Program-made: the position numbers and the translations under genes
The notes under the pieces: generated by a model
Databases searched by the model: none
Told to the model about the DNA's origin: nothing
Seen by the model: the letters and a program-made list of their open reading frames with translations, nothing else
Assembly (NCBI GenBank): GCA_965225955.1
Contig: CBDDBX010000015.1
Coordinates: forward strand, 32,923-96,922
Direction of reading: 5' to 3'
DNA from: Candidatus Aminicenantia bacterium
Lineage (GTDB): Bacteria; Acidobacteriota; Aminicenantia; UBA2199
Length of the DNA stretch: 64,000 nt
Part shown: positions 1 through 64,000 of the stretch, piece after piece
How the letters are laid out: every line of letters begins with the position of its first letter
Numbering within the stretch: position 1 is the first letter of the stretch

Positions 1-282
1 GTTGCTTTACAAATTCGAAACGCACTGCTTCCAAATTCAAAGCTAAGGCAACTGTTCGGGATTTCCGAACAATTCAAAACGAGACGCAGTGAGTTATGAA
101 TGTAGCTACTATTCCGTTACTTAAAGGTTTGAAGGAGGGGTATGTATTAGATATGTACAGGTGATGCAAGGATATACGAATCTTGGAACTATTCAGATCT
201 ATACCAGAGTAGCGATAAACAAATTTAAAGACATCCATAGCAAAAACTTATCCGGGAGTTATTTGAATGAAAAATTGTAATT

Positions 283-1023
283 CTAATTTGAGATGACTTC
301 TATCCAAGAATCATCAAATAAAATTGATTCAAGAACTTTATCTTTAGATATTAATGGTGGTTTTTTTATTTTAATAATTAATCTGTCTGAAGGTACATTT
401 TCAATTATTGTGAACTGTGAACCATGAGGTTGCCATGTAAAAATATGGTTATCATTGCTTTTACAATATCCCTGTAGGTTATTACGCTCGTTCCATTGCC
501 ACCAGTAATTTTCAGGGGGATACATTATTGTCTCAAATTCAAAGACAGATAATTCTAGTAAATCATTCGATTTTATAAGGACAATTGTTCTTAGATGCTT
601 GTATTTCTTTCTTATTGCAGCTACTCTTTCATTCCAAATAGCTAGAACTTTTTCTCCTAATTCATCTGGATCACAGTCGCTTACTTTATTATCTCCGAAT
701 GAATACACAGGAGAGTTTCTTCCAGAGATCAATCTTACTTTTGACATTTTGGAGGGGCGATTATTCTTTACTGATTTTGCTCCCCATGCCATTTGTTGAT
801 AAACAATGTCATCAAGTCCAACATTTGAGGGAACCCAATCAGCACCAATTAATCTTGCCACGATTTCTTCCCAATCAGATCCTTCTAAGCGTGGTGTTCC
901 CCTAGTTGAAAGTAAATAAATAATTTCTTTACCTAGATTCAAGCCAAAGTTTTTAGGAAGTTTATTCAAGGGGTATAAGGGAGAATATTTTTCTACAGTT
1001 CTAAGTTTTGGTTGTTTATTCAT
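283..1023 (-). CDS. Putative type II restriction endonuclease, partner of the adjacent C5-methyltransferase
   Basis: 246-aa ORF. Its ATG shares one base with the stop codon of the upstream methyltransferase gene (TAATG junction at 1021-1025 on the minus strand). I recognise no family motif, so the function is assigned by position only. Confidence 0.5.
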   Translation of the reverse strand: MNKQPKLRTVEKYSPLYPLNKLPKNFGLNLGKEIIYLLSTRGTPRLEGSDWEEIVARLIGADWVPSNVGLDDIVYQQMAWGAKSVKNNRPSKMSKVRLISGRNSPVYSFGDNKVSDCDPDELGEKVLAIWNERVAAIRKKYKHLRTIVLIKSNDLLELSVFEFETIMYPPENYWWQWNERNNLQGYCKSNDNHIFTWQPHGSQFTIIENVPSDRLIIKIKKPPLISKDKVLESILFDDSWIEVISN

Positions 1024-2042
1024 TATAAATTCTTGCTTACAGTTTGTGGTTTATATTCAGAGTAAGGCTCATATACGCTATATGATTTTGAAGATAGATT
1101 GTGAAAATTATTTTTGATTGTGCTTATAACATTATTAAGAACTGCTTCAGCTACAGGAACAGGTAAACTATTACCTGCCTGTTTTCTTGTTTGAGTATAA
1201 CTACAGCTTATCTTAAAACTTTCAGGAAATCCTTGTAATCTAAGCATTTCTCTTGAGGTCAATCTTCTTTCACCATTTACAAGTAAATAATTGTATGATG
1301 CTCCCGCTCTTAGTGCACATGAAAACTTATTAGAACTAATATGCCCAGATTTATTTTCATGCCAAATTGTTGTCTCTTTTGTTTGTTTGTGCTTAGCTAA
1401 TCTGTTTTGCCTTATTGTTTCAGAGACAAAATATTTAGGATCAGGATTTTTTTCTAAAATTTGCGAAAGAGGTGTCATTGGCATTTTAACATCAGGCCAA
1501 CAGAAAGTATAGGTGATATTTTTAAACCCGACTATGAATATACGCTCTCTTTTTTGAGGAAGTCCATAATCCATAGCATTAAGAACTCTATAATCAGCAT
1601 TATATCCTACGCTTTTTAGGTGCTTTAAAATTTCATTTATAGTTTTATTTTTATTGTGTGTAGCTAAAGATTTGACATTTTCTAGAACAAAAGCAGAAGG
1701 CTGTTTATCTTTTAGAATCCTTAGTATGTCAAAGAAAAGAGTACCTCTTTCATCTTTGAATCCTTTTCTTTGACCGATGATGCTAAATGGTTGACATGGG
1801 AATCCAGCTAAAAGGATATCGTGGGCAGGTATTTCTGAACTATTTATTTTGGTTATATCACCAAAAGGCTTTTCACTAAAATTCTCATGATAAGCATCTT
1901 GACATTGTTTATCAATATCACTTGAGAAAACACATTCAGTTCTCATAGTATTACTTTTTGCAGCATTTTCTATGGCGTAACGAAAGCCACCTATTCCACA
2001 AAATAAGTCTATATACTTAATGCTATTTTTTTTATTATACAT
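1023..2042 (-). CDS. DNA (cytosine-5)-methyltransferase
   Basis: Canonical C5-MTase motifs are present: I DLFCGIGGF, IV GFPCQPFS, RGTLFFD, VI ENVKSL, VIII QKRERIFIVGF, X GNSLPVPV. The overall layout resembles M.HhaI-class enzymes. The target-recognition domain cannot be assigned by eye. Confidence 0.93.
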   Translation of the reverse strand: MYNKKNSIKYIDLFCGIGGFRYAIENAAKSNTMRTECVFSSDIDKQCQDAYHENFSEKPFGDITKINSSEIPAHDILLAGFPCQPFSIIGQRKGFKDERGTLFFDILRILKDKQPSAFVLENVKSLATHNKNKTINEILKHLKSVGYNADYRVLNAMDYGLPQKRERIFIVGFKNITYTFCWPDVKMPMTPLSQILEKNPDPKYFVSETIRQNRLAKHKQTKETTIWHENKSGHISSNKFSCALRAGASYNYLLVNGERRLTSREMLRLQGFPESFKISCSYTQTRKQAGNSLPVPVAEAVLNNVISTIKNNFHNLSSKSYSVYEPYSEYKPQTVSKNL

Positions 2043-2369
2043 ATAAAAGAGAATATAGCATTTGGTGATATTGATTGCAATAAAACTTTATGTATGCATG
2101 TATTAATTTTAAGTAAGGAGGATGGAACTTTTAATTTGCATAATTTAGTGAAAAAAATAAAACGAAAAATTGGGTAGAAGCATAATTATAAAAGAAAGCT
2201 ATTTGCTAATTAAGTAAAGAAGCAATTCAAAAAGTATAGTGAGGAGTAAATAAAAAAGTATGATTCCACTTAGTACCATTGTTACTTTCTAATATGGGTT
2301 CGTGATTGGAATTTGCTTTCTATTTACTTTTTGATTTATCATTTTCTTTAAGTAATTGGAGGGCGTTTT

Positions 2370-3152
2370 ATGGATGATGTGGACACAAAACGATTTTACA
2401 GAAGCAGTACTTTCTGGTCATTCTTTATAGCAATAACAGGTATAGGTGTTTCACTTTTTCTTTATTTCCTCTCAATTAAAAAGCCGGAGCCGGTTTATAT
2501 AGTTAAAAAAGAGCCTTCTATTATATATGATAAAACTCATGTTGGATCAAGAATATCTTTACAGGTAAATGGGAAGACTGTAGTTAATGAAAATGTTTAT
2601 ATAACAACATTAGTACTTTGGAATAAAGGGCGTAAAACAATCGAAACCTCAGATGTTGGTAGAAAGTTTTATGTTAAAGGAAATGGTAATACGGAAATAC
2701 TTGATATTAAGATTACAAAACAGAAACTTGAAGGTATTGCCGGTTTCAAATTAATAAAATCTGGTAATGCATACCAAATTAACTGGGATCGTTTTGAATC
2801 AGGTTTTGGAGTAGAAATACAAATTGTATATTCTGGAGATGTTAATAGTAAAGTTTTTATAGATGGCTATGTAACCGGCTCATTTGTTAAAGAACTTTCC
2901 AACGAAAAACCATCTGGATACCTTAATTTATTGGTAAAACTGTTCTTAAGTTTATTCCTACTCTTTTGTGGATTAGGTTTAATTAATATCACAGCTTACA
3001 GGAAGATGATATTTAAAGATGAAGGTCACAGGAAATTACTGGGGCGATTACTAAGTGTTCCTGTATTTCTGGCATGTTTAGCTATATTAATTTATATAGT
3101 TGCTCTTTTGTATAATATATATCTCAATGTTTCTTATTACGAACCTTTTTAA
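2370..3152 (+). CDS. Hypothetical membrane protein (N-terminal TM, central soluble domain, C-terminal TM pair)
   Basis: 260-aa ORF with SD GGAGGG upstream. Hydrophobic segments FWSFFIAITGIGVSLFLYFL and LLVKLFLSLFLLFCGLGLI / VPVFLACLAILIYIVALL. No recognisable family. Confidence 0.55.
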   Translation: MDDVDTKRFYRSSTFWSFFIAITGIGVSLFLYFLSIKKPEPVYIVKKEPSIIYDKTHVGSRISLQVNGKTVVNENVYITTLVLWNKGRKTIETSDVGRKFYVKGNGNTEILDIKITKQKLEGIAGFKLIKSGNAYQINWDRFESGFGVEIQIVYSGDVNSKVFIDGYVTGSFVKELSNEKPSGYLNLLVKLFLSLFLLFCGLGLINITAYRKMIFKDEGHRKLLGRLLSVPVFLACLAILIYIVALLYNIYLNVSYYEPF

Positions 3153-3234
3153 TGTGAGTTTAATCTCTTTTTTGGGTTGATGTGGTGTTTCGGGTTATGC
3201 TAAGGTATCATTTTCTTGTTTAAGGAGATTTAAG

Positions 3235-3507
3235 ATGAGTCATGGTCATAAGCATACTAAAGATGTGGTTAACAGGTTAAAGAGAATTAACGGTCATGTT
3301 CTGGGGGTTGTAAAAATGGTTGAGAACCATAAACCCTGTGATGAAGTTCTTCATCAGATCTCTGCTATTAAGGCTGCAATAACAAAGGTTGGTCAGGTGA
3401 TTATGAATGACCATTTTGACGAGTGTATTGTAAGCAAAATCGATGACGAGAAGCTTAAAGAGGATCTGGATCTCTTCAAAAATGCTATAACCAAACTTAA
3501 TGGTTAA
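3235..3507 (+). CDS. csoR: CsoR/RcnR-family metal-sensing transcriptional repressor (orphan copy)
   Basis: 90 aa. Cys35, His60 and Cys64 have the spacing of the CsoR ligand set. The N-terminus is His-rich (MSHGHKH). SD AAGGAG upstream. It is a close paralog of the ORF at 8762. Confidence 0.85.
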   Translation: MSHGHKHTKDVVNRLKRINGHVLGVVKMVENHKPCDEVLHQISAIKAAITKVGQVIMNDHFDECIVSKIDDEKLKEDLDLFKNAITKLNG

Positions 3508-3744
3508 GATAGCTCAGAAGAGTTTAATACGATATCCCGGAGGCACCTTAATTTAGTGTGCATTCGTGGTTCAGATAAGTAATAGGAGCCTCTGTTGTCT
3601 AAGCCGTAAAAATAATTCAAAGGTTCTGCAGTCAATTAATATCCACTAAGTTAATTTTGAGATGATCTCTATTTGATATTAATTCCCTGATTATTTTATA
3701 ATAGAGTCAAATAGTTGCTTCCTGAAGAATCATAAGGAGACGTA

Positions 3745-5193
3745 ATGAGACTCAAAAAAATGCTGGTAGCGGTATCTGTAATCTTTTTGCTGGCAGTTTC
3801 CCTGTCATCAGATATTCTTGATGATATAAAGAAAGGGAAAACTGAAAAGATCATAGGAAAAATAAGAAAAGGAAAACTGGATTTCAATAAGCCTGTTAAA
3901 GGAGCCTATCCTCTGCTCAGGGCGATGATGAGGCGTAATGAGAAGCTTGTTAAGTTCATGCTTGAAAATGGAGCGGACTTAAGTGTCAGAACCGAAAGCG
4001 GGCAGGAAGGGGCACTCCACCTTGCAGCTAAATGGAACAGACCTGAACTAATAAAAACTCTTCTTGAGAAGGGGATGAAGCCTGATGATCAGGACAGAAA
4101 TGGTTATACACCTCTTATGATACTTTGTGAAAAGCGTGCAAAGAGGCAGAATTTCATCTTAAGTATGATGGATACCTATTATAGAACCGGGAAGGTTTCA
4201 AAAGCTGATTTCCAGACTATCTTTACTAAATATGGAGTAGAAAGCGACTCTATTGAAGGCGATGCTTTTGAATCTTTTTTAGGATTAGCCAATCCATCAG
4301 CTTATCAGTTACTGAAAAACGGAGCCAACCCCAATCTTGGAACTAAATATAAGAAACCCATAGATCTGGCGTTTAATAAAGGGAAGAATATACTTCTTGG
4401 TCTTCTGCTTATAGAAAAGGGAGTTGATGTAGAGAAGGCAATGGAGAAAGCTCTGGCTTTTAAGCAGATAGCTCTTGCAGAGAAACTCATAGAGAAAGGC
4501 GCAAAGCCTCCGGCTTTCAGATACTGTATCTCAAAAATTACAGGAATGAAGAGAAACGATGCTCACCTGAAAGATGGGTATCTAGGGTTTCTGAATAAGA
4601 CTATTGAAAAAGGAAATTTAAAAAAGCCGGATCTCTATTTTGCTTACGACAGAGTAAAGGGGTTGTTCTTCTACTCTCCTGTTCTGAGTGCAGATGAGGT
4701 GGGAACTCTCTATCTTCGAATTCTTAAACTCCTTCCTGTTGATATGATTACAAAACAGGAGATAGAACCCCATTTTGACCTGATCCATGAAGTTGACAGG
4801 AACCTTAAAAACAGAGATAAACTATCTTCACTGATGACTATTATTAAGAAGTTACCTGATATGGGATTTGATACAAATCTGGTATATAAAGGCCGTCAGC
4901 GAATGTATATGTATGGCGGTAGTTCCAGAGCTTTTGAAGGATGGACACAGGAGGAACTGGACCTGTTTAAAGGCCGTGGTACTCCTACACTGCATCAGAG
5001 GCTTACTCCTCTGGAGTTTGCTGTTGTTAAAGCACTTCCTCAGGTTGTTGAGATGCTGCTGACTAAATATAAGAAAACGGAAAAGAGTTATAAGATTCTT
5101 ATGCTCCTTGGGAATAAAGGAAAGAATAATCCCTGGAAAATAAAACAGGAAGAGTTTACTGCTATTCTTGAATTACTTAAAAAGCATAAATAG
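3745..5193 (+). CDS. Secreted ankyrin-repeat protein
   Basis: N-terminal signal-like segment MRLKKMLVAVSVIFLLAVSLSS. Ankyrin repeats, e.g. GALHLAAKWNRPELIKTLLEKGMKPDDQDRNGYTPLM. SD AAGGAG. Confidence 0.8.
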   Translation: MRLKKMLVAVSVIFLLAVSLSSDILDDIKKGKTEKIIGKIRKGKLDFNKPVKGAYPLLRAMMRRNEKLVKFMLENGADLSVRTESGQEGALHLAAKWNRPELIKTLLEKGMKPDDQDRNGYTPLMILCEKRAKRQNFILSMMDTYYRTGKVSKADFQTIFTKYGVESDSIEGDAFESFLGLANPSAYQLLKNGANPNLGTKYKKPIDLAFNKGKNILLGLLLIEKGVDVEKAMEKALAFKQIALAEKLIEKGAKPPAFRYCISKITGMKRNDAHLKDGYLGFLNKTIEKGNLKKPDLYFAYDRVKGLFFYSPVLSADEVGTLYLRILKLLPVDMITKQEIEPHFDLIHEVDRNLKNRDKLSSLMTIIKKLPDMGFDTNLVYKGRQRMYMYGGSSRAFEGWTQEELDLFKGRGTPTLHQRLTPLEFAVVKALPQVVEMLLTKYKKTEKSYKILMLLGNKGKNNPWKIKQEEFTAILELLKKHK

Positions 5194-5480
5194 TGAACTG
5201 CAGAAGAAAGAGGTTTTTGTGGAGGTAGAGGAAGTTCTCACTATTTCCCAACAGGGAGGACTTCCAACCGGGTATATTTACCAAAAGCGATAAGAGCCGA
5301 AATTAAAAAGTACTACTTAACCCGGCTCTATTGTACCAGTGTCATAATGAGCAATTGATTAATGACCTGTTAAGAAAATGTTTTGTGTTTTTTACTTCGA
5401 AAACAGAGAACGGAGTTTTGAGGCTATATATTCAACCCTTCCTTCGTTCTTTTTACTTAGTTTTCCCATTGGTGCACAAA

Positions 5481-5927
5481 CTATCTCCTGTATTCGTAGA
5501 ATATTTTTGTTGCTATTTTCCAGCCATCTTCAAATTTGTAAAGAGACAGGTAATCCATGTATTTTGGCTTACCTTTATAGAATACTTTAATTGCCACTGT
5601 TGCAGCATACCCGGTAATATTTATGGATTTAATCTCATATTTAACATCAGTTTCAAGAGGATCGGGTTTCTGTGTCAGTCTTTTAAGCCAGTACTTTGCG
5701 GGGAGTTTGTTGAGTCTTCCACCACGAAGAATTACAATATCGCAGTCTTCATGCCAGTATTTTCTTACTTTGTTAACATCACCTTCTGTAATAATACCCT
5801 CAATATAGCCTGTGATAATAGCTTTTTTGATCTCTTTCTGATCTGTGCTGTCTGCTGTTAATCCTGTAGTTGCCATCAGGAATACCGCTATACCTGCAAT
5901 TAAAAGTCTCATAAAAAATGTTTTCAT
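5481..5927 (-). CDS. Small secreted protein, probably NTF2-like/SnoaL-like fold
   Basis: 148 aa with a signal peptide (MKTFFMRLLIAGIAVFLMATTG) and SD AGGAGG upstream. The sequence pattern (YWHEDCDIV..., ...FEDGWKI) resembles NTF2-like/lumazine-binding-like families. I prefer it over the overlapping plus-strand ORF 5331-5861. Confidence 0.55.
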   Translation of the reverse strand: MKTFFMRLLIAGIAVFLMATTGLTADSTDQKEIKKAIITGYIEGIITEGDVNKVRKYWHEDCDIVILRGGRLNKLPAKYWLKRLTQKPDPLETDVKYEIKSINITGYAATVAIKVFYKGKPKYMDYLSLYKFEDGWKIATKIFYEYRR

Positions 5928-6089
5928 ATCAAACCTCCTAAGTTAAATCGATGATAATTTTTTAGCACTATTCAGGCAGGCTTAAAACCTTACTAAAGTA
6001 GTTATTTATGGAAAACTACTTTAGTTGGGTGCAGAAAAAATGGTTCTTCTGGTTAAAAACTATGTTCTCCGGTGTGATAGAATATTTAC

Positions 6090-7040
6090 ATGAGACATAT
6101 GGCGATTATTCTATTCATGGCAGGGCTGGCTGTTGGAGGGCTGGCAATTTTTGTGGCTCTTCAGGAAAAGGAGCGTTATAAAACGAAACTTGTAAAGCTC
6201 TTTTTCTATTACCTGGTTCTTACAAATATTGCTATGGTGAAGAATCTCTCCTATAACTATTTTATTGCCAACCTTGTTAATGATTCCGCAGCTAAAACTA
6301 TCTGCTGGGTTCTGATAGTATATCGTTTTGCTGCTCTTATACTTCTGTTCTTTGTGTTCAGAGTATTAATAGATCTGATCAGATGTATGAGGGAAGAGGA
6401 ATTCAGTCGTTTCTACAGAAGAACCCTTGCTGCAATCTGGTTAATACTGGCTCTCTGCGCTCTGTTTAATATAGATACTTTTATTGAAGCTATTAATATG
6501 CCTTTTACTCTACTGGTGAATCTGATAGTTAATACCGGAGGCATGCTGCTTGTGGTTTTTGAACTGATTACCGGTCTGGTGATGATCTCCCGCAGAGAGA
6601 GAACTGTGGAGAAGACAGTGCTGATGAGGGTGCATATTGGATTTCTGGGACTTTTTGCTTTAATCATATTTATGCTTCCACTTCAGATGTTTGTGAAATT
6701 TCCTTCTGGCCTCCATCCTGTAATCGGAGGAGCAGGTTTACTGCTTATGAATCTTATACCTTTTCTTAAGTTAAAGAAGTATCTTGGACTTCTTTACAGT
6801 AAAGAAGAGTGCAGGGAGGCGTCTCTTGTGGATGAGATGCTTGGTAAGGGAGAAATTACTGAAAAAGAGGCGGAAGTTATTAAGCTTATCTGTGAAGGTC
6901 TTACAAATCAGGAGATTAGTGATCGTATGTATCTGTCTCTACAGACAATTAAGGATTATAACTACAGAATCTATCGTAAAGTAGGGGTGAAAAACCGGGT
7001 ACAGTTAACCAAAAAGTTTATAGCCTCAGGTGAAAACTGA
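6090..7040 (+). CDS. Membrane-anchored LuxR/GerE-family transcriptional regulator
   Basis: Multi-TM N-terminal region followed by a C-terminal GerE HTH (EAEVIKLICEGLTNQEISDRMYLSLQTIKDYNYRIYRKVGVKNRVQL). Confidence 0.75.
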   Translation: MRHMAIILFMAGLAVGGLAIFVALQEKERYKTKLVKLFFYYLVLTNIAMVKNLSYNYFIANLVNDSAAKTICWVLIVYRFAALILLFFVFRVLIDLIRCMREEEFSRFYRRTLAAIWLILALCALFNIDTFIEAINMPFTLLVNLIVNTGGMLLVVFELITGLVMISRRERTVEKTVLMRVHIGFLGLFALIIFMLPLQMFVKFPSGLHPVIGGAGLLLMNLIPFLKLKKYLGLLYSKEECREASLVDEMLGKGEITEKEAEVIKLICEGLTNQEISDRMYLSLQTIKDYNYRIYRKVGVKNRVQLTKKFIASGEN

Positions 7041-7174
7041 GATTTTCTGGTTATGGAGGGATTTTGTGAAGCTAATATGTTTGTAATATAAGTTTTTCAG
7101 AGGCTCTCTTTTATTTCCTGATTCATGTAAACTATATTTTTCCCACTTCGTTAAATGGTGATCAGGAGAGAATT

Positions 7175-7759
7175 ATGAATCGGAAATTTTCATCTTTTTT
7201 TATTGCAGCAGGTGCTCCTCTTGTTTTCTGGGGGACTCTTTTTATTACTGCTTCAATGAGGGAGAGTTACAGCCATTTTGCAGATTTTGTCAGCTCTCTG
7301 GGAACTATGGGAACAAATACCCAGTACTACTTTACCGCAGGACTTGTATTAACAGGTATTGTAACTTCAGTCATGATTTACCGCTTCAACAGAATATGCA
7401 GAAATAAGAAACTTAACTCTCTACCGGTTCTTCTTATTGCCACTCACGCTTTTTCAGTAATTGGTGCTGGGATTTTCCCTCTTCCTTTAAGATTGCATGG
7501 TCAGATTGGTACAGTTTCTGTGCTCATCCTTTTTGCTCCGGCTTTATGCATCTGGTTGTGGGGTAACAGAGATATCCGGGGACTGAAATCTGTAAATATT
7601 TTAGTAACAGTACTTTTTCTTCATGGATGTCTGATCTTTTTCCCTGATATTATGGAAGGATATACGGGATTGAAACAGAGATTTTTTCACGCAGGATGGA
7701 CTATCTGGTTCTTATGGCTTGGCTGGGTATTCAGTACTGATCTTAAAACAGAGGCCTGA
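7175..7759 (+). CDS. Integral membrane protein (DUF998-like)
   Basis: 194 aa with about six hydrophobic helices and SD AGGAGA. The resemblance to the DUF998 layout is weak. Confidence 0.5.
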   Translation: MNRKFSSFFIAAGAPLVFWGTLFITASMRESYSHFADFVSSLGTMGTNTQYYFTAGLVLTGIVTSVMIYRFNRICRNKKLNSLPVLLIATHAFSVIGAGIFPLPLRLHGQIGTVSVLILFAPALCIWLWGNRDIRGLKSVNILVTVLFLHGCLIFFPDIMEGYTGLKQRFFHAGWTIWFLWLGWVFSTDLKTEA

Positions 7760-7762
7760 AAT

Positions 7763-8446
7763 CTATTTGCCGTATAGCTTCTCTTTACAGCTGTTACAGA
7801 TGCAGTGAGTGAACTGAGCTTCTGAATGTTGTTCAATGTACTCTTCCATAACATGCCACTGCCCCTCATTATCTCTTATTTTGCTACAGGAGCAGCATAC
7901 AGGAACTATTCCCCTCAGCACCTTTAACTCTTTAATGTAATCTTCCAGGCTTCGGTTTACTTCCCCCATGGTATGGTTCATATATACGAGAGCAAGGTTG
8001 TGCTGAATAGAATCCCTGAAATGGTGAAGCAGTTTTGAGTAGCTTTCAGAATAGTGGTTCTCTTTGTTATCCAGTACACAAATTGTTCCGAAAGGTGTCT
8101 TATCGGGAAACATTAATGGAAGTCCCATATATGAGATCATATTTAGTTTAACATCGGGATTGTTCTCCCACTCCTTATCTTTAAGGGCATTGGGGATCAA
8201 CAGCTTTTTTTGAGATTTAACAACTCTTTCACAGTAGAGGCCGGAGTTATTAAATTTCTCCTGATCTCCTTTTGCATAAGGATTGCCTTCAGATTTACTG
8301 GAAACAAAGACCTCGATATTCTGATCCACAACTCTCATTATCAATGCAGAAGGAACTGAAATAAGATCTGCAATTGTATCGATGATGCTTTGCCAGGTCT
8401 GAAGAATTTCATCGGGTATTTTAATCTGATTATCTGTTTTATCCAT
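7763..8446 (-). CDS. GAF-domain protein with a Cys-rich C-terminal tail
   Basis: GAF-like core (SVPSALIMRVVDQNIEVF...GLPLMFPDKTPFGTICVLD). C-terminal tail VPVCCSCSKIRDNEGQWHVMEEYIEQHSEAQFTHCICNSCKEKL. Confidence 0.8.
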   Translation of the reverse strand: MDKTDNQIKIPDEILQTWQSIIDTIADLISVPSALIMRVVDQNIEVFVSSKSEGNPYAKGDQEKFNNSGLYCERVVKSQKKLLIPNALKDKEWENNPDVKLNMISYMGLPLMFPDKTPFGTICVLDNKENHYSESYSKLLHHFRDSIQHNLALVYMNHTMGEVNRSLEDYIKELKVLRGIVPVCCSCSKIRDNEGQWHVMEEYIEQHSEAQFTHCICNSCKEKLYGK

Positions 8447-8531
8447 AAGTACCTCTTAGGGATATTAGCACTTCTGAAATAATAGTTCCACTGAAAATCT
8501 ACATTGAGGTCAGAAAGATACTGTGAAAGCG

Positions 8532-8554
8532 CATCCACCCCCTAGGGGGGGATG
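8532..8554. promoter_or_regulatory. GC-tract palindrome, candidate CsoR-type operator
   Basis: CATCCACCCCCTAGGGGGGGATG is an imperfect inverted repeat of C5/G5+ tracts around TA. It lies in the divergent region between the GAF gene (start 8446) and csoR (start 8762). Confidence 0.4.
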
Positions 8555-8738
8555 TGGTGTGGCGACTGGGAAGATGACTTCTTTTAAAATCATGTGAAGA
8601 TCAGTGAAATCAGAAAAAACTGTTTTATTACTGAATCTCTTTTGTAGAAAGGGCTTTGTTGTAGTGTTTTTATCAGATTAAAAAAAGGACAAATTTTTTT
8701 TTGTTGATTTTTAGTGTTTTTATATGTTATTTTAATCC

Positions 8739-8757
8739 TATCCCGTGGGAGGGGATA
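8739..8757. promoter_or_regulatory. Second, weaker pseudo-palindrome (TATCCC-N7-GGGATA) overlapping the csoR ribosome-binding site
   Basis: TATCCCGTGGGAGGGGATA ends 5 nt upstream of the ATG at 8762. It may simply be the SD region. Confidence 0.25.
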
Positions 8758-8761
8758 TGTG

Positions 8762-9034
8762 ATGAGTCATGGACATAAACACACTAAAGATGTTATTAAC
8801 CGGTTAAAGAGAATCGGTGGGCACGTGCAGGGTGTTGTCAGAATGGTTGAGCAGCATAAATCCTGTGATGAGGTTCTTCATCAGATATCAGCAATAAGAG
8901 CTGCGGTTTCAAAGGTAGGGCAGATAATAATTGATGATCACTTTGAGGAGTGCATCATGGGCAATATTGAGGGAGAAGATCTCAGGAAAGAGATGGGGCT
9001 ATTCAGAAACTCTCTCAGGAAGATCAATTTTTGA
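8762..9034 (+). CDS. csoR: CsoR/RcnR-family metal-sensing repressor, first gene of the efflux operon
   Basis: I moved the start to the ATG at 8762 because MSHGHKHTKDV matches the N-terminus of the paralog at 3235. The same Cys/His/Cys positions are present. A G-rich SD lies directly upstream. Confidence 0.85.
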   Translation: MSHGHKHTKDVINRLKRIGGHVQGVVRMVEQHKSCDEVLHQISAIRAAVSKVGQIIIDDHFEECIMGNIEGEDLRKEMGLFRNSLRKINF

Positions 9035-9053
9035 TACAGGTAGAGGTGTAAAG

Positions 9054-10556
9054 ATGAAAAAGTATTTAGCACTATTGGTTGTTACGATTTTAATGGTTAG
9101 TTGTAGTAATGGCGTGGCTCATAAAGAGCCCGGAAGTGATGGGGGGCATCACCACGATGAAGTAAAGGTAAAAATTACCTCCTATTCAGGCAAGTTTGAG
9201 CTTTTTGCAGAAGCAGAGCCTTTTGTTAAAGGTAAAACTTCAGGTGTACTTGCTCATTTTACATGGCTAAAAGATTTCAAGCCTCTTATGAAAGGCAGAG
9301 TTACTCTGGTACTTGAATCCGGGGGAAAAGTAGTGAAAGTAACAGAGAATGAGCCTGCAAGACCCGGGATCTATCGTTTTAAAGTAACCCCTGCAGCAAT
9401 TGGAAAGGGTAAGATCAGTTTCATTACAGATACAGGAGATACTGTTGTTGCAGATAATCTTAAGGTCTATAAGAGTGAACATGATGCTGTTCACGGAGAG
9501 GAGGGGCATGGAGCTGATTCTCAGGGTATATCCTTTACAAAAGAGAGATCCTGGAAGATAGATTTTGCTACAGTACTTCCTGAAAGAGGGGCATTCAGAA
9601 AAGTAATAAGAACTGTGGCAAAGATAGAATCTTCTCAGGAAGATGAGGAGATAATCACTGCTAAAGGCAATGGTATTGTTACTTTCAGTGCTTCCCAGGT
9701 TCTTGAAGGTAAAGATCTGGCAAAAGGAGAAAAACTGTTTTCAATATCCGGTGGAGGTATTGTGGATAACAATATGGCTGTAAGATTTGGGAAAGCCAGA
9801 AACAATTACAATAGAGCCAGAGCCGATTATATGAGAGCAAAGGATCTTTATAAGGATCGTATCGTTTCAAAAAAGGAGTTCCTGAAGATAAAAAACAGTT
9901 TTGAGAATGCAGAAGTTGCTTTTAACAATCTCAACAAGAACCTTATGGAAAACGGACAGGTTGTAAAGGCTCCTTTTAAAGGTTTTGTTAAAAATATATA
10001 TGTACAGAACGGGCAGTTCGTCAGATCCGGTGAGCCTGTGCTTAAGGTTTCAAAAAACAGCAGGCTGCTTTTGAGAGGGGATGTGCGGCCTCAGTTTGCA
10101 GAAGATCTCAGCAGGATAGTATCTGCTAATATCAGGACAATGTATGATAATCGTCTCTATACTCTTGAAGAGCTGAATGGAAAGGTTGTCTCTTTTGGCA
10201 GAAGTGTAAATGAGCAGAACTACCTTATTCCTGTTAATCTTCAGATAGATAATGTAAAAAACCTCCTGCCTGGAGGATTTGTGGAGCTTTTTCTGAAAGC
10301 TGAAACTTCAGCAGACAGATTGAGTATCCCTCTGGAATCAGTAATGGAGAGTCAGGGTGTTTACTACGTTTTTGTTCAGATTGACCCGGAAATGTTTGAG
10401 AAGAGAGAGATTGTTACTGGTAGTAGTGATGGTGTCAGTATTGAAGTTATAAGCGGACTTAAAAGTCATGAACGGGTAATCAGTAAAGGAGCTGTCTGGG
10501 TGAAGCTGGCTCAGGCTTCAGGAGCTCTGGATGCTGAGTCAGGGCATGCCCATTAA
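9054..10556 (+). CDS. RND efflux membrane-fusion (periplasmic adaptor) lipoprotein, CusB-like
   Basis: I moved the start to 9054 (MKKYLALLVVTILMVSCSN, a lipobox-like signal; SD GAGGTG). HlyD-like coiled-coil and beta-barrel layout. His-rich stretches GGHHHDE, HGEEGHG and ESGHAH. Confidence 0.85.
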   Translation: MKKYLALLVVTILMVSCSNGVAHKEPGSDGGHHHDEVKVKITSYSGKFELFAEAEPFVKGKTSGVLAHFTWLKDFKPLMKGRVTLVLESGGKVVKVTENEPARPGIYRFKVTPAAIGKGKISFITDTGDTVVADNLKVYKSEHDAVHGEEGHGADSQGISFTKERSWKIDFATVLPERGAFRKVIRTVAKIESSQEDEEIITAKGNGIVTFSASQVLEGKDLAKGEKLFSISGGGIVDNNMAVRFGKARNNYNRARADYMRAKDLYKDRIVSKKEFLKIKNSFENAEVAFNNLNKNLMENGQVVKAPFKGFVKNIYVQNGQFVRSGEPVLKVSKNSRLLLRGDVRPQFAEDLSRIVSANIRTMYDNRLYTLEELNGKVVSFGRSVNEQNYLIPVNLQIDNVKNLLPGGFVELFLKAETSADRLSIPLESVMESQGVYYVFVQIDPEMFEKREIVTGSSDGVSIEVISGLKSHERVISKGAVWVKLAQASGALDAESGHAH

Positions 10557-10568
10557 GAGAGAATTACT

Positions 10569-13500
10569 ATGCTGAACAGAATAATAAAGTTCTCTCTTGA
10601 GAATAAATTTCTTGTACTACTGGCTGCAATTGTAGTTATGGTGGTGGGAGTACAGACAACAATCAGTATGGATGTGGATGTTTTCCCCGATCTCACTGCT
10701 CCCAAAGTAGTTGTTATGACAGATTCTCACGGAATGGCTGCAGAAGAGGTGGAAAGACTGGTAACTTTTCCTATTGAATCTGCTGTTAACGGAGCTACAG
10801 ATGTAAGACGTGTAAGATCCTCTTCTGCTCAGGGGTTCTCTTTTGTCTGGGTTGAGTTTGACTGGGGGACAGATATTTTTAAAGCCAGGCAGATTGTTAG
10901 TGAGAAGCTTAATACCGTTGCTTCCCGGATGCCTCTGGGAGTAGGGATGCCAATTCTTGCACCTCAGTCCAGTGTTATGGGGGAAGTTTTCTTTATCGGT
11001 ATTCAGGGAACTAAAACTTCAATGATGGAGCTGAGAACTATTGCTGACTGGAATATTAAACCCATTATTCTTGCTACAGAAGGTGTGGCACAGGTTACTG
11101 TAATAGGTGGAGAATATAAACAGTATCAGGTTCTTGCTGATCCACTTAAAATGGGGTTTTACGATGTCTCTCTGGAGGAGCTTGCAGATATATGCAAAAG
11201 TATGAGCCAGAACTCTTCCGGTGGTGTAGTCAGGCAGTACGGTAATGAGTATGTTGTAAGAGGAATGGCAAGAACTTCAAAACTTAAAGAGCTTGGTAAC
11301 TCCCTTATTAAATTGAGAAAAGGTAAATCTGTAAGAGTCAGGGATGTTGCAGAAGTAACTATAGCGGGAGCTCCCAAAATGGGGTATGCATCAGAAAATG
11401 CAGAGCCGGCTGTAATTGTATCTGTTTCCAAACAACCAAATACAAATACTCTGGAGCTTACTGAGAGAATTGAAGCAAAACTGGAAGAGCTTAAAAGAAC
11501 ACTACCATCAGATGTGAAACTTGACACTCATATTTTCCGACAGGCAGATTTCATAAGTAGTTCAATAAGTAATGTTAAACAGGCGATAATTGAAGGGTCG
11601 ATTTTCGTAATAATTGTACTCTTTATGTTTCTGGGAGGTTTCAGAACCACATTTATTTCACTTATTGCCATGCCGGTATCTCTTCTGGGCTCAATAATTG
11701 TTCTCAGTAAACTGGGACTGAATATCAATACAATGAGTCTTGGAGGTATGGCTATCGCAATTGGTGCTCTGGTGGATGATGCGATTATTGATGTGGAGAA
11801 TGTCTATAAGAGGCTGAAGCAGAATGTATTAAAGCCGGTTGCAGAGAGAGCCTCTGCTTTTTCTGTGGTGTTTGAGGCGTCAAAGGAGATCAGAGCATCG
11901 ATTCTGAATGCAACACTTATAATAATTGTTGCATTTATTCCTCTCTTTTTTCTCTCAGGCATGGAAGGCAGGATGCTTAAACCTCTGGGGATATCATTTA
12001 TCGTATCCCTCTTTATATCTCTTATTGTGGCAATGACTATTACTCCAATTCTATGCCAGCTGTTTTTATCAAAGGAGTCTTATCTGAAAAGATCTGATCG
12101 TGAACCCTGGGTTACCAGAAAGCTTACCTCGGGTTATCGTAAGAGTCTTGGGTGGTCATTAGATCATAAAAAAACTGTGGTTTTTGTAGCTTTGGCTCTC
12201 TTTATTGTATCACTGATCACTTTTTCTACTTTTGGAAGAAGTTTTCTGCCGGAGTTTAATGAAGGTTCTCTTACTCTTTCTGTTATATGTAAGCCTGGAA
12301 CATCTCTTGAAGAGAGTAACAGACTGGGAAATCTTGTGGAGAGAGAGCTGCTGAATATTCCTGAAATAACCAGTACTGCAAGACGTACAGGACGGGGAGA
12401 GCTTGATGAGCATGCCCAGACTGTTAACAGTGCTGAAGTGGATGTGAATTTTGTTCTTAAAGAGAGGAGCCGGGAAGAGTTCATGCATATTGTGAGAGAG
12501 ACTCTTGCGGATATACCTGAAATAGCAGTAACAGTAGGGCAACCTCTGGGGCACCGTATTGACCATATGTTATCAGGTACGAGAGCCAATATAGCTGTTA
12601 AGATCTTTGGTTCTGATCTGCAGAAGCTGTTTCAGATAGGTAATAGTATTAAAGATGCTGTGGATGGGGTTGAAGGAATGGTGGATCTGACTGTTGAGCA
12701 GCAGATTGAAACGCCCCAGATACAGGTAAGAGCTAACCGGGAAATGCTGGCAGCTTATGGAATTACTATTGAGGAGTTTAATGAGTTTATAGATATATCT
12801 TTTGGTGGAGAAAAACTTTCTGATATATATGAAGGGCAGAAGAGGTTTGATCTTGTTTTAAGACTTAACAGTAACTACACCAGAACTATTGACGGGATAA
12901 AATCGGCACTTATAGATACTTCAGATGGTCGTAAAGTGGCTGTAGAGCAGGTGGCAGATGTTGTTTCTGTAGCTGGCCCCAGCACAATCAGCAGGGAGAA
13001 TGTCCAGAGAAAGGTGGTGGTTTCTGCTAATGTGTCGGGTAGGGATCTGCGCAGTGTTGTTCAGGATATTCAGAACCGAATTGAGAGCCGGGTCAATCTT
13101 CCCCGGGGATATCGCGTTGAATATGGTGGTCAGTTTGAGAGTGAAGCAAGAGCATCAAAGATATTACTACTGACATCGGTTATTTCGATTATCTTAATCT
13201 TCCTGCTTCTCTATGTTGAGTTTAATCACTACAAACTGGCGGGAATTATTCTTCTGAATCTTCCTCTTGCTCTTATAGGAGGAATATTCTCCATATATCT
13301 TACCTCTGGAGTATTAAGTATTCCGGCTATTATAGGATTTATAACCCTGTTTGGTATTGCTACAAGAAACGGAATTCTTCTTATTTCAAACTATAAGACT
13401 CTTCTGAAGAGAGGTGTATCTATTGCTGAAACTATCACAATGGGATCTGTAGACAGACTTAATCCTATTCTTATGACTGCTCTGACCTCAACACTGGCGC

Positions 13501-13670
13501 TTATTCCTCTTACTCTAAAAGGTGATCTTTCGGGAAATGAGATTCAGAGTCCCATGGCAACAGTTATTCTGGGAGGACTGCTGACTTCAACTCTCCTGAA
13601 TATATATTTCATTCCTGTTGTATACAGCCTTCTCTATAAACACGGCTTTCTTAAACTGGAGGAAAAATAA
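10569..13670 (+). CDS. cusA: Heavy-metal-efflux RND transporter, CusA-type
   Basis: 1033 aa with a 12-TM AcrB/CzcA architecture. The TM4 signature AIGALVDDAIIDVEN resembles the CusA A-x-G-x-x-VD-x-AI-x-x-x-EN pattern rather than the CzcA DFG-DGA-VEN pattern. Confidence 0.92.
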   Translation: MLNRIIKFSLENKFLVLLAAIVVMVVGVQTTISMDVDVFPDLTAPKVVVMTDSHGMAAEEVERLVTFPIESAVNGATDVRRVRSSSAQGFSFVWVEFDWGTDIFKARQIVSEKLNTVASRMPLGVGMPILAPQSSVMGEVFFIGIQGTKTSMMELRTIADWNIKPIILATEGVAQVTVIGGEYKQYQVLADPLKMGFYDVSLEELADICKSMSQNSSGGVVRQYGNEYVVRGMARTSKLKELGNSLIKLRKGKSVRVRDVAEVTIAGAPKMGYASENAEPAVIVSVSKQPNTNTLELTERIEAKLEELKRTLPSDVKLDTHIFRQADFISSSISNVKQAIIEGSIFVIIVLFMFLGGFRTTFISLIAMPVSLLGSIIVLSKLGLNINTMSLGGMAIAIGALVDDAIIDVENVYKRLKQNVLKPVAERASAFSVVFEASKEIRASILNATLIIIVAFIPLFFLSGMEGRMLKPLGISFIVSLFISLIVAMTITPILCQLFLSKESYLKRSDREPWVTRKLTSGYRKSLGWSLDHKKTVVFVALALFIVSLITFSTFGRSFLPEFNEGSLTLSVICKPGTSLEESNRLGNLVERELLNIPEITSTARRTGRGELDEHAQTVNSAEVDVNFVLKERSREEFMHIVRETLADIPEIAVTVGQPLGHRIDHMLSGTRANIAVKIFGSDLQKLFQIGNSIKDAVDGVEGMVDLTVEQQIETPQIQVRANREMLAAYGITIEEFNEFIDISFGGEKLSDIYEGQKRFDLVLRLNSNYTRTIDGIKSALIDTSDGRKVAVEQVADVVSVAGPSTISRENVQRKVVVSANVSGRDLRSVVQDIQNRIESRVNLPRGYRVEYGGQFESEARASKILLLTSVISIILIFLLLYVEFNHYKLAGIILLNLPLALIGGIFSIYLTSGVLSIPAIIGFITLFGIATRNGILLISNYKTLLKRGVSIAETITMGSVDRLNPILMTALTSTLALIPLTLKGDLSGNEIQSPMATVILGGLLTSTLLNIYFIPVVYSLLYKHGFLKLEEK

Positions 13671-14851
13671 TGAGATTTTTACTGATAACTATTCTGGCTA
13701 TCCTCCCTGGCCTTGCTTATGCTCAGGAGAGTGTTGATAAGGCTCTCAGGGATATAGCAGAAAATAACAGAACTCTTAAAGCTCTTTATAAGAAGAGGAA
13801 GGCTGAAAAGAGAGGGGCAATGACGGGAATATATCCAGTGAACCCTGAAGTGGAACTGGGGTTTCTTAAAGCATCCCCGGGGAATCTGAGTAAAAGAACA
13901 GATCTTAAAGTAACTCAGAGTTTCGATTTTCCATTAGCTTATATCTACAAACGAAAAGCAGGAACTGCTGCGGGGAATAAGATTGAGTGGCAGTGGAAGC
14001 TGGAGAAGAAGAATCTGCTTTTTAAGGCGAGATTGATTTGTCTTGATCTGATTTTCACCAATGCCATGGAGAGAGAACTGGGACGAAGGATGGAGCAGGC
14101 AGAACAGATCGCTTCTGCTGTTAAATCCCGGTTTTCCCGGGGAGAGGCCAATATTCTGGAGCTTAATAAGGTGAAACTTAATCTTCTTAATGTAAGAAAA
14201 GAGGTGGAACTCAACCGTATCCAGCGGGAAGCTCTGAAAGCCGACCTTAAACAGATGAATGGAGGAAAAGATATTATTATTACAGATACTGGATTTACTC
14301 TCTCTGTATTAAGCAGAGGCTTTAAGGAGTGGTACAAGGTCGCTGAATCCAATAATGTTGAGTTGCAGTTATTGAGAAGTGAGGTGGTTCGTATGAGAGC
14401 CAGAGTGAAACTTGAGAGAGCATTGAGTCTGCCTAAGTTCTCTATAGGTTATATGAGTGAGTCTGCTGGAGGAGAATCTTACAAAGGTGCAACAGTGGGA
14501 GTATCTGTTCCACTGTTTGAACATAAAAACCGTGTTAAGTCTGCAAAAGCAGGAGCTGAAGCTGCGGAACAGATTGTGATTGCAGATAAGATGCTGTTTT
14601 ATAACCGTATGGAGGCTCAGTATCGTAAAGTTGTTGCAATTGGAGAATCTGTCAGGAATTACAGAAAGCTTCTTGCTGAACTGGATCATAGTGAACTTCT
14701 TAAGAAAGCGATGGATAAAGGCGAGATCTCTCTGCCTGAGTATATTTTTGAGCTGTCTCAGTATAATGAGAGCAGAACCCGGCTGATTGAAGCAGAAAGA
14801 GAGTATGGAAAGGCTATGGCGGTGCTTAAGAGTTATTCTGATAAATTTTAA
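13670..14851 (+). CDS. Outer-membrane efflux factor (TolC/CusC-like)
   Basis: 393 aa. Its start overlaps the stop of the pump gene (TAATG). Signal peptide ends ...PGLAYAQ. Two-repeat coiled-coil composition typical of OEP-family proteins. Confidence 0.8.
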   Translation: MRFLLITILAILPGLAYAQESVDKALRDIAENNRTLKALYKKRKAEKRGAMTGIYPVNPEVELGFLKASPGNLSKRTDLKVTQSFDFPLAYIYKRKAGTAAGNKIEWQWKLEKKNLLFKARLICLDLIFTNAMERELGRRMEQAEQIASAVKSRFSRGEANILELNKVKLNLLNVRKEVELNRIQREALKADLKQMNGGKDIIITDTGFTLSVLSRGFKEWYKVAESNNVELQLLRSEVVRMRARVKLERALSLPKFSIGYMSESAGGESYKGATVGVSVPLFEHKNRVKSAKAGAEAAEQIVIADKMLFYNRMEAQYRKVVAIGESVRNYRKLLAELDHSELLKKAMDKGEISLPEYIFELSQYNESRTRLIEAEREYGKAMAVLKSYSDKF

Positions 14852-14871
14852 ATAGATGTTTTCCTGAACCG

Positions 14872-14892
14872 GAGCAGGGGGTGTCCCTGCTC
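14872..14892 (+). terminator. Intrinsic terminator after the RND efflux operon
   Basis: GAGCAGGG-GGTGT-CCCTGCTC hairpin lies 20 nt after the stop, followed by TGTCTTTAT. Confidence 0.6.
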
Positions 14893-15259
14893 TGTCTTTA
14901 TATGAAAAATCAATATCCGGTTATTCCTTCTATATCGGTATATCTTAGTACCCCCCATTTAGAATGGATTGTTTGTTTATTGAGTCTTTTTGATAACAGG
15001 GTGGCTTCTCACCACCCTGTTCTTATCTTAAAGTGCAAACTGACACTGACTATCACGGACTGACAGGTGTGTTAAATGAAGTGTTGTATTTCCTGCCTTT
15101 CTGTTATCACCTGTAAATGTCTCTGTTTGTTAATACTTGTCTGTGTTCTTTGTGTTGCCTGCTAACAGATTCACTGTCTTCCCGGATCTTTAAGGCTGAT
15201 CCTGTATAAAAAGTTTTTTATGAGTTGTTAATTACTCCTGTTTGAGTTAAAAGTGATGT

Positions 15260-15856
15260 ATGAAGAGTTTTATTGCTGTTTTGTTACTGGTTTTAGCTTT
15301 ATGGTTTTTTGCTTTCAGAGAAGATAGTGTGGAACTGGGACCCGGGGTAAAGGTAAGTGAAGTGCCGGTTCAGGGGCCCATTAAAGGTATAAAAGCTTTT
15401 GCTTTCAGAGGTTACAGAATTATTCCTAAAGCAGGATTTATTGTTAAAGGGAAAGTCCTTAGTCGGGAGAATTACTATTCTGACAGGAATTCAGAAATAT
15501 CACCTCTGGATATTGCTCTTGGATGGGGACGGATGTCTGACGAAAAGGTTCTTGATAAAATTGATATAAGTCAGGGAGGTCGGTGGTATCGCTGGTATAC
15601 TGATAATTTTCCTATTCCCAGACGTGAGATAGAAACCTGTAGTGCCAACATGCATATGATTCCTTCAACTCCCGGAATAGAGAAAGAGCTTCAGCAGATA
15701 AGAAAAGGTGATATTGTAAGAATTACAGGAATGCTTGTTAATGTTGAGGGAAGGAACAATTACAGGTGGAACAGTTCTTTAACCCGTAATGATACTGGAG
15801 ATGGGGCCTGTGAGATTATTTTTGTTACCAGAGTGGATATTCTGGAAACCAGATAG
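15260..15856 (+). CDS. Hypothetical membrane-anchored protein
   Basis: 198-aa ORF with an N-terminal anchor (MKSFIAVLLLVLALWFFAF). The soluble domain has conserved-looking blocks (SPLDIALGWGRMSD, SANMHMIP, NDTGDGACEII). I recognise no family. Confidence 0.5.
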   Translation: MKSFIAVLLLVLALWFFAFREDSVELGPGVKVSEVPVQGPIKGIKAFAFRGYRIIPKAGFIVKGKVLSRENYYSDRNSEISPLDIALGWGRMSDEKVLDKIDISQGGRWYRWYTDNFPIPRREIETCSANMHMIPSTPGIEKELQQIRKGDIVRITGMLVNVEGRNNYRWNSSLTRNDTGDGACEIIFVTRVDILETR

Positions 15857-15909
15857 ACAAGAGATTTTATAATATTCTGTTCCTTTATTTGATATTGTAT
15901 GATACTTAA

Positions 15910-15938
15910 TTGAAACTTGTGTGCGGGACTGGTATACT
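15910..15938 (+). promoter_or_regulatory. Candidate sigma-70 promoter of the graspetide operon
   Basis: TTGAAA (15910-15915), a 17-nt spacer, then TATACT (15933-15938), about 100 nt upstream of the first ATP-grasp gene. Confidence 0.4.
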
Positions 15939-16041
15939 GAATCTTAAACAGCAGATATAACAGGGGGCCTCTTAAGGGTTTTATGAGAGGATGTCTGGTT
16001 AACATGAAGTTGTTGCTGCTGTATGGGGAGTTTTAGAAGTT

Positions 16042-17016
16042 ATGTGCAGGAAAATACTGTGTATTACTCACAGTGAGGATTATTATGTTGTTGACAGAGT
16101 TATGGGCGCTCTTGAGAAAGAGGGACTGGAACCTGTAAGAGTCGATTCAGACGGTTTCCCGGAATCAATTAAATTAAATACTGCTTTTATCAGTGGTAAA
16201 GGTAATTCCACTATTACAGTTGAAGGGCAGAATATTGAAGTTGCTGATATTGGTGGTGTATGGCTCAGGAAACTTAGAATAGGTAAGCCGGCTGAAGATC
16301 TGGACCATAGATACAGAGCAAGCTGTATGAGAGAGACAGATGCAAGCCTCAGAGGCTGGATGAGTAGCCTGTATCACCTGCCCTGGATGGATCTGCCTGA
16401 AATTTCTGTCAGAGGGGAAAATAAGATGTTGCAGTTAAGGGAAGCTGTTTCTGCAGGATTTGATATACCAGATACAATTACAGGTAATGAACCATCTGCA
16501 GTAAGAGATTTTTTTAACAGATGTGAAGGTAGAGTTGTTACCAAAATGCTCACTGCAGTTAGTGCGAGTATGGATGGATCAACACCTTTTATGTACACCA
16601 GCAGAGTTGAAGAGAAAGATCTTGAAGATCTGGACAGTCTTAAATACTGTCCAATGATTTTTCAGGAACTGGTGGAGAAAGAGTGTGAGTTAAGGGTTAT
16701 CTATGTAGATGGTGAAATTTTTACTGGTGCAATAGATGCCTCAAATAGTCTGAGAGGGAAAGTTGACTGGAGACTTGCAGCAACAGGAGAGTGTTGCTGG
16801 GTACATAGTGACCTGCCGAATGGAGTTAAAGATACTCTTCGTAAATTTATGAAGAGTATGGGACTGAGATATGGGGCTGTAGATATAATCAGAACTCCTG
16901 ATGAGAAGTATATTTTTCTTGAAGTTAATCCCGGAGGGGAGTGGGGAATGCTTGAAAAGTTTCTGGAATATCCTGTTTCAGTGGCAATTGCAAAATCGTT
17001 TAAAAAGAGGTTATAG
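16042..17016 (+). CDS. Graspetide ATP-grasp ligase, MdnB/MvdC-like (putative omega-amide ligase)
   Basis: 324 aa. Blocks ILCITHSEDYYVVDRV, VWLRK, ENKMLQLREA, YCPMIFQE, ELRVIYVDGEIFTGAI, VDWR, YGAVDIIRTPDEKYIFLEVNPGGEWGMLE match my recollection of the MdnB/MvdC type. Confidence 0.85.
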   Translation: MCRKILCITHSEDYYVVDRVMGALEKEGLEPVRVDSDGFPESIKLNTAFISGKGNSTITVEGQNIEVADIGGVWLRKLRIGKPAEDLDHRYRASCMRETDASLRGWMSSLYHLPWMDLPEISVRGENKMLQLREAVSAGFDIPDTITGNEPSAVRDFFNRCEGRVVTKMLTAVSASMDGSTPFMYTSRVEEKDLEDLDSLKYCPMIFQELVEKECELRVIYVDGEIFTGAIDASNSLRGKVDWRLAATGECCWVHSDLPNGVKDTLRKFMKSMGLRYGAVDIIRTPDEKYIFLEVNPGGEWGMLEKFLEYPVSVAIAKSFKKRL

Positions 17017-17019
17017 ATA

Positions 17020-18000
17020 ATGAGAGTATTAGTTGTTACCCATAGTAATGATAACGAATCTGTGGAGATGGTGGGGAAAGAGATTGAAGCACTTGGAGGA
17101 GAGGTTGTCCGGTTTAATAGTGATGAGTTTCCTGTTTCTGTAAAACTTGAAGCCGGGTATTCAGATTCTGGTACAGATCTCTATATGGAAAACAGTGAAG
17201 GTCGATGGAACCTTTCGGAAATAGATGCTGTATGGTACAGAAGATTAAGTCTGGGTGGGAAACTACCTGGGGACCTTGGTGAAGATATTATAAGACCATC
17301 AGTAGAGGAATCCAGAAGGTTGTTCGTAGGACTTCTGGAGTCTATGGATGTCTTTACAATGAATAGTTACCACTCAGTTAGATATTCAGAAAATAAACTG
17401 CTTCAGCTGAAAGTTGCGGGAGAGCTGGGACTTAATGTACCGGATACAGTAGTTACAAACAGTCCGGGAGCAGTAAGGGAACTGTCTGGCAGATGTAAAG
17501 ATGGGATTATTACCAAAATGCAGTCCTCTTTTGCTCTTTACAGAAATGGTGAGGAGCATGTTGTCTTTACAAATAAAGTTTCTGCTGATGATATGGAGCA
17601 TCTGAATGACCTGAAATACTGCCCAATGATATTTCAGGAGAAGCTGGATAATATACAGGAGTTAAGAGTAACTATTGTGGGGGATCAGATTTTTGCAGCT
17701 TCCATTGATCCTGCTCTGAGGAGAGGTGCTGAGGTGGACTGGCGCAAAAAAGGGGCAGAGCTGATAAATGACTGGAAGCCTTATGAATTGCCGGAAGATA
17801 TTAAAGTTAAACTCCTGAAATTTATGGACTATTTTAAGATCAATTACGGGGCTATGGATATAATTGTAACACCTGAAGGTAAGTATGTTTTTCTGGAGAA
17901 CAATCCCGGAGGGGAGTTCTTCTGGCTGGACAGGTGCGCAGGACTGCCGATTGCCGGGGCAATAGCTTCAGTTCTTATGGATAGAAGTTACAGACGTTGA
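17020..18000 (+). CDS. Graspetide ATP-grasp ligase, MdnC/MvdD-like (putative omega-ester ligase)
   Basis: 326 aa. Blocks VLVVTHSNDNES, AVWYRR, ENKLLQLKVA, IITKM, YCPMIFQE, ELRVTIVGDQIFAASI, DWRKKG, YGAMDIIVTPEGKYVFLENNPGGEFFWL closely follow the MdnC pattern as I recall it. Confidence 0.88.
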   Translation: MRVLVVTHSNDNESVEMVGKEIEALGGEVVRFNSDEFPVSVKLEAGYSDSGTDLYMENSEGRWNLSEIDAVWYRRLSLGGKLPGDLGEDIIRPSVEESRRLFVGLLESMDVFTMNSYHSVRYSENKLLQLKVAGELGLNVPDTVVTNSPGAVRELSGRCKDGIITKMQSSFALYRNGEEHVVFTNKVSADDMEHLNDLKYCPMIFQEKLDNIQELRVTIVGDQIFAASIDPALRRGAEVDWRKKGAELINDWKPYELPEDIKVKLLKFMDYFKINYGAMDIIVTPEGKYVFLENNPGGEFFWLDRCAGLPIAGAIASVLMDRSYRR

Positions 18001-18026
18001 GAATTTAAAAAATATAGGAGGGAAAA

Positions 18027-18275
18027 ATGGAAAACAAAAAAAGACCATTTTTTGCACGTTTTCTTGAGAATCAGGTTTCAGAGGATAAGATGGAAGGAAC
18101 CAGTGGTGGTGCAACCAGCAAATATCCTTCAGACACTGATGAGAGTATTCTTGGTGATATGCTTAAAGAGAAGCAGGATATTGTTGTAAAGGCGACTAAC
18201 AAGTATCCATCTGATAGTGATGAAACAGTTACCATGAAATATCCATCAGACCATGATGAACATATGGAAATGTAG
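18027..18275 (+). CDS. Microviridin-class graspetide precursor with three core motifs
   Basis: 82 aa with a strong SD (AGGAGGG at 18016-18022). Leader motif PFFARFL at 18045-18065. Cores TSKYPSDTDE (18114-18143), TNKYPSDSDE (18195-18224) and TMKYPSDHDE (18231-18260). Confidence 0.9.
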   Translation: MENKKRPFFARFLENQVSEDKMEGTSGGATSKYPSDTDESILGDMLKEKQDIVVKATNKYPSDSDETVTMKYPSDHDEHMEM

Positions 18276-18304
18276 CTTTATCAGTTAACTCATTTACAAT
18301 CTAT

Positions 18305-18334
18305 GCAGCTTCTGTCACTCTGATCGGAAGCTGC
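18305..18334 (+). terminator. Intrinsic terminator after the graspetide precursor gene
   Basis: GCAGCTTC / GAAGCTGC 8-bp stem lies 30 nt after the stop, followed by TTTCTCC...ATTTTTTTT. Confidence 0.65.
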
Positions 18335-18493
18335 TTTCTCCACTGAAATTTTTTTTGTAACCCTTTTTTGTAAAGGGAGTAGTCTGATTAATATCGGGCA
18401 GTTGTTGTAATGCCTGATGTAAAGACTGATAATTGAATTAAGGAGGCAGTTTGCCAATGGCTTGCGGAAACATCGCTAGGGCTGAGACAGATC

Positions 18494-19117
18494 ATGAGTA
18501 GCGATGTAAATGACAACAACTACCAGGTAGAGCTTGTTAAGAGGGCATGTAAAGGAGATAGTGGAGCCTTTCATGAGATTGTTGGTCTCTACAGGAAAAA
18601 AGTTTACTTCATTGCCTATGATATCTGTGGTGACAGACATGAGGCGGAAGATATTGCACAGGAGGTATTTATTAAAGTGTTCAGATTCATAGATAAGTTC
18701 AGATTTGATGCGAAGTTCAGTTCATGGATACATCAGATTGCAGTAAATACCTCTCTTGATGTCGTAAGAAAACAGAAAAACCGAAGCGATTATATAGATG
18801 ATACAGAACTTGAGAAGCGTGATTCAGATTCAGCTATAGGGAGCGGGGAGATAAAATCCCCGGAAAAAGCCACTATTGAAGAGGTGTTGCACAACAGAGT
18901 CAGAGGGGTTCTTGGGGAGCTTTCCCGACAGGAACATTCAGCTTTTGTGATGAGGTACTATAACGGACTGAAACACCAGGAAATAGCTGAAGTAATGTCT
19001 CTTTCTGTTAATACGGTGAAAACAATGCTTTTCAGAGGTAAGAAGAAGTTACAGAAGAAGCTGGCACCTCTGACAGAGGAGTATAAGTTCTGTAAACAGG
19101 AGATGTTTAATGATTAG
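18494..19117 (+). CDS. ECF-type RNA polymerase sigma-70 family factor
   Basis: 207 aa. Region 2 (EDIAQEVFIKVFRFIDKFRFDAKFSSWIHQIAVNTSLD) and region 4 HTH (YNGLKHQEIAEVMSLSVNTVKTMLFRGKKKL). Confidence 0.9.
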   Translation: MSSDVNDNNYQVELVKRACKGDSGAFHEIVGLYRKKVYFIAYDICGDRHEAEDIAQEVFIKVFRFIDKFRFDAKFSSWIHQIAVNTSLDVVRKQKNRSDYIDDTELEKRDSDSAIGSGEIKSPEKATIEEVLHNRVRGVLGELSRQEHSAFVMRYYNGLKHQEIAEVMSLSVNTVKTMLFRGKKKLQKKLAPLTEEYKFCKQEMFND

Positions 19118-19919
19118 TTGCAGGGATTGTGAGATGCTGTTTGATGAGTATTCAGCAGAAGAGCTTTCTGATAGTGAGATGGCTTCTGTGAGCAAACATC
19201 TTGAGAGTTGCCCAAATTGCAGCAGAAACTTTAGTGAGCAGGAAGTTATTACAAAACCCCATAAAAGAGTGGAACCTTCTGAGGATTTCTGGGAAGGCTT
19301 CACTGACAGGCTTCACTCCAGAATGGTTGAAGAGGGGGTTGTTGAGGAATCCGGAACAACTACTGAGAAGAAGAGAAAATCTTTTGAGATTTTTACTCTT
19401 TCATGGTTGAAGCAGAGTATTGCAGCAGCAGCCGTTCTGGTAATAGGGATATTTATAGGAAGTATATTCTTTTCTCAAAGTGGAGAGCTGGGAGAGGATT
19501 CACGAAACAGTGGACTAATGATTGCTTCAGATGATAAATCCGAGGGGGCACTTCTGACAAGAGCTTCACATTTTATCAACCGCTCCAGAGTTATTCTGCT
19601 TGCTATAGATAATTTTGACCCTGAAACAGAAGAGGCGGGTGTTATGGATTTTGCTTATCAGAAGAGTGTAACCAGTGATCTTGTTAAAGAGGCAGCACTT
19701 CTTAAAGAGGGGTTGGGGGAATCCAGACAGAGAAGACTTAAAGAACTTATCAGTGATCTGGAAGTTATTCTTCTTCAACTGGCAAATTACGATAAAGGTA
19801 TGGAAGTAGAGACAATTAAGATGGTAAAGGATAACCGCTATATAAACGGTGTGCTCTACCGTATACGAGTTAATGATCTTCGAAGAGAAACAAATAAAAG
19901 ACGGGTTGAAAGTTATTAA
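19110..19919 (+). CDS. Anti-sigma factor (zf-HC2 type, single TM)
   Basis: Overlaps the sigma-factor gene by 8 nt. N-terminal CRDCE...H-x3-C-x2-C (KHLESCPNC). Central TM AAAAVLVIGIFIGSIFF. Confidence 0.75.
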   Translation: MISCRDCEMLFDEYSAEELSDSEMASVSKHLESCPNCSRNFSEQEVITKPHKRVEPSEDFWEGFTDRLHSRMVEEGVVEESGTTTEKKRKSFEIFTLSWLKQSIAAAAVLVIGIFIGSIFFSQSGELGEDSRNSGLMIASDDKSEGALLTRASHFINRSRVILLAIDNFDPETEEAGVMDFAYQKSVTSDLVKEAALLKEGLGESRQRRLKELISDLEVILLQLANYDKGMEVETIKMVKDNRYINGVLYRIRVNDLRRETNKRRVESY

Positions 19920-19941
19920 TAACCCGAAATGGGAGGAAAGT

Positions 19942-21252
19942 ATGAAAGTTAATAGAAGAGCCGGAGTAATGGCTGCGTTAATGTTTGTGTGTATGCTGAT
20001 ACTGCCTTCTCTGTCTGTGATGGCTGAGAATGAGTACAAGAAGAAAGATATTAAAGCCTTCAGAAATGCCTATAATCTTATACTTAAAGAGAACTGGAAA
20101 AAGGCTTCAGAAGAGTTCAACAGCTTTATAAAGCTTTATCCGGAGAGTCACTATGTGGATGATGCCCTTTTCTGGCACTGTTACTGCAGGGAAAAAACCG
20201 GGCAGGACCTGGAGAAGGTTTTCAGTTGTTATACAGAGTTTATTAAGAAGTATAAAAGAAGCAAGTGGAGTGATGATGCAAGATCCAACATTATCAGAAT
20301 CGGTCATATTCTGGCAAAAAAAGGTAAGAAAGAGTACATAACAGTTATCAAAGCTTATGAAGAGAGCCAGAATGCAGATGTGAAACTTGCAGCTCTTCAG
20401 GCACTTGAAGATATCGGTGATGAGAGATCACTGAAAACAATAATTGATATGTACGACTCATCTGCTGACCCTAAATTAAAAAGAAGGGTTATAAATATTC
20501 TGGAAGATTTCAATAATCCTGTGGCTTTCAGTAAAATAAAGCAGATTGCTCTGACAGAAAAGAATGAGAGGCTCAGAAGAAGAGCGATTGATACTCTTTC
20601 AGACATAAATCGTCCGGGAACAGTAAAAGTGCTTATGCAGATAGTAAAGAGTAATGCGACTTCTGTTATCAAAAGAGCAGCTCTTGAAGCAATGGAAGAT
20701 GTTAGAAGTGAAGGTTCAAAACACTCTAAAGAGGCTCTTGATGCTCTTGTTGAAATTGTAAAAACTTCTAAAGATCTAAAACTGAGAAAGAGTGCAATCA
20801 ATTCCATAGAGGATTTCGAAACTCCTGAAGCGGAAAATGTACTTTACGATATGGCTCTCAATATTGAAGATGCTGATATTGCCTGTAAAGCTGTGGAAGC
20901 TCTTAGTGACAGACTTAAGAAAAGTAATCCTGAAAAGCTTCTGGAAGTTTATCGTAAAAACAGAAGAGTGAAGGTAAGAAAAGAGGTAATTGATAATATT
21001 GAAGATCTTAAAAGTTATAAAGGAATTCCTCTTCTTATGAAGCTGGCAGAAACAGAAACAAATCCTGAACTGCTATGCGATATCATTAACGGTCTTGAGG
21101 ATTATAATAGAGACGAACCTGTAGCAATGCTTCTGAAGTTTGCAATGGAATCAAAGAGTATGAAGGTAAGAAAAGCTGCAATAGATGCTCTTGAAGAGAT
21201 AGGTTCTGCCAAAGCAAGAGAAGCTCTGAGTAAAATTCTTGGAGCAAACTGA
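19942..21252 (+). CDS. Secreted TPR plus HEAT-repeat protein
   Basis: I moved the start to 19942 (MKVNRRAGVMAALMFVCMLILPSLSVMA; SD GGGAGG). There are many HEAT/PBS-lyase-like repeats, e.g. VKLAALQALEDIGDERSL and LRRRAIDTLSDINRPGTV. Confidence 0.8.
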   Translation: MKVNRRAGVMAALMFVCMLILPSLSVMAENEYKKKDIKAFRNAYNLILKENWKKASEEFNSFIKLYPESHYVDDALFWHCYCREKTGQDLEKVFSCYTEFIKKYKRSKWSDDARSNIIRIGHILAKKGKKEYITVIKAYEESQNADVKLAALQALEDIGDERSLKTIIDMYDSSADPKLKRRVINILEDFNNPVAFSKIKQIALTEKNERLRRRAIDTLSDINRPGTVKVLMQIVKSNATSVIKRAALEAMEDVRSEGSKHSKEALDALVEIVKTSKDLKLRKSAINSIEDFETPEAENVLYDMALNIEDADIACKAVEALSDRLKKSNPEKLLEVYRKNRRVKVRKEVIDNIEDLKSYKGIPLLMKLAETETNPELLCDIINGLEDYNRDEPVAMLLKFAMESKSMKVRKAAIDALEEIGSAKAREALSKILGAN

Positions 21253-21340
21253 GAAAAAAGATAATCGTTATCTGAAAAGATATTCCAGCGGATTGATTCA
21301 AATCCGCTGAACCATTTAATAAACATACTGGAGAAAGATA

Positions 21341-22531
21341 GTGGAACTTTATAAAAAAATATTAGTAGTGCATCTTATTATTCTGTTGTTCTGTGTATCC
21401 GCTGAAGCCGGGGCAGATAAGCTGATAAACAGAGCCGGTGATTCAGGTACTCCTGCATCAAAATGGCAGAAAGCTTTTAAAGACGGAATGGGAAGTAAGA
21501 GGAGTTTCTGGATAGCATGGAGCGTTGACCGGATGATGGGAGAAAATACATGGTTTCTGGGTAGTGACAGGTTCTGTGGCTGCATAACTACCTGTAATTT
21601 CGACTCAACATTTGTGAATATGAAAGGAGAAGCTCTTGGAAAGATTGTTTATGGTAGTAGTTATAAAGTAAAAACTCCTGTGAGAAAAAGTAACAGAGAA
21701 CAGATCAGGGAAGCAGCAGAAGAAGCTATAGCCAATATTGACGGGAAAAGAAAAGGGCGGAAGATAAAGAGAGTATCAAAAGAGGTGGCAGTACTTTTCC
21801 TTTTTGAACCAGAGAAAGGCAGATACCCGGTGAGAATAGTTCATAGTAATATGTCCATGCCTTTTAATAGTGGCGGAAACCGTATCTACTGGCTTGGTAA
21901 AACAGATGAGAAGATAAGTTTTACCTTTATGAAAAATCTTTTTCTCAAAGAGAAGAATGAGAAGGTGGCTAAACGCTATATTTCAGCTCTGGGTTATCAC
22001 TCAAACAGTAGTGATGTTATTCAGTTCATGAGTTCTGTTCTCAGAGGTAATTACAGTGATAATATACGGAAACGGACAGCAGGGGAGCTGGGTGATCAGA
22101 ATAGTCCTGTTGCAGCAGAAGCTCTGCTGAAGACTGCAATGCAGGATTTCTCCCTTGATGTCAGAAGAGCTGCTGTAAACGGACTTGAAGATATTGAGCT
22201 TCCTGTAGCAGTTAATGCTCTTATTAAGATTGCTGATAGTGCCAATAATATCTATATAAGGCTGAAAGCGATTAATGTACTTGGTGATGTTGGAACACCT
22301 GAAGCTGCCCGGGCTCTTAAGAGAATTGCATGGGAGGATAAGACTTTGAGAATACAGTGTAAAGCGGTTGATGCTTTTGAAGACCTTGATAATAACAGAG
22401 GGGTTCCTTACCTGGCAGAAATAGCAAAATCCCATCCTGTTTCAAAAGTCAGAAAGAGAGCTCTGGATACTCTGAGTGATATAGATGATCCAAGAGCTTT
22501 TGAAACAATCAGAAGTATTGTGAAACAGTAG
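21341..22531 (+). CDS. Secreted protein with C-terminal HEAT repeats
   Basis: GTG start and a signal-like N-terminus (LVVHLIILLFCVSAEAGA). C-terminal repeats: VRRAAVNGLEDIELPVAV, IRLKAINVLGDVGTPEAA, VRKRALDTLSDIDDPRAF. Confidence 0.75.
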   Translation: MELYKKILVVHLIILLFCVSAEAGADKLINRAGDSGTPASKWQKAFKDGMGSKRSFWIAWSVDRMMGENTWFLGSDRFCGCITTCNFDSTFVNMKGEALGKIVYGSSYKVKTPVRKSNREQIREAAEEAIANIDGKRKGRKIKRVSKEVAVLFLFEPEKGRYPVRIVHSNMSMPFNSGGNRIYWLGKTDEKISFTFMKNLFLKEKNEKVAKRYISALGYHSNSSDVIQFMSSVLRGNYSDNIRKRTAGELGDQNSPVAAEALLKTAMQDFSLDVRRAAVNGLEDIELPVAVNALIKIADSANNIYIRLKAINVLGDVGTPEAARALKRIAWEDKTLRIQCKAVDAFEDLDNNRGVPYLAEIAKSHPVSKVRKRALDTLSDIDDPRAFETIRSIVKQ

Positions 22532-22781
22532 GATAAGACAGATAGAGGCAGTCTGTGCCGGCTGCCTCAAAACTCATATAATCTTTCTGAACCGCGAATG
22601 CACGCGAATAAAAAACAAAAAATGTTGAAAAAAACATAAAGATTTTTGTTGCAGTTGTTTAAATGTACCCTAAGTTAAGGTGGTTTGGAGATAACCCCGT
22701 TACCCTGTGTTATATTTTCAGAATCATGCTTCTCTTACCGTTTTTTGGTGCAGAAAAAGTTTAAACTATCGTAATTTATAT

Positions 22782-22797
22782 TGTCCGGGTGCGGACA
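22782..22797. promoter_or_regulatory. TGT-N10-ACA palindrome, candidate enhancer-binding-protein site
   Basis: TGTCCGGGTGCGGACA (6-bp arms) lies about 60 nt upstream of the sigma-54 -24 element. Confidence 0.35.
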
Positions 22798-22858
22798 TCA
22801 ACGTCGCATGGTGAACGGCAGATTTTATCCGGGGCCTCTAAAAATCAATGTTTTGGAT

Positions 22859-22874
22859 TGGCACGCCTATTGCA
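22859..22874 (+). promoter_or_regulatory. Sigma-54 (-24/-12) promoter
   Basis: TGGCACGCCTATTGCA matches TGGCACG-N4-TTGCW at every specified position. It ends 36 nt upstream of the ATG at 22911. Confidence 0.65.
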
Positions 22875-22910
22875 TACTCTCTGATATGATAAAATAACCG
22901 GAGAAGTAAT

Positions 22911-25292
22911 ATGATAAGCAGCTACTTTAAAACAGGTTTTCGTAATCTTAAGAGAGAGAGACTCTCATCTGTTATCAACATAATCGGCTTAACTGCAGGT
23001 ATTTTTACCACAATGCTGATTGCTACATATATCTATGCTGAGTTAAACTACGACTCATTTCATAAGAAGTCTGACCGTATAGTCAGGATCATTACCATAT
23101 CAGAGAATCCTGAAAACCGGGGTGCAAGAACAGCCATGAGTATGGTTCCTCTTGTTCATGAATATGGGAAGATTGATGGAGTTGAAACGCCAACCAGAAT
23201 ATTTAAGGGATGGCGGGGAATGTCCGCAAGGTACAAAGGGAAGGTCTTTGAGAACAATCCAATTCTGTATACAGATAATAATTTTTTCAGGCTATTTGAT
23301 TTTAAACTTCTTGACGGGAGTTTCAAAGATGCCCTTAAAGACCCCTATACAGTAGTTATTAACAGATCTTCAGCAATTAAGTTTTTTGGAACTATTAATG
23401 CCGCAGGTGAAAATATTCAGCTGGAGATGATGGAAGAAAGAGATAAATACTCATCTTTCAGAATTGCGGCAGTTATTGAGGATACTCCTTACAACTCCCA
23501 TTTCAGTTACAGTGTTTTTATGCCTTTTGCCAATCTTAAATGGCTACAAAAGCAGAAGAGTAATGAGGTATATAACTATTTTGCAATAAAAGAGGGATAT
23601 AGAAGAGATGTTGTGCTGGCTCAGGTTAAAGAGGTGTGTGACAGGATTTATAAACCAAGAGAGAAGTATGGATATCACGGAGTTGTGAGGTTTCAGAACC
23701 TCAAAGATATAAGATTATATTCATCTGATATGGGTTATGATTTCAAAGTACAGGGTAATATTCTCAGAGTGTATGTTTTCTCTGCTTTTCCTTTTATTCT
23801 TCTTTTTATTGCAGGGCTTAATTTTATAAATATTCTCAATGCAAGATTACAGAATCGTTTCAAAGAGATGGGGCTGCGAAAGGTTCTGGGAGCAGGAAAA
23901 AGAGCGATTCTGTATCAGCTACTGGGGGAATCTCTTGCCACGGTTTTTATAACAGGAATAGTAAGTATTGTGCTGTATTTCAGTTTTCTGAACGGGTTTG
24001 GTGAACTTGTTGAGATGGAACTCGCTAAATTTGAAGAGAACTGGATGCTGATCTCTCTTATTACCCTTGCAGTATCTATGCTTATTGGAGTAATTGCCTC
24101 ACTACTTCCAGGGGCACTTATGGCCCGGACCAGAACCCTTACGCTATTTGAAGGTCCCGGGATAGGAAGAAAAAAGAACTATCTCGTTAATTTTACAGTG
24201 CTGGTACAGTTTGCTGTTGTAGTTGTGATGATAATATCGACTCTTGTTATCTATAACCAGCTGAATTTTATGAAGGATATAGATCCGGGCTTTAATAGAG
24301 AGCAGGTGCTGAATTTTCAGGTAGCTGATGCCGCCACCCGTGGAGTTCTGAAAAACAGATTAATGAATCACCCGGAGTTTATCAGTATTGCAGGTTCTGA
24401 GAGTATCCCGGGGCAGAGAAGAAGCGGGCAGTTACTGACAAATTTCGGAGGCAGAACTCTGAATGACAGATATAATATGTATGAGAACAGAGTTGAGTCG
24501 GGATATATAAAAACATACGGACTGGAGCTGATTGCCGGCAGGGATTTTATTGAAAACAGTGAAAGTGATCGTAGTAGTATTATTGTCAATGAAGAAGTAT
24601 TGAAGAAAGCCGGGGTAGATGCAGAAGAGGCTATTGGTAAAAAGTTGAACTATTTTAACAGGGATTTCACTGTAATAGGGGTTGTGAAAAATTATCACTT
24701 CTTCTCACTAAAGAGGAAAATTGATCCTCTTGTACTTAGTAACTACAGAACAGGATTCCATACAATATCTGTGAGATTTAAAGCAGGTAAGGTAAAAGAA
24801 GTGCTTGACCTTATTAAAAAAGAGATGAAACAGCTGGAACCTGAAACTGCTGTTAGTCCGGTTTTTGTGGATGAGATTTTCAGGAAAATGTATCGTAAAG
24901 AGGATATATTTAATCAGATAGTTTTTTATGGAGCTGTTATTGTGATACTACTTGCAATTGGAGGGCTCTTTGCTCTTACATATTTTGCTGTTGTTAAGAA
25001 GACTAAAGAGATAGGCATAAGAAAAGTACTGGGGGCTACAACATCTGTAATCAATTTTCAATTAATAAGAGAGTTCATAAAATGGATAGGCTTTGCAAAC
25101 TTCATTGCTCTGCCTGCAGGGTATCTGATAATGAGAGGATGGCTGAACAATTTTGCATATAAAATTGATCTGAATCCCATCTATTTCATCTCTTCTACAC
25201 TTATCAGTATTCTTCTGGCTCTTGGAACGATTATCTATCTTACTACCAGGGCTGCAAGCAGACAACCTGCAGAAAACATAAGATACGAATAG
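22911..25292 (+). CDS. FtsX/MacB-type ABC transporter permease (two FtsX modules)
   Basis: 793 aa. N-terminal TM, large periplasmic domains and two 4-TM FtsX modules with GLRKVLGAGK / GIRKVLGATT motifs. There is no adjacent ATPase gene. Confidence 0.88.
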   Translation: MISSYFKTGFRNLKRERLSSVINIIGLTAGIFTTMLIATYIYAELNYDSFHKKSDRIVRIITISENPENRGARTAMSMVPLVHEYGKIDGVETPTRIFKGWRGMSARYKGKVFENNPILYTDNNFFRLFDFKLLDGSFKDALKDPYTVVINRSSAIKFFGTINAAGENIQLEMMEERDKYSSFRIAAVIEDTPYNSHFSYSVFMPFANLKWLQKQKSNEVYNYFAIKEGYRRDVVLAQVKEVCDRIYKPREKYGYHGVVRFQNLKDIRLYSSDMGYDFKVQGNILRVYVFSAFPFILLFIAGLNFINILNARLQNRFKEMGLRKVLGAGKRAILYQLLGESLATVFITGIVSIVLYFSFLNGFGELVEMELAKFEENWMLISLITLAVSMLIGVIASLLPGALMARTRTLTLFEGPGIGRKKNYLVNFTVLVQFAVVVVMIISTLVIYNQLNFMKDIDPGFNREQVLNFQVADAATRGVLKNRLMNHPEFISIAGSESIPGQRRSGQLLTNFGGRTLNDRYNMYENRVESGYIKTYGLELIAGRDFIENSESDRSSIIVNEEVLKKAGVDAEEAIGKKLNYFNRDFTVIGVVKNYHFFSLKRKIDPLVLSNYRTGFHTISVRFKAGKVKEVLDLIKKEMKQLEPETAVSPVFVDEIFRKMYRKEDIFNQIVFYGAVIVILLAIGGLFALTYFAVVKKTKEIGIRKVLGATTSVINFQLIREFIKWIGFANFIALPAGYLIMRGWLNNFAYKIDLNPIYFISSTLISILLALGTIIYLTTRAASRQPAENIRYE

Positions 25293-25325
25293 TTTGTTAA
25301 GCTACTTATAATTATCGTTATAAGT

Positions 25326-25351
25326 GCGTAAAGCCTTCACAGGCTTTACGC
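25326..25351. terminator. Hairpin between convergent genes (permease / phosphoesterase)
   Basis: GCGTAAAGCC-TTCACA-GGCTTTACGC, a 10-bp perfect stem. Neither side has a clear U-tract. Confidence 0.5.
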
Positions 25352-25371
25352 ATTAGCTATATGATGTTTCT

Positions 25372-26574
25372 TTAAAAATCTTTTATAAAGTTATCAAGAT
25401 TGGCGTCATATTTCTGTCTCTCAGGATTTGGTTTTATTTCACCCTTTACTATAGAACAGCCGTTACAGAATCTTATAAGTCCGTCTTTTTTCATCTTTCC
25501 AAGACATTTTTCAACAATCAGAACCGGAGTTTTGCGCTTCATGTCTATATCAACTGTAAAATAGTTTGCTCTTCTGGGGCGTTTGGTTTTATCTATTCCA
25601 AGAGCAGCCCAGAACAGCTCTTTAACTGGTTTGTAAGGAGCCGGATATGGAGTATATTTCTGCTTTGCCGGAGCACCACCACCACCTGCAACAATGACTT
25701 TAACTGCATTGTAGTTGTAGATTTCGGTTGTATGGTTATGTCCGTTGAAAACATACATGTCCAGCTGAGCATACTCTTTTTTCAGGTTACTTAAAACAAC
25801 TGCCGGATCGTTGACTGAATCCAGAGGTGGATGTTTGTAGTAAGAGAAACTTGGCTTATGATACTGTACAAATACATTGCCTCTCTTCTTCTCTTTTGCA
25901 AAGGAACTGATGATTTTTACCATTGCTTTTTTAACCTGAGGAAAATTCGCGACAGTACAGGTCCACTCTTTGTCCCATTTATAAGCATTTTCTTTAGAGT
26001 AGTTCTTACCATATTTTCCTGTACAGAGATTAATAAAAAGGTTATCTCCAATCATAAACCAGTAGTTGTGCAGAACCTTACCATCTCTGGTTTTTAAGTG
26101 GGGGAAGGCGTTACCGAAATTCCTGAGACCTTCGCCCTCTTTATTCACATCCCACAGTTCATGGTTCCCCATTATAGGATAGATTTTTTTCATTGTGTAT
26201 GGAGTCAGAACAGATTCTGCTTCTTTCCAGTAGCTGTTATCTCCTCCTCTCCAGATCATGTCACCTGTAAAGAGAGTAAAACTGGCATCTTTCTTCTTCA
26301 GAGTAGCTGTTACAGCGTTAAACACTCTGTTTCTGATATTTTTATATGCCTTATTATCAGGTTGCATCAGATCTTCTGTTGAGCTTGTCCGGGTGTCCCC
26401 AAAAAGAATGAAGGAAAATTTCCCTGAATCTGTAACAACCGGAGCTTCTATCCGGGTTATTACTGTGTCTGAATCTTCAGAACCGCTCCATGCTGTAAAA
26501 CTTAAGCTTAAAATAAGTAGTAAAATTAAAAGGTAGTTTCTTCTCATTACTTCCTCCTGTTTTGTATTAACCAA
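25372..26574 (-). CDS. Secreted calcineurin-like metallophosphoesterase
   Basis: Signal peptide. Motifs FILFGDTR, FTGDMIWRGG, GNHE, GHNHT. Confidence 0.85.
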   Translation of the reverse strand: MVNTKQEEVMRRNYLLILLLILSLSFTAWSGSEDSDTVITRIEAPVVTDSGKFSFILFGDTRTSSTEDLMQPDNKAYKNIRNRVFNAVTATLKKKDASFTLFTGDMIWRGGDNSYWKEAESVLTPYTMKKIYPIMGNHELWDVNKEGEGLRNFGNAFPHLKTRDGKVLHNYWFMIGDNLFINLCTGKYGKNYSKENAYKWDKEWTCTVANFPQVKKAMVKIISSFAKEKKRGNVFVQYHKPSFSYYKHPPLDSVNDPAVVLSNLKKEYAQLDMYVFNGHNHTTEIYNYNAVKVIVAGGGGAPAKQKYTPYPAPYKPVKELFWAALGIDKTKRPRRANYFTVDIDMKRKTPVLIVEKCLGKMKKDGLIRFCNGCSIVKGEIKPNPERQKYDANLDNFIKDF

Positions 26575-26663
26575 GTATTGTTCAGAGGTGACAATAATTC
26601 AAGTATGAAGTTTATTTTTTACCTGTATATATCTATAATCATAATATCAGAGGAGGTAAGCTG

Positions 26664-27029
26664 ATGAGTTATGAGTGGCTTGAGGAATACTGTTGTGCTA
26701 AAGCCGGAGTAGTTAAAGATTATAAAGTTGAATGGGAAGTTTTCAGATATATGGTCGGGGGGAAAATGTTTGTTATGCAGGGGCATAATAAGGAAAAGCG
26801 TCCTATTATATCTCTCAAATGCGAACCCCTTCTGGCAAAATCACTGAGAGATGAACATGAGGATATTATACCGGGATATTATCTAAATAAAGAGCACTGG
26901 AACTCTATCTATGAAGATGGTGATGTTTCTGATGAACTTATGAAAAGAATGGTGGATATGTCTTATGAACTTGTTTTTAAGACTTTGACATTGAAGATGA
27001 GAAAGGAGATTGAAGGTGATCAGAACTGA
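26664..27029 (+). CDS. MmcQ/YjbR-family protein
   Basis: 121 aa. The pattern ...YMVGGKMFVM...LKCEP...IIPGYYLNKEHWNSI is typical of the YjbR fold family. Confidence 0.8.
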   Translation: MSYEWLEEYCCAKAGVVKDYKVEWEVFRYMVGGKMFVMQGHNKEKRPIISLKCEPLLAKSLRDEHEDIIPGYYLNKEHWNSIYEDGDVSDELMKRMVDMSYELVFKTLTLKMRKEIEGDQN

Positions 27030-27516
27030 AAGACTTGTACTTAAGCCGTTGAGAACTGAGGATGCTGAAGCACTGTTTTTTTACAGATCAGATAAAATTG
27101 TTAACAGATATCAGAGCTGGATACCTGAAACTGTTTCTGATGCAGAGGAGTTTATAGGTAAAATTGCTCAAAAACCTGATACTCCCGGTACATGGTACCA
27201 GTTAGGGCTTTTTGAAAAACAGACGGATAAACTGGTAGGGGATGTGGGAATACATTTCCTGAATGAAAGATCCGGCGCTGTTGAACTGGGGGTAACTCTT
27301 GCAGCAGAATGTCAGGGTGATGGTTATGCTTCTGAAGCAATGAGTGCTGTAATAGATTATCTGATTGACGAGCTGGGTAAAGTGAGGCTTTATGCCTATA
27401 TCCTCAAAGATAATATCAATTCAACAAGGTTATTCCGTAAACTTGGTTTTAAGCAGATACCTGATGAAGATGGTTATACTGTATGGCTAATGGAAGCAGA
27501 GGGTAGAAAGGGGTGA
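27016..27516 (+). CDS. GNAT-family N-acetyltransferase (RimJ/RimL-like)
   Basis: IRTERLVLKPLRTEDAEALF N-terminus and a GNAT core (GVTLAAECQGDGYASEAM). I prefer the GTG at 27016 because AAAGGAG lies 7 nt upstream. The ORF track starts at a TTG at 27010. Confidence 0.85.
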   Translation: MIRTERLVLKPLRTEDAEALFFYRSDKIVNRYQSWIPETVSDAEEFIGKIAQKPDTPGTWYQLGLFEKQTDKLVGDVGIHFLNERSGAVELGVTLAAECQGDGYASEAMSAVIDYLIDELGKVRLYAYILKDNINSTRLFRKLGFKQIPDEDGYTVWLMEAEGRKG

Positions 27517-27616
27517 TTTCTGAAATCTGAAGATATCTGATGATAGCTTTCTTTTTCTGACTATTGTATTTAGTAGGCAAATTCAATTTATAAATATGCA
27601 GTTGTCAGGAGGCATT

Positions 27617-28561
27617 ATGGTTTTAAGTAAGAGACTTATATCATTAGCTATTATTCTTATTTTCAGTACAGGTTTCTGTCAGGTTTATGCTCAGGAAGGA
27701 AAAGCTTCGATAAAAAAGAGAGTTGCGGTTTTTCAGTTTGAGGATAAAACCAGAAACAAGCATATGTGGTGGACAGGTGAAACTGTTGGCAGAGGTATGG
27801 CTGATATGCTTATTACAGCTCTTGTTAAGTCCGGTAAGTACAGAGTTCTTGAACGGAACTCTCTTGATAAGATAATGAAGGAGCAGGATCTGGGACTGAG
27901 AGGAGCAGTGACTCAGCAGAGTGCTGCGAAGGCAGGTAAACTACTTGGGGTTCAATTGGCAATTATAGGAGCTGTAACAGAGTACGGTGTAAAGAGAAGT
28001 AGTGTTGGTGGAAGCATAAATACCAATAAACTTTTTGTTAAATCTCTGGGTGTAAGGAAATCAAAGGTTACTGTTGGTATCGATCTTAGATTTGTTAATA
28101 CTACAACTGGTGAGATTATTGCTTCAGAAACTGTAAGAAAAGAGAAGAAAAAAGCGGGACTTAAAGTAGGAACTACTGAGTTCAGATTCAGAAGTCAGAA
28201 CGATTTTGATAAATCTCTCATTGGTAAGGTTACCAGAGAAGCTATAAAAGAGATGCTGAAAAAAATTGACCGGCAGATGGTTAAGATGCCATGGGAAGCA
28301 AAAATCATCAGAGTTACAGGGAATACTGTGTATATAAACTCAGGAGCAGAGGCGGGGGTCAATGTCGGGGATGTTCTTGCAGTTTACTCAAAAGGAGAAG
28401 AGCTTATAGATCCTGATACAGGATTGTCTCTTGGAGCTGAAGAAGAGAGAATTGGTACAATAAGCGTTGTTACCAACAACCTGGGGAACGGGAAAGCTTC
28501 AAAAGCCAGAATTGTAAGTGGTTCAGGTATGAAGAAAGGGGATCTTATCAGAATTAAATAG
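27617..28561 (+). CDS. CsgG/HfaB-family lipoprotein (curli-type secretion channel family)
   Basis: KRVAVFQFEDKT..., GRGMADMLITALVKSGKYRVLERNSLDKIMKEQDL, LGVQLAIIGAVTEYG. I moved the start to the ATG at 27617, behind AGGAGG at 27607-27612. Confidence 0.8.
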   Translation: MVLSKRLISLAIILIFSTGFCQVYAQEGKASIKKRVAVFQFEDKTRNKHMWWTGETVGRGMADMLITALVKSGKYRVLERNSLDKIMKEQDLGLRGAVTQQSAAKAGKLLGVQLAIIGAVTEYGVKRSSVGGSINTNKLFVKSLGVRKSKVTVGIDLRFVNTTTGEIIASETVRKEKKKAGLKVGTTEFRFRSQNDFDKSLIGKVTREAIKEMLKKIDRQMVKMPWEAKIIRVTGNTVYINSGAEAGVNVGDVLAVYSKGEELIDPDTGLSLGAEEERIGTISVVTNNLGNGKASKARIVSGSGMKKGDLIRIK

Positions 28562-28613
28562 GTTCTGTCTTAATTATAGATGGGTGGAAAATTTTCTGCC
28601 CTTATTTTCACTT

Positions 28614-29375
28614 CTACTGTTGTTCAGAAGGATTAGTTAATTTAATGAGATTTGTTTCAAGATTTTCTATGTCTGAGGTTTTCTGAAGATAAGGATCAAT
28701 TCTCCTGTCTCCCATATCCTGAACTCTGTAATCCGGCAACTCTTTACCGAAACATGTATAAACTAGTTTATCTACGATTCTTTCTTTCATTGAGTGAGGA
28801 ATCTTATGTTTCTGAATAAGAGAGTCTTCTATTCCGATGTGTACCAGCTCGTGAATAAGAGTGTTCAGGGGATCTGCGTACTGTTTGAATTTACCCTCTG
28901 GTGTTGTATATATCAGAACAGAACCCTTTTTGTGATTGTAACTTCCACCCGGCCCATATAAGGTAAGGGTAATTGTGTATTTGTTGAAGCTTTTGAAGTC
29001 CCACTTTTTGGGTAGTTGTATAAATCTTCTGATCATACTCCTCAGGACAGGAATTCCTGCATTTATTGTTCTGAATCCGGCACTATAATCTGATTTTTTG
29101 TATATTCCTGAATTCATAAGATCCAGAATCGACTTATAATCAGTGGAAGAGAATGTGCCTTGAAGGGATTTCTGTTTTAATCTGTCTATTACAGGAGAAT
29201 CCGGTAAGCTGACTTTGTAGCGGTTTTTTATAAAAAAAGGCATATCTTTTATTGTCCGCCATATATAAGATGCCTCTTCTGCAGGGGATGGAATCTTTAT
29301 CTCAATATCTGTACCTGCAGCTGTGAGTATTGGTGCTGTTAAAGTCATTATTAAAAAAAACACTGTTTTAACCAT
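28614..29375 (-). CDS. Secreted hypothetical protein with an HExxH motif (possible zinc metallopeptidase)
   Basis: Signal peptide (MVKTVFFLIMTLTAPILTAAG). LIHELVHIG contains HELVH. I recognise no further family features. Confidence 0.5.
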   Translation of the reverse strand: MVKTVFFLIMTLTAPILTAAGTDIEIKIPSPAEEASYIWRTIKDMPFFIKNRYKVSLPDSPVIDRLKQKSLQGTFSSTDYKSILDLMNSGIYKKSDYSAGFRTINAGIPVLRSMIRRFIQLPKKWDFKSFNKYTITLTLYGPGGSYNHKKGSVLIYTTPEGKFKQYADPLNTLIHELVHIGIEDSLIQKHKIPHSMKERIVDKLVYTCFGKELPDYRVQDMGDRRIDPYLQKTSDIENLETNLIKLTNPSEQQ

Positions 29376-29556
29376 TTTATCTCCTGATGTTTCCCGAGGC
29401 TATTATATTGTAGAAGAAAGGACGGAGCAAGTTCTGTAAACAGTGGAATTGACCTAAATATTTGTTTTTTATGCTTTTGATTTTTTTATTTTACTTATGA
29501 TTTGATATATGTTGCGTATGGTGTTATATATAAAGTGTAAGGAGAGGGCACAGCAA

Positions 29557-30036
29557 ATGAAACTTTTTGCAGCAAAGGAAATTCTTGAAGATATTGGGGA
29601 TATTGCTGTAGCAATAAAGAGAGTAACCCGGGAGTCCGGGGATAGTGAGGTGAGAGATTTAGTACTGAACCTTCAGAATAGTGTTGCTGATCTGAGGATT
29701 CAGATAGTGGAATTCAGAGAGGAGAATCTTCAGTTAAGAGAAGAGGTTCTCAGGTTGAAAGAACAACGGAAAAAGATTGCCGGAAAACCGAAGGTTTCAG
29801 AAGAAGCATATGTGTTTGAAGATGAAGCAGAAGGAAATTTCTACTGTACCAGATGTTTTGACAGTAGTGGAGACAAAATCCTGCTTAAACCTGAGTTTAG
29901 TATTAAAGGTTACAAAGATACTCCTGAAATTTATGGAGAAGCTCTCAATAGATTCTGTCCTTTATGTAGAACTGCACACTATACAGAATTCTACTACAGA
30001 ACTGTTGGTAAGATTAAAGAAGAGGTGGATAGTTAG
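29557..30036 (+). CDS. Hypothetical coiled-coil protein with a C-terminal CxxC...CxxC zinc-ribbon-like motif
   Basis: I moved the start to 29557 (MKLFAAKE), behind AAGGAGAG. Heptad-rich segment LRIQIVEFREENLQLREEVLRLKEQ. YCTRCF ... FCPLCR. Confidence 0.5.
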   Translation: MKLFAAKEILEDIGDIAVAIKRVTRESGDSEVRDLVLNLQNSVADLRIQIVEFREENLQLREEVLRLKEQRKKIAGKPKVSEEAYVFEDEAEGNFYCTRCFDSSGDKILLKPEFSIKGYKDTPEIYGEALNRFCPLCRTAHYTEFYYRTVGKIKEEVDS

Positions 30037-30082
30037 TAAAGAGTTGTACTGATGTTAAGATGCTGATCAGATAGATCGATCA

Positions 30083-30114
30083 GTAATACCGGTTTTTATC
30101 AGAGCCGGTATTAC
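30083..30114. terminator. Bidirectional hairpin between convergent genes
   Basis: GTAATACCGG-(12 nt)-CCGGTATTAC, a 10-bp perfect stem between 29557-30036 (+) and 30134-30337 (-). Confidence 0.55.
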
Positions 30115-30133
30115 TAATAGAGAATCATTTTGC

Positions 30134-30337
30134 CTAGTATACTTCTGATTTGGGTACTATCAGACAAAACAGAAGATATACTATTATGCCCGGGAATGCT
30201 ACGCTTAACACTGAAACCAGTACATACAGTATTCTTACAATAGTAGGATCCACATTCAGATATTCTGCTAATCCTCCACATACACCGCAAAGCATTTTTT
30301 CTCTGTTTGATCTCTTAAGTCGTCTTACTGCGTCCAT
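30134..30337 (-). CDS. PspC-domain membrane protein
   Basis: KMLCGVCGGLAEYLNVDPTIVRILYVLVSVLSVAFPGIIVYLLFCLIVP. I moved the start to the ATG at 30337, behind AGGAGG. Confidence 0.8.
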   Translation of the reverse strand: MDAVRRLKRSNREKMLCGVCGGLAEYLNVDPTIVRILYVLVSVLSVAFPGIIVYLLFCLIVPKSEVY

Positions 30338-30479
30338 CAATTTATCCTCCTGACTTTTTTCAGTTTCTATACCTGATATAACGTCTGGATAAAAAAACAG
30401 TTCCATGTAATTTGTAAGTTTATACGCACTTACATGAGGTTGTTCTGATTCTGGTAGAGTCTATGGAATAGAACTCTTC

Positions 30480-30887
30480 CTACTGTATACCGGCATCATT
30501 AAGAGGGACAGTATATTTCTTATCGGAACTCATGATATGTTTGGTAACCCAGGTCATCAGAAAGTTCATTGTTTTAATTGATACTGTTGATTTACCTTCA
30601 TCAAACTGCTTCTTATAGTCAACAACTATAGCAGTAAAATCTTCATGCTCTTTTTTATGAGCCGTAAAATCTCTGTAGTCAGCTCTTGTCATAAATCGCT
30701 CTTCAAGGGCAAAGTGTTTCTGGGTATAAGTTATAAGACTTGAGAATATCTTATCAAGATCGTCTCTGCTTTTACCTGATTTCATTGAGTCGTGCATTTC
30801 ATTGATTGTGTTGATCAGATGTTCATGTTGTTTATCAATTTCTGAAATATTAACTGAATATCTGGAATTCCATTTTAAAAGTGCCAT
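30480..30887 (-). CDS. Bacteriohemerythrin
   Basis: 135 aa. W-x-x-x-YSV-x-x-x-EIDKQHEHL N-terminus and His/Glu/Asp iron ligand positions (H..E, HF..EE, H..H...D). Confidence 0.9.
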   Translation of the reverse strand: MALLKWNSRYSVNISEIDKQHEHLINTINEMHDSMKSGKSRDDLDKIFSSLITYTQKHFALEERFMTRADYRDFTAHKKEHEDFTAIVVDYKKQFDEGKSTVSIKTMNFLMTWVTKHIMSSDKKYTVPLNDAGIQ

Positions 30888-30970
30888 AATACCTCCGACA
30901 AATAATCTTTAATTCTGATTAATTTACTGATATTTGTCAAATTAAGATGAAGGCAAATAGAAATTTCTGT

Positions 30971-31531
30971 TCAGAATTTCCTGCTGTCATAGGCCCAGTG
31001 TAGTAGTGCCTGTCGCTGCCTGGGTCTGCAGGTGAGTATTCCGGGAGGGCAATTTTTTCTGATCTGGGCGATATGGCGGGTCATAGCTTTCCACCTTTTG
31101 ATCTGTCTCTGATCATCGTCACTTCTTCTGCCCATATAATACCGGCAGTACCACTGAAACCATCCTCTTGGATCCTGAGGGTGAATCCATCCTTTTTTCT
31201 TCCAGTAAGCGAGAGATTTGGATGCTTTTACTCCAAAAAAATTGAGATCAGGTCTGTGGTGCTCTTTGCAGGTTTTTGCTTTTATGAACCACTCATCAGG
31301 AAACTCTTCTGTGCAATCGTTAAGATATTTACCGCCAAATACTCCCAGCTCAAGCATTTCTGCAGGAGTAAGATCCGGGATAAATTCAGGATCAAAGTTT
31401 TTTCCTTCAGGTTCAGTACGGTAATATACATAGTTCTGCTGCATCCTGTCATTTACTACTATTTTTTTGTTCATGTCTATATTTATGAAGTAATTGGAAA
31501 ATTTTTCAATTTGTCTTAAGAAGCTCCTCAC
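30971..31531 (-). CDS. Conserved-looking hypothetical cytoplasmic protein
   Basis: Long ORF with Trp-rich blocks (GWIHPQDPRGWFQWYCRYYMGRR, IKRWKAM). The start is uncertain: GTG at 31531 or ATG at 31474 (MNKKIVV). Confidence 0.55.
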   Translation of the reverse strand: MRSFLRQIEKFSNYFINIDMNKKIVVNDRMQQNYVYYRTEPEGKNFDPEFIPDLTPAEMLELGVFGGKYLNDCTEEFPDEWFIKAKTCKEHHRPDLNFFGVKASKSLAYWKKKGWIHPQDPRGWFQWYCRYYMGRRSDDDQRQIKRWKAMTRHIAQIRKNCPPGILTCRPRQRQALLHWAYDSRKF

Positions 31532-31622
31532 TCCCCTCGGAGAGGAACTTCAGTAAAGTTTGTTTGTTACCAGTATTATATAGCAGGCAGAAACATTAGT
31601 AAAGAAAATTCTGAAAATCCCT

Positions 31623-31652
31623 GAAGGGTGGGAAGGGGAAGTCCCACCCTTC
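31623..31652 (-). terminator. Strong hairpin downstream of the candidate 23-aa peptide ORF
   Basis: GAAGGGTGGGA-(8 nt)-TCCCACCCTTC, an 11-bp perfect stem. On the minus strand it is followed by AGGGATTTTCAGAATTTTC. Confidence 0.5.
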
Positions 31653-31687
31653 TACAAAGGAGATTAAACAATCTATTAACACAACTT

Positions 31688-31759
31688 TTAAAGAGACAGT
31701 ACAGATATCAGGAGAATGATAAATATTATCAATCTGAATAAAGTCATCATATACTTCAT
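31688..31759 (-). CDS. Candidate 23-aa hydrophobic peptide (MKYMMTLFRLIIFIILLISVLSL)
   Basis: It is below the ORF-track size cutoff. AGGAGG lies 4 nt upstream of the ATG. TAA stop is followed 35 nt later by an 11-bp-stem hairpin (31623-31652) and a U-rich tail. Confidence 0.3.
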   Translation of the reverse strand: MKYMMTLFRLIIFIILLISVLSL

Positions 31760-32075
31760 ATGGCCTCCTGCTGATCTTTAAAGATCTGAGTTGTTAACAG
31801 ATGACAGTAGGTTTTCCTGCAGTTTTTCTGAAAATACTGGTTCTTATACTGGAAAGGTCTGTGTTTGTTTTGTATGCCTGTGTCGGGCTCTGTTCTTTGT
31901 GTGATTTTCGGAGATTTTTTGTGATGATGAGACAGCCAGTGGCTGTCTCATGAAAATTGTAATTCAGTTGCCTTTAGTTTAGCGTTTAATCACGCTGTAA
32001 AAGTTAAACAACCGTAATTTCTTTTTCCTGCAAAAAAATAAATTTTTTCTTATTATTTTGAATAATGTATTCGGT

Positions 32076-32642
32076 TTACTTGACCTTAAACAGGTTCCAG
32101 CTTTCTATCCAGGCCTTTGCATCTTCCTGTTCATAATAGAATGAGCCTTCAGGGAATATTCCCTCAATCAGCTTCTTATCAATATCTTTTACATTTCCAA
32201 GTTTTTTGTACATATCTTCGGTATATCCTCTGATAAGGTAGAATGAGGCAAAATCATAAAATGTATGTATACGGGAGCTAAGATTCATTGCCTGATAAAT
32301 TTCAACTGTATTTGAGATTATGTCTGCTGAAACTATAAATTCCCACAGAATCTTTTTGGAGAGGTGGAAGACAAAGAGAATTTCGCAGAGAGGAATTTTT
32401 TCTTTATATCTTTGCTTGCCGGTTTCAGCGTAAACCCGGCCTATTTCTACCATCTTGAACCCTTTTTTCAGCCAGTCAACTATATTTTTAAAGTCTTCAA
32501 CCCCTCTTGCGATTAACTCTTCAGATGAGAGTTTTTTATACATTCTGGTATGAGGGGATGAAGTGATTTCCTGTGTCCAACGGGTTGCCAGATGTTTGGA
32601 GTTGGTATCAATTTCTCTGAGTATTTTCTCAGTAATTATCAT
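32076..32642 (-). CDS. Hypothetical cytoplasmic protein
   Basis: 188-aa ORF with SD GGTGAAACC-ATG context. I recognise no family. Confidence 0.55.
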   Translation of the reverse strand: MIITEKILREIDTNSKHLATRWTQEITSSPHTRMYKKLSSEELIARGVEDFKNIVDWLKKGFKMVEIGRVYAETGKQRYKEKIPLCEILFVFHLSKKILWEFIVSADIISNTVEIYQAMNLSSRIHTFYDFASFYLIRGYTEDMYKKLGNVKDIDKKLIEGIFPEGSFYYEQEDAKAWIESWNLFKVK

Positions 32643-33099
32643 GGTTTCACCTCACTAAGATCAGATTAGTCTTAAACAATGATATTTTCAACAACTACTT
32701 TTTACATGAGGTTACTGTGGATTATTGAAATAGAAAATACAGGAAAAGATCTTTTTTCAATTTTGTATAAGAAATTGGTGAATTTATGAATATTATTGTT
32801 AACAGGGCAAAAGTTGTTTTCTATTTAACCCCGGCTTTCCTCCTAAAGAATTAAGGCCGGGGTTTGTTTATAAAATTAACTTTTCATGGCTGGGTGTCAC
32901 GGTTTTATGTAAAAAATATTATCTGTGAACCTGCCTCTTTTCTTATATATCTAAATTATACGATCCTTTTGGTGTAGGGCTTAACACTATTTTAACCCGG
33001 GATTAACGGAAGATTCTCCTTATCATTAAATTTTATGTGTATAAATAGCCATTGGTTTACTGATATTTATCCATAAAAATTTTAACCGGAGGTTTTACT

Positions 33100-35820
33100 A
33101 TGATCAGCACTGCTGATACACCTGCATCAGGTGCAAATTCTTTAACTAAAGTTTTGATTCTGCTTATTTTTACTTTTTGTTCTGCAGTTTTCCTATCTGC
33201 CGGAGATACCGGCTTAATAAAGGGGAAAGTTACAGATAAAAGTGGTAGCCCGTTACCAGGAGCCCGGGTTGTACTTAAAGGAACAAACTATTATGCAATT
33301 ACGAATATTAATGGGGAATACCGACTCCCATCTGTTCTTAAGGGAGAGTATAAAGTTAAGGTTAAATACCTTGGACTTGGAGAGAGTGAAGCTCTGGTAG
33401 TTGTCAATGGAGACAGACTGGTGGAGAAAAATATTGTACTTGAGGTTAAAATTCATGAAGAGCTGACAGTTGTTGGTGAACCAATGAGAGAAGGTCAGGC
33501 TAAGGCTCTTAACCAGCAGAAGAACTCTTCAAGAATATCAAATATTGTTGCTTCAGATCTTATTGGTAGTTTTCCTGATCCTAACAGTGCTGAGGCTACT
33601 CAGAGACTTCCGGGAATATCTGTACAGAGAGATCAGGGAGAGGGCAGATATGTTCTTATCAGAGGTACAGAAGCAAGGCTCAATTCCATGATGCTCAATG
33701 GAGAGCGTCTTCCTTCACCTGAAGGGGATATCAGAAATGTCGCTCTGGATGTTATTCCTGCTGAGCTTCTGGATTCAATTGAGGTATCCAAGACTCTGAC
33801 TTCAGATATGGATGCGGACGCAATCGGAGGGACTGTTAATCTGAAAACCAGAAAGGCTCTTTCCCGTCCTCTGCTGAATCTTAATCTTGGAATGGGATAT
33901 AACGATAGTTCAGAGAAAACTCTTCAGAATGGAAGTCTTATGTACAGCAGAAGATTTGCGGATGATAAGATTGGTCTGGTTATTGGAGGTAGTTACTACA
34001 ATACAGACAGGAGAACTGAAAATTTTGAAGCTGAGTATGATGACCGGGAGCTTGATGATCTTCAGTTAAGAGATTACACAATTAACAGAAAAAGAGTTGG
34101 TTTTTCTGTTAATACTGACTTTGTGCTTTCTCCTTCCACTGACCTTGTGCTGCATGGGGTTTATAACAAATTTGATGATCAGGAATATCGCAGGCGTACC
34201 CGCTACAGATTAGGTAAAGAGAGTATGGAGAAGGAAGTTAAGGATCGTTTTGAATCCCAGAGAATATACTCTGTAAAAGGTAAACTGAAGCACATGTTTG
34301 GAAATGGTATGCAGATGAAAGTGTCTCTGTCATACTCCTATGCCAATGAAGATGAGCCTGATCGTAAAGATCTGACATTTAAACATAAGAAGGTGGAGTT
34401 CAATCCAAATGTAAGCCCCGGTAATATTGATTCAAATAATATTCAGGCAAATCCTCAGAATGAAGATATCAACAATTACAAAATGGATGATCTTGTAGTT
34501 GAGAACAATTATACGTCTGAGAAAGACTGGGTAGGTAAGGTGGATTTTGATATTCCCGTGAAACCCGGTAAAAGCTTCTCAGGAATGATCAAAACCGGAT
34601 TTAAGTATAAAAACAAGAAGAAGATGAGAGACAATGAAGCTACAGTTTATGAAGCTGATGATGATATTATGATGTCAGCTTTTCTTGATAACTGGAGTGC
34701 CGGGAATTTCATCGATGGCCGTTATAATCCAGGTCGTTTTTTTGGTAAAGATACAGCAGACCAGATACTGAAAGGTAACTACAGTCTGGAAAGTGCAAAA
34801 GATATGGAAAGTGATCTGGCAGACTACAGAGCTGAAGAGAATACTTTTGCGGGTTATCTGATGACTAAACTCTTTATTGGGGAGAATCTCACAATCATTC
34901 CGGGAGTGAGATATGAGAATACAGATATTGAATATACTGGATATGAGATGGCATTTGATGATGAGGGGGATTTTGCAGCGACAAAAGAGCTGAAAGGAAA
35001 TAACCGTTATGGAATGTTCCTCCCTGCGGTTAATGTGGTTTATAATCTGGACTCTTCAGCAAATGTGAGATTTGCTGTTACCAGAAGTATGGCAAGGCCC
35101 AACTATTACGACCTGACTCCCTACAGACTTATTCTAGAGGAGGATCTTGAGATTAAGAAAGGTAATGCAGATCTTAAACCAACTAAATCATGGAATATGG
35201 ATCTTATGGTTGAGAAGTATTTTGCCGGAACAGGTAATGTTTCTGCAGGAGTCTTTTACAAGAGATTAAGTGACTATATATATGATTACAGATTCTATGA
35301 GAACCGCGCAGATGGAAACAGATATAAGGTTAAGCAACCAAGAAACGGGGATGCTGCAAAACTCTGGGGATTTGAAGGGGCGGTTCAGGCTAATCTCAGT
35401 TTTCTGCCAAAACCTTTCGACGGATTAGGGCTTTTCTTCAATTATACCTATTGCGATTCTGAAGCCGTGTTTCCTGAAAGAGAAGGTAGCCTTGCTTCTT
35501 TACCGGGACAGGCAAAGCACATGGCTAATGCAGCAATATCATATGAAAAAGGGGCTTTCTCAGCAAAAATTTCACTAAATTATCACGGGAAATATATAGA
35601 TGAGGTTGGTAGTAACAGTGATGAGGACAAATATTATAAAGAGCATTTTCAGCTGGATCTTTCAGCTTCAGTGAAGGTGGCAAAGAATGTAAGAGTGTAT
35701 GCTCAGCTGGTTAATATTACAGATGAACCGCTGGTCTACTACATAGGAAATAAGAACTACCCTGTTCAGAGCGAGTGGTACTCATTCTGGGGAACACTGG
35801 GTATAAAGATTACTATCTGA
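33100..35820 (+). CDS. TonB-dependent receptor with an N-terminal carboxypeptidase-regulatory-like domain
   Basis: 906 aa. GKVTDKSGSPLPGARVVLKGTNYYAITNINGEYRL, then plug (EATQRLPGISVQRDQGEGRYVLIRG) and a beta-barrel ending in ...LGIKITI. Confidence 0.9.
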   Translation: MISTADTPASGANSLTKVLILLIFTFCSAVFLSAGDTGLIKGKVTDKSGSPLPGARVVLKGTNYYAITNINGEYRLPSVLKGEYKVKVKYLGLGESEALVVVNGDRLVEKNIVLEVKIHEELTVVGEPMREGQAKALNQQKNSSRISNIVASDLIGSFPDPNSAEATQRLPGISVQRDQGEGRYVLIRGTEARLNSMMLNGERLPSPEGDIRNVALDVIPAELLDSIEVSKTLTSDMDADAIGGTVNLKTRKALSRPLLNLNLGMGYNDSSEKTLQNGSLMYSRRFADDKIGLVIGGSYYNTDRRTENFEAEYDDRELDDLQLRDYTINRKRVGFSVNTDFVLSPSTDLVLHGVYNKFDDQEYRRRTRYRLGKESMEKEVKDRFESQRIYSVKGKLKHMFGNGMQMKVSLSYSYANEDEPDRKDLTFKHKKVEFNPNVSPGNIDSNNIQANPQNEDINNYKMDDLVVENNYTSEKDWVGKVDFDIPVKPGKSFSGMIKTGFKYKNKKKMRDNEATVYEADDDIMMSAFLDNWSAGNFIDGRYNPGRFFGKDTADQILKGNYSLESAKDMESDLADYRAEENTFAGYLMTKLFIGENLTIIPGVRYENTDIEYTGYEMAFDDEGDFAATKELKGNNRYGMFLPAVNVVYNLDSSANVRFAVTRSMARPNYYDLTPYRLILEEDLEIKKGNADLKPTKSWNMDLMVEKYFAGTGNVSAGVFYKRLSDYIYDYRFYENRADGNRYKVKQPRNGDAAKLWGFEGAVQANLSFLPKPFDGLGLFFNYTYCDSEAVFPEREGSLASLPGQAKHMANAAISYEKGAFSAKISLNYHGKYIDEVGSNSDEDKYYKEHFQLDLSASVKVAKNVRVYAQLVNITDEPLVYYIGNKNYPVQSEWYSFWGTLGIKITI

Positions 35821-35833
35821 TAAACAACTTAAA

Positions 35834-36937
35834 ATGGAGTATAAAATGAACAGGATGTTTAAATTATTTAGTTTTGCCCTTACTACAGCACTGTTGCTGA
35901 CTGGCTGTGGAGGTAGTAATAAGACTGAACAGAAAAAAGTTACATTAGCAGAAAATAATCGCATAAAACCGGTTGTTACGACAGAACAGGTTATGCATGA
36001 CAGTGATGACCCTGCCATATGGATCAACAGAGATAAACCTTCGGAAAGTCTTGTACTTGGAACAGATAAGAATATGAATGGTAATGTCTTCGTATTTGAT
36101 TTGAAAGGGAAAATTGTGAAAAAAATTGAAGGGATTCAGAGACCCAATAATATTGATGTTGAGTACGATTTCTTTTATAAAGGGGGGAAGATAGATATTG
36201 CTGTTGTTACTGAAAGGCATACCAGTTGCCTCAGAATCTACAGATTACCTGATATGGTGCCTCTGGATGGTGGTGGGGTTCCGGTTTTTGAAAATGAAGA
36301 GATTAAAAGCCCAATGGGAATCGCTCTTTACAGAAGAGGAAGAGATGGGGAAGTCTTTGCTATTGTGAGTAGAAAAGATGGTCCGGCAGATGGTTATCTC
36401 TTTCAGTATCTTCTGAAAGAAGAAAACGGAATTATAAGGGGGGCCAAAGTAAGGGCATTTGGAGCTCATTGCGGAACCAATGAAATTGAAGCTATTGTTG
36501 TAGATGATGAAGCTGGTTATGTCTACTATTCAGATGAAAGTTACGGAGTCAGAAAGTATTATGCAGACCCTGAAGCAGCAGATGCATCAGTGGAGCTGGC
36601 TTCTTTTGCTACGGAAGGTTTTAAAGAGGACAGGGAAGGACTCTCTATTTATGACCTTGGTGGTGGTAAAGGCTATATTCTTGTATCTGATCAGGCAGCC
36701 AATAAATTCCATATTTACAGCAGAGAAGGAAGTGATACTGATCCTCATAAGCACAAACTTCTGAAAATTGTAGATGTTTCAACGAATAATAGTGATGGAT
36801 CTGAAACAGTAAGTGTTCCTTTGGGTGATAAATTTCCCCATGGTGCCTTTATTGCTATGTCAGATGATAAAACTTTCCAGTACTACCGCTGGGAAGATAT
36901 TGCAGGTAAAGATCTGAAGTGTTTTCAAAGTAAATAA
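35834..36937 (+). CDS. Beta-propeller phytase (3-phytase family) lipoprotein
   Basis: Lipobox LLLTGCGG. HDSDDPAIWINRDKPSESLVLGTDK and repeated propeller blades are typical of BPP phytases. Alternative start at 35846. Confidence 0.85.
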   Translation: MEYKMNRMFKLFSFALTTALLLTGCGGSNKTEQKKVTLAENNRIKPVVTTEQVMHDSDDPAIWINRDKPSESLVLGTDKNMNGNVFVFDLKGKIVKKIEGIQRPNNIDVEYDFFYKGGKIDIAVVTERHTSCLRIYRLPDMVPLDGGGVPVFENEEIKSPMGIALYRRGRDGEVFAIVSRKDGPADGYLFQYLLKEENGIIRGAKVRAFGAHCGTNEIEAIVVDDEAGYVYYSDESYGVRKYYADPEAADASVELASFATEGFKEDREGLSIYDLGGGKGYILVSDQAANKFHIYSREGSDTDPHKHKLLKIVDVSTNNSDGSETVSVPLGDKFPHGAFIAMSDDKTFQYYRWEDIAGKDLKCFQSK

Positions 36938-36970
36938 TTAAGTTTATATAAATCTTAAATTGAAACTCCG

Positions 36971-37001
36971 GGAAACAGCTGCATTAAATGTAGCTGTTTC
37001 C
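36971..37001. terminator. Bidirectional hairpin between the phytase gene and the small Cys-rich gene
   Basis: GGAAACAGCT-(11 nt)-AGCTGTTTCC, a 10-bp perfect stem. Confidence 0.55.
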
Positions 37002-37008
37002 TTAACTC

Positions 37009-37230
37009 TTAAGAGTGTTTTTTTATAATCTCTTCGGCCTCAGCAATCTGATTGGGAAACAGATCACGGGGAACGTCACATCTCCCTGTTGAGATTGCTA
37101 TTTTGTATCTTGCACATTTAATAAAATCGGACATACAGTAGTCTCTTTTAAATATTTTTGTACCAGCAGGCATATCCCTCATAAGATCATTGAAAAATAT
37201 ACAACCATTCAGAAATTCACATCTGGACAT
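37009..37230 (-). CDS. Small Cys-rich protein of unknown function
   Basis: 73 aa. Cysteines at CEFLNGC, YC, KC and RC. An SD-like GAGGAAA sequence lies upstream. Confidence 0.55.
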   Translation of the reverse strand: MSRCEFLNGCIFFNDLMRDMPAGTKIFKRDYCMSDFIKCARYKIAISTGRCDVPRDLFPNQIAEAEEIIKKHS

Positions 37231-37398
37231 TATTTCCTCTGTTTAAGATATCAATAATACAAAATAGAGGAAATTAGATTTTTTTGCAATACGATATAAA
37301 TATGTAAAGTACAGGTGTTGTCGGCAATTTTCAGAATATTGTAAACTTTTTTTATTAAAGTGCTGTCTATATATCATTAGTTCTAATAAGGAGGAGTT

Positions 37399-38487
37399 AT
37401 GTTTTACCGGAAGATTTTCTTTTTAGTAGTAGTAGTTACTTTTCTTGGGATATTTACTGGTTGTGATGATAAAACCAAAGCTCTTAATAAAAACTCTGTC
37501 TCTTTTGCTCAGAATGCATGGGTAAAAATCGATGATACTGATAAGGCAGGTTTTAGTTCTGAGTCCTTAAAGAAACTGAAAGAGTACTGTAAAACTCTTA
37601 ACACAACAGGTCTCATGGTTATTTACAGGGGCAAGGTTCTTTTTGAATATGGAGATATAAAAAAAGTAAGTTATATTGCGTCAGTAAGAAAGAGTGTACT
37701 GGCAATGATTTATGGGATATATGTCAATAATGGAACAATAGACCTGAGTAAAAATCTTGAACAGCTGGGGATGGATGACATTGGGGGCTTGTTACCTGTT
37801 GAGAAAAAGGCTACGGTTGAACACCTCATATCTGCAAGATCAGGGGTATACCATCTTGCCTCCAATCCTGGGGATAATCTGGCAGATGCTCCTGAAAGAG
37901 GTTCAAAGGAGCCGGGTACATACTATCTTTACAGTAACTGGGATTTTAATGCTGCAGGTGGAGCTTTTGAAAAGATTACAGGGAAAGATATATTTGATGT
38001 TGTAAATGAGGAGCTGGTAAAACCTCTTGAAATGGAGGATTTTACCCGGTCTATGCATGAGAAGGGAGGGGATCTCTCAAGGTCAGTCTATCCATCATAT
38101 CATATGTATTTTTCTACAAGGGACATGGCAAGAATAGGTAGGCTTATGCTGAATAAAGGGCGTTATAATGGCAAGCAGATTATTCCTGCAGAGTGGGTGA
38201 AAAAAAGTACCAGTCTTATAACTCATTCAAAAGATATGAATCCGGGATTCTATAAGAACGGTGAATTTGGATATGGATATATGTGGTGGGTATGGGATCC
38301 TGCGAACTGCAGAAGAGAGTTACACGGTGCTTACTGTGCAAGAGGGGCATTCGGGCAATATATAACTGTAATTCCTTCAATGAATATCGTAATTGCACAT
38401 AAGACGGCTGTTCCGCCCAGAAAACATGTAGGGTGGTCAGATTATCGTACTGTTGTTGATATGATTATAGATTCGAAGGTTAAGTAG
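37399..38487 (+). CDS. Serine hydrolase of the beta-lactamase/PBP4* family (lipoprotein)
   Basis: Lipobox FTGCDD. S-x-x-K (SVRK) and Y-x-N (YSN) motifs. SD AAGGAGG. Confidence 0.85.
   Translation: MFYRKIFFLVVVVTFLGIFTGCDDKTKALNKNSVSFAQNAWVKIDDTDKAGFSSESLKKLKEYCKTLNTTGLMVIYRGKVLFEYGDIKKVSYIASVRKSVLAMIYGIYVNNGTIDLSKNLEQLGMDDIGGLLPVEKKATVEHLISARSGVYHLASNPGDNLADAPERGSKEPGTYYLYSNWDFNAAGGAFEKITGKDIFDVVNEELVKPLEMEDFTRSMHEKGGDLSRSVYPSYHMYFSTRDMARIGRLMLNKGRYNGKQIIPAEWVKKSTSLITHSKDMNPGFYKNGEFGYGYMWWVWDPANCRRELHGAYCARGAFGQYITVIPSMNIVIAHKTAVPPRKHVGWSDYRTVVDMIIDSKVK
38413..38486 (+). repeat. Copy 1 of a 74-bp perfect direct repeat (the last 24 codons of the serine-hydrolase gene plus the first two bases of its stop codon)
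   Basis: Read base by base: CCGCCCAGAAAACATGTAGGGTGGTCAGATTATCGTACTGTTGTTGATATGATTATAGATTCGAAGGTTAAGTA. Confidence 0.9.
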
Positions 38488-38585
38488 AGTACTGGCGGAA
38501 CAGTTTACATAAAGTGACAAGCTGTTGCTTGCTCCCATCTGCGACAATACTCGTCCTTCACTTCGTTTCGTCCTTCGTTCGCAGA

Positions 38586-38659
38586 CCGCCCAGAAAACAT
38601 GTAGGGTGGTCAGATTATCGTACTGTTGTTGATATGATTATAGATTCGAAGGTTAAGTA
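38586..38659 (+). repeat. Copy 2 of the 74-bp direct repeat, 99 bp downstream of copy 1
   Basis: Identical 74 nt. The next base differs, giving TAG after copy 1 and TAA after copy 2. Confidence 0.9.
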
Positions 38660-38690
38660 AGCAGGATTAAAAAAGATTTGTACAAGTTTA

Positions 38691-38735
38691 AGGCTTATTG
38701 GGCTCATCAATACCACCCCGTCAGCAAAACTGATT
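38691..38735 (+). repeat. Solo arm of the dispersed repeat family also seen at 42982-43343
   Basis: AGGCTTATTGGGCTCATCAATACCACCCCGTCAGC matches 42982-43016 at 31 of 35 positions. The following ...AAAACTGATT resembles the reverse complement of the right arm (43321-43331). Confidence 0.7.
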
Positions 38736-38911
38736 AGTTAAAGTTCTGTGTTGACATTGGTTATTCCAGAACTGTTTTAACAATAAAACGGGAGCATACT
38801 TCGTTATGGTAAAACCATAACTTCGATGCTCCCTTACACTCCATATTTTTTATAATAATTAGTTCCGGTTATAAGTGTACTAAGTTCCTAAGTTTACCTG
38901 ACTGGAAGATC

Positions 38912-38949
38912 CCTTATCAATGAATATGTGATAAAAAAATAAGGCTCAT
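38912..38949 (+). repeat. Direct repeat flanking the hemerythrin gene (downstream copy)
   Basis: CCTTATCAATGAATATGTGATAAAAAAATAAGGCTCAT, compared with CCTTATCAATAAATATGTGATGAAAAAAATAAAATTCAT at 39435-39473. Both are preceded by TTTACCT. Confidence 0.75.
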
Positions 38950-39016
38950 AAACGGACTATCTTTTCAGGTTCTTTATTCCTGTATCTCTTAGAATATGGT
39001 ACAGAAAGAGTGAGGG

Positions 39017-39412
39017 TTATTTGCTGAAATCTTTTTTGTACTTCTGATCCATTTCCAGAATATGACTTCTAAGCCAGTTAACAAGAAATCTGAGCATCTT
39101 AACTGAAATACCCTCTTTATTGTTCAGGTATTCCCGTAAAAAATTCTGCAGAGTTTCTTCAAATTTCTTGTGTTCACACTGCTGCTCTTTCAATAATTCA
39201 GGTGCATGATTTCTGATATAACGTTCTTCTGTATCGAAATGTTTTCTTGAATACTCTCTCAGACGTTTAAGATGCTCATGAAATTGCGTATCGATATTAC
39301 TCTCTGTGAGATTCTGGATAACATCATTGGTTATATCAAAAAGCTCTCTATGCTGTTTATCAAGCATAACAACATTTACTGAGTATTTCTCTGTCCATTT
39401 AATCTTTTTCAT
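39017..39412 (-). CDS. Bacteriohemerythrin
   Basis: 131 aa. KWTEKYSVNVVMLDKQHRELF plus hemerythrin His/Glu ligand pattern. Confidence 0.9.
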   Translation of the reverse strand: MKKIKWTEKYSVNVVMLDKQHRELFDITNDVIQNLTESNIDTQFHEHLKRLREYSRKHFDTEERYIRNHAPELLKEQQCEHKKFEETLQNFLREYLNNKEGISVKMLRFLVNWLRSHILEMDQKYKKDFSK

Positions 39413-39434
39413 ATTCTGATTTTACCTTTTGATT

Positions 39435-39473
39435 CCTTATCAATAAATATGTGATGAAAAAAATAAAATTCAT
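39435..39473 (+). repeat. Direct repeat flanking the hemerythrin gene (upstream/promoter-side copy)
   Basis: See the partner at 38912-38949. Confidence 0.75.
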
Positions 39474-39601
39474 GAAAGATTTATTATTTTCCGATTCCTG
39501 TTCAATTTAAAAGCAACTAACTAAACTGCATTGGTTGGTATGAATTGAAGGGCTGAAAGCAGGTGCAATATAATAAAGACCTGCTTATGTGGGCGTGCTA
39601 A

Positions 39602-39790
39602 TCAGTCGTGACTTATAGCTTCAACCGGACAGTTGTCTTCCGCTTCAAGTGCTGAAGCCTGAAGGTCTTCGGGTACAGGAGTTAAAATTACCTGTGATTT
39701 GTCGTCATCTCCAATTTCAAAAACTTCGGGGCAGGTCCCCATACATGCACCACAGCCAATACATAAATCTTTGTCTACGGTAAAAGTCAT
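39602..39790 (-). CDS. Small 4Fe-4S ferredoxin
   Basis: 62 aa. CIGCGACMGTCP ... NCP cluster-binding pattern. SD GGAGGAAAC. Confidence 0.85.
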   Translation of the reverse strand: MTFTVDKDLCIGCGACMGTCPEVFEIGDDDKSQVILTPVPEDLQASALEAEDNCPVEAISHD

Positions 39791-40011
39791 TTGTTTCCTC
39801 CGTGTTATTTTGTTTTAAATCAGATCCTATCGGGATATTAAGATGATGATGAAATTTTTTCTCTAAAAATCGTTAAAAATTTTTTTCTGTGAACTTTTTT
39901 TCAGAACCTCCGTCTTATGAATATTGCGCAATCTTAAAAAATTGAAACATATGTTTTGTTTAGATTTATAAGTTTCTTTCAATTTTTTAGTATTGGATTT
40001 TAGGAGAGACA

Positions 40012-40338
40012 ATGAAACTACTTACCCGTGCTGAAGAGCTTATATTGCTGGCAATATGGAAACTGGGAGAAGATGCCTATTGTGTGCCTGTTAGAAAACT
40101 TATTTCTGAAATTACAGAAGAGAACTGGTCTCTTGGAACAATCTATATGCCTCTTGAAAGACTTGAAAAGAGAGGGTTTGTAAAATCTGCCCTTTCAGAT
40201 TCTACTCCAAAAAGAGGAGGAAGGCATAAAAGAATTTACACTCTTCTTCCTGAAGGGGTAGAAGCTCTAAAAAAGGTGAGAGAAGTGGAGATGAAAATGT
40301 GGTCCGCTGTATCTGATATGGTAGAGGAGACCAGTTAA
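40012..40338 (+). CDS. PadR-family transcriptional regulator
   Basis: 108 aa. Winged-helix pattern LILLAIWKLGEDAYCVPVRKLISE...GTIYMPLERLEKRGFV. Confidence 0.88.
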   Translation: MKLLTRAEELILLAIWKLGEDAYCVPVRKLISEITEENWSLGTIYMPLERLEKRGFVKSALSDSTPKRGGRHKRIYTLLPEGVEALKKVREVEMKMWSAVSDMVEETS

Positions 40339-42974
40339 TGAGTGAACATTCTGGTTTTCATAAACCTCCCGTTATAGCTGAGAAAGTGCTTGCTTTTCTG
40401 CTGGTTACAGATGAGTGGGCTACTCCTCTGGGGGATTTTGAAGAGTATTTTAATGATCTGGCAGAGTCAGAAGGATCAGGTAAAGCCAGAGCGTGGTATT
40501 GGGGACAGGTTCTGATGCTTGTACCTGTGAAGTTAAAGGAAAAATTATTCTGGAGTTTAGTTATGTTTAAAAATTATCTTAAAATCGCATTCAGGAACTG
40601 TATGAAATCAAAATGGAGTTCCCTTATTAATATACTTAGTCTTACTATCGGTGTTGTCTGTAGTGTTTTTATATTCCTTTTTGTTGCAGAAGAGTTTAGT
40701 CATGAAAATTTTCATGAGAATAAAGATAATATTTACAGAGCTGTTAGTATAAGACAGCTTGCTGATAATGAAATCTCATATAGCAGTATGTATTCGAAAA
40801 AGGCAATGGAGAAAATGAAAACTGTTTCCCCGGATATTGAATATACTACTGCCTTCTCAACGTCAGCTAATATAATTCAGATTGGTGATAAATTCTATAA
40901 TGACGTGTTTGCTCTTGGGGGAAAAGATTTCTTCAGAATATTTACATTTCCTCTGGTTGCAGGAACAAAAGATTCGGCTCTTGCAACACCGGATTCTCTT
41001 GTTATAACAAAAAAGGTTGCTGATAAGTATTTTGGAAAACCTGTTAATGGATATTCTGAGATGATTGGTAAAACTATCAGATTACACTCATATAACAAAA
41101 AGTATTACAAAAATTACATTATTACAGGAGTTATGGAAAATGTTCCTGAGAATTCCAGTATGGATTTTGGATTTGTAATTCATGCAGATAACAGGTTCCG
41201 TTATGGTGGGAGTAATGATGCGTTTGGCGGAATGACATTCTATTTCAAGCTTAAAAAAGGAGCCGCCCCTGGTTCTGTTGCAGAACAGATGAATGTTCTG
41301 AATACCACTGTGTATGGATCACTTATAAAGAAAATGAGAAAGAACGGTGTTCTGGCAGATTCAGACAATTGTGTAAAGTATAAATTGCAGCCGCTTACTG
41401 ATATTTATATGGGAAAAGAGGGAACACCCTATCTAAAAAATAGTAGTGAGATATACTCTCTGATTCTTATTGGTATCGGCACTCTTATTCTGATACTTGC
41501 ATGTATGAATTTCATATCACTCTCTTTTGGACAGGCTGTAAGTAAAGCCGGTGAAATAGGAGTCAGAAAGACTCTGGGAGCCTCCAGAGTTCAGATAGTA
41601 ACACAGCAGCTTACAGAAGGAGGCTTACTGATAGTTACATCAATTCTGGGTGGGCTGTTTATTTCAACTGCAATGCTGCCATTTTTTAATAGTTTAGTTG
41701 GTAAAGAGTTAGCACTGGTTAATGGCAAAACTGCCATAACACTTTTTTTTATACTGGTTATTATGACTGTTTTCACAATTTTTGCAGCAGGTATACCAGC
41801 TCTCTTTATCTCAAAGTTCCAGCCTGGGAGAATACTTGGAAGACTTCTGAAGCCGGGAGGTAAAAGCAGAATAACCTCTGCTCTTGTTACAGCTCAGTTC
41901 TTTATATCAATTGTTCTTCTTATAAGTACTTTTATTATGTCTGAACAGATGAACTATATGCACGATAAAGATCTCGGTTTTGATAAAGAGAATCTTATAG
42001 TTGTTAAAACTCCATACAGGGTCTCTGGCCGACTTAAGAAAATTTACAGCAGATACCAGGAGGTTCTGAGTATCGGAGGCACTGATCGTAATTTCTCAAA
42101 TGGTAGTAGTTCGCGTCAGTTTAAAGATGCAAAAGGAAAAGCTGTATATGGAAATATTATGAGAATTGATGAAGATTATATAAAAACAATGAATATGAAG
42201 CTTGTTCAGGGAAGAGGGTTCTCAAAAGATTACCCCGGAGATGTGAACAACTCAATTATTGTTAATCAGAAAATGGTTGAGAAGATGGGCTGGAATAATC
42301 CTATTGGAAAATCTCTGTCAGGTGAGTCAGCATTCAGGAATCCTCCTGTAGTGGTTGGTGTTATTCAGGATTTTAATTTTAAATCTGTAAAAGAGGAGAT
42401 AAATCCCATTGTTATGCATATGAATCGTACGTATGGAGGGTATTCACTTCTTATAAGAAGTAAGGCTGGTAGAATTGCAGATCTGTTAAATAAGATGGAA
42501 AGGGACTGGAAAAACGTAGTACCGGATAAACCATTTGCTTTTACTTTTCTTGATGATGATATGGAGAAAAAGTACAGAAATGAGAAGAAGTGGAAGAGAA
42601 TTACAGGATTTGCATCGATACTGGCTTTTATTATCTCATCTCTTGGACTTATAGGCCTCGTGGCAATTATGATTAACTACAGAATTAAAGAGATTGGAAT
42701 AAGAAAGGTGTTGGGAAGCTCTGTTGCTTCAGTAGTCTATATACTCGTTAAGGATTTTACCAAATGGGTGCTTTATGCAAATATAATTGCCTGGCCTGTT
42801 GCCTATTACATAATGGATAAATGGATGTCCGGTTATGCTTACCGTATCAGTATTGATCTGATGCCTTTTCTGCTGGCTGGTCTGACAGCTCTTGGAATTG
42901 CAGCGTTTTCTGTTAGTTTTCAGACTATTAATGCTGCCAGAGTTAATCCAGTACAGTCACTTAAAAGTGAGTAG
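40338..42974 (+). CDS. FtsX/MacB-type ABC transporter permease with an N-terminal prefix domain
   Basis: 878 aa. Overlaps the padR stop (TAATG). Two FtsX modules (GVRKTLGASR, GIRKVLGSSV). It is a paralog of 22911-25292. Confidence 0.88.
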   Translation: MSEHSGFHKPPVIAEKVLAFLLVTDEWATPLGDFEEYFNDLAESEGSGKARAWYWGQVLMLVPVKLKEKLFWSLVMFKNYLKIAFRNCMKSKWSSLINILSLTIGVVCSVFIFLFVAEEFSHENFHENKDNIYRAVSIRQLADNEISYSSMYSKKAMEKMKTVSPDIEYTTAFSTSANIIQIGDKFYNDVFALGGKDFFRIFTFPLVAGTKDSALATPDSLVITKKVADKYFGKPVNGYSEMIGKTIRLHSYNKKYYKNYIITGVMENVPENSSMDFGFVIHADNRFRYGGSNDAFGGMTFYFKLKKGAAPGSVAEQMNVLNTTVYGSLIKKMRKNGVLADSDNCVKYKLQPLTDIYMGKEGTPYLKNSSEIYSLILIGIGTLILILACMNFISLSFGQAVSKAGEIGVRKTLGASRVQIVTQQLTEGGLLIVTSILGGLFISTAMLPFFNSLVGKELALVNGKTAITLFFILVIMTVFTIFAAGIPALFISKFQPGRILGRLLKPGGKSRITSALVTAQFFISIVLLISTFIMSEQMNYMHDKDLGFDKENLIVVKTPYRVSGRLKKIYSRYQEVLSIGGTDRNFSNGSSSRQFKDAKGKAVYGNIMRIDEDYIKTMNMKLVQGRGFSKDYPGDVNNSIIVNQKMVEKMGWNNPIGKSLSGESAFRNPPVVVGVIQDFNFKSVKEEINPIVMHMNRTYGGYSLLIRSKAGRIADLLNKMERDWKNVVPDKPFAFTFLDDDMEKKYRNEKKWKRITGFASILAFIISSLGLIGLVAIMINYRIKEIGIRKVLGSSVASVVYILVKDFTKWVLYANIIAWPVAYYIMDKWMSGYAYRISIDLMPFLLAGLTALGIAAFSVSFQTINAARVNPVQSLKSE

Positions 42975-42981
42975 ATAGTAT

Positions 42982-43343
42982 AGGCTTAGTGGGCTTATTA
43001 ATACCACCCCGGCAGCTACGTAACTTTTCTGAAGAAAAGTACTTGCTGCCCCCCCTCCTTTTGAATAAGATCAGCTGAAGCTTTCTTATTCAAATGAGGG
43101 GATTTCTGCTATTCAGTGGTAATTTGTGCAGCTATCTTATCAGTTATTCAGACTTAATTTTTATGAATCAGCAGGAACTGTTTAAGACAGACAGAAATCC
43201 CCTCCTTTCCACACCTGACTGTAGTGGCGAGTCACCTTATTTAAAGATTAAATGGGAACCTCATAGTTCGTAAAACATCAAAAATCAAGGAGGGGGGGCA
43301 GCAAACTGAGAGCTTCAGCGAATCAGTGTAGCTGGCGGGGTGG
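42982..43343. repeat. Composite nested inverted-repeat element (MITE-like or structured-RNA-like)
   Basis: Three nested arm pairs. CCACCCCGGCAGCTAC (43004-43019) pairs with GTAGCTGGCGGGGTGG (43328-43343), 15/16. TTGCTGCCCCCCCTCCTT (43043-43060) pairs with AAGGAGGGGGGGCAGCAA (43287-43304), 18/18. GAGGGGATTTCTG (43096-43108) pairs with CAGAAATCCCCTC (43192-43204), 13/13. There are also local hairpins at 43023-43040 and 43061-43093. Confidence 0.75.
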
Positions 43344-43553
43344 TCCTGGAAAGTCCTGCAACATTTAGAATAAAACCTGATTGAGCAAAAAAAGCTTAAA
43401 CTAGTGCCATTCGTGTCAGTCCGTGTGAGCCTCTGTTCTTTGTGTATCTCTTCAGCAAGCTCCCATAATTTTAAACCTTGACTTAATGGGTTAAGAGGCG
43501 TATAACCTCTCTCTTAATATTCTATATGAATAGGAATTTATAAGAAGGTTGTT

Positions 43554-44123
43554 ATGAGTTGTTATCCATCCACCGGGGATGTTAGAAACCGTAGTAGCGA
43601 ATTTCTGGATCAGGTAAAGAATCCATCTTTTATAAGATATTTACTACTCTGTGTAATTGGAAGCAGTATATGTTATCTCTTATATACACTGTTTCCGGCA
43701 TACCCTTTTCAGTGGAGTATAATTTCAGTTCTCATCGTTCTGGCACCAGAGAAAAAAGATGCACGTAAACTGGCTCTGGATCGCATTAAGGCTAATGTAA
43801 TCGGATCTGTTACAGGGCTCCTTTCTTTTCTTATTCACACTCCCGATATTATGTCTCTGGGATGTTCTGTTGTTGCTACAGTTCTGATATGTACATGGGT
43901 AAAGCTGGGTAATGCTTCCCGTTCAGCTCTTGCTGCTCTGGCAATAGTCCTTATTCTTGAAAAAGAGCGTAATACTTTTGATGCTGCTCTTGAAAGAATG
44001 GGGTGCGTGATCGCTGGATGTATTGTAGCTCTGATTATTACATCTGTTTTTCAGAGTCATCGCTGGAAGCATAAAAGGGGTAAGTATAAATTGCAGCAGT
44101 TCTTCTATAATCTGCTCTCCTGA
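43554..44123 (+). CDS. FUSC/aromatic-acid-exporter-like membrane protein
   Basis: 189 aa, multi-TM. The pattern PFQWSIISVLIVLAP....ALDRIKANVIGSVTGLL resembles the FUSC_2 family. Confidence 0.5.
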   Translation: MSCYPSTGDVRNRSSEFLDQVKNPSFIRYLLLCVIGSSICYLLYTLFPAYPFQWSIISVLIVLAPEKKDARKLALDRIKANVIGSVTGLLSFLIHTPDIMSLGCSVVATVLICTWVKLGNASRSALAALAIVLILEKERNTFDAALERMGCVIAGCIVALIITSVFQSHRWKHKRGKYKLQQFFYNLLS

Positions 44124-44243
44124 TTGTGCCATCAGGGTGTAACGATTCTTAAGTTGAAAAAGCTTCTGGATGAGTGCATATTTTTTTAATAATCAATAAG
44201 TTGTTTTCTACATAATAATTGATTGATTAGAGAGAAGGTTAGC

Positions 44244-45815
44244 ATGGATCTGGATATAAAAACTTTGACAATATTATCTGCTATTATACTAATAGGACCG
44301 ATACTGTCTCTGTTTGCTTTCTGGAAATCAAGAATAAGATCCAATGGGCTGGGATACTGGATAGTTGGTATGGTTGCATGTTCTGTTGCCTCTCTTCTGA
44401 TCGGTATGAGAGAACATACAACAATATTTTTCTCTATATTTGTTGCCAATATTCTTTTTGCAGTAGGTAATCTGCTTTTTCTGAGAGGAATATGGTTCTT
44501 CATCGGCAGATCAGTGCTGCCTGTATTTGAGTCTATTGTTACCTTTCTGGTGGCATTAGTTTTATGGTATTTCACCTACATAGACTTTAATGTATCAGTA
44601 AGAGTGGTGTTTATATCTTCTGTTCTGGGACTTATTTCCCTTCTGACCTCCTATGAGTTGATTAAATGGAGAAGAAGGTCCTGGAGCAGGGCTGGTATGA
44701 CTGCTGCTGCAATTTTTGCAGTAAATGGCATATATATGGTAGCCAGAGCTGTAATTACTCTTCAGATGGGGCCTGTGCCGGAATTTCTTAAAGCCGGTAA
44801 CCCTCAGGCTATGGTCTTTCTTGAGCTTATCTTCTTTTATACCGGGGTAACTTTTACTTTTATATGGATGACATATTCGTCTCTTGAGGGGGAACGGAAG
44901 GTCCTGTTAAGTGCTGTGAGGCAAAGCCCTTCAGCAATAATAATAACCAATGCAGATGGCAATATCGAATATGTTAATCCTGCTTTTACCGAGAAAAATG
45001 GATATAGTTTTGATGAGGTGCTTGGAAAAAATCCCGGATTCCTGAGATCAGGAGAACTGGATAGTTCAATTTATAATGATCTGTGGGACACAATAACCAG
45101 GGGTAAAACCTGGAGAGGAGAGCTTCATAATAAGACTAAAAATGGGTCAACTTACTGGGAAATGGCATCAATAGGCCCAGTTAAAACATCCAGAGGCAGG
45201 GTATCTCACTATGTAGCTGTTAAAGAAGATATAAGTGACAGAAAACTCATGGAGGAGAAACTACGCCACATGGCGACTCATGATAGTCTCACCGGTCTGC
45301 CTGCCAGAAGGCTTGCAATGGACAGGCTTGAAACAGCTGTTATGAATGCCAGGCGAAATGGCAGTATGGTTGCAGTAATGTTTGCCGATCTCGATGGTTT
45401 CAAGTTCGTTAATGATACTTTTGGTCACGATACAGGCGATAAGCTTCTTATGAAAGTTGCCGATCGTCTCACAGGATGTGTCAGAGAAGTTGATACTGTT
45501 GCCCGGATAGGAGGAGATGAGTTTATATTCATAATAACAGGATTTGATACCAGTGCGGGTATTGAGGTTGTAGCGGAGAAGGTTATAGAGGCTGTTTCAA
45601 AATCTTATACAATTGATTACAGGGATATTTCTGTTGGGGTAAGTCTCGGGATAGCTGTATATCCTGTTCACAGTAAAATGGTTACTGAACTTGTGAGGTT
45701 TGCTGATTGTGCTATGTATTGCGCGAAAAAAAAGGGACGTAATAATTATGAATTCTTCACCGGTTCTTTTGAGAGGAATCCATTTGATAATGGTGAAGAG
45801 TCAGGTTCTGACTGA
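44244..45815 (+). CDS. Membrane-bound PAS-GGDEF diguanylate cyclase
   Basis: Multi-TM N-terminus, PAS domain (SPSAIIITNADGNIEYVNPAF...YWEMASIGPV), GGDEF domain with active site RIGGDEF and an RxxD I-site (REVD) five residues upstream. I prefer the ATG at 44244 over the TTG at 44223. Confidence 0.9.
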   Translation: MDLDIKTLTILSAIILIGPILSLFAFWKSRIRSNGLGYWIVGMVACSVASLLIGMREHTTIFFSIFVANILFAVGNLLFLRGIWFFIGRSVLPVFESIVTFLVALVLWYFTYIDFNVSVRVVFISSVLGLISLLTSYELIKWRRRSWSRAGMTAAAIFAVNGIYMVARAVITLQMGPVPEFLKAGNPQAMVFLELIFFYTGVTFTFIWMTYSSLEGERKVLLSAVRQSPSAIIITNADGNIEYVNPAFTEKNGYSFDEVLGKNPGFLRSGELDSSIYNDLWDTITRGKTWRGELHNKTKNGSTYWEMASIGPVKTSRGRVSHYVAVKEDISDRKLMEEKLRHMATHDSLTGLPARRLAMDRLETAVMNARRNGSMVAVMFADLDGFKFVNDTFGHDTGDKLLMKVADRLTGCVREVDTVARIGGDEFIFIITGFDTSAGIEVVAEKVIEAVSKSYTIDYRDISVGVSLGIAVYPVHSKMVTELVRFADCAMYCAKKKGRNNYEFFTGSFERNPFDNGEESGSD

Positions 45816-45819
45816 GTGT

Positions 45820-46269
45820 CTATATTGAATTAGTAAGCTGAAGTTTTCTATTACTGAAAGAAGCATCTGTTTTATGAAGATTTACTGCTTTTGGAATCTT
45901 CTTATCAACGTATAGAATATGTTCGTATATCCATCCCAGAAGAAAGCCCAGTAGTTTGAGATGTACATCGTTACCTTCATTATGGTACTGATCGTATAAT
46001 TCATTAACGGTGTTCATAAAGCGTTTGTGATCAAATTGCTGTTCTTCTAAAAGCTGTGCAGCATTTTCTCTTATATAGTCTTCTTCAAATTTGAAGTGGC
46101 GCTCTGAATACTCTTTCAGTAATCTGAATATCTTAAGTATTTCATCTTCAGAACTGCCTTTTTTTACTGCGTCAACCAGCTGATTGGTAAACTGTATAAT
46201 GTTTTTGTGCTGTTTATCTATTGCTTCAATATTAACCGAGAAACGCTCTGTCCACTTTATCTTTTCCAT
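45820..46269 (-). CDS. Bacteriohemerythrin
   Basis: 149 aa. KWTERFSVNIEAIDKQHKNII plus hemerythrin ligand pattern. Confidence 0.88.
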   Translation of the reverse strand: MEKIKWTERFSVNIEAIDKQHKNIIQFTNQLVDAVKKGSSEDEILKIFRLLKEYSERHFKFEEDYIRENAAQLLEEQQFDHKRFMNTVNELYDQYHNEGNDVHLKLLGFLLGWIYEHILYVDKKIPKAVNLHKTDASFSNRKLQLTNSI

Positions 46270-46870
46270 CGATATACTTCTCTAATCCTTAATATGAGTG
46301 AGTTAAATAAGGTTTTATGGCGACATTATAGTTCATAACTTTGATTTCGCAAAGGGTTTTTTGAATTTTTTATACGTTTCAGTGTTGAGAGGTAATTTTT
46401 AATATGTGAATTTTTTGTTAAGAGAAACAACTCTTCTGAAAAGCAGTTTACAACAGAAGATCAGAAGTTCAGATTATGGTTGTGGAGAAAGCGAACAATT
46501 TTACTACTGTCTATTCCTCTGCTGCACTCAATAATTATTTCGGAGAAGTTCTGATGCTTTCTCCACTTTAAATATAGATTTATGTTGCTGAAATCTGTAC
46601 AAAAATATGCCTGAATTTTTCTTTTTTTGAAGAGTTTAGGAATAAGCCTGCTTTTTCATTGTTATGTGCATTTGAAGTTGATATTTAAAAAATTCAATCT
46701 ATATATTGTCTTGTGTGTGTTAATGTAAACAAAATAAAGGTTAGGTTAATCAAAAAAAGTTGACAGCACTAATTATTTAAACAATAGCCTTAAAACACCT
46801 GGCCAATAGTAAAGGGTTCCTGTTTTTATGGTCATATGAGCCAAAGCTATCAAGAGATAAGGAGGATTTC

Positions 46871-49057
46871 ATGTGTTTTGCTGGAGATACTTTGAAAAAA
46901 GTAGTGGTTCTCATAATGTTGTCCGGTTTGTTGAGTTTATCAGCCTTTGCTCAGGAAGAGGATATCACTGAGCTTAGTCTTGAGGATATGCTTAATGTAG
47001 AGATAATCAGTGCTTCAAAATTTAAAGAGTCGGTTAAAGATACTCCGGCAACCATGTTGATAATAACCCGTAAAGACATCGAGAGGAGAGGTTATACAAG
47101 TCTTACTCAGGTATTTGCTGATGTACCGGGCTTTGATGTTATTGTTGCACAGGGGGATACTTATCAACAACTCTATGCAAGAGGTAACAGAACCGGCTCT
47201 CTTAATGAGAGAACAATGTTTATGGTTAATGGTATTGAACATAATATGCTTTATACCCAGCATATGCAGATTGATAATGATTTTCCGTTGTCTGTTATTG
47301 AGAGAATTGAGATTCTGTTCGGCCCAGCTTCTGCTGTGTATGGCCCAAATGCTTTTTCCGGTGTAATAAATGTTATTACCCGTAATCCTGCCGACCTTGA
47401 AGATAAAGAGAGTAAAGTATTTGCCCGTTTTGGAATGGGAACCAATAATACCAGATTTGGAGATATCACAGTACTCTCCAGATCAGGAGATATCGGAGTA
47501 GCGGTCTCTTATAGAAGATATGTTAGTGACAGAGCTGATTTTTCAGACCGGAAGGGCTTTTTTAAAGAAGGTGATATTATTGGGAATCCTGATATCTGGG
47601 GACCATATGCAACTGAGTACCCTGAATGGAATAATGAAACAGATAACTACGCTATTCTTGGTAGATTAACATATAAAACTTTTGAGCTCGGTTACCACAA
47701 ATTCAGTAATAAAAATGGCAATGGAGGTGTCTATCCTCTGGACAGAGCAATGGCTGGTGCAGACTGGAGATTTTCAAGAGAGATATTATATTTAAAAAAC
47801 AACTCAGATATTACTGACAGGCTATCCTGGAGTATGCTGACTACGTATCAGAAAGGCGGTGCTCCTCCTGATGCCACCTGGGGACAGGGATGGAATGCAG
47901 GAGATACGTGGGATACCCAGAGAACGGTGGAACTGCTTACGTGGAAGTTCCTTTCTGAAAAATGGGTTTTTTTCAATGATCTGATTTATAAAGTTAATGA
48001 TAACTGGATTTTAAGTGGGGGACTTAAATTTGCAGCAGGTAATTATCAGAAAGGATATGAGCATAGCAGGTCTGACAGAATTGTTTTTATGCCGGGAGAT
48101 ACGGAATTTATGTATGATATGCTCTATCCTGAAGCTCAATCTGACTATATAACACCAGGTAATAACTTCAAAGATAATGAATGGGGAACCTATTTTCAGG
48201 CTAAATGGCTGGCACCAAATGATAAAATAGTTCTGGTTCTTGGTGCAAGATATGACGACAATAATGTATATGGCGATACCTTTAATCCACGTGTAGGTAT
48301 TGTATATAAGTTTTCTAAAAAGTTCCTCATAAAAGCAAATTACGGTTCTGCTTTCCAGGCGCCTGCTCCAAGAAATGTAGGTGGCAGCTGGGGGGGGCTG
48401 GAGGTAAGTGCAAATCTGAAACCCGATAAGATCAAAACAGTAGATTTCAGTATGGTTGCCCAGATGAAAGATTTTGCTCACGATGTGACTCTTTTCAGAA
48501 ATGAAGTAACAGACAGTATTCTGCAGGGAGAGAATCTTCCAAAGAAAACTATGTATGGAGTTGAGTACAAATTTAACTATTTCAGGAAAGAGATTTCCGA
48601 TACTATTTCTGATTTTAATCTCCATTTTAACTATGCTCTTACTGATTCAAAATATAAAGTCCCAAGAACAAATAGTGTAACCGGCAGAAGTTCAGATAAG
48701 GTCGGGGGTATTGCCAAACATAAATTCAATATTATTGGTGGTATGACCTTCAGCAGAATATTCCTTGTAAATATGAAGATAAACTATGTAGGAAAAAGGC
48801 CTACAATAGTATCAAATCCTATAGAAGAAGTAGATGCCTACATAACAGCTGGAATAAGTCTGCAGGTTAAGGATATCTTTAAAAAAATTACTCTCTTTCT
48901 GAATGTTGAGAATATCTTTAACAGGATGTACTATCATCCGGGATATGATAGTGCCAATGCTGGTGAAGATATATCAAAGCCAAGTCCTGGATGGTACTCA
49001 TCAAGACTTCCACAGGGAGGTAGAACTTTTGTTGCGGGTGTAAGAATGGAGATCTGA
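46871..49057 (+). CDS. TonB-dependent receptor
   Basis: 728 aa. SD AAGGAGG and a signal peptide. Plug DTPATMLIITRKDIERRGYTSLTQVFADVPG and RIEILFGPASAVYGPNAFSGVINVIT. C-terminal barrel ends ...GVRMEI. Confidence 0.88.
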   Translation: MCFAGDTLKKVVVLIMLSGLLSLSAFAQEEDITELSLEDMLNVEIISASKFKESVKDTPATMLIITRKDIERRGYTSLTQVFADVPGFDVIVAQGDTYQQLYARGNRTGSLNERTMFMVNGIEHNMLYTQHMQIDNDFPLSVIERIEILFGPASAVYGPNAFSGVINVITRNPADLEDKESKVFARFGMGTNNTRFGDITVLSRSGDIGVAVSYRRYVSDRADFSDRKGFFKEGDIIGNPDIWGPYATEYPEWNNETDNYAILGRLTYKTFELGYHKFSNKNGNGGVYPLDRAMAGADWRFSREILYLKNNSDITDRLSWSMLTTYQKGGAPPDATWGQGWNAGDTWDTQRTVELLTWKFLSEKWVFFNDLIYKVNDNWILSGGLKFAAGNYQKGYEHSRSDRIVFMPGDTEFMYDMLYPEAQSDYITPGNNFKDNEWGTYFQAKWLAPNDKIVLVLGARYDDNNVYGDTFNPRVGIVYKFSKKFLIKANYGSAFQAPAPRNVGGSWGGLEVSANLKPDKIKTVDFSMVAQMKDFAHDVTLFRNEVTDSILQGENLPKKTMYGVEYKFNYFRKEISDTISDFNLHFNYALTDSKYKVPRTNSVTGRSSDKVGGIAKHKFNIIGGMTFSRIFLVNMKINYVGKRPTIVSNPIEEVDAYITAGISLQVKDIFKKITLFLNVENIFNRMYYHPGYDSANAGEDISKPSPGWYSSRLPQGGRTFVAGVRMEI

Positions 49058-49165
49058 TATTATAAGTAATCATAACTTCCCCGGCTGATCAGGCGGGGAA
49101 AGAAATTATTCTCTCTGATCTTGCATATCCACCTTATCCTGTGTTAATTTTCAAATGTTATATAA

Positions 49166-49804
49166 ATGGGGTGTGCTATGTCTTTAAAATATGGAACAGG
49201 TGTCCTGATAATAATTCTCTTTCTTCTTACGGGTTGCTCTTCAGATAGTGCTTCAGAAAGTAATTTTACAGAAGCTTTGAATAGATATCATGAGGAAAAT
49301 CCTCTTTATCTGCAACTGAAATATGTAAAAGAGTTTCCTTATAAAGTTGCTCTTAACAGTCTGAATGAGAGAAAGGTCTATTATCTTGACCTTTTTGTAG
49401 AGGCAAATATGCTGGATAAAAGTCTCAAATCTGAAGATAAGTCCTTCGGTATTCTGGGTAAAAAGAGAATTGAATATGCGGTATACTCTCTTACAGAGAG
49501 AGGAGAAGAGTTGTTTCGTAAGAGAATAAAAAAGAGACTTCTTGATTATGCTTCAGGTTTTATTGCAGGGCGAACAGAAGTAAGAGAGATAATCTTCTTT
49601 TCAGAACCATCTGTTATGGGTGGTAAAACTGTATCTGAAGTTAAATACAGACTGAATGTTGAGATGGAGGAAGAGTTCCGTGAAGATACAGTTCTAAGTG
49701 AGAGAATTCCTCTTGTTGGAAAAATTAAGAAAGATATAGTACCTCCTGCGAAAGCAGTTCTGATTCTTACAGATAAGGGCTGGATTCACAGAAAGCAGTT
49801 CTGA
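49166..49804 (+). CDS. Hypothetical lipoprotein
   Basis: Lipobox LLTGCSS. 212-aa ORF. Alternative start at 49178. Confidence 0.6.
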   Translation: MGCAMSLKYGTGVLIIILFLLTGCSSDSASESNFTEALNRYHEENPLYLQLKYVKEFPYKVALNSLNERKVYYLDLFVEANMLDKSLKSEDKSFGILGKKRIEYAVYSLTERGEELFRKRIKKRLLDYASGFIAGRTEVREIIFFSEPSVMGGKTVSEVKYRLNVEMEEEFREDTVLSERIPLVGKIKKDIVPPAKAVLILTDKGWIHRKQF

Positions 49805-50022
49805 TTATGATGATAATCCTCTTCTATCCATGTGGGAATAGTCTGAACTCTGTCAAATGCATAGTTAAGACCGGTCATATTTCCTACTCTGAAGTATTGA
49901 GCACCGATTTCGATATCTTTGAAAGAGAGGGAAGGATTTTTTGCAGAAAAAATTAAAAAAAACAGAAAAAGCTTTAAAAATAAAAATCCAGATTGTAGAA
50001 TTAAAGAGTAAGTTTTTTTCAT
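49786..50022 (-). CDS. Small hypothetical secreted protein
   Basis: ATG at 50022 behind GGAGG. Hydrophobic N-terminus. It overlaps the convergent lipoprotein gene by 19 bp. Support is weak. Confidence 0.3.
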   Translation of the reverse strand: MKKTYSLILQSGFLFLKLFLFFLIFSAKNPSLSFKDIEIGAQYFRVGNMTGLNYAFDRVQTIPTWIEEDYHHNQNCFL

Positions 50023-50278
50023 TTTTCCTCCGATCAACTCCTGGTCGGGGGATTTTGTCACCTTTTAACTGAAGCCTTATTACAACGCTATTTATACTCT
50101 GCTATTATCTACGATACCTCAACAGAATATTGGAAGTTAGTCAGGGATATAAATACTTTCTGATTTATTTGGTATCACTTTACGGAGTATCTGTCCTTTT
50201 TGTAAAACAGATTTACTAATTCTCGTCTGGCAACATAGTTGCTAACATCAGGCGAACGGTTTGCAAAGGAGAGTGCTT

Positions 50279-51238
50279 ATGAAAAGTAAGGGCAAAAAGA
50301 TACTGATTATAATGACTCTAACATCTCTGATGTTGTCAGGGCTTGAAGCAAAGGTAAGTAAAAAGGCAGAAATTCTTAAAGGGGTTGCGGAGTATTGTGA
50401 AAGGTTAAACAAGGAGATTTTTCATTTCTTCTGTTATGAGAAGATAGAGGAATCTGTTGAGCAGGAGTTGAAATATCCAAACAGGAACAGGGGACTTAAG
50501 AATTTTCTTGATGGTAATCCCCAGAGGCAGAAAGACTCTCAATACGAAGCAATAAATCAGCAGAGGAATCAGAGAATAAGAAGAAACTACGCCTCAAGAA
50601 GAAAGGTAACCAAAAATATCTATCTCCATGACTACCAGATAATAAAAGAGAACTGGAGAGTCAGAGAGAGACGTAAACCTCTTAAAGTTGATGAGAAGAT
50701 CAGGAAGATAACCGGTCGTACTGTTATCTATTCATATAAAGCTGCTCTTACGCCGGTTTTTCTGTTTTCAAAAGAGAATCAGAAGCTCTACAACTATAAA
50801 ATCGGAAAAAAGAAGCGTCTTATGGGTAGAAAAACTGTAGAGGTGATTGTAAGCAGAAAATCTGATGATACTATGCTTGTTAAGGCCTGGCTTGATATCA
50901 GAGACTTCTCTCTTCTTAAGTTCAACGTTATGCCGGAAGCTATTAAAGGGTATAATGAAATTGTACATCTTAATAGTAAAAAAATGGATAATATCAGTGT
51001 AAAGGATGTTCACTATTTCGGGCATCTCCGTAATGGTCTCAGGTATCCAACAAAAACCGAAATTTATATCTCTTATGACAGAGAGCCCCAAAGGGTTCTG
51101 AACACCAGCAGAAGCCGAGTGCTTCACGGTGCAAGAGTTTATACCAAACTACAGACTCTTATCTATTATAAAGACTATCAGTTCTTTAATGCAGGAGCAG
51201 AAAATCCGGTTTTTCATAATCTGGAGGATATAAAATGA
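50279..51238 (+). CDS. Hypothetical secreted protein, first gene of the VWA-like operon
   Basis: I prefer the ATG at 50279 behind AAAGGAGAG. Signal-like N-terminus. Overlaps the next gene by 4 nt (ATGA). Confidence 0.6.
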   Translation: MKSKGKKILIIMTLTSLMLSGLEAKVSKKAEILKGVAEYCERLNKEIFHFFCYEKIEESVEQELKYPNRNRGLKNFLDGNPQRQKDSQYEAINQQRNQRIRRNYASRRKVTKNIYLHDYQIIKENWRVRERRKPLKVDEKIRKITGRTVIYSYKAALTPVFLFSKENQKLYNYKIGKKKRLMGRKTVEVIVSRKSDDTMLVKAWLDIRDFSLLKFNVMPEAIKGYNEIVHLNSKKMDNISVKDVHYFGHLRNGLRYPTKTEIYISYDREPQRVLNTSRSRVLHGARVYTKLQTLIYYKDYQFFNAGAENPVFHNLEDIK

Positions 51239-53391
51239 AACTTCTGAAAATTTTTTTTATGATTCTCTATTTTGTAATGGGAATGGTTGCTGAAGATAAG
51301 ATTCAGCATAAAACTGGGGTTGAAGCAAGAATACTCCCTCTCTGTGTTGTCGATAGTAGTGGAGAGCCTGTTATGGATCTGAAAAAGAGAGATCTGATAC
51401 TTAAGGTTGGTGGTAAGGCTGTAGATTTTAAAATATTAAAATATGACTTCAGTGGCGGGATAAAGGTTGAAGAGAGAGTAAGTAAAAGAGAGCGACAGCT
51501 ACAGGAGAGAGTTGTATTTCTTCTTTTTGATGCAATGTACAATAGCAAACTGGGGTTATTGAGGGCGAAAGATATTGCTACCAGATATATTAAAAAAGCC
51601 GGCCCGGGAAACAGCTATGTTGTAATGAGTCTGACGGGAAATGAAGGTCTGAAATATATTATGGGGCCCTCAAAAGATAAAGAAAAACTGTGTATAGTTA
51701 TTAATGAACTCGATATTTCACCTGAAATATATGCTCCAAATATATTCTCTCTTGTTGGTAAAGATGCAGCAGCAGAAGGAATGATGCAGAATGATCCTGA
51801 AGGAATTAAATTCCTGATGTATTATCAGAAGAGCAGAGAGCAGATCTACTACATCAATAATATAAAGAGTTTCTCCGACAAGCTTGGGCGGTTGAGATAT
51901 ATCCTTAAAACTATAGAACTCCCGAGAACGGTATTTCTGCTTTCAGAGGGAATCGCCAGAGGGGCATTTAATCAGAGAGGAAATAAGCTGGATGGTGAAA
52001 AGAAAAATACCGCTCTGTTTAATCTACTGAGAGGCACAATGAGGTCAATTTCTGCTACAGGAGCTATGTTCTATACAATTAATCCACAGCTGCTGAATCC
52101 TGAAACTGAGAGAACTTCACTTCAGGATTCCGGGGACAGAAGTCTTCAGTTACTGGCTCTTGAAGGAGGTGGGGAGTATTTCAGTGGTGCAGAGACCTCT
52201 GCAATTGTAGAGAATGTTACCAGAGCTTCAAGGGCATATTACGAACTGGCCTTCAGTGTTAAGGGTAGTAATAGAAAAAAAGTAAATGTGATCAGTAAAA
52301 GGGATGGCCTGAAAATTACGACTCTTCGGGGTGTTGAGGCAAAACAGAGCTATGAAAGTATGAATGATACTGAAAAACAGATGTATGCTGTTAATGTGAA
52401 TTTTAACAGAAGATGGTTGGAGAGCAAAAAATCTGCAGAATCAGCAGTATGCAGATATTTGAAAACTGTTTCAGTTGACGGAAAGGCACATAACAGGCTT
52501 GAAGTAAAGATTCCGGGTAAGTATGAAAAGAAAAATGCAGATATTTTTGTTGTGGATTTTTCAGTAAAAGATAAAGCTGATAAGCTGAATTATAAAAAGA
52601 AAAAGCTTGGAAAAACTGAGATCGTAGATGTTCCTGTAAGTAGAGACGGGAACAGTTTTTTTGTTATTCTTGACAGAGATACGGGTTATGCAATTTATGG
52701 AGATGGGGCATGGAGTTCAGGAAGCTGGAGTGGTGAAGCAGGAGATTTTACTTTTAATCAGAGTTCCCGGCTGATGAAGACTACAGGTGGAATGATAGAC
52801 ATCGATGAAAGTGGTGATAAACAGGTTGTCCGTCTGAATGGACAGACTATATTTACCAGTCCGGGGAATATGAGATTCAGCAAAATATTTAAAGCTGGCC
52901 TTGAAGATGCTGTGCTGCTGGAGTGTGCCAGAAGCTATCGCATGATTGTAATAAAAGCAGATGGAAGATATGGGGTTTCTGCAGAATACAGTAAAAAACC
53001 GGAACGTATCAGTGATAGATATGGTGCAATTCATGTTGGTAATTCTCCCGTAAGGATCGACAGGAAGGGGCGGGTTGAAGGTAGTCTTAAAAGTTTCTGG
53101 TTGTTTTTTGCCCGTTTCAGAATGGATGAGAAATTTCAGAGAGGAAGAGTAATTTTTCCCTCATTAAGAAACCGCTATGATTCAGAAGGTAAACTGAAGG
53201 GAACTGTAAAAGTTCCTGAGAAAGACTGGGCTTTTACCTCTTTTGAGGATTCTCCTCCTTACTACTGGGAAACTCCTGTAGTAAAGGGTAATACTGCCTA
53301 TGTTACTCTTAAAGGTGAAGGGGCAAATGTGAGAGTAGTTTTTGAGAAAAAGAGTGGTAACTGGCATCTTGTAAGAAGTGATTCATATTAA
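51235..53391 (+). CDS. Large secreted protein with an N-terminal VWA-related domain (TIGR03436-like pattern)
   Basis: The N-terminal pattern V-V-D-S-S-G-E-P-V..L-K-K-R-D-L-I-L-K-V-G-G-K-A-V-D-F, followed by VVFLLFDAMYNS, resembles 'VWFA-related' proteins. The remainder is unassigned. Confidence 0.55.
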   Translation: MKLLKIFFMILYFVMGMVAEDKIQHKTGVEARILPLCVVDSSGEPVMDLKKRDLILKVGGKAVDFKILKYDFSGGIKVEERVSKRERQLQERVVFLLFDAMYNSKLGLLRAKDIATRYIKKAGPGNSYVVMSLTGNEGLKYIMGPSKDKEKLCIVINELDISPEIYAPNIFSLVGKDAAAEGMMQNDPEGIKFLMYYQKSREQIYYINNIKSFSDKLGRLRYILKTIELPRTVFLLSEGIARGAFNQRGNKLDGEKKNTALFNLLRGTMRSISATGAMFYTINPQLLNPETERTSLQDSGDRSLQLLALEGGGEYFSGAETSAIVENVTRASRAYYELAFSVKGSNRKKVNVISKRDGLKITTLRGVEAKQSYESMNDTEKQMYAVNVNFNRRWLESKKSAESAVCRYLKTVSVDGKAHNRLEVKIPGKYEKKNADIFVVDFSVKDKADKLNYKKKKLGKTEIVDVPVSRDGNSFFVILDRDTGYAIYGDGAWSSGSWSGEAGDFTFNQSSRLMKTTGGMIDIDESGDKQVVRLNGQTIFTSPGNMRFSKIFKAGLEDAVLLECARSYRMIVIKADGRYGVSAEYSKKPERISDRYGAIHVGNSPVRIDRKGRVEGSLKSFWLFFARFRMDEKFQRGRVIFPSLRNRYDSEGKLKGTVKVPEKDWAFTSFEDSPPYYWETPVVKGNTAYVTLKGEGANVRVVFEKKSGNWHLVRSDSY

Positions 53392-53520
53392 ATATCAGTA
53401 GTAATGTAAAGACAGGTACAAGGCTGTTCAGGTATCTGTCTTTAATACCTGCATCGGTCAGGGTAATGCTTATCATACAAATGATTTGACATTATTGCTG
53501 CGGGTTTTTAGAATATCTGA

Positions 53521-53808
53521 ATGCTGGTTGGCGCAGGTATTATTAAATTGAGAATTCATGGGGCAATGTCTCTAAAGGACAAACGCAGAGTGGTTCGCCC
53601 ATTAATAGAAAAACTTAAAAACTCATTTAATATTTCTGTAGCTGAAGTTGGAGGTCATGATCTGCACGGATGGGCAGAAATAGGTTTCTCACTTTCAGGT
53701 AGTGACAGTGGTGTAATTGACAGTGTGATAAACAGGGTGCTGGAGTTCACCGAGTGTTATGGAGAGGCGGAAGTCGCCGGTTCTGAAACAGATATAATGA
53801 GGTTCTGA
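53521..53808 (+). CDS. DUF503 (YlxP-like) protein
   Basis: 95 aa. The pattern LRIHGAMSLKDKRRVVRPLIEKLKNSFNISVAEVG..D.....IGFS is typical of DUF503. Confidence 0.8.
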   Translation: MLVGAGIIKLRIHGAMSLKDKRRVVRPLIEKLKNSFNISVAEVGGHDLHGWAEIGFSLSGSDSGVIDSVINRVLEFTECYGEAEVAGSETDIMRF

Positions 53809-53850
53809 AAATATGATATCTTATAAAACAGATAATATGGATGCAGGAAA

Positions 53851-54708
53851 ATGAGTGTGCCGGGAATAACAAGAGCAGAACTTATTGATATAGGATATCA
53901 CGCAGGTGTTATTGCAGCTATTGTGCTTTTTACCATTCTGCTTTCTGTGATAATAAGAAAGCTTATGAACAGAAAGACTGGTATCTCCGGTGCTGATAAC
54001 AGCCAGTATAAGTTTATTTCCCACTTTGCAGCTGCAGGGATATATTTTGTTGGAGTTGTGCTGATAATCTATTCTATCCCTTCAATAAGAGGGGCTGCAA
54101 CAGCTGTCTTTGCCAGTTCAGGTGTATTGGCTATAATAATTGGTTTTGCTTCGAAACAGGCATTTGCCAATATTGTCGGAGGAGTGTTTATTGCAATATT
54201 CAAACCCTTCAGAATAGGGGATCGTCTCCGGTTGGTGGATAAGAATTTTCTGGGTATTGTTGAGGATATTACATTAAGGCACACTGTTATAAGAACCTTT
54301 GAAAACAAAAGAATCATTATTCCAAATTCAGTTATAAGTTCAGAGACAATAGAAAATGAGAACCTCATAGATGACAAAGTGTTAAAGTTCTGGGAAATAG
54401 GGGTATCATACAACTCAGATGTTGAAACAGCAAAAAAGATTATAAGAGAAGAGGTGCTGAATCATCCTCTGTTTTATGATAACAGAAGTGATGAAGCTGT
54501 GGAGGCAGGAGAGGAAGCTGTAAAAATCAGGTTGGTGGAGTTTAAAGAATCTTCTATGCTTTTAAGAGCTTATGTCTGGGTCAGAAACCCTGGTAGTGCA
54601 TTTCAGATAGGTTGCGATCTGAATGAGAGTGTTAAAAAAAGATTTGATGCTGAAGGAGTAGTGATTCCACTACCTGGCAGAAAAATATATATTGATAAAA
54701 ATAGTTGA
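53851..54708 (+). CDS. Small-conductance mechanosensitive channel (MscS family)
   Basis: Three TMs, then FANIVGGVFIAIFKPFRIGDRL...GIVEDITLRHTVIRTFENKRIIIPNS. Confidence 0.88.
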   Translation: MSVPGITRAELIDIGYHAGVIAAIVLFTILLSVIIRKLMNRKTGISGADNSQYKFISHFAAAGIYFVGVVLIIYSIPSIRGAATAVFASSGVLAIIIGFASKQAFANIVGGVFIAIFKPFRIGDRLRLVDKNFLGIVEDITLRHTVIRTFENKRIIIPNSVISSETIENENLIDDKVLKFWEIGVSYNSDVETAKKIIREEVLNHPLFYDNRSDEAVEAGEEAVKIRLVEFKESSMLLRAYVWVRNPGSAFQIGCDLNESVKKRFDAEGVVIPLPGRKIYIDKNS

Positions 54709-54846
54709 GGTTCCATTTTACCTTTCTGATTCTGGTGACGTCCTATATTTTTAGTCCCGTCAGGTGGTTACAATTGTGAACAAATTGATTGGAGGAGAGT
54801 GGCCGAAAAGCCCTGAAAGCTTTATTAAAGCCTGTTTAAAAGGCTT

Positions 54847-54875
54847 TTGAGAAGGGTTTTACAATATGCTATAAT
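54847..54875 (+). promoter_or_regulatory. Near-consensus sigma-70 promoter placed for a leaderless serS mRNA
   Basis: TTGAGA (54847-54852), a 17-nt spacer, then TATAAT (54870-54875). Only 6 nt (AGAACA, no SD) separate the -10 box from the serS ATG at 54882. Confidence 0.55.
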
Positions 54876-54881
54876 AGAACA

Positions 54882-56147
54882 ATGCTTGATCTTAATTTTG
54901 TAAGAAATAATTTGGAATTTGTAAAGAAGAAAGTAGAGGATAAAAAATCCTCTTTCGATATTGAGAACTTCAAAAAGCTTGATGCTGAAAGAAGAGGGAT
55001 AATAACTGAAACTGAAGCTCTTCAGTCGTCCAGAAAGAAGCTTTCAAAAGAGATTGGAATGATGCGCCGCGATGGTAAAGACAGTTCCGCTCTTGAAGCT
55101 GAATCTGTAGCTGTTGCTGAAAAGATCGGAGGACTTAACGATAAACTTCAGGAGCTTGAAGAGGCTTTTAAAGATATTCTGCTTAATATCCCTAATATGT
55201 ATGATGATTCTGTGCCTGTAGGTCAGGATGAAGCTGATAATGAAGTTGTCAGAGTTCATGGTGAAGCACCTGAACTGGATTTTGAAGCTAAACCTCACTG
55301 GGATCTGGGAGAACTTAATGAAGGTCTCGACTTTGCAAGAGCTGCAAAGATTACTGGTTCAAGATTTACAGTTTATCGTAAAAACTTTGCGAAACTTGAA
55401 AGAGTTCTGATCAGTTTTATGCTGGAAAAACATACTTCAGAAAATGGTTATATGGAAATTTTACCACCATTTATGGTTAATGATCAGAGTCTTATTGGAA
55501 CTGGTAATTTGCCTAAATTCAAAGATGACCTTTATAAAATTGAAGGCGAGAACTACTATCTTGTACCAACAGCAGAAGTACCTCTTACCAATATTCACAG
55601 AGACGAGGTGCTCGAAGAAAAAGAGTTACCGGTAAAATATGCTGCATATACACCATGTTTCAGAAGTGAAGCCGGTTCACACGGCAGGGATGTCAGAGGA
55701 ATAATCCGCCAGCATCAGTTTAATAAAGTGGAACTACTCCATTTTGTTAAACCTGAAGACTCATTTCAGCAGCTTGAAGAGCTTCTGGGTAGTGCCGAGT
55801 CAATTCTGAAAGATCTTGGACTACATTACAGAGTAGTAAAACTCTGCACTGGTGATCTGTCTTTCTCTTCAGCCAAAACATACGATATCGAAGTCTGGAT
55901 GCCTGCTCGTAACGGATATGTTGAAATATCTTCATGTTCCAACTTCCTTGATTTTCAGGCAAGAAGAGCAAGAATTAAATATAAGAATGTTAAAGGTAAG
56001 AAAGAGTTTCTTCATACTCTTAACGGTTCTGGCCTTGCAATAGGCCGTACTGTTGCAGCAATAATGGAAAATTATCAGGAGGATTCCGGCAGGATACGTA
56101 TCCCTGAAGCTCTTAAGGGGTATTTTAACGGACAGCAATACCTATAA
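54882..56147 (+). CDS. serS: Seryl-tRNA synthetase
   Basis: 421 aa. MLDLNFVRNN start, N-terminal coiled-coil arm and class II motifs (YTPCFRSEAGSHGRDVRGIIRQHQFNKVE; GSGLAIGRTVAAIMENYQ). Confidence 0.95.
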   Translation: MLDLNFVRNNLEFVKKKVEDKKSSFDIENFKKLDAERRGIITETEALQSSRKKLSKEIGMMRRDGKDSSALEAESVAVAEKIGGLNDKLQELEEAFKDILLNIPNMYDDSVPVGQDEADNEVVRVHGEAPELDFEAKPHWDLGELNEGLDFARAAKITGSRFTVYRKNFAKLERVLISFMLEKHTSENGYMEILPPFMVNDQSLIGTGNLPKFKDDLYKIEGENYYLVPTAEVPLTNIHRDEVLEEKELPVKYAAYTPCFRSEAGSHGRDVRGIIRQHQFNKVELLHFVKPEDSFQQLEELLGSAESILKDLGLHYRVVKLCTGDLSFSSAKTYDIEVWMPARNGYVEISSCSNFLDFQARRARIKYKNVKGKKEFLHTLNGSGLAIGRTVAAIMENYQEDSGRIRIPEALKGYFNGQQYL

Positions 56148-57349
56148 TGCCCTATTACAGATGCGTTTTTCTTGATAGCCAGGGTAAAATAAACAAAAGA
56201 ACCCTCTTTGCGGATTCTGTTGATGAACTGAGAAACAACGAAGGGGATGAAAAACTTATCTCTGCGAAACGGGAGTGGTTGAGTAAATCCTCGGGTGGAG
56301 ATATTTTTGGTGGAAAAGTAAGTGCCAAAGATTTTCTTCAGTTCAATCAAAAACTGGTTGTTCTGTTGAGAGCAGGTGTATCTGTAATTAATGCTCTCGG
56401 AGTAATTGTTTCAAATATGAAAAGGGGAGCTTTTCACGATATACTTACTGATGTTCAGAAGGATATACGTAATGGAGTGATGCTCTCCCAGGCTTTCAGT
56501 AATCCGCGGCTTCCTTTTAACAGGATCTATGTGGCATCGCTGGTAGCCGGCGAAAAGAGTGGTGCTCTGGAAAATGTGATAGAGAGATTTAATTCATATT
56601 TAACCAAAATCACTTCTCTTAGAAGAAAGCTTTTTTCCAGTCTGGCTTATCCGGTTATTCTACTGCTTACTATGATTGCAATGGTAGTTGTGGTAATGAT
56701 CTATGTTATTCCAAAATTTACAGAGTTCTTTAGTAATCTTGATGCAGAATTACCGGTAATTACAAAGTTTCTGATAGCCTTTTCCGGCTGGATGGAAGCC
56801 AATGCGGGTTATCTGTTTCTTGCAGGCGGCGGTCTCTGGTTTGGAATAAAGTTTGTGGAAAAACGTTTCCCGAAAGTCACAATATTTGATTTTATAAAAC
56901 TTAAACTGCCTTTTGTTGGCAGTATTATGCTGGAGAACAGTATGCTGGTGTTCTCCAAAACATTGTCAATTCTTATTTCCGGTGGTATCCCTGTGCCGGA
57001 ATCAGTGGGAATATCTGTTAAGACAATATCCAATCGTTTTATATATAGTAAAATGTGTGATATCAACACAGATATTCAGGAAGGACGTCTCTTCTCAGAA
57101 GTTCTGGAAGAGATATCTGTAGTTCCCGGCATAATGATTGAAGTAATTAAAGTTGGGGAATCATCCGGTAATATTGTGGATGTTCTTGATAGAAATACAG
57201 ACTTTCTTGAAGAGTCAATTGATGCACGGGTAAGCGCTCTTATATCTCTTATTGAACCTATAATGCTTGTTGTACTTGGGCTGGCAGTAGCTTTTATGCT
57301 TGCATCAATATATATACCTATCTTCTCAACAGTAAACTTTGTGAGATGA
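56147..57349 (+). CDS. GspF/PilC-family platform protein (T2SS / type IV pilus)
   Basis: 400 aa. Two T2SSF repeats and three TM segments. Its start shares one base with the serS stop (TAATG). Confidence 0.9.
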   Translation: MPYYRCVFLDSQGKINKRTLFADSVDELRNNEGDEKLISAKREWLSKSSGGDIFGGKVSAKDFLQFNQKLVVLLRAGVSVINALGVIVSNMKRGAFHDILTDVQKDIRNGVMLSQAFSNPRLPFNRIYVASLVAGEKSGALENVIERFNSYLTKITSLRRKLFSSLAYPVILLLTMIAMVVVVMIYVIPKFTEFFSNLDAELPVITKFLIAFSGWMEANAGYLFLAGGGLWFGIKFVEKRFPKVTIFDFIKLKLPFVGSIMLENSMLVFSKTLSILISGGIPVPESVGISVKTISNRFIYSKMCDINTDIQEGRLFSEVLEEISVVPGIMIEVIKVGESSGNIVDVLDRNTDFLEESIDARVSALISLIEPIMLVVLGLAVAFMLASIYIPIFSTVNFVR

Positions 57350-57365
57350 CACAGGAGGAAAACAA

Positions 57366-58886
57366 TTGCTTTCCAGAATATCGATAGATTATGATCTGCT
57401 GAGTAAATTCCCGGCAGAGTTCATGGTTAAGAATCTGTTTTTCCCGATTAAGGCAGATGAAGATACAATTAGTGTAGCTATGCCTGATGGGGACAACCTT
57501 GATAAGATTTCCCTTATAGAGAACTATATTGGAAAAAGAGTTGTAGTTGAAGAGGTTTCCAGAGAAGAACTTGAGAAGATTCTTAAAAAAAGTGACTCTT
57601 ATACAGAGGTGCTTAAAGCCAGAACTGAAACATTTATCTCCCGTAAAAGTGGTGAAGAGGAAGAAGTTGTTGATATGTCTATTGAGAAGATTACTGAAGA
57701 TGACGATTCAGTAGTTAAACTCCTCAATAACATAGTTTTTTCAGCTGTTAATAAGAAAGCTTCAGATATTCATATTGAAGCCCAGGGAGATTCTGTAACT
57801 GTAAAATACAGAATCGATGGTATTCTTGTGCAGATTATGGAACCTCTTGATTTTTCCTATCATCAACCTCTTCTTACAAGAATCAAGGTAATTTCAGAAC
57901 TTGATATTGCAGAAAGAAGAATTCCTCAGGATGGTAGATTCAGACTCAAATTTCAGAAGTCTCCGATAGATTTCCGTGTTTCCATTATTCCGGGAATTTA
58001 TGGAGAGAATGCAGTTATAAGAATCCTGGACAGAGATATGATCACTGAAGATATAGGCGAGTTGAGTCTCGGGGTTCTGGGATTTTCTGATTACCTTATT
58101 GATAAGATCCACTACTATATTGAGCAACCTTACGGAATGTTTCTGGTAACAGGTCCAACTGGTAGTGGTAAAACAACTACTCTTTATGCATCTCTTAACG
58201 AAATAAGCAGTCCCGAAGATAAGATCATTACTATAGAAGACCCTGTGGAATACCAGATTAGTGGAATTACGCAGATCCCTGTTAATGAGAAGAAAGGTCT
58301 GACTTTTGCCAGAGGTCTGAGAGCTATACTGAGACACGATCCCGACAAAATTATGGTAGGGGAGATAAGAGATCCGGAAACAGCTCAGATTGCTATTCAG
58401 TCTGCTCTGACCGGACATCTCGTTTTTACAACTGTTCATGCAAATAACGTATTTGATGTATTAGGAAGATTTATTAATATGGAAGTCGATGCATATAGCT
58501 TTGTATCAGCTCTGAACTGTATTGTAGCCCAGAGACTTGTAAGAAATCTCTGTACTCAGTGCAGAATTTCCTATATGCCTGACGCAGAAGAACTGGAGGA
58601 GAACAGAATCCGTCCCGGTTACTTTGGAGATATCATTTATAAACCCGGAGGGTGCCCTGCATGTTCCGAAACTGGCTATACAGGCCGTACTGTTATTAGT
58701 GAGATACTTGAACTGACAGATGAAATCAAAGAACTGATTCTTGATAAAAAACCTACTTCAGAGATTAAAAAAGCTGCAATGGCGCAAGGTATGATTCCTA
58801 TAAGATCAAATGGGCTTGAGAAAGTGCAGATGGGTATAACTTCAATGAAAGAATTAAACAGAGTGACGGTAAAAGAATGGTGCTGA
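57366..58886 (+). CDS. GspE/PilB-family secretion ATPase
   Basis: Walker A GPTGSGKTTT, Asp box, Walker B/His box region (IMVGEIRD, GHLVFTTVHAN), tetracysteine CTQC...CPAC. TTG start behind AGGAGG. Confidence 0.93.
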   Translation: MLSRISIDYDLLSKFPAEFMVKNLFFPIKADEDTISVAMPDGDNLDKISLIENYIGKRVVVEEVSREELEKILKKSDSYTEVLKARTETFISRKSGEEEEVVDMSIEKITEDDDSVVKLLNNIVFSAVNKKASDIHIEAQGDSVTVKYRIDGILVQIMEPLDFSYHQPLLTRIKVISELDIAERRIPQDGRFRLKFQKSPIDFRVSIIPGIYGENAVIRILDRDMITEDIGELSLGVLGFSDYLIDKIHYYIEQPYGMFLVTGPTGSGKTTTLYASLNEISSPEDKIITIEDPVEYQISGITQIPVNEKKGLTFARGLRAILRHDPDKIMVGEIRDPETAQIAIQSALTGHLVFTTVHANNVFDVLGRFINMEVDAYSFVSALNCIVAQRLVRNLCTQCRISYMPDAEELEENRIRPGYFGDIIYKPGGCPACSETGYTGRTVISEILELTDEIKELILDKKPTSEIKKAAMAQGMIPIRSNGLEKVQMGITSMKELNRVTVKEWC

Positions 58887-59650
58887 CAGAACACATTATT
58901 GGTTATAAAATGCCTGAAAGGATTCTGCTGTCAGGTAAAACGTTTCTGGAATTGTACAGAAAAGAGAAAGGGAAAGCTACTATACAGAACAGATGGGATG
59001 GTGGTGTTGTTAATCGTGATGTTCTGCAAAGCCTGTTTCGCAGTACCGGGACCGGAGATACCGGAGTAGTACTGAGTGGTGATAAATTCATATACAATAT
59101 TCTTGAGTTTGATAAACTGCCTGTAAGGTTTAACCAGAAAAAAGAGATGGTTGAATGGCGTTTAAGTAAAGTTTTCCCCGGAGATCCCGGAGAATATGAT
59201 CATCAGATAGTTACTCTTGATCGTAAAAGTGTTCTTTCTGTATTACTTCCTGCTGTTATAAGGCAGAATACAGAGAGTAGTTTTCAGGAAGCTGATCTCA
59301 AAGAGATCTATATTGGAAACAGTTTCCTGGAAATGTGCAATATGTTTAGCCGTTCTGCTCCCAATAGCATGATGATTGAGCTTGGGGATGGTTACTGTGT
59401 AGTTGGTTTTGGAAAACCCCTTACTTATGTTCGTAAGTTCAATAGCCCTGATCTTAATAGTGTAATTGGTGAACTTGACAGAACAGCTAAGCATATAAAT
59501 AAGAAAATAATAGATGGTGAGATCTCAGAACTCAATATCTTTGATAATAGTAGTGGTGGAGCCAGTCGGATTACAGAGTATTTCTCTGATCAATATGGAC
59601 TTAAAAGTACTCTGCTTAACAGAGAGGCTTTTGCAGGAGGATTGAAATAG
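58877..59650 (+). CDS. Hypothetical protein at the PilM/GspL position of the cluster
   Basis: 257 aa, cytoplasmic-looking. Overlaps the ATPase gene by 10 nt. I see no actin-like ATP-binding motifs, so the assignment is positional only. Confidence 0.45.
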   Translation: MVLTEHIIGYKMPERILLSGKTFLELYRKEKGKATIQNRWDGGVVNRDVLQSLFRSTGTGDTGVVLSGDKFIYNILEFDKLPVRFNQKKEMVEWRLSKVFPGDPGEYDHQIVTLDRKSVLSVLLPAVIRQNTESSFQEADLKEIYIGNSFLEMCNMFSRSAPNSMMIELGDGYCVVGFGKPLTYVRKFNSPDLNSVIGELDRTAKHINKKIIDGEISELNIFDNSSGGASRITEYFSDQYGLKSTLLNREAFAGGLK

Positions 59651-60177
59651 TGCTTAGATATAATATTTCATCAAACCGTAAGCCTGATAATAAAAGATTG
59701 GCTGTAATTCTGGGTTCTGCTCTTATACTTCTTGCAATCTTTACAACTGTCGGAATTATAATTCAGAGCAGAGACAGAGCTGAAGTTATAGATAATAATG
59801 ATAAGCTTGATGCTCTGTCACAGAGAATTGACAGTACCACAGAGCGGGTCGGAGATTATAGAAAAGTAATCAGTGAAAACAGAAACCGTTTTGGTAAAGA
59901 AATTGATTATATAAATAGACTTATAATAAGAAGTAATACACCTTTTACAGGTATGTTCAATCAGGTTGAAGAGTTGCTGCCTCCTACTGTTGCAGTAAGA
60001 AAGATCCAGATTCGTAAAAACAGATCCCTGATGGTAACTCTTGAATCTGAAACAATGCAGCCTTTAATAGATGTTCTGGAAAAAGTTCCTGATCAGAAAC
60101 TTGTAGTATCTGAACCTAACAAGAAGAAAAATGAGTACTATTATACAGCAACCATTACTGTGGGTGGCAGAAAATGA
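59650..60177 (+). CDS. PilN-like bitopic assembly protein
   Basis: 175 aa. Short cytoplasmic tail, one TM (LAVILGSALILLAIFTTVGIII), then a coiled-coil and an alpha/beta domain. GTG start abuts the previous stop. Confidence 0.5.
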   Translation: MLRYNISSNRKPDNKRLAVILGSALILLAIFTTVGIIIQSRDRAEVIDNNDKLDALSQRIDSTTERVGDYRKVISENRNRFGKEIDYINRLIIRSNTPFTGMFNQVEELLPPTVAVRKIQIRKNRSLMVTLESETMQPLIDVLEKVPDQKLVVSEPNKKKNEYYYTATITVGGRK

Positions 60178-60701
60178 AGAGAAGTGAAATAGCAGTAATA
60201 GCAGCAGCAGTAATTGTGTCCCTGAGTTTTATATTTATGATGTCTACAATCGTGTCTTCGTCGTTAGATAAAATTTCAAGTGCCAACTTCGATAGCCGTA
60301 TGGAACAATTGAAAGCTAAACAGAAAGAGGTAGATAACCTCAAGGCTGCTTATGAAGAGTGGAAGAGTGCAGGAGATAGTATTAAAGAGTTCCGAAAACA
60401 GGAGATTATGGCTTTCAGAAAGTTTCCGTCATTTAATAAATCTCTCAAATCAGCAATTAATGGTACAGGTCTGAGAATTGAGAGTATGCAGAATAAGATT
60501 ACTTCTACAAAGAAATATGACTTTGTTAAAGTAATAGTAAAACTTAATCTGAAGGGGCACTACCGTTCCTATAAAACTTTTATTAATAAACTGAATACAT
60601 TCGGAACTCTGGTTATTCTGAGAAATATGGAACTACAGAAGGGTGATAATATGGTTGAGGGAAATATAAATCTGGAGGTCTGTTTTGATCGCAGGAGTTA
60701 G
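60174..60701 (+). CDS. PilO/GspM-like bitopic assembly protein
   Basis: 175 aa. One TM (IAVIAAAVIVSLSFIFMMSTIV) and a coiled-coil. 4-nt ATGA overlap with the previous gene. Confidence 0.5.
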   Translation: MKRSEIAVIAAAVIVSLSFIFMMSTIVSSSLDKISSANFDSRMEQLKAKQKEVDNLKAAYEEWKSAGDSIKEFRKQEIMAFRKFPSFNKSLKSAINGTGLRIESMQNKITSTKKYDFVKVIVKLNLKGHYRSYKTFINKLNTFGTLVILRNMELQKGDNMVEGNINLEVCFDRRS

Positions 60702-61146
60702 GATAATTATTATTTTAGTAATAGTCTGTTTCACAAACGGATTATGGGGTGAACTGATTAAAAGGGGAAACGGTACTGGTAAAGCAGAGCCTGTTAGTGT
60801 TAAAAGAGATATCTTCAGATTCGGTAGTTCAGCTCCTCCTCCCAGAATTCCTACGAGAGAAGAGATTGAAAGAGAGAAAAAAGAACAGCAGAAGAGGGTG
60901 GAGGAAGATAAAAAAGTTGAAGCCACTCTGCAGGAAGCTGCTACTGTTGTTGTCTATGAAGGATATGTTACTGATAATGGCAAAGTAATGGCTCTTATAA
61001 GTATTGATGGAGAATATCATGTTGTCAGTGCTAAAAGTATGATTCTTGATGAAGTTGAAGTAGTTAAAATTACTGAAGAGATGATAACGCTCAGAGTAAA
61101 AGATAAAGTAATGGAAATAGAATTTAAAGGTGGTGATGAGAAATGA
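60685..61146 (+). CDS. PilP-position small protein (TM, Lys/Glu-rich linker, beta-rich C-terminus)
   Basis: 153 aa. N-terminal TM. REEIEREKKEQQKRVEEDKK linker. C-terminal VVYEGYVTDNGKVMALISIDGEYHVV resembles PilP/GspC HR-type beta domains. Both ends overlap the neighbouring genes. Confidence 0.4.
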   Translation: MIAGVRIIIILVIVCFTNGLWGELIKRGNGTGKAEPVSVKRDIFRFGSSAPPPRIPTREEIEREKKEQQKRVEEDKKVEATLQEAATVVVYEGYVTDNGKVMALISIDGEYHVVSAKSMILDEVEVVKITEEMITLRVKDKVMEIEFKGGDEK

Positions 61147-63233
61147 GAATATTACAGAAACTGACACTGATACTGCTGATTGCCAGTCTGACAGGGTGCA
61201 TGACCACTGGTAATAAGAATATCGAAGCCGGGGACAACGATTTCAGGCAGGGCAACTATGATGCTGCAATAGATAAGCTTTCGAAAATTAATAGTAGTGG
61301 TAAAGGAAGTAGAGGGCAGAAGGTAAAAGCTATGCTTTTCAGAGCAAAACTGGCAAAATATTATGAACATCTGGCAAAAGCACGTCAGCATAGAGAAAAA
61401 GGTGCAAAAGAAAATGCTGTGGAAGAGTACAACAGAGCTCTAGGGGTGTTTCCTCATAATAACACACTCATAAAAGAGATTAAGGATTATGTCAGCGGTG
61501 CAGATCTTGTTGCTGAAAGAAAGAAAAGAACTGTCTCTGATGTGGAACTGCCTGCAGTACTTGCAATAGATAAAAAAAAAGAGATAGATCTCAACCTGAG
61601 AAGTGTTCCTGTAACTTCAATATTCAAAGCTGTAGGGAAGTTCTATGGAGTGAACTTTATCTTTGATAAGGATTTCAAGGATTTTGTCTACAGTATTGAG
61701 ATAGATGATATAGATTTTGACACAATTGTCAGACAGCTCTGCCTTGTGGCAAACTGCAGACCCAGAATACTTGGAGATAAAACTGTTCTTATTTACCCTG
61801 ATTCAGCATTCAAAAAAAGACATTTTGCCCTTAAAGGTGTAAAGGTTTTCTATCTTTCAAATCTTGTAGCGAAAGAGACTGCAAAGCTGGTGCTGGCTCT
61901 TTTCAGGGATCAGCAGATTATTCTTCAGGAAGATGCACATCTTAACTGCCTTATTGTGAAAGGAACCAGTGATACTCTGAAAGAGATAGAACTTTTTATT
62001 AACAAAATTGATAAAGAGAAGAGTGAAGTGCTTCTGGATGTTGAAATACTTGAAGTTAACAGAACTCTTATTAATAAACTTGGAACAGATTTAGGTGCTT
62101 CAACAGCCAGTACTACTTTGACAGCAGGTCAGCTGGCGTCAGATGGTAAATCCGTGCTTCCAATATTTAAACTTGATAATCTTAAGAACACAAGCTTCTT
62201 TGCAAGTATACCCAGCGTAGCTCTTCACTATCTTGGGCAGGACGAGAATAATACTATTATTGCCAAACCTAACCTGAGAGGTGTGGATGGTGAAGCCATT
62301 AAGTTTATGGTTGGTGATGAAGTACCTATAAAATCGACGACTTTTGGTTCAGTTGCTGCGGGTGGTGTGAATACAGTGCCTCAGACATCATATGAATATA
62401 AAAATGTAGGTATTGAAATTAAGATAACACCTCATGTACATGGAAATAACGAAGTTACCCTTAAGATCAAGCTTACAATGAATTTTATTACCAGTTATAA
62501 CAAAGATGATTTTCCAATACTGGGTAAAAGAGAGCTTGAGAGTGTCATAAGACTCAAAGAGGGAGAAACCAATATTATTGGTGGTTTTATAAAAGATGAG
62601 GATAAGAAGGCTATGAAGGGAACCACAGGGCTGATGAAACTTCCGTTACTTGGTAAACTCTTTGGGCATAATGATGATAAATCAACACAGACAGATATTT
62701 TGTTTGCTGTAACTCCAAGAGTTATAAGGAAGGCGGCTCTTAAAGGAAACGACCTCATTCCTGTATGGTCAGGAGATGATAATTCAGCAAGTAACGGAAG
62801 AAGTAGTGAAAGGGATGGACTTTATCGCAGAAGAGTCGTTTCTCCACCTCCGGTAAAATCTGAGGCTGTATCTGTTATTGCTCCATCCTCATCTGTACCG
62901 GCAGGACAGATTGTGAATTTCCCGATTGTTGTAAATACTAAAAAGAAAATTAAAAGTGTCTCTCTGTCCGGCTCTGTTTCAGGAGGAACTATTGTAGGAT
63001 TTACAGTTAGTGGTAATGAGGAAGATACTCTTAAACACCATACAGAAAGTGGTTTCAACCTTGGAATATCAGGTGAAAAGGGAGCAACAGTAAATAAAAG
63101 ACTTGGTGTACTTAAGGTTAAGTTTAAAGAAAAAGGAAACGCTGCTATTCAGATAGATTCAATATCAGCTTCTTCAGAAAAAGGGAAAAGCATCGATCTC
63201 AAAGTGGAAAATGCTGAGATCAAAGTAAAATAA
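61143..63233 (+). CDS. Secretin (GspD/PilQ family) lipoprotein with an extra C-terminal beta-rich domain
   Basis: Lipobox SLTGC, TPR-like N-terminus and N0/N1-like domains. Secretin core IIAKPNLRGVDGEAIKFMVGDEVPI ... YKNVGIEIKITPHV ... LPLLGKLFG ... ILFAVTPRVI. About 130 additional residues follow the core. Confidence 0.9.
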   Translation: MRILQKLTLILLIASLTGCMTTGNKNIEAGDNDFRQGNYDAAIDKLSKINSSGKGSRGQKVKAMLFRAKLAKYYEHLAKARQHREKGAKENAVEEYNRALGVFPHNNTLIKEIKDYVSGADLVAERKKRTVSDVELPAVLAIDKKKEIDLNLRSVPVTSIFKAVGKFYGVNFIFDKDFKDFVYSIEIDDIDFDTIVRQLCLVANCRPRILGDKTVLIYPDSAFKKRHFALKGVKVFYLSNLVAKETAKLVLALFRDQQIILQEDAHLNCLIVKGTSDTLKEIELFINKIDKEKSEVLLDVEILEVNRTLINKLGTDLGASTASTTLTAGQLASDGKSVLPIFKLDNLKNTSFFASIPSVALHYLGQDENNTIIAKPNLRGVDGEAIKFMVGDEVPIKSTTFGSVAAGGVNTVPQTSYEYKNVGIEIKITPHVHGNNEVTLKIKLTMNFITSYNKDDFPILGKRELESVIRLKEGETNIIGGFIKDEDKKAMKGTTGLMKLPLLGKLFGHNDDKSTQTDILFAVTPRVIRKAALKGNDLIPVWSGDDNSASNGRSSERDGLYRRRVVSPPPVKSEAVSVIAPSSSVPAGQIVNFPIVVNTKKKIKSVSLSGSVSGGTIVGFTVSGNEEDTLKHHTESGFNLGISGEKGATVNKRLGVLKVKFKEKGNAAIQIDSISASSEKGKSIDLKVENAEIKVK

Positions 63234-63251
63234 GATAAGTTGAAGCTCTTG

Positions 63252-63289
63252 TTCGCCCTCCCCTCAGTCTCTTTACTGAGGAGGGCGAA
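63252..63289. terminator. Bidirectional terminator between the secretin gene and hup
   Basis: TTCGCCCTCCCCTCAGT-CTCTTT-ACTGAGGAGGGCGAA, about a 15-bp stem with one bulge, between convergent genes. Confidence 0.7.
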
Positions 63290-63309
63290 AAGAGGCTGAG
63301 GCGCCAGGT

Positions 63310-63582
63310 TTACTGAACCTGTTCTTTTAAAGCTTTGCCAGGTTTGAAAACCGGAACGTTTTTAGCTTTGATAACAAGTTTCTGACCAGATTTAGGATTA
63401 ACGCCTGTTCTTTCTTTTCTGTGTGATACAGCAAAAGTTCCGAAACCAACAAGAGTTACTTTCCCTTTATTTTTGAGTTCGTCTGCAACTGTTTCGATAA
63501 AGGCATTAACAAGTTTTTCAGTATCTGCAACTTTTAAATCAGCTTTTTCAGCGATAGCTTTTACTAATTCTGTTTTGTTCAT
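63310..63582 (-). CDS. hup: HU-family nucleoid-associated DNA-binding protein
   Basis: 90 aa. MNKTELVKAIAEKADL...VTLVGFGTFAVSHRKERTGVNPKSGQKLVIKAKNVPVFKPGKALKE. Confidence 0.93.
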   Translation of the reverse strand: MNKTELVKAIAEKADLKVADTEKLVNAFIETVADELKNKGKVTLVGFGTFAVSHRKERTGVNPKSGQKLVIKAKNVPVFKPGKALKEQVQ

Positions 63583-63745
63583 TTATTTCCTCCCATTTAC
63601 AATCTAAGATTCTATGTAATTAGAAACCAAAAGTCAAGTAATAATCAGCATTTAGTAGAAAAGCAAATTGTTGTGAAATACTTATAGATGGGATTATATA
63701 AATATTGACAACCAAAATGCTGGTAAGTAGAATAGGCTTGTTACC

Positions 63746-64000
63746 ATGAACAAAAAGAGAGAATATTCGGTTCAGGAATTGAGTGAAATAAGTGACATCC
63801 TTTCCAAAGGTAATCACCACATCTCTGTCGATGAGATAAAAGATAAAATCGGCTTCTTTAATATAAGAGAGACTCTGCTGCCTGAATTGCAGCAGGCTGC
63901 TTTTCTTGTCAGATTACTTAAAGAGTATGAAGAGGGAAGTGGAGAGGCGTCAATAATCATCGAAGAGACAGGAGAGAGTACCGGTACTAAATCCATGGTG
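63746..64000 (+). CDS. Partial ORF (5' end only) running off the window
   Basis: The ATG at 63746 opens a frame with no stop up to position 64000 (MNKKREYSVQELSEISDILSKGNHH...). Function unknown. It is not in the supplied track because it is truncated. Confidence 0.35.
   Translation, partial: MNKKREYSVQELSEISDILSKGNHHISVDEIKDKIGFFNIRETLLPELQQAAFLVRLLKEYEEGSGEASIIIEETGESTGTKSMV

Follow-up and report, generated by a model that had tools for sequence, protein, structure and literature searches.

At the locus described here, which lies in a 64-kb stretch of DNA that was analysed as a whole (the window), three genes form a compact cassette of 2.3 kb in the order B-C-A, with two ATP-grasp ligase genes preceding that of a short precursor peptide (Table 1). 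The two paralogous ATP-grasp genes of about 325 codons, which the initial annotation had described as separated by 3 nt, were indeed found at those coordinates, and so was the 82-aa ORF with a strong Shine-Dalgarno (SD) sequence 26 nt downstream of ligase 2, including its AGGAGG. Both gap lengths follow from the sequence itself. The three ORFs are uninterrupted and closely spaced, each has its own SD sequence, and with a GC content of approximately 0.38-0.41 the cassette matches its surroundings.

Table 1. Positions of the genes, peptide motifs and candidate expression signals of the cassette, numbered within the window.
Feature	Position	Strand	Description
Candidate promoter	15910..15938	+	Sigma-70-type, TTGAAA-N17-TATACT with upstream TG; 10/12 matches; about 104 nt before ligase 1
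ATP-grasp ligase 1	16042..17016	+	324 aa; MdnB/MvdC type; predicted Lys-Glu omega-amide (lactam) former
ATP-grasp ligase 2	17020..18000	+	326 aa; MdnC/MvdD type; predicted former of two omega-esters (lactones) per core
Shine-Dalgarno sequence	18016..18021	+	AGGAGG, 5 nt before precursor ATG; read from sequence
Precursor peptide	18027..18275	+	82 aa; class II microviridin precursor with a single leader and three cores
Leader recognition motif	18045..18065	+	PFFARFL, residues 7-13; single occurrence in six-frame translation of the 64 kb
Double-glycine motif	18105..18110	+	G27-G28, two residues before core 1; predicted leader cleavage site
Core 1	18114..18143	+	TSKYPSDTDE; predicted T30-D36 and S35-D38 esters, K32-E39 amide; P1 = Ser
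Core 2	18195..18224	+	TNKYPSDSDE; predicted T57-D63 and S62-D65 esters, K59-E66 amide; P1 = Asn
Core 3	18231..18260	+	TMKYPSDHDE; predicted T69-D75 and S74-D77 esters, K71-E78 amide; P1 = Met
Terminator-like element	18305..18356	+	Hairpin 18305-18334 followed by UUUCU and, at 18349-18356, a T8 run

The two ligases belong to different branches of the same enzyme family. For ligase 1 the top NCBIfam model is TIGR04185 (MvdC), with 396.5 bits versus 274 for MvdD, while for ligase 2 it is TIGR04184 (MvdD), with 411.1 bits versus 264.5 for MvdC; in either case the model of the paralogue is outscored by more than 120 bits. Both enzymes fall below the respective equivalog cut-offs of 425 and 475 bits, and on these scores they are best regarded as divergent members, not as a separate family. 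Pfam PF21068 matches both (100.7 bits for ligase 1). Among solved structures, ligase 1 is closest to MdnB (5IG8; 288 bits, 43% identity) and is 42% identical to AMdnB (7M4S), whereas ligase 2 is matched over its full length by MdnC (5IG9; 281 bits, 44% identity) and is 39% identical to CdnC (7MGV), with best matches being reciprocal between ligase 1 and MdnB/AMdnB and between ligase 2 and MdnC/CdnC. Since these solved homologues are matched over their full length (E = 1e-83), the fold of the ligases can be considered settled. Furthermore, ligase 2 retains all columns that are invariant among 14 MvdD-family proteins. In a neighbor-joining (NJ) tree, 160 ligases separate cleanly into a B clade, containing ligase 1 together with MdnB and AMdnB, and a C clade, containing ligase 2 together with MdnC and CdnC. 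Profile models and a tree had been proposed as a check on the initial annotation, and the models rank the matching type first for each enzyme while the tree places both enzymes inside the microviridin clades. The assignment of ligase 1 as MdnB-like and ligase 2 as MdnC-like, which had been made from the C-terminal motifs, is thus borne out by the NCBIfam ranking, the PDB identities and the tree; the motifs themselves agree with MdnB (NPGGEWGMLE) and AMdnB (NPTGEWGMLE) on the one hand, and with MdnC (NPVGEFFWLE) and CdnC (NAAGEFFWLD) on the other. The cassette holds these two ligase genes only, and a third of the MyxF type is absent from it.

The precursor was examined by a six-frame regular-expression scan over the whole 64 kb, which found the core motif exactly three times, each time within the 82-aa ORF, and revealed no hidden second precursor elsewhere in the window. 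NCBIfam model NF033738 (microviridin/marinostatin) matches the peptide in three stretches with 63.8 bits (cut-off 26, E = 1.8e-17), and therefore its motifs lie far above chance; PF12559 matches with 44.9 bits (cut-off 21). Scan and model together substantiate the PFFARFL leader and the three T-x-K-Y-P-S-D-x-D-E cores that had been claimed for this ORF. When positions are assigned according to the known microviridin topology (PMC13039773, PMC7823629), all six ring-forming residues (Thr1, Lys3, Ser6, Asp7, Asp9 and Glu10) are present in each of the three cores. The linkers differ in length, with 17 residues, among which Ser, Asp, Glu and Lys, between cores 1 and 2, and just two (TV) between cores 2 and 3. 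A double glycine precedes core 1 only, and it is conserved (MNGGATQKFPSD) in the closest relative, a Logan contig referred to as L001. Class II precursors are defined by having two to five cores in tandem behind one leader, according to the account of Ahmed et al. 2017 given in PMC7823629 and PMC13039773, and GG sites are typical of them (PMC13039773). The present peptide, with one leader, three cores and G27-G28, shows both features.

The promoter proposed upstream of ligase 1 is present, and it is the best plus-strand site in the 185-nt intergenic gap, but statistical support is absent: promoter-like sites are not enriched (7 found versus 7.7 +/- 2.4 in shuffles), and it is therefore listed as a candidate only. 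The hairpin noted downstream of the precursor is real and stable, the 90-nt stretch containing it reaching -20.6 kcal/mol (z = -4.49; 0/200 shuffles fold as well). It is followed by UUUCU, and the T8 run starts 15 nt beyond the hairpin. A simple terminator scan made no call at this hairpin. Rfam gave no match over the whole 64-kb window, which leaves taxonomy without an RNA marker.

The full set of cassette genes, combined with the motifs and the clades of the ligases, therefore points to the biosynthesis of a class II (multi-core) microviridin, i.e. a group 1 graspetide. Directly established are the three genes with their motifs, the clades to which the ligases belong and the presence of the ring-forming residues, and every part of the microviridin-class annotation has been upheld by the NCBIfam, Pfam and PDB matches, the tree and the motif scan. 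That the cassette works as proposed below is, in our judgement, highly probable. By analogy with the mechanism described for homologues (PMC5934393, PMC7823629, PMC13039773), the PFFARFL leader helix would dock onto each ATP-grasp ligase, and ligase 2 would use ATP to form two side-chain esters per core, Thr1-Asp7 and next Ser6-Asp9, probably working distributively across the three cores as AMdnC does. Ligase 1 would close the Lys3-Glu10 amide after the esters, resulting in three tricyclic cages with the loss of nine waters in total. It is less certain that a peptidase whose gene lies elsewhere in the genome would then cut off the leader at the conserved GG and release the cores from one another. 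The predicted products would probably, if again less certainly, be substrate-mimicking serine-protease inhibitors, whose specificity would depend on the residue that separates Thr from Lys, here Ser, Asn or Met.

What, then, do the surroundings offer for processing and export? No C39 peptidase-transporter was detected in the 64 kb, whether by scanning the window ORFs with Pfam C39 and ABC_tran or by tblastn with the L002 C39-ABC pair, and the 64 kb hold no other protease or dedicated exporter either, although the GG site implies one and a transporter with a C39 peptidase domain often, though not always, accompanies class II precursors (PMC7823629, PMC13039773). It had been pointed out that no GNAT (MdnD), ABC exporter (MdnE) or protease is adjacent, and indeed none adjoins the cassette. 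The window's only GNAT (27010-27516) lies 8.7 kb downstream in a separate YjbR-GNAT pair, and in NCBIfam it is matched only very weakly (~27 bits), by models for spermidine and ribosomal-protein S5 N-acetyltransferases. It was rejected as an equivalent of MdnD as it is unlinked, overlapping the end of YjbR and lying beyond an opposite-strand gene, though it may act in trans. The hemerythrins, TonB receptors and secretin listed in the initial annotation are indeed found in the window. The host is not a cyanobacterium, as the few named relatives of the SerRS (63-67% identity) are from Aminicenantes, Acidobacteriota, Kapabacteria, Deferrimicrobium and Omnitrophota. The top SerRS hits reach only 67-68% identity, with the named ones spread over several phyla, but the highest-scoring named hit (Aminicenantes) and the ADOP-family permeases hint at Acidobacteriota. 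Near the cassette we also observed an orphan permease of the ADOP family (MacB/DarB-like), an ECF sigma / anti-sigma / HEAT module and a 198-aa protein. Such neighbours do not occur beside other microviridin loci, with the exception of L001 and of distant ADOP paralogues, and because of this lack of recurrence they are treated as lineage context and not as cluster members.

L001 is the only close relative, at 62% identity (59-62% across the proteins), and two scans of JGI metagenome contigs found no other. A look-up of ligase 2 itself in the contig index gave no record. It has the B-C-A order, the three cores and the flanking backbone genes in common with the window, but its linkers are three residues each. 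Ring-forming residues, leader motif and GG are conserved between the two, while P1 and the aromatic position vary, as would be expected of a functional inhibitor scaffold. The cassette occupies a different intergenic site in L001. In both it adjoins the ECF sigma / anti-sigma / HEAT module, on opposite sides, and a search for flanking repeats to account for this relocation returned nothing convincing. In all other relatives the precursor gene precedes those of the ligases, and identity to ligase 2 does not exceed 52%; the next ones, at approximately 52%, are equipped with C39-ABC transporters and with several genes for precursors, which are lacking from both the window and L001.

How unusual is such a cassette? 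At least 549 related loci were found in GTDB species genomes, and of the best 80 of these, 44 are from Acidobacteriota and 28 from Cyanobacteria. The Acidobacteriota loci include Pyrinomonadaceae and Blastocatellia, and other non-cyanobacterial MAGs are represented as well. Microviridin-type clusters outside cyanobacteria have already been reported (PMC5934393, PMC8939145, PMC12848669), and as such the non-cyanobacterial context, which the initial annotation regarded as unusual, is both common and published. The same goes for the absence of GNAT, ABC transporter and protease, which is the majority state: conserved ABC transporters are near 15 of 81 related loci, leaving 66 without a nearby member of that cluster, GNAT/TPR proteins are near 13 of 81, and graspetide clusters without any of these adjacent have been noted before (PMC13039773). 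Multi-core precursors are common too, with 1-5 cores ending in DE (the commonest state at positions 9-10, in 113/177 cores), and three-core precursors belong to a defined class (PMC7823629, PMC13039773). The weight given to these points was thus overstated, and of the features listed as unusual only the B-C-A order is rare in the sample: among the 83 loci compared, just two, the window and L001, have the precursor gene downstream of the ligase genes. The points that are uncommon are this downstream precursor, the GG without a C39 transporter in 64 kb, the P1 residues, and the different site in L001. P1 is mostly Leu in related loci; since Ser (1/177 cores) and Asn (7/177) are rare at this position, the targets of cores 1 and 2 are unpredictable from it.

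So would the three cages be released from one another at all? The peptide may stay uncut, as one tethered three-headed inhibitor with three P1 residues, from which the leader is removed or on which it is even kept. The lack of a linker protease or C39 transporter in the window is consistent with this, as are the GG before core 1 only and the spacing of cores 2 and 3, which is shorter even than the linkers of L001; moreover, multi-ring graspetides kept in one chain are known, e.g. chryseoviridin (PMC8939145). However, natural microviridins have 2-3 residues before Thr, which makes short linkers compatible with cleavage after each core. Class II cores, whether or not GG lies between them, are thought to be individually released (PMC7823629), and for graspetides in general it is usual that the protease is not linked to the cluster (PMC13039773). 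An uncut product is, on balance, unlikely, and we favor three separately released cages.

A second consideration is whether these cages would be complete and free of further rings. Core 3 is close to the core of marinostatin, TMRYPSDSDE, ligase 2 resembles the dual-function CdnC, and linker 1 offers Ser, Asp, Glu and Lys. The cores could accordingly be partly cyclised (bicyclic and marinostatin-like, with esters only), or carry extra linker rings as in chryseoviridin and class 2/3 microviridins. Against this, Lys3 and Glu10 are present in every core, alongside a full-length MdnB-type ligase. In class 2 (chryseoviridin) and class 3 (myxomiditide) microviridins, TxxxxD or (KxxE)n motifs lie N-terminal to the cage, and class 3 has a third, MyxF-type ligase (PMC12848669); neither motif occurs in the precursor sequence, and there is no third ligase. 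Such deviations from three plain tricyclic cages are therefore very improbable.

That the cassette is a silent or decaying orphan remnant, its transporter and peptidase lost and without a mature product, could be argued from the transporters and additional precursor genes of the ~52% relatives and from RiPP clusters often being silent in culture (PMC11626197), but it seems hardly credible given strong SDs, tight gene spacing, the many related loci that likewise have no conserved ABC-transporter member nearby, and three intact ORFs in two lineages with conserved rings, leader and GG, a conservation that indicates purifying selection. Equally far-fetched is a combined scenario of an uncleaved three-headed inhibitor with unusual P1 residues (Ser, Asn, Met) and no dedicated C39 transporter, functionally tied to the ECF sigma / anti-sigma / HEAT module or the ADOP permease; if true, it could involve the modulation of a regulatory or envelope protease, or a MacB-type export route undescribed for graspetides.

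The cassette is an ordinary further member of a family known to be widespread outside cyanobacteria. The picture of this family is left unchanged, as non-cyanobacterial clusters, precursors with several cores and clusters that have no GNAT, ABC transporter or protease were already documented. What it adds is a divergent, minimal system for a class II microviridin from an uncultured lineage that has been little sampled, with a compact, easily cloned ligase pair and a three-core substrate that are of practical use, and with rare P1 residues, Ser and Asn, that could widen the specificity panel of protease inhibitors. It also exemplifies a question of the field, namely how graspetide precursors with a GG site are matured and leave the cell when no C39 transporter is linked.

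Among named systems, marinostatin (Alteromonas) and chryseoviridin (Chryseobacterium) have a PFFARFL-type leader and a YPSDxDE core in common with the cassette, and the chryseoviridin ligase is the CdnC compared above. In marinostatin, however, there is no amide bond, and MdnB is missing from its clusters (PMC7823629), whereas here Lys3 is found in all cores together with an MdnB-type ligase, and chryseoviridin-type precursors have an extra N-terminal TxxxxD ring motif (PMC12848669) that is missing here. As such, the cassette displays neither the marinostatin-type nor the class 2 or 3 characteristics. MdnA-E of Microcystis and MvdA-E of Planktothrix agardhii have ligases of both types (43% and 44% identity) and agree with it in leader motif and in the topology of the core, but have single-core precursors (class I) in contrast to the three cores found here, and their clusters include a GNAT (MdnD/MvdB) and an ABC transporter (MdnE/MvdA), neither of which is adjacent in the window. 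In the Planktothrix cluster the precursor gene (mvdE) presumably follows both ligase genes, going by the mvdA-E naming. Uncharacterised loci of Acidobacteriota and other MAGs likewise have a B-then-C ligase pair, usually with no conserved GNAT or ABC transporter nearby. The AMdnA/AMdnB/AMdnC system of Anabaena sp. PCC 7120 (PMC5934393) has a PFFARFL leader, three tandem TxKYPSDx(D/E)(D/E) cores, and one MdnB-type plus one MdnC-type ligase, with ligase 1 being 42% identical to AMdnB. It differs in its cyanobacterial host and in MdnE of that strain having an N-terminal C39 peptidase domain (PMC7823629) where the window is without a C39 transporter, while the window is set apart by a precursor downstream of the ligases, linkers of 17 and 2 residues, and Ser, Asn and Met at P1.

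The assignment of this cassette to the microviridins in the initial annotation is right, and the cassette is a divergent member of a well-known family. The precursor (MENKKRPFFARFLENQVSEDKMEGTSGGATSKYPSDTDESILGDMLKEKQDIVVKATNKYPSDSDETVTMKYPSDHDEHMEM) matches Inhibitor_I10 (PF12559) in Pfam and lies above the cut-off of the NCBIfam microviridin/marinostatin model, with three matched stretches. A six-frame scan of the entire 64 kb yields a single leader motif and three core motifs, all inside this 82-aa ORF as had been claimed and none outside it. All three cores contain Thr1, Lys3, Ser6, Asp7, Asp9 and Glu10, and thus the complete residue set for two esters and one amide. The residues between Thr and Lys (predicted P1) are Ser, Asn and Met; among 177 tabulated cores, Ser occupies this position in one and Asn in seven. 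A microviridin L variant with Met at P1 gave the strongest subtilisin inhibition (PMC7823629).

Both ligases carry the MvdD pre-ATP-grasp domain (PF21068). The top NCBIfam model is MvdC for ligase 1 (396.5 bits vs 274 for MvdD) and MvdD for ligase 2 (411.1 bits vs 264.5 for MvdC), with both enzymes under the strict equivalog cut-offs (425 and 475 bits). The nearest solved structures are MdnB (5IG8, 43% identity) and AMdnB (7M4S, 42%) for the former, and MdnC (5IG9, 44%) and CdnC (7MGV, 39%) for the latter. Alignments with solved enzymes display the C-terminal signatures that had been named for the two types, GEWGMLE (B) and GEFFWL (C). Furthermore, in a neighbour-joining tree of 156 ligases out of 83 loci together with the four solved enzymes, the B and C types form cleanly separate clades, and ligases 1 and 2 each fall where their proposed MdnB-like and MdnC-like identities place them.

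Upon re-reading, the three ORFs have the coordinates and spacing originally described (see table), and the GC content of the cassette (0.41) is in line with that of its surroundings. The hairpin with T-run proposed downstream of the precursor is significantly stable (z = -4.5). The proposed promoter is indeed present, but promoter-like sites are no commoner than in shuffled sequence (7 found vs 7.7 +/- 2.4), and it should therefore be regarded as a candidate only.

Features of the cassette, its surroundings and the closest relative locus
Feature	Position	Strand	Remarks
Candidate promoter	15910-15938	+	TTGAAA-N17-TATACT
Ligase 1 ORF	16042-17016	+	324 aa
Ligase 2 ORF	17020-18000	+	326 aa; 3 nt after ligase 1
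Precursor ORF	18027-18275	+	82 aa; 26 nt after ligase 2; AGGAGG ahead of start
Terminator-like hairpin	18305-18334	+	UUUCU, then T8 run, downstream
L001 precursor	L001:2745-2954		cores TQKFPSDSDE, TMKAPSDSDE, TMKHPSDSDE
Unannotated ORF	283-1023		246 aa; abuts methylase
C-5 cytosine DNA methylase	1023-2042	-	
RND efflux operon	8931-14851		complete: HlyD-type adaptor, AcrB-type pump, outer-membrane factor; just upstream of cassette
198-aa protein	15260-15856	+	185 nt upstream of ligase 1; N-terminal hydrophobic segment
ECF sigma factor (SigW/RpoE-like), zf-HC2 anti-sigma factor, two HEAT-repeat proteins	18494-22531		directly downstream of cassette
Duplicated MacB_PCD/FtsX permeases (ADOP)	22911-25292, 40338-42974		no ATPase adjacent
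Hemerythrin-domain genes	30480-30887, 39017-39412, 45820-46269	-	
Type II secretion/type IV pilus genes	56147-63233		T2SSF, T2SSE ATPase, several small ORFs

The family is large: of the candidates scored, 1070 database proteins reach E <= 1e-30, and GTDB species-representative genomes contain at least 549 related loci. The best 80 of these loci comprise about 44 from Acidobacteriota, chiefly Pyrinomonadaceae and Blastocatellia, 28 from Cyanobacteria, and small numbers from Proteobacteria, Myxococcota, Bacteroidota and Planctomycetota, all with at most 52% identity to ligase 2. Microviridin clusters beyond cyanobacteria have been on record since at least 2017-2018 (PMC5934393, PMC8939145). Across the 83 loci compared, ligase order B-then-C is almost universal, precursors with two to five cores are common, and three is the modal count in cyanobacterial loci; a double glycine (GG) precedes the first core in 35 of 87 precursors. 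The gene order B-C-A had been called unusual, and it is: the precursor lies upstream in 70 of the 83 loci, and downstream only in the window and in L001. The Planktothrix mvdA-E cluster presumably also has the precursor last.

L001, a 14-kb Logan contig, is the sole close relative, its ligases being 59-62% identical. It shares with the window a backbone of the second HEAT-repeat gene end, ADOP-family permease, metallophosphoesterase, YjbR, GNAT and CsgG. In L001, B-C-A is flanked on this backbone by the second HEAT gene on one side and the permease on the other; in the window it sits about 4.4 kb away, upstream of the ECF sigma/anti-sigma/HEAT/HEAT module. Ligase B, ligase C and precursor, exactly these three genes, have thus shifted as one block, which independently supports the three-gene boundaries; no flanking repeats accounting for the move were found. 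The ring-forming residues, leader motif and GG site are kept between the two, with P1, the aromatic position and linker lengths variable, a pattern that fits a functional, diversifying inhibitor scaffold. In L001 the linkers are just three residues long, with no counterpart of the 17-residue linker that follows core 1 in the window precursor, and position 4, usually aromatic, is Phe, Ala and His in cores 1 to 3.

Adjacent GNAT, ABC transporter or protease genes are truly absent, as first reported, but this is the majority condition and no oddity, since recurrent accessory families occur in only 11-15 of 81 related loci (ABC transporters 15, GNAT/TPR 13, HlyD 12, PPIase 11, as clusters of recurring ORFs). 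Graspetides in general often lack them likewise (PMC13039773). Relatives at about 52% identity have C39-ABC transporters and several precursor genes, and no homologue of either was found in the 64 kb. Three gene families repeatedly accompany Acidobacteriota microviridin loci: an FHA-GAF-sigma-54 activator in 12 loci, a Peptidase_S8 subtilase in 5 (L006, L011, L019, L031, L037) and an Rv2179c-like exonuclease gene in 8. The subtilase might serve in processing or be a target; examples of recurring neighbours are L040:319-2226, L006:2081-4243 and L044:4604-5167.

Microviridin loci elsewhere are not accompanied by the genes that surround this cassette, and these genes are therefore taken as lineage context. 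Both permeases match the acidobacterial duplicated orphan permease (ADOP) family; the first has weak similarity to DarB, the darobactin exporter permease (107 bits, far under cut-off), and its L001 counterpart directly follows the precursor gene. No link between the RND operon and the cassette was found. The 198-aa protein has no Pfam or NCBIfam match, and neither adjoins the L001 cassette nor was found at other microviridin loci. The hemerythrin genes are spread within 16 kb, each against the strand of almost all other genes, and the secretin of the secretion set (696 aa) has a FecR_C-like stretch in its N-terminal part. Positions 283-3152, low in GC (0.29-0.34), may be a restriction-modification island. 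Almost all genes in the window are on the plus strand, GC skew is strongly positive throughout (about +0.2), and cumulative skew rises near-steadily with brief dips at opposite-strand genes, consistent with one leading-strand replichore segment. The host is an uncultured, poorly sampled bacterium that may be related to Acidobacteriota: the best SerRS matches are 67-68% identical, and the few with a source name (63-67%) include Aminicenantes, Acidobacteriota, Kapabacteria, Deferrimicrobium and Omnitrophota, with no cyanobacterial source among them.

Judging from characterised homologues, the leader helix would bring in the ligases (PMC5934393, PMC7823629, PMC13039773). The MdnC-type enzyme would then form the large and subsequently the small lactone in every core, probably acting distributively over the three, and the MdnB-type enzyme would make the lactam. 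A peptidase encoded elsewhere would cut off the leader at GG, and the resulting cages would be serine-protease inhibitors with specificity set by P1, here Ser, Asn and Met.

The interest of the cassette is modest, and lies in its minimal architecture, rare gene order, unusual P1 residues, GG site without a linked C39 transporter, and relocation between two relatives. It is not marinostatin-type, because its cores have Lys and an MdnB-type ligase is encoded, nor chryseoviridin- or myxomiditide-type, because TxxxxD, (KxxE)n and a third ligase are all absent. By the classification of Ahmed et al., the precursor, with its single leader and tandem cores, belongs to class II, and by that of PMC12848669 the cassette is ‘class 1’, i.e. 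one or more plain tricyclic cages.

Follow-up and report, generated by a model that had tools for sequence, protein, structure and literature searches.

Results

A ligase-ligase-precursor cassette

Two ATP-grasp ligase genes, which end 26 nt upstream of a small precursor gene, make up with it a compact cassette of about 2.3 kb, without accessory genes, in the window (the whole 64-kb stretch of DNA analysed here). The features of the cassette and its borders are as follows.

15910..15938, + strand: candidate sigma-70-like promoter, TTGAAA-17-TATACT with TG, 5' of the first ligase gene (consensus scan only)
16042..17016, + strand: MvdC/MdnB-type ATP-grasp ligase, 324 aa, the predicted lactam (Lys to Glu amide) former
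17020..18000, + strand: MvdD/MdnC-type ATP-grasp ligase, 326 aa, the predicted former of two lactones (Thr to Asp, Ser to Asp)
18016..18021, + strand: Shine-Dalgarno sequence AGGAGG, 5 nt 5' of the ATG, read off the sequence
18027..18275, + strand: precursor gene of the class II microviridin/marinostatin family (assigned from sequence), 82 aa plus stop
18045..18065, + strand: leader recognition motif PFFARFL (aa 7-13), exact match
18105..18110, + strand: double glycine G27-G28 (SGG|A), predicted leader cleavage site
18114..18143, + strand: core 1, TSKYPSDTDE (aa 30-39), P1 = Ser
18144..18194, + strand: lineage-specific linker of 17 aa (aa 40-56), SILGDMLKEKQDIVVKA
18195..18224, + strand: core 2, TNKYPSDSDE (aa 57-66), P1 = Asn
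18225..18230, + strand: spacer Thr-Val, 2 aa (aa 67-68), which would give P4/P3 of core 3
18231..18260, + strand: core 3, TMKYPSDHDE (aa 69-78), P1 = Met
18261-18272, + strand: tail HMEM after core 3
18305..18334, + strand: stem-loop with U-rich stretches 3' of the precursor gene, a likely intrinsic terminator of the operon

The ORF at 18027-18275 translates as MENKKRPFFARFLENQVSEDKMEGTSGGATSKYPSDTDESILGDMLKEKQDIVVKATNKYPSDSDETVTMKYPSDHDEHMEM. It matches the Pfam model PF12559 (Inhibitor_I10; E 1.3e-11, 44.9 bits against a cut-off of 21) and, in three stretches, the NCBIfam microviridin/marinostatin RiPP model NF033738, titled 'microviridin/marinostatin family tricyclic proteinase inhibitor' (E 1.8e-17, 63.8 bits against a cut-off of 26). 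These matches and the two adjacent ligases bear out the initial annotation, which had read the gene as a multi-core precursor of microviridin type. The PFFARFL motif of the leader is described as essential for ligase activation (PMC13039773); in an alignment of 20 homologs P7, F8, F9, R11 and L13 do not vary at all and A10 hardly does. G27-G28, two residues 5' of core 1, is likewise nearly invariant (at least 90%) in the homolog alignment, and the leader would be cleaved at this site.

The three cores lie exactly where the initial annotation had placed them on the translation, separated by 17 residues and by 2 residues (TV). Each contains all six crosslinking residues, and all three fit the published definition of a full core, TX1KYPSDX2(D/E)(E/D) (PMC5934393); the core motif TxKxPSDx(D/E)(D/E) is also given in PMC12848669. 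The pattern T.K.PSD is absent elsewhere in the six-frame translation of the 64-kb window. The codons that had been quoted for the three KYPSD segments are also exact, as is the claim drawn from them that the cores are conserved at the level of the peptide: the 30-nt core units are only 22-24/30 identical in DNA, and there has therefore been no recent DNA duplication. An exact look-up of the precursor sequence returned no record.

At the borders of the cassette, the stem-loop at 18305-18334 folds with a dG of -20.6 kcal/mol (z -4.49), and none of 200 shuffled sequences folds as well; a consensus terminator scan did not call it. The operon may start at the promoter candidate at 15910-15938, a weak candidate that is not enriched relative to shuffled sequences.

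The two ligases are paralogous and are told apart by their best matches. The product of 16042-17016 has as its best NCBIfam match TIGR04185 (MvdC; 396.5 bits, equivalog cut-off 425), also matches the MvdD pre-ATP-grasp domain of Pfam (PF21068), and is matched best in the PDB, over its full length, by 5ig8 (5.5e-85) and by AMdnB (7m4s; 1.3e-81). For the product of 17020-18000 the corresponding matches are TIGR04184 (MvdD; 411 bits, cut-off 475) and, again at full length, 5ig9 (8.4e-83) and CdnC (7mgv; 1.7e-76). The two genes thus form a pair of reciprocal best hits (MvdC/5ig8/AMdnB versus MvdD/5ig9/CdnC), and because both score under the NCBIfam equivalog cut-offs we regard both as divergent members of their types. 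Enzymes of the MvdD/MdnC type form two lactones and those of the MvdC/MdnB type the lactam (PMC7823629). The occurrence of Lys at core position 3 in all three cores together with a lactam-type and a lactone-type ligase is the combination by which tricyclic (microviridin) systems are recognised. A genome scan that used the MvdD-like ligase alone yielded no confirmed relative.

Surroundings of the cassette

The window has a GC content of 38%, Shine-Dalgarno sites are in use, and it encodes Gram-negative envelope systems, including RND efflux, TonB receptors and a type II secretion/type IV pilus-like operon. For its SerRS, no protein in a collection of 5.8 billion sequences exceeds 68% identity, with the best matches (64-68%) in Aminicenantes/Acidobacteriota, Deferrimicrobium, Kapabacteria and Omnitrophota MAGs. 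The host belongs to an uncultured lineage.

Neither a peptidase (including Peptidase_C39) nor an ABC exporter was found among the 51 ORFs scanned in the 64-kb window, and no peptidase or C39-ABC exporter was found beside five related clusters (L001, L083, L084 and L086/087). Other microviridin accessory genes were not recognised in the window. Its sole GNAT gene (Acetyltransf_3, 27010-27516) lies 9 kb downstream of the precursor gene and is part of a conserved backbone that stays colinear in a related contig while the position of the cassette differs. Directly 5' of the ligases is an ORF of 198 aa (15260-15856, + strand) with a hydrophobic N-terminus and no Pfam or NCBIfam match. This ORF and the RND efflux genes were considered as parts of the cluster and rejected, as both are absent from the visible flank of the orthologous cassette described below.

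Immediately 3' of the precursor gene, at 18494-22531 (+ strand), are genes for an ECF sigma factor, a zf-HC2 anti-sigma factor and two HEAT-repeat proteins. Two permeases of 793 and 878 aa (22911-25292 and 40338-42974, + strand) each carry duplicated MacB_PCD and FtsX domains. The former is a possible, if unsupported, candidate for export because its counterpart directly follows the precursor gene in the ortholog. Elsewhere in the window, a gene for a C-5 cytosine DNA methyltransferase (1023-2042, - strand) abuts an unannotatable ORF of 246 aa (283-1023), and this pair (283-2042, - strand) may be a restriction-modification system. Two adjacent ORFs of 325 and 718 aa (50261-53391, + strand) have no Pfam match at E <= 1e-4, and three separate small genes for hemerythrin-domain proteins lie within 16 kb on the - strand (30480-30887, 39017-39412 and 45820-46269).

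An ortholog with three intact cores

The closest precursor (P0025, on contig L083) is 68% identical to that of the window and has the sequence MESKKTPFFARFLENQISTKKMETMNGGATQKFPSDSDEAEVTMKAPSDSDEGNVTMKHPSDSDEYEVM. The ligases of the two cassettes share 61-62% identity, and the flanks in L083 are colinear with 22855-28561 of the window. The flanking genes are 52-75% identical between the two contigs (MacB/FtsX permease, 69%; metallophosphoesterase, 69%; YjbR, 74%; GNAT, 52%; CsgG, 75%). The orthologous precursor retains the leader, the GG site (as NGG|A) and three complete cores with every crosslinking residue, and AAGGAGG is its equivalent of the Shine-Dalgarno sequence. A different codon is used at 19 of the 46 residues that are identical in the two precursors. 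Since the ortholog keeps three intact cores despite this recoding, selection maintains the additional cores, and the ORF in the window is intact, genuine and selectively maintained.

Degenerate or unconserved extra motifs in the homologs, which the initial annotation had named as evidence that would count against a true multi-core precursor, are not what was found: the ortholog has three complete cores, and 155 of 169 family sequences are multi-core. What is conserved between the two precursors is the number of cores and their chemistry, whereas the exact spacing and the first two P1 residues vary. The spacers are 3 and 3 residues in the ortholog (AEV and GNV) versus 17 and 2 in the window, and the 17-aa linker of the window, which corresponds to a 14-aa gap in the alignment of the orthologs, is an insertion specific to its lineage. 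At P1 the ortholog has Q, M and M and the window precursor S, N and M, so that only the Met of core 3 is shared.

The position of the cassette also differs between the two otherwise colinear backbones (16042-18275 in the window and 128-3127 in L083). In L083 it is flanked by the second HEAT-repeat gene on one side and the MacB-like permease on the other (compare 22531-22911 in the window), whereas the cassette of the window precedes the ECF sigma/anti-sigma/HEAT/HEAT block. Repeats flanking the cassette, a possible cause of the moved position, were looked for and none were found.

Spacing, acceptor, tail and P1 residues across the family

Three samples of the family were drawn, all of them enriched in multi-core members, as the query itself contains three cores. 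Sample (a) is a word-indexed search that gave 24 precursors. Sample (b) is a pattern scan built from the precursor alignment, with one genome per species and at least 420 confirmed loci, the top 80 of which come from Nostocales, Bacteroidota, Myxococcota and Acidobacteriota. Sample (c) comes from 1.84 billion cluster representatives searched exhaustively with HMMER, with 184 hits; pooling of these representatives with the precursors of sample (a) gave the 169 sequences analysed, so that samples (a) and (c) overlap in part.

The initial annotation had taken the 2-residue spacing between cores 2 and 3 to be unusual, and the surveys contradict this. A spacer of exactly 2 residues is the modal one throughout: it makes up 22 of 31 spacers in sample (a), mostly as x-Val (DV, NV, TV, SV and others), 47 of 99 in sample (b), where 83 of 99 are of 4 aa or less, and 110 of 268 in sample (c), where 88 sequences have at least one such spacer and Val directly precedes the Thr in 206 cores. 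Multi-core members account for 22 of the 24 precursors of sample (a) and 58 of the 61 that were parsed in sample (b). Even with the enrichment of the samples, the tight-spaced multi-core layout is common. The suggestion that homologs be searched for the same spacing was thus borne out in that 2 residues is the commonest spacer, but the spacing is not kept in the nearest ortholog. One family member, P0027, has a layout like that of the window precursor (core, 10 aa, core, NV, core).

Also among the departures from the classical core that had been listed were Asp as the second ester acceptor and the absence of an aromatic tail. Both features are present in all three cores, but neither is unusual: Asp occupies core position 9 in 318 of the 435 cores of sample (c), as it does in marinostatin, and a WEEY-type aromatic tail occurs in 0 of the 59 homolog sequences read directly. 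What is uncommon in the window precursor is the 17-aa linker, a length matched or approached by only 4 of 268 family spacers, and Ser at P1, found once in 435 cores. A hidden ring site in the linker was considered and is thought unlikely, as no AMdnA-type quasi core, degenerate TxKxPSD or T[KR]PxxD mini-motif is recognisable in it.

P1 is different in every core in 75 of the 155 multi-core members of sample (c). Diversification of P1 within precursors was tested as an explanation and rejected, since identical pairs make up 36% versus 21.6% after shuffling; P1 residues that are alike within one precursor are expected from the duplication history, and there is no sign of selection for P1 diversity inside one precursor. 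P1 does vary with position in multi-core precursors. Leu or Met is found in the last core in 110 of 151 (73%) versus 77 of 151 (51%) in the first core (Fisher p = 1.4e-4), and polar or charged P1 residues are more frequent in upstream cores (P0002-P0170).

Discussion

The precursor as a class II member

Multi-core 'class II' microviridins were defined in 2017 (Ahmed et al. 2017 classification), and one was dissected biochemically in 2018. In this class one leader is followed by a tandem array of at most five cores, which may or may not have GG between them (PMC7823629; PMC13039773), and GG motifs occur in class II/III precursors. The window precursor exceeds the profile cut-offs of the family, carries the PFFARFL leader and has cores of the form TxKxPSDx(D/E)(D/E) with all crosslinking residues; it has one leader and three cores, within the two to five expected for class II, and a double-glycine motif. 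A C39-domain transporter 'often' or 'normally' accompanies class II precursors, a feature that is typical of the class and not strictly defining, and none lies within the 64-kb window. As judged from these sequence features, the gene very probably encodes a class II (multi-core) graspetide precursor of the microviridin/marinostatin family. This is an already described and widespread class, to which the window adds one divergent member.

The best-studied relative for comparison is AMdnA of Anabaena sp. PCC 7120, with its ligases AMdnB and AMdnC (PMC5934393). The two precursors share a single PFFARFL leader, three TxKYPSDx(D/E)(D/E) cores, a longer first and a shorter second linker and a P1 residue that differs from core to core, and both are paired with MdnB-type and MdnC-type ATP-grasp ligases. 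AMdnC lactonises the three AMdnA cores independently and distributively, roughly from N to C, and forms no cross-core esters (PMC5934393). In vitro, however, the most abundant form of AMdnA had five lactones and not six, so that full modification of every core is not guaranteed. The first spacer of AMdnA, as derived from D51/D76/D93, is about 15 residues long and includes a lactonisable 'quasi core' TGKLRDE, and the second is about 7 residues long, in contrast to 17 and 2 in the window. The window cassette also differs in having the precursor gene 3' of the ligases, in lacking a nearby C39-peptidase transporter and in its host, an uncultured non-cyanobacterial lineage with 38% GC.

Class I microviridins (e.g., B and J; TxKYPSDWEE[Y/W]) share with the window precursor the leader motif, the ligase pair, the topology of Thr-Asp, Ser-acid and Lys-Glu linkages predicted here, and a P1 residue between Thr and Lys. 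They differ in that each precursor has a single core, the second ester acceptor is Glu, and there is a Trp as well as an aromatic tail at the C-terminus; their clusters usually carry a GNAT N-acetyltransferase and the ABC protein MdnE.

Marinostatin (FATMRYPSDSDE; marinostatin E is ATMRYPSDSDEDGFN) is the closer likeness for the core itself. It shares the xYPSDSDE core, has Asp at the second ester acceptor and has no aromatic tail. Core 3, TMKYPSDHDE, amounts to marinostatin with a Lys, and both have Met at P1. Marinostatin differs in having Arg where the window cores have Lys, and it is bicyclic, with no lactam, and has a single core; the window precursor has three cores, and a third ring in each is predicted from the Lys residues and the MvdC-type ligase. 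In the F-A-T-M-R-Y-P-S segment of marinostatin P1 is Met4 (PMC9623506), which upholds the initial annotation's identification of the variable residue between Thr and Lys as the protease P1 position. The targets of marinostatin are subtilisin and chymotrypsin. It is a 12-mer, FA plus TMRYPSDSDE, the size of which equals the period of x-Val tandem repeats, and without its two N-terminal residues all activity is lost.

Proposed maturation and the fate of the product

A plausible route from precursor to product can be drawn from these comparisons. The PFFARFL leader helix would dock on and activate both adjacent ligases. In each core the MvdD/MdnC-type enzyme (17020-18000) would form the Thr1-Asp7 lactone and then the Ser6-Asp9 lactone, after which the MvdC/MdnB-type enzyme (16042-17016) would close the Lys3-Glu10 lactam. 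By analogy with AMdnA and AMdnC, the cores would be handled independently and distributively, roughly from N to C, and the outcome would be three tricyclic cages with nine crosslinks. The leader would be cut off at Gly-Gly by a GG-type peptidase encoded elsewhere. Each cage is expected to act as a substrate-mimicking serine-protease inhibitor with its P1 residue (Ser, Asn or Met) between Thr and Lys, and the x-Val spacer may double as a linker and as P4/P3 of the next cage. We put the probability of this explanation taken whole, that is, a class II precursor with nine crosslinks, leader removal and a fused product, at roughly 0.6. The initial annotation had gone further and proposed that one gene could encode three inhibitors with distinct targets. 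Such a reading is plausible because P1 determines specificity in the microviridin/marinostatin family; it is a prediction that is not specifically supported.

A central question is whether the cages stay together once the leader is removed. The initial annotation had raised a fused double cage as one option, and this is plausible. We tentatively propose a multi-headed inhibitor of about 54 residues in which at least cores 2 and 3, and probably the whole set, remain linked, a proposal to which we would give close to an even chance. Several lines of evidence favour a joined product: neither GG nor another recognisable cleavage motif separates the cores, no protease gene lies in the window or beside the five related clusters, and marinostatin needs its two N-terminal residues, which are the equivalent of the spacer in the 12-residue repeat. 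Other multi-core graspetides point the same way. Plesiocin (a group 2 graspetide) and chryseoviridin (from Chryseobacterium) are multi-core protease inhibitors that stay whole as a single product, and plesiocin at full length binds tighter than a fragment. The repeats of plesiocin are independent heads, and it has been engineered to inhibit two proteases at once. Neither is a close match to the window precursor, as plesiocin has other core motifs, another ring topology and a single ligase, and chryseoviridin has extra single-ring TxxxxD units plus one microviridin-like core. In the accessible literature we found no published demonstration of two full cages only 2 residues apart and no structurally characterised class II product with x-Val two-residue spacing.

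An alternative is that the crosslinking is the same and the product is then cut by unlinked house-keeping or GG-type peptidases into three separate inhibitors of about 12-16 residues, in a manner similar to the cyanobactins. The main support for such cutting is the size of marinostatin, since an x-Val spacer plus a 10-residue core gives a 12-residue inhibitor and x-Val repeats have precisely that period. Reviews have proposed that peptidase-transporters free individual class II cores, and AMdnA cores can be separated by GluC in vitro. Moreover, the leader peptidases of class I microviridins are encoded outside the cluster and the N-termini are trimmed progressively, and thus the lack of a nearby protease gene does not show a lack of processing. 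Nevertheless, the absence of a recognisable cleavage motif between the cores, and of a peptidase gene in the window and beside the related clusters, speaks against release of the individual cores, as does the retention of other multi-core graspetides as whole products. The 2-residue spacer is also likely to be a poor protease substrate because the residues on either side of it would be locked up, the N-terminal one by a lactam and the C-terminal one by an ester. On balance we consider cutting into three inhibitors unlikely, although it is the most serious competitor of the joined product.

It could also be that only core 3, with its marinostatin-like Met at P1, is functional, and that cores 1 and 2 are partly modified or inactive and serve as spacers or decoys. 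The preference for Leu or Met in the last core of multi-core precursors fits this idea, as do the conservation of the core 3 Met as the sole P1 shared with the ortholog, the rarity of Ser at P1 in the family and the incomplete modification of the major AMdnA product. However, the crosslinking residues of cores 1 and 2 are all intact in both the window precursor and its ortholog despite about 35% divergence, which argues for selection on cage formation, and residues that are polar or charged (Q, K, R, E, D, H, T and N) are frequent at P1 across the family; we therefore judge a lone active core 3 to be improbable. Nothing was found in favour of a fortuitous open frame or a degraded pseudogene without a product, and such a reading is barely credible given its matches to both family HMMs, its ribosome-binding site, the terminator-like hairpin, its position right after cognate ligases and the synonymous codon changes that separate it from its ortholog.

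If the joined product is correct, the window precursor would give rise to a natural bis- or tris-tricyclic 'multi-cage' microviridin, in which one peptide of about 54 residues could bind two or three different proteases simultaneously. Because the x-Val two-residue spacing is modal in hundreds of uncharacterised precursors, the joined reading would extend to most class II microviridins and would define their real product type. The wider question is whether cages two residues apart are made into multi-headed inhibitors or 12-mers, and whether nine rings can be closed at such density. The residual interest is general to closely spaced class II cores and not particular to the window locus; for this question the three-gene cassette (~2.3 kb) would be a convenient test system. 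It might likewise be developed into a scaffold for protease inhibitors of multiple specificity, comparable to engineered plesiocin.

The surveys also brought to light further variation in how class II precursors are built. Where long spacers occur elsewhere, they are not neutral sequence. In Nostoc (L028, L038, L039 and L055) the long spacers contain degenerate cores, such as TKKCPSDNEH. In Flavobacterium and relatives (L075, L077, L061 and P0046, from Bacteroidota) a T[KR]PxxD mini-motif recurs in the long spacers, and it could form one extra lactone. There are also giant members, including P0102 and P0104 (479 aa each) and P0146 (671 aa), along with P0026, P0028 and P0058 (197-257 aa). In the giant members an N-terminal region of 140-250 residues precedes PFFARFL and is followed by 10-15 cores with Gly/Asp-rich spacers, a number of cores far above the published class II limit of five.
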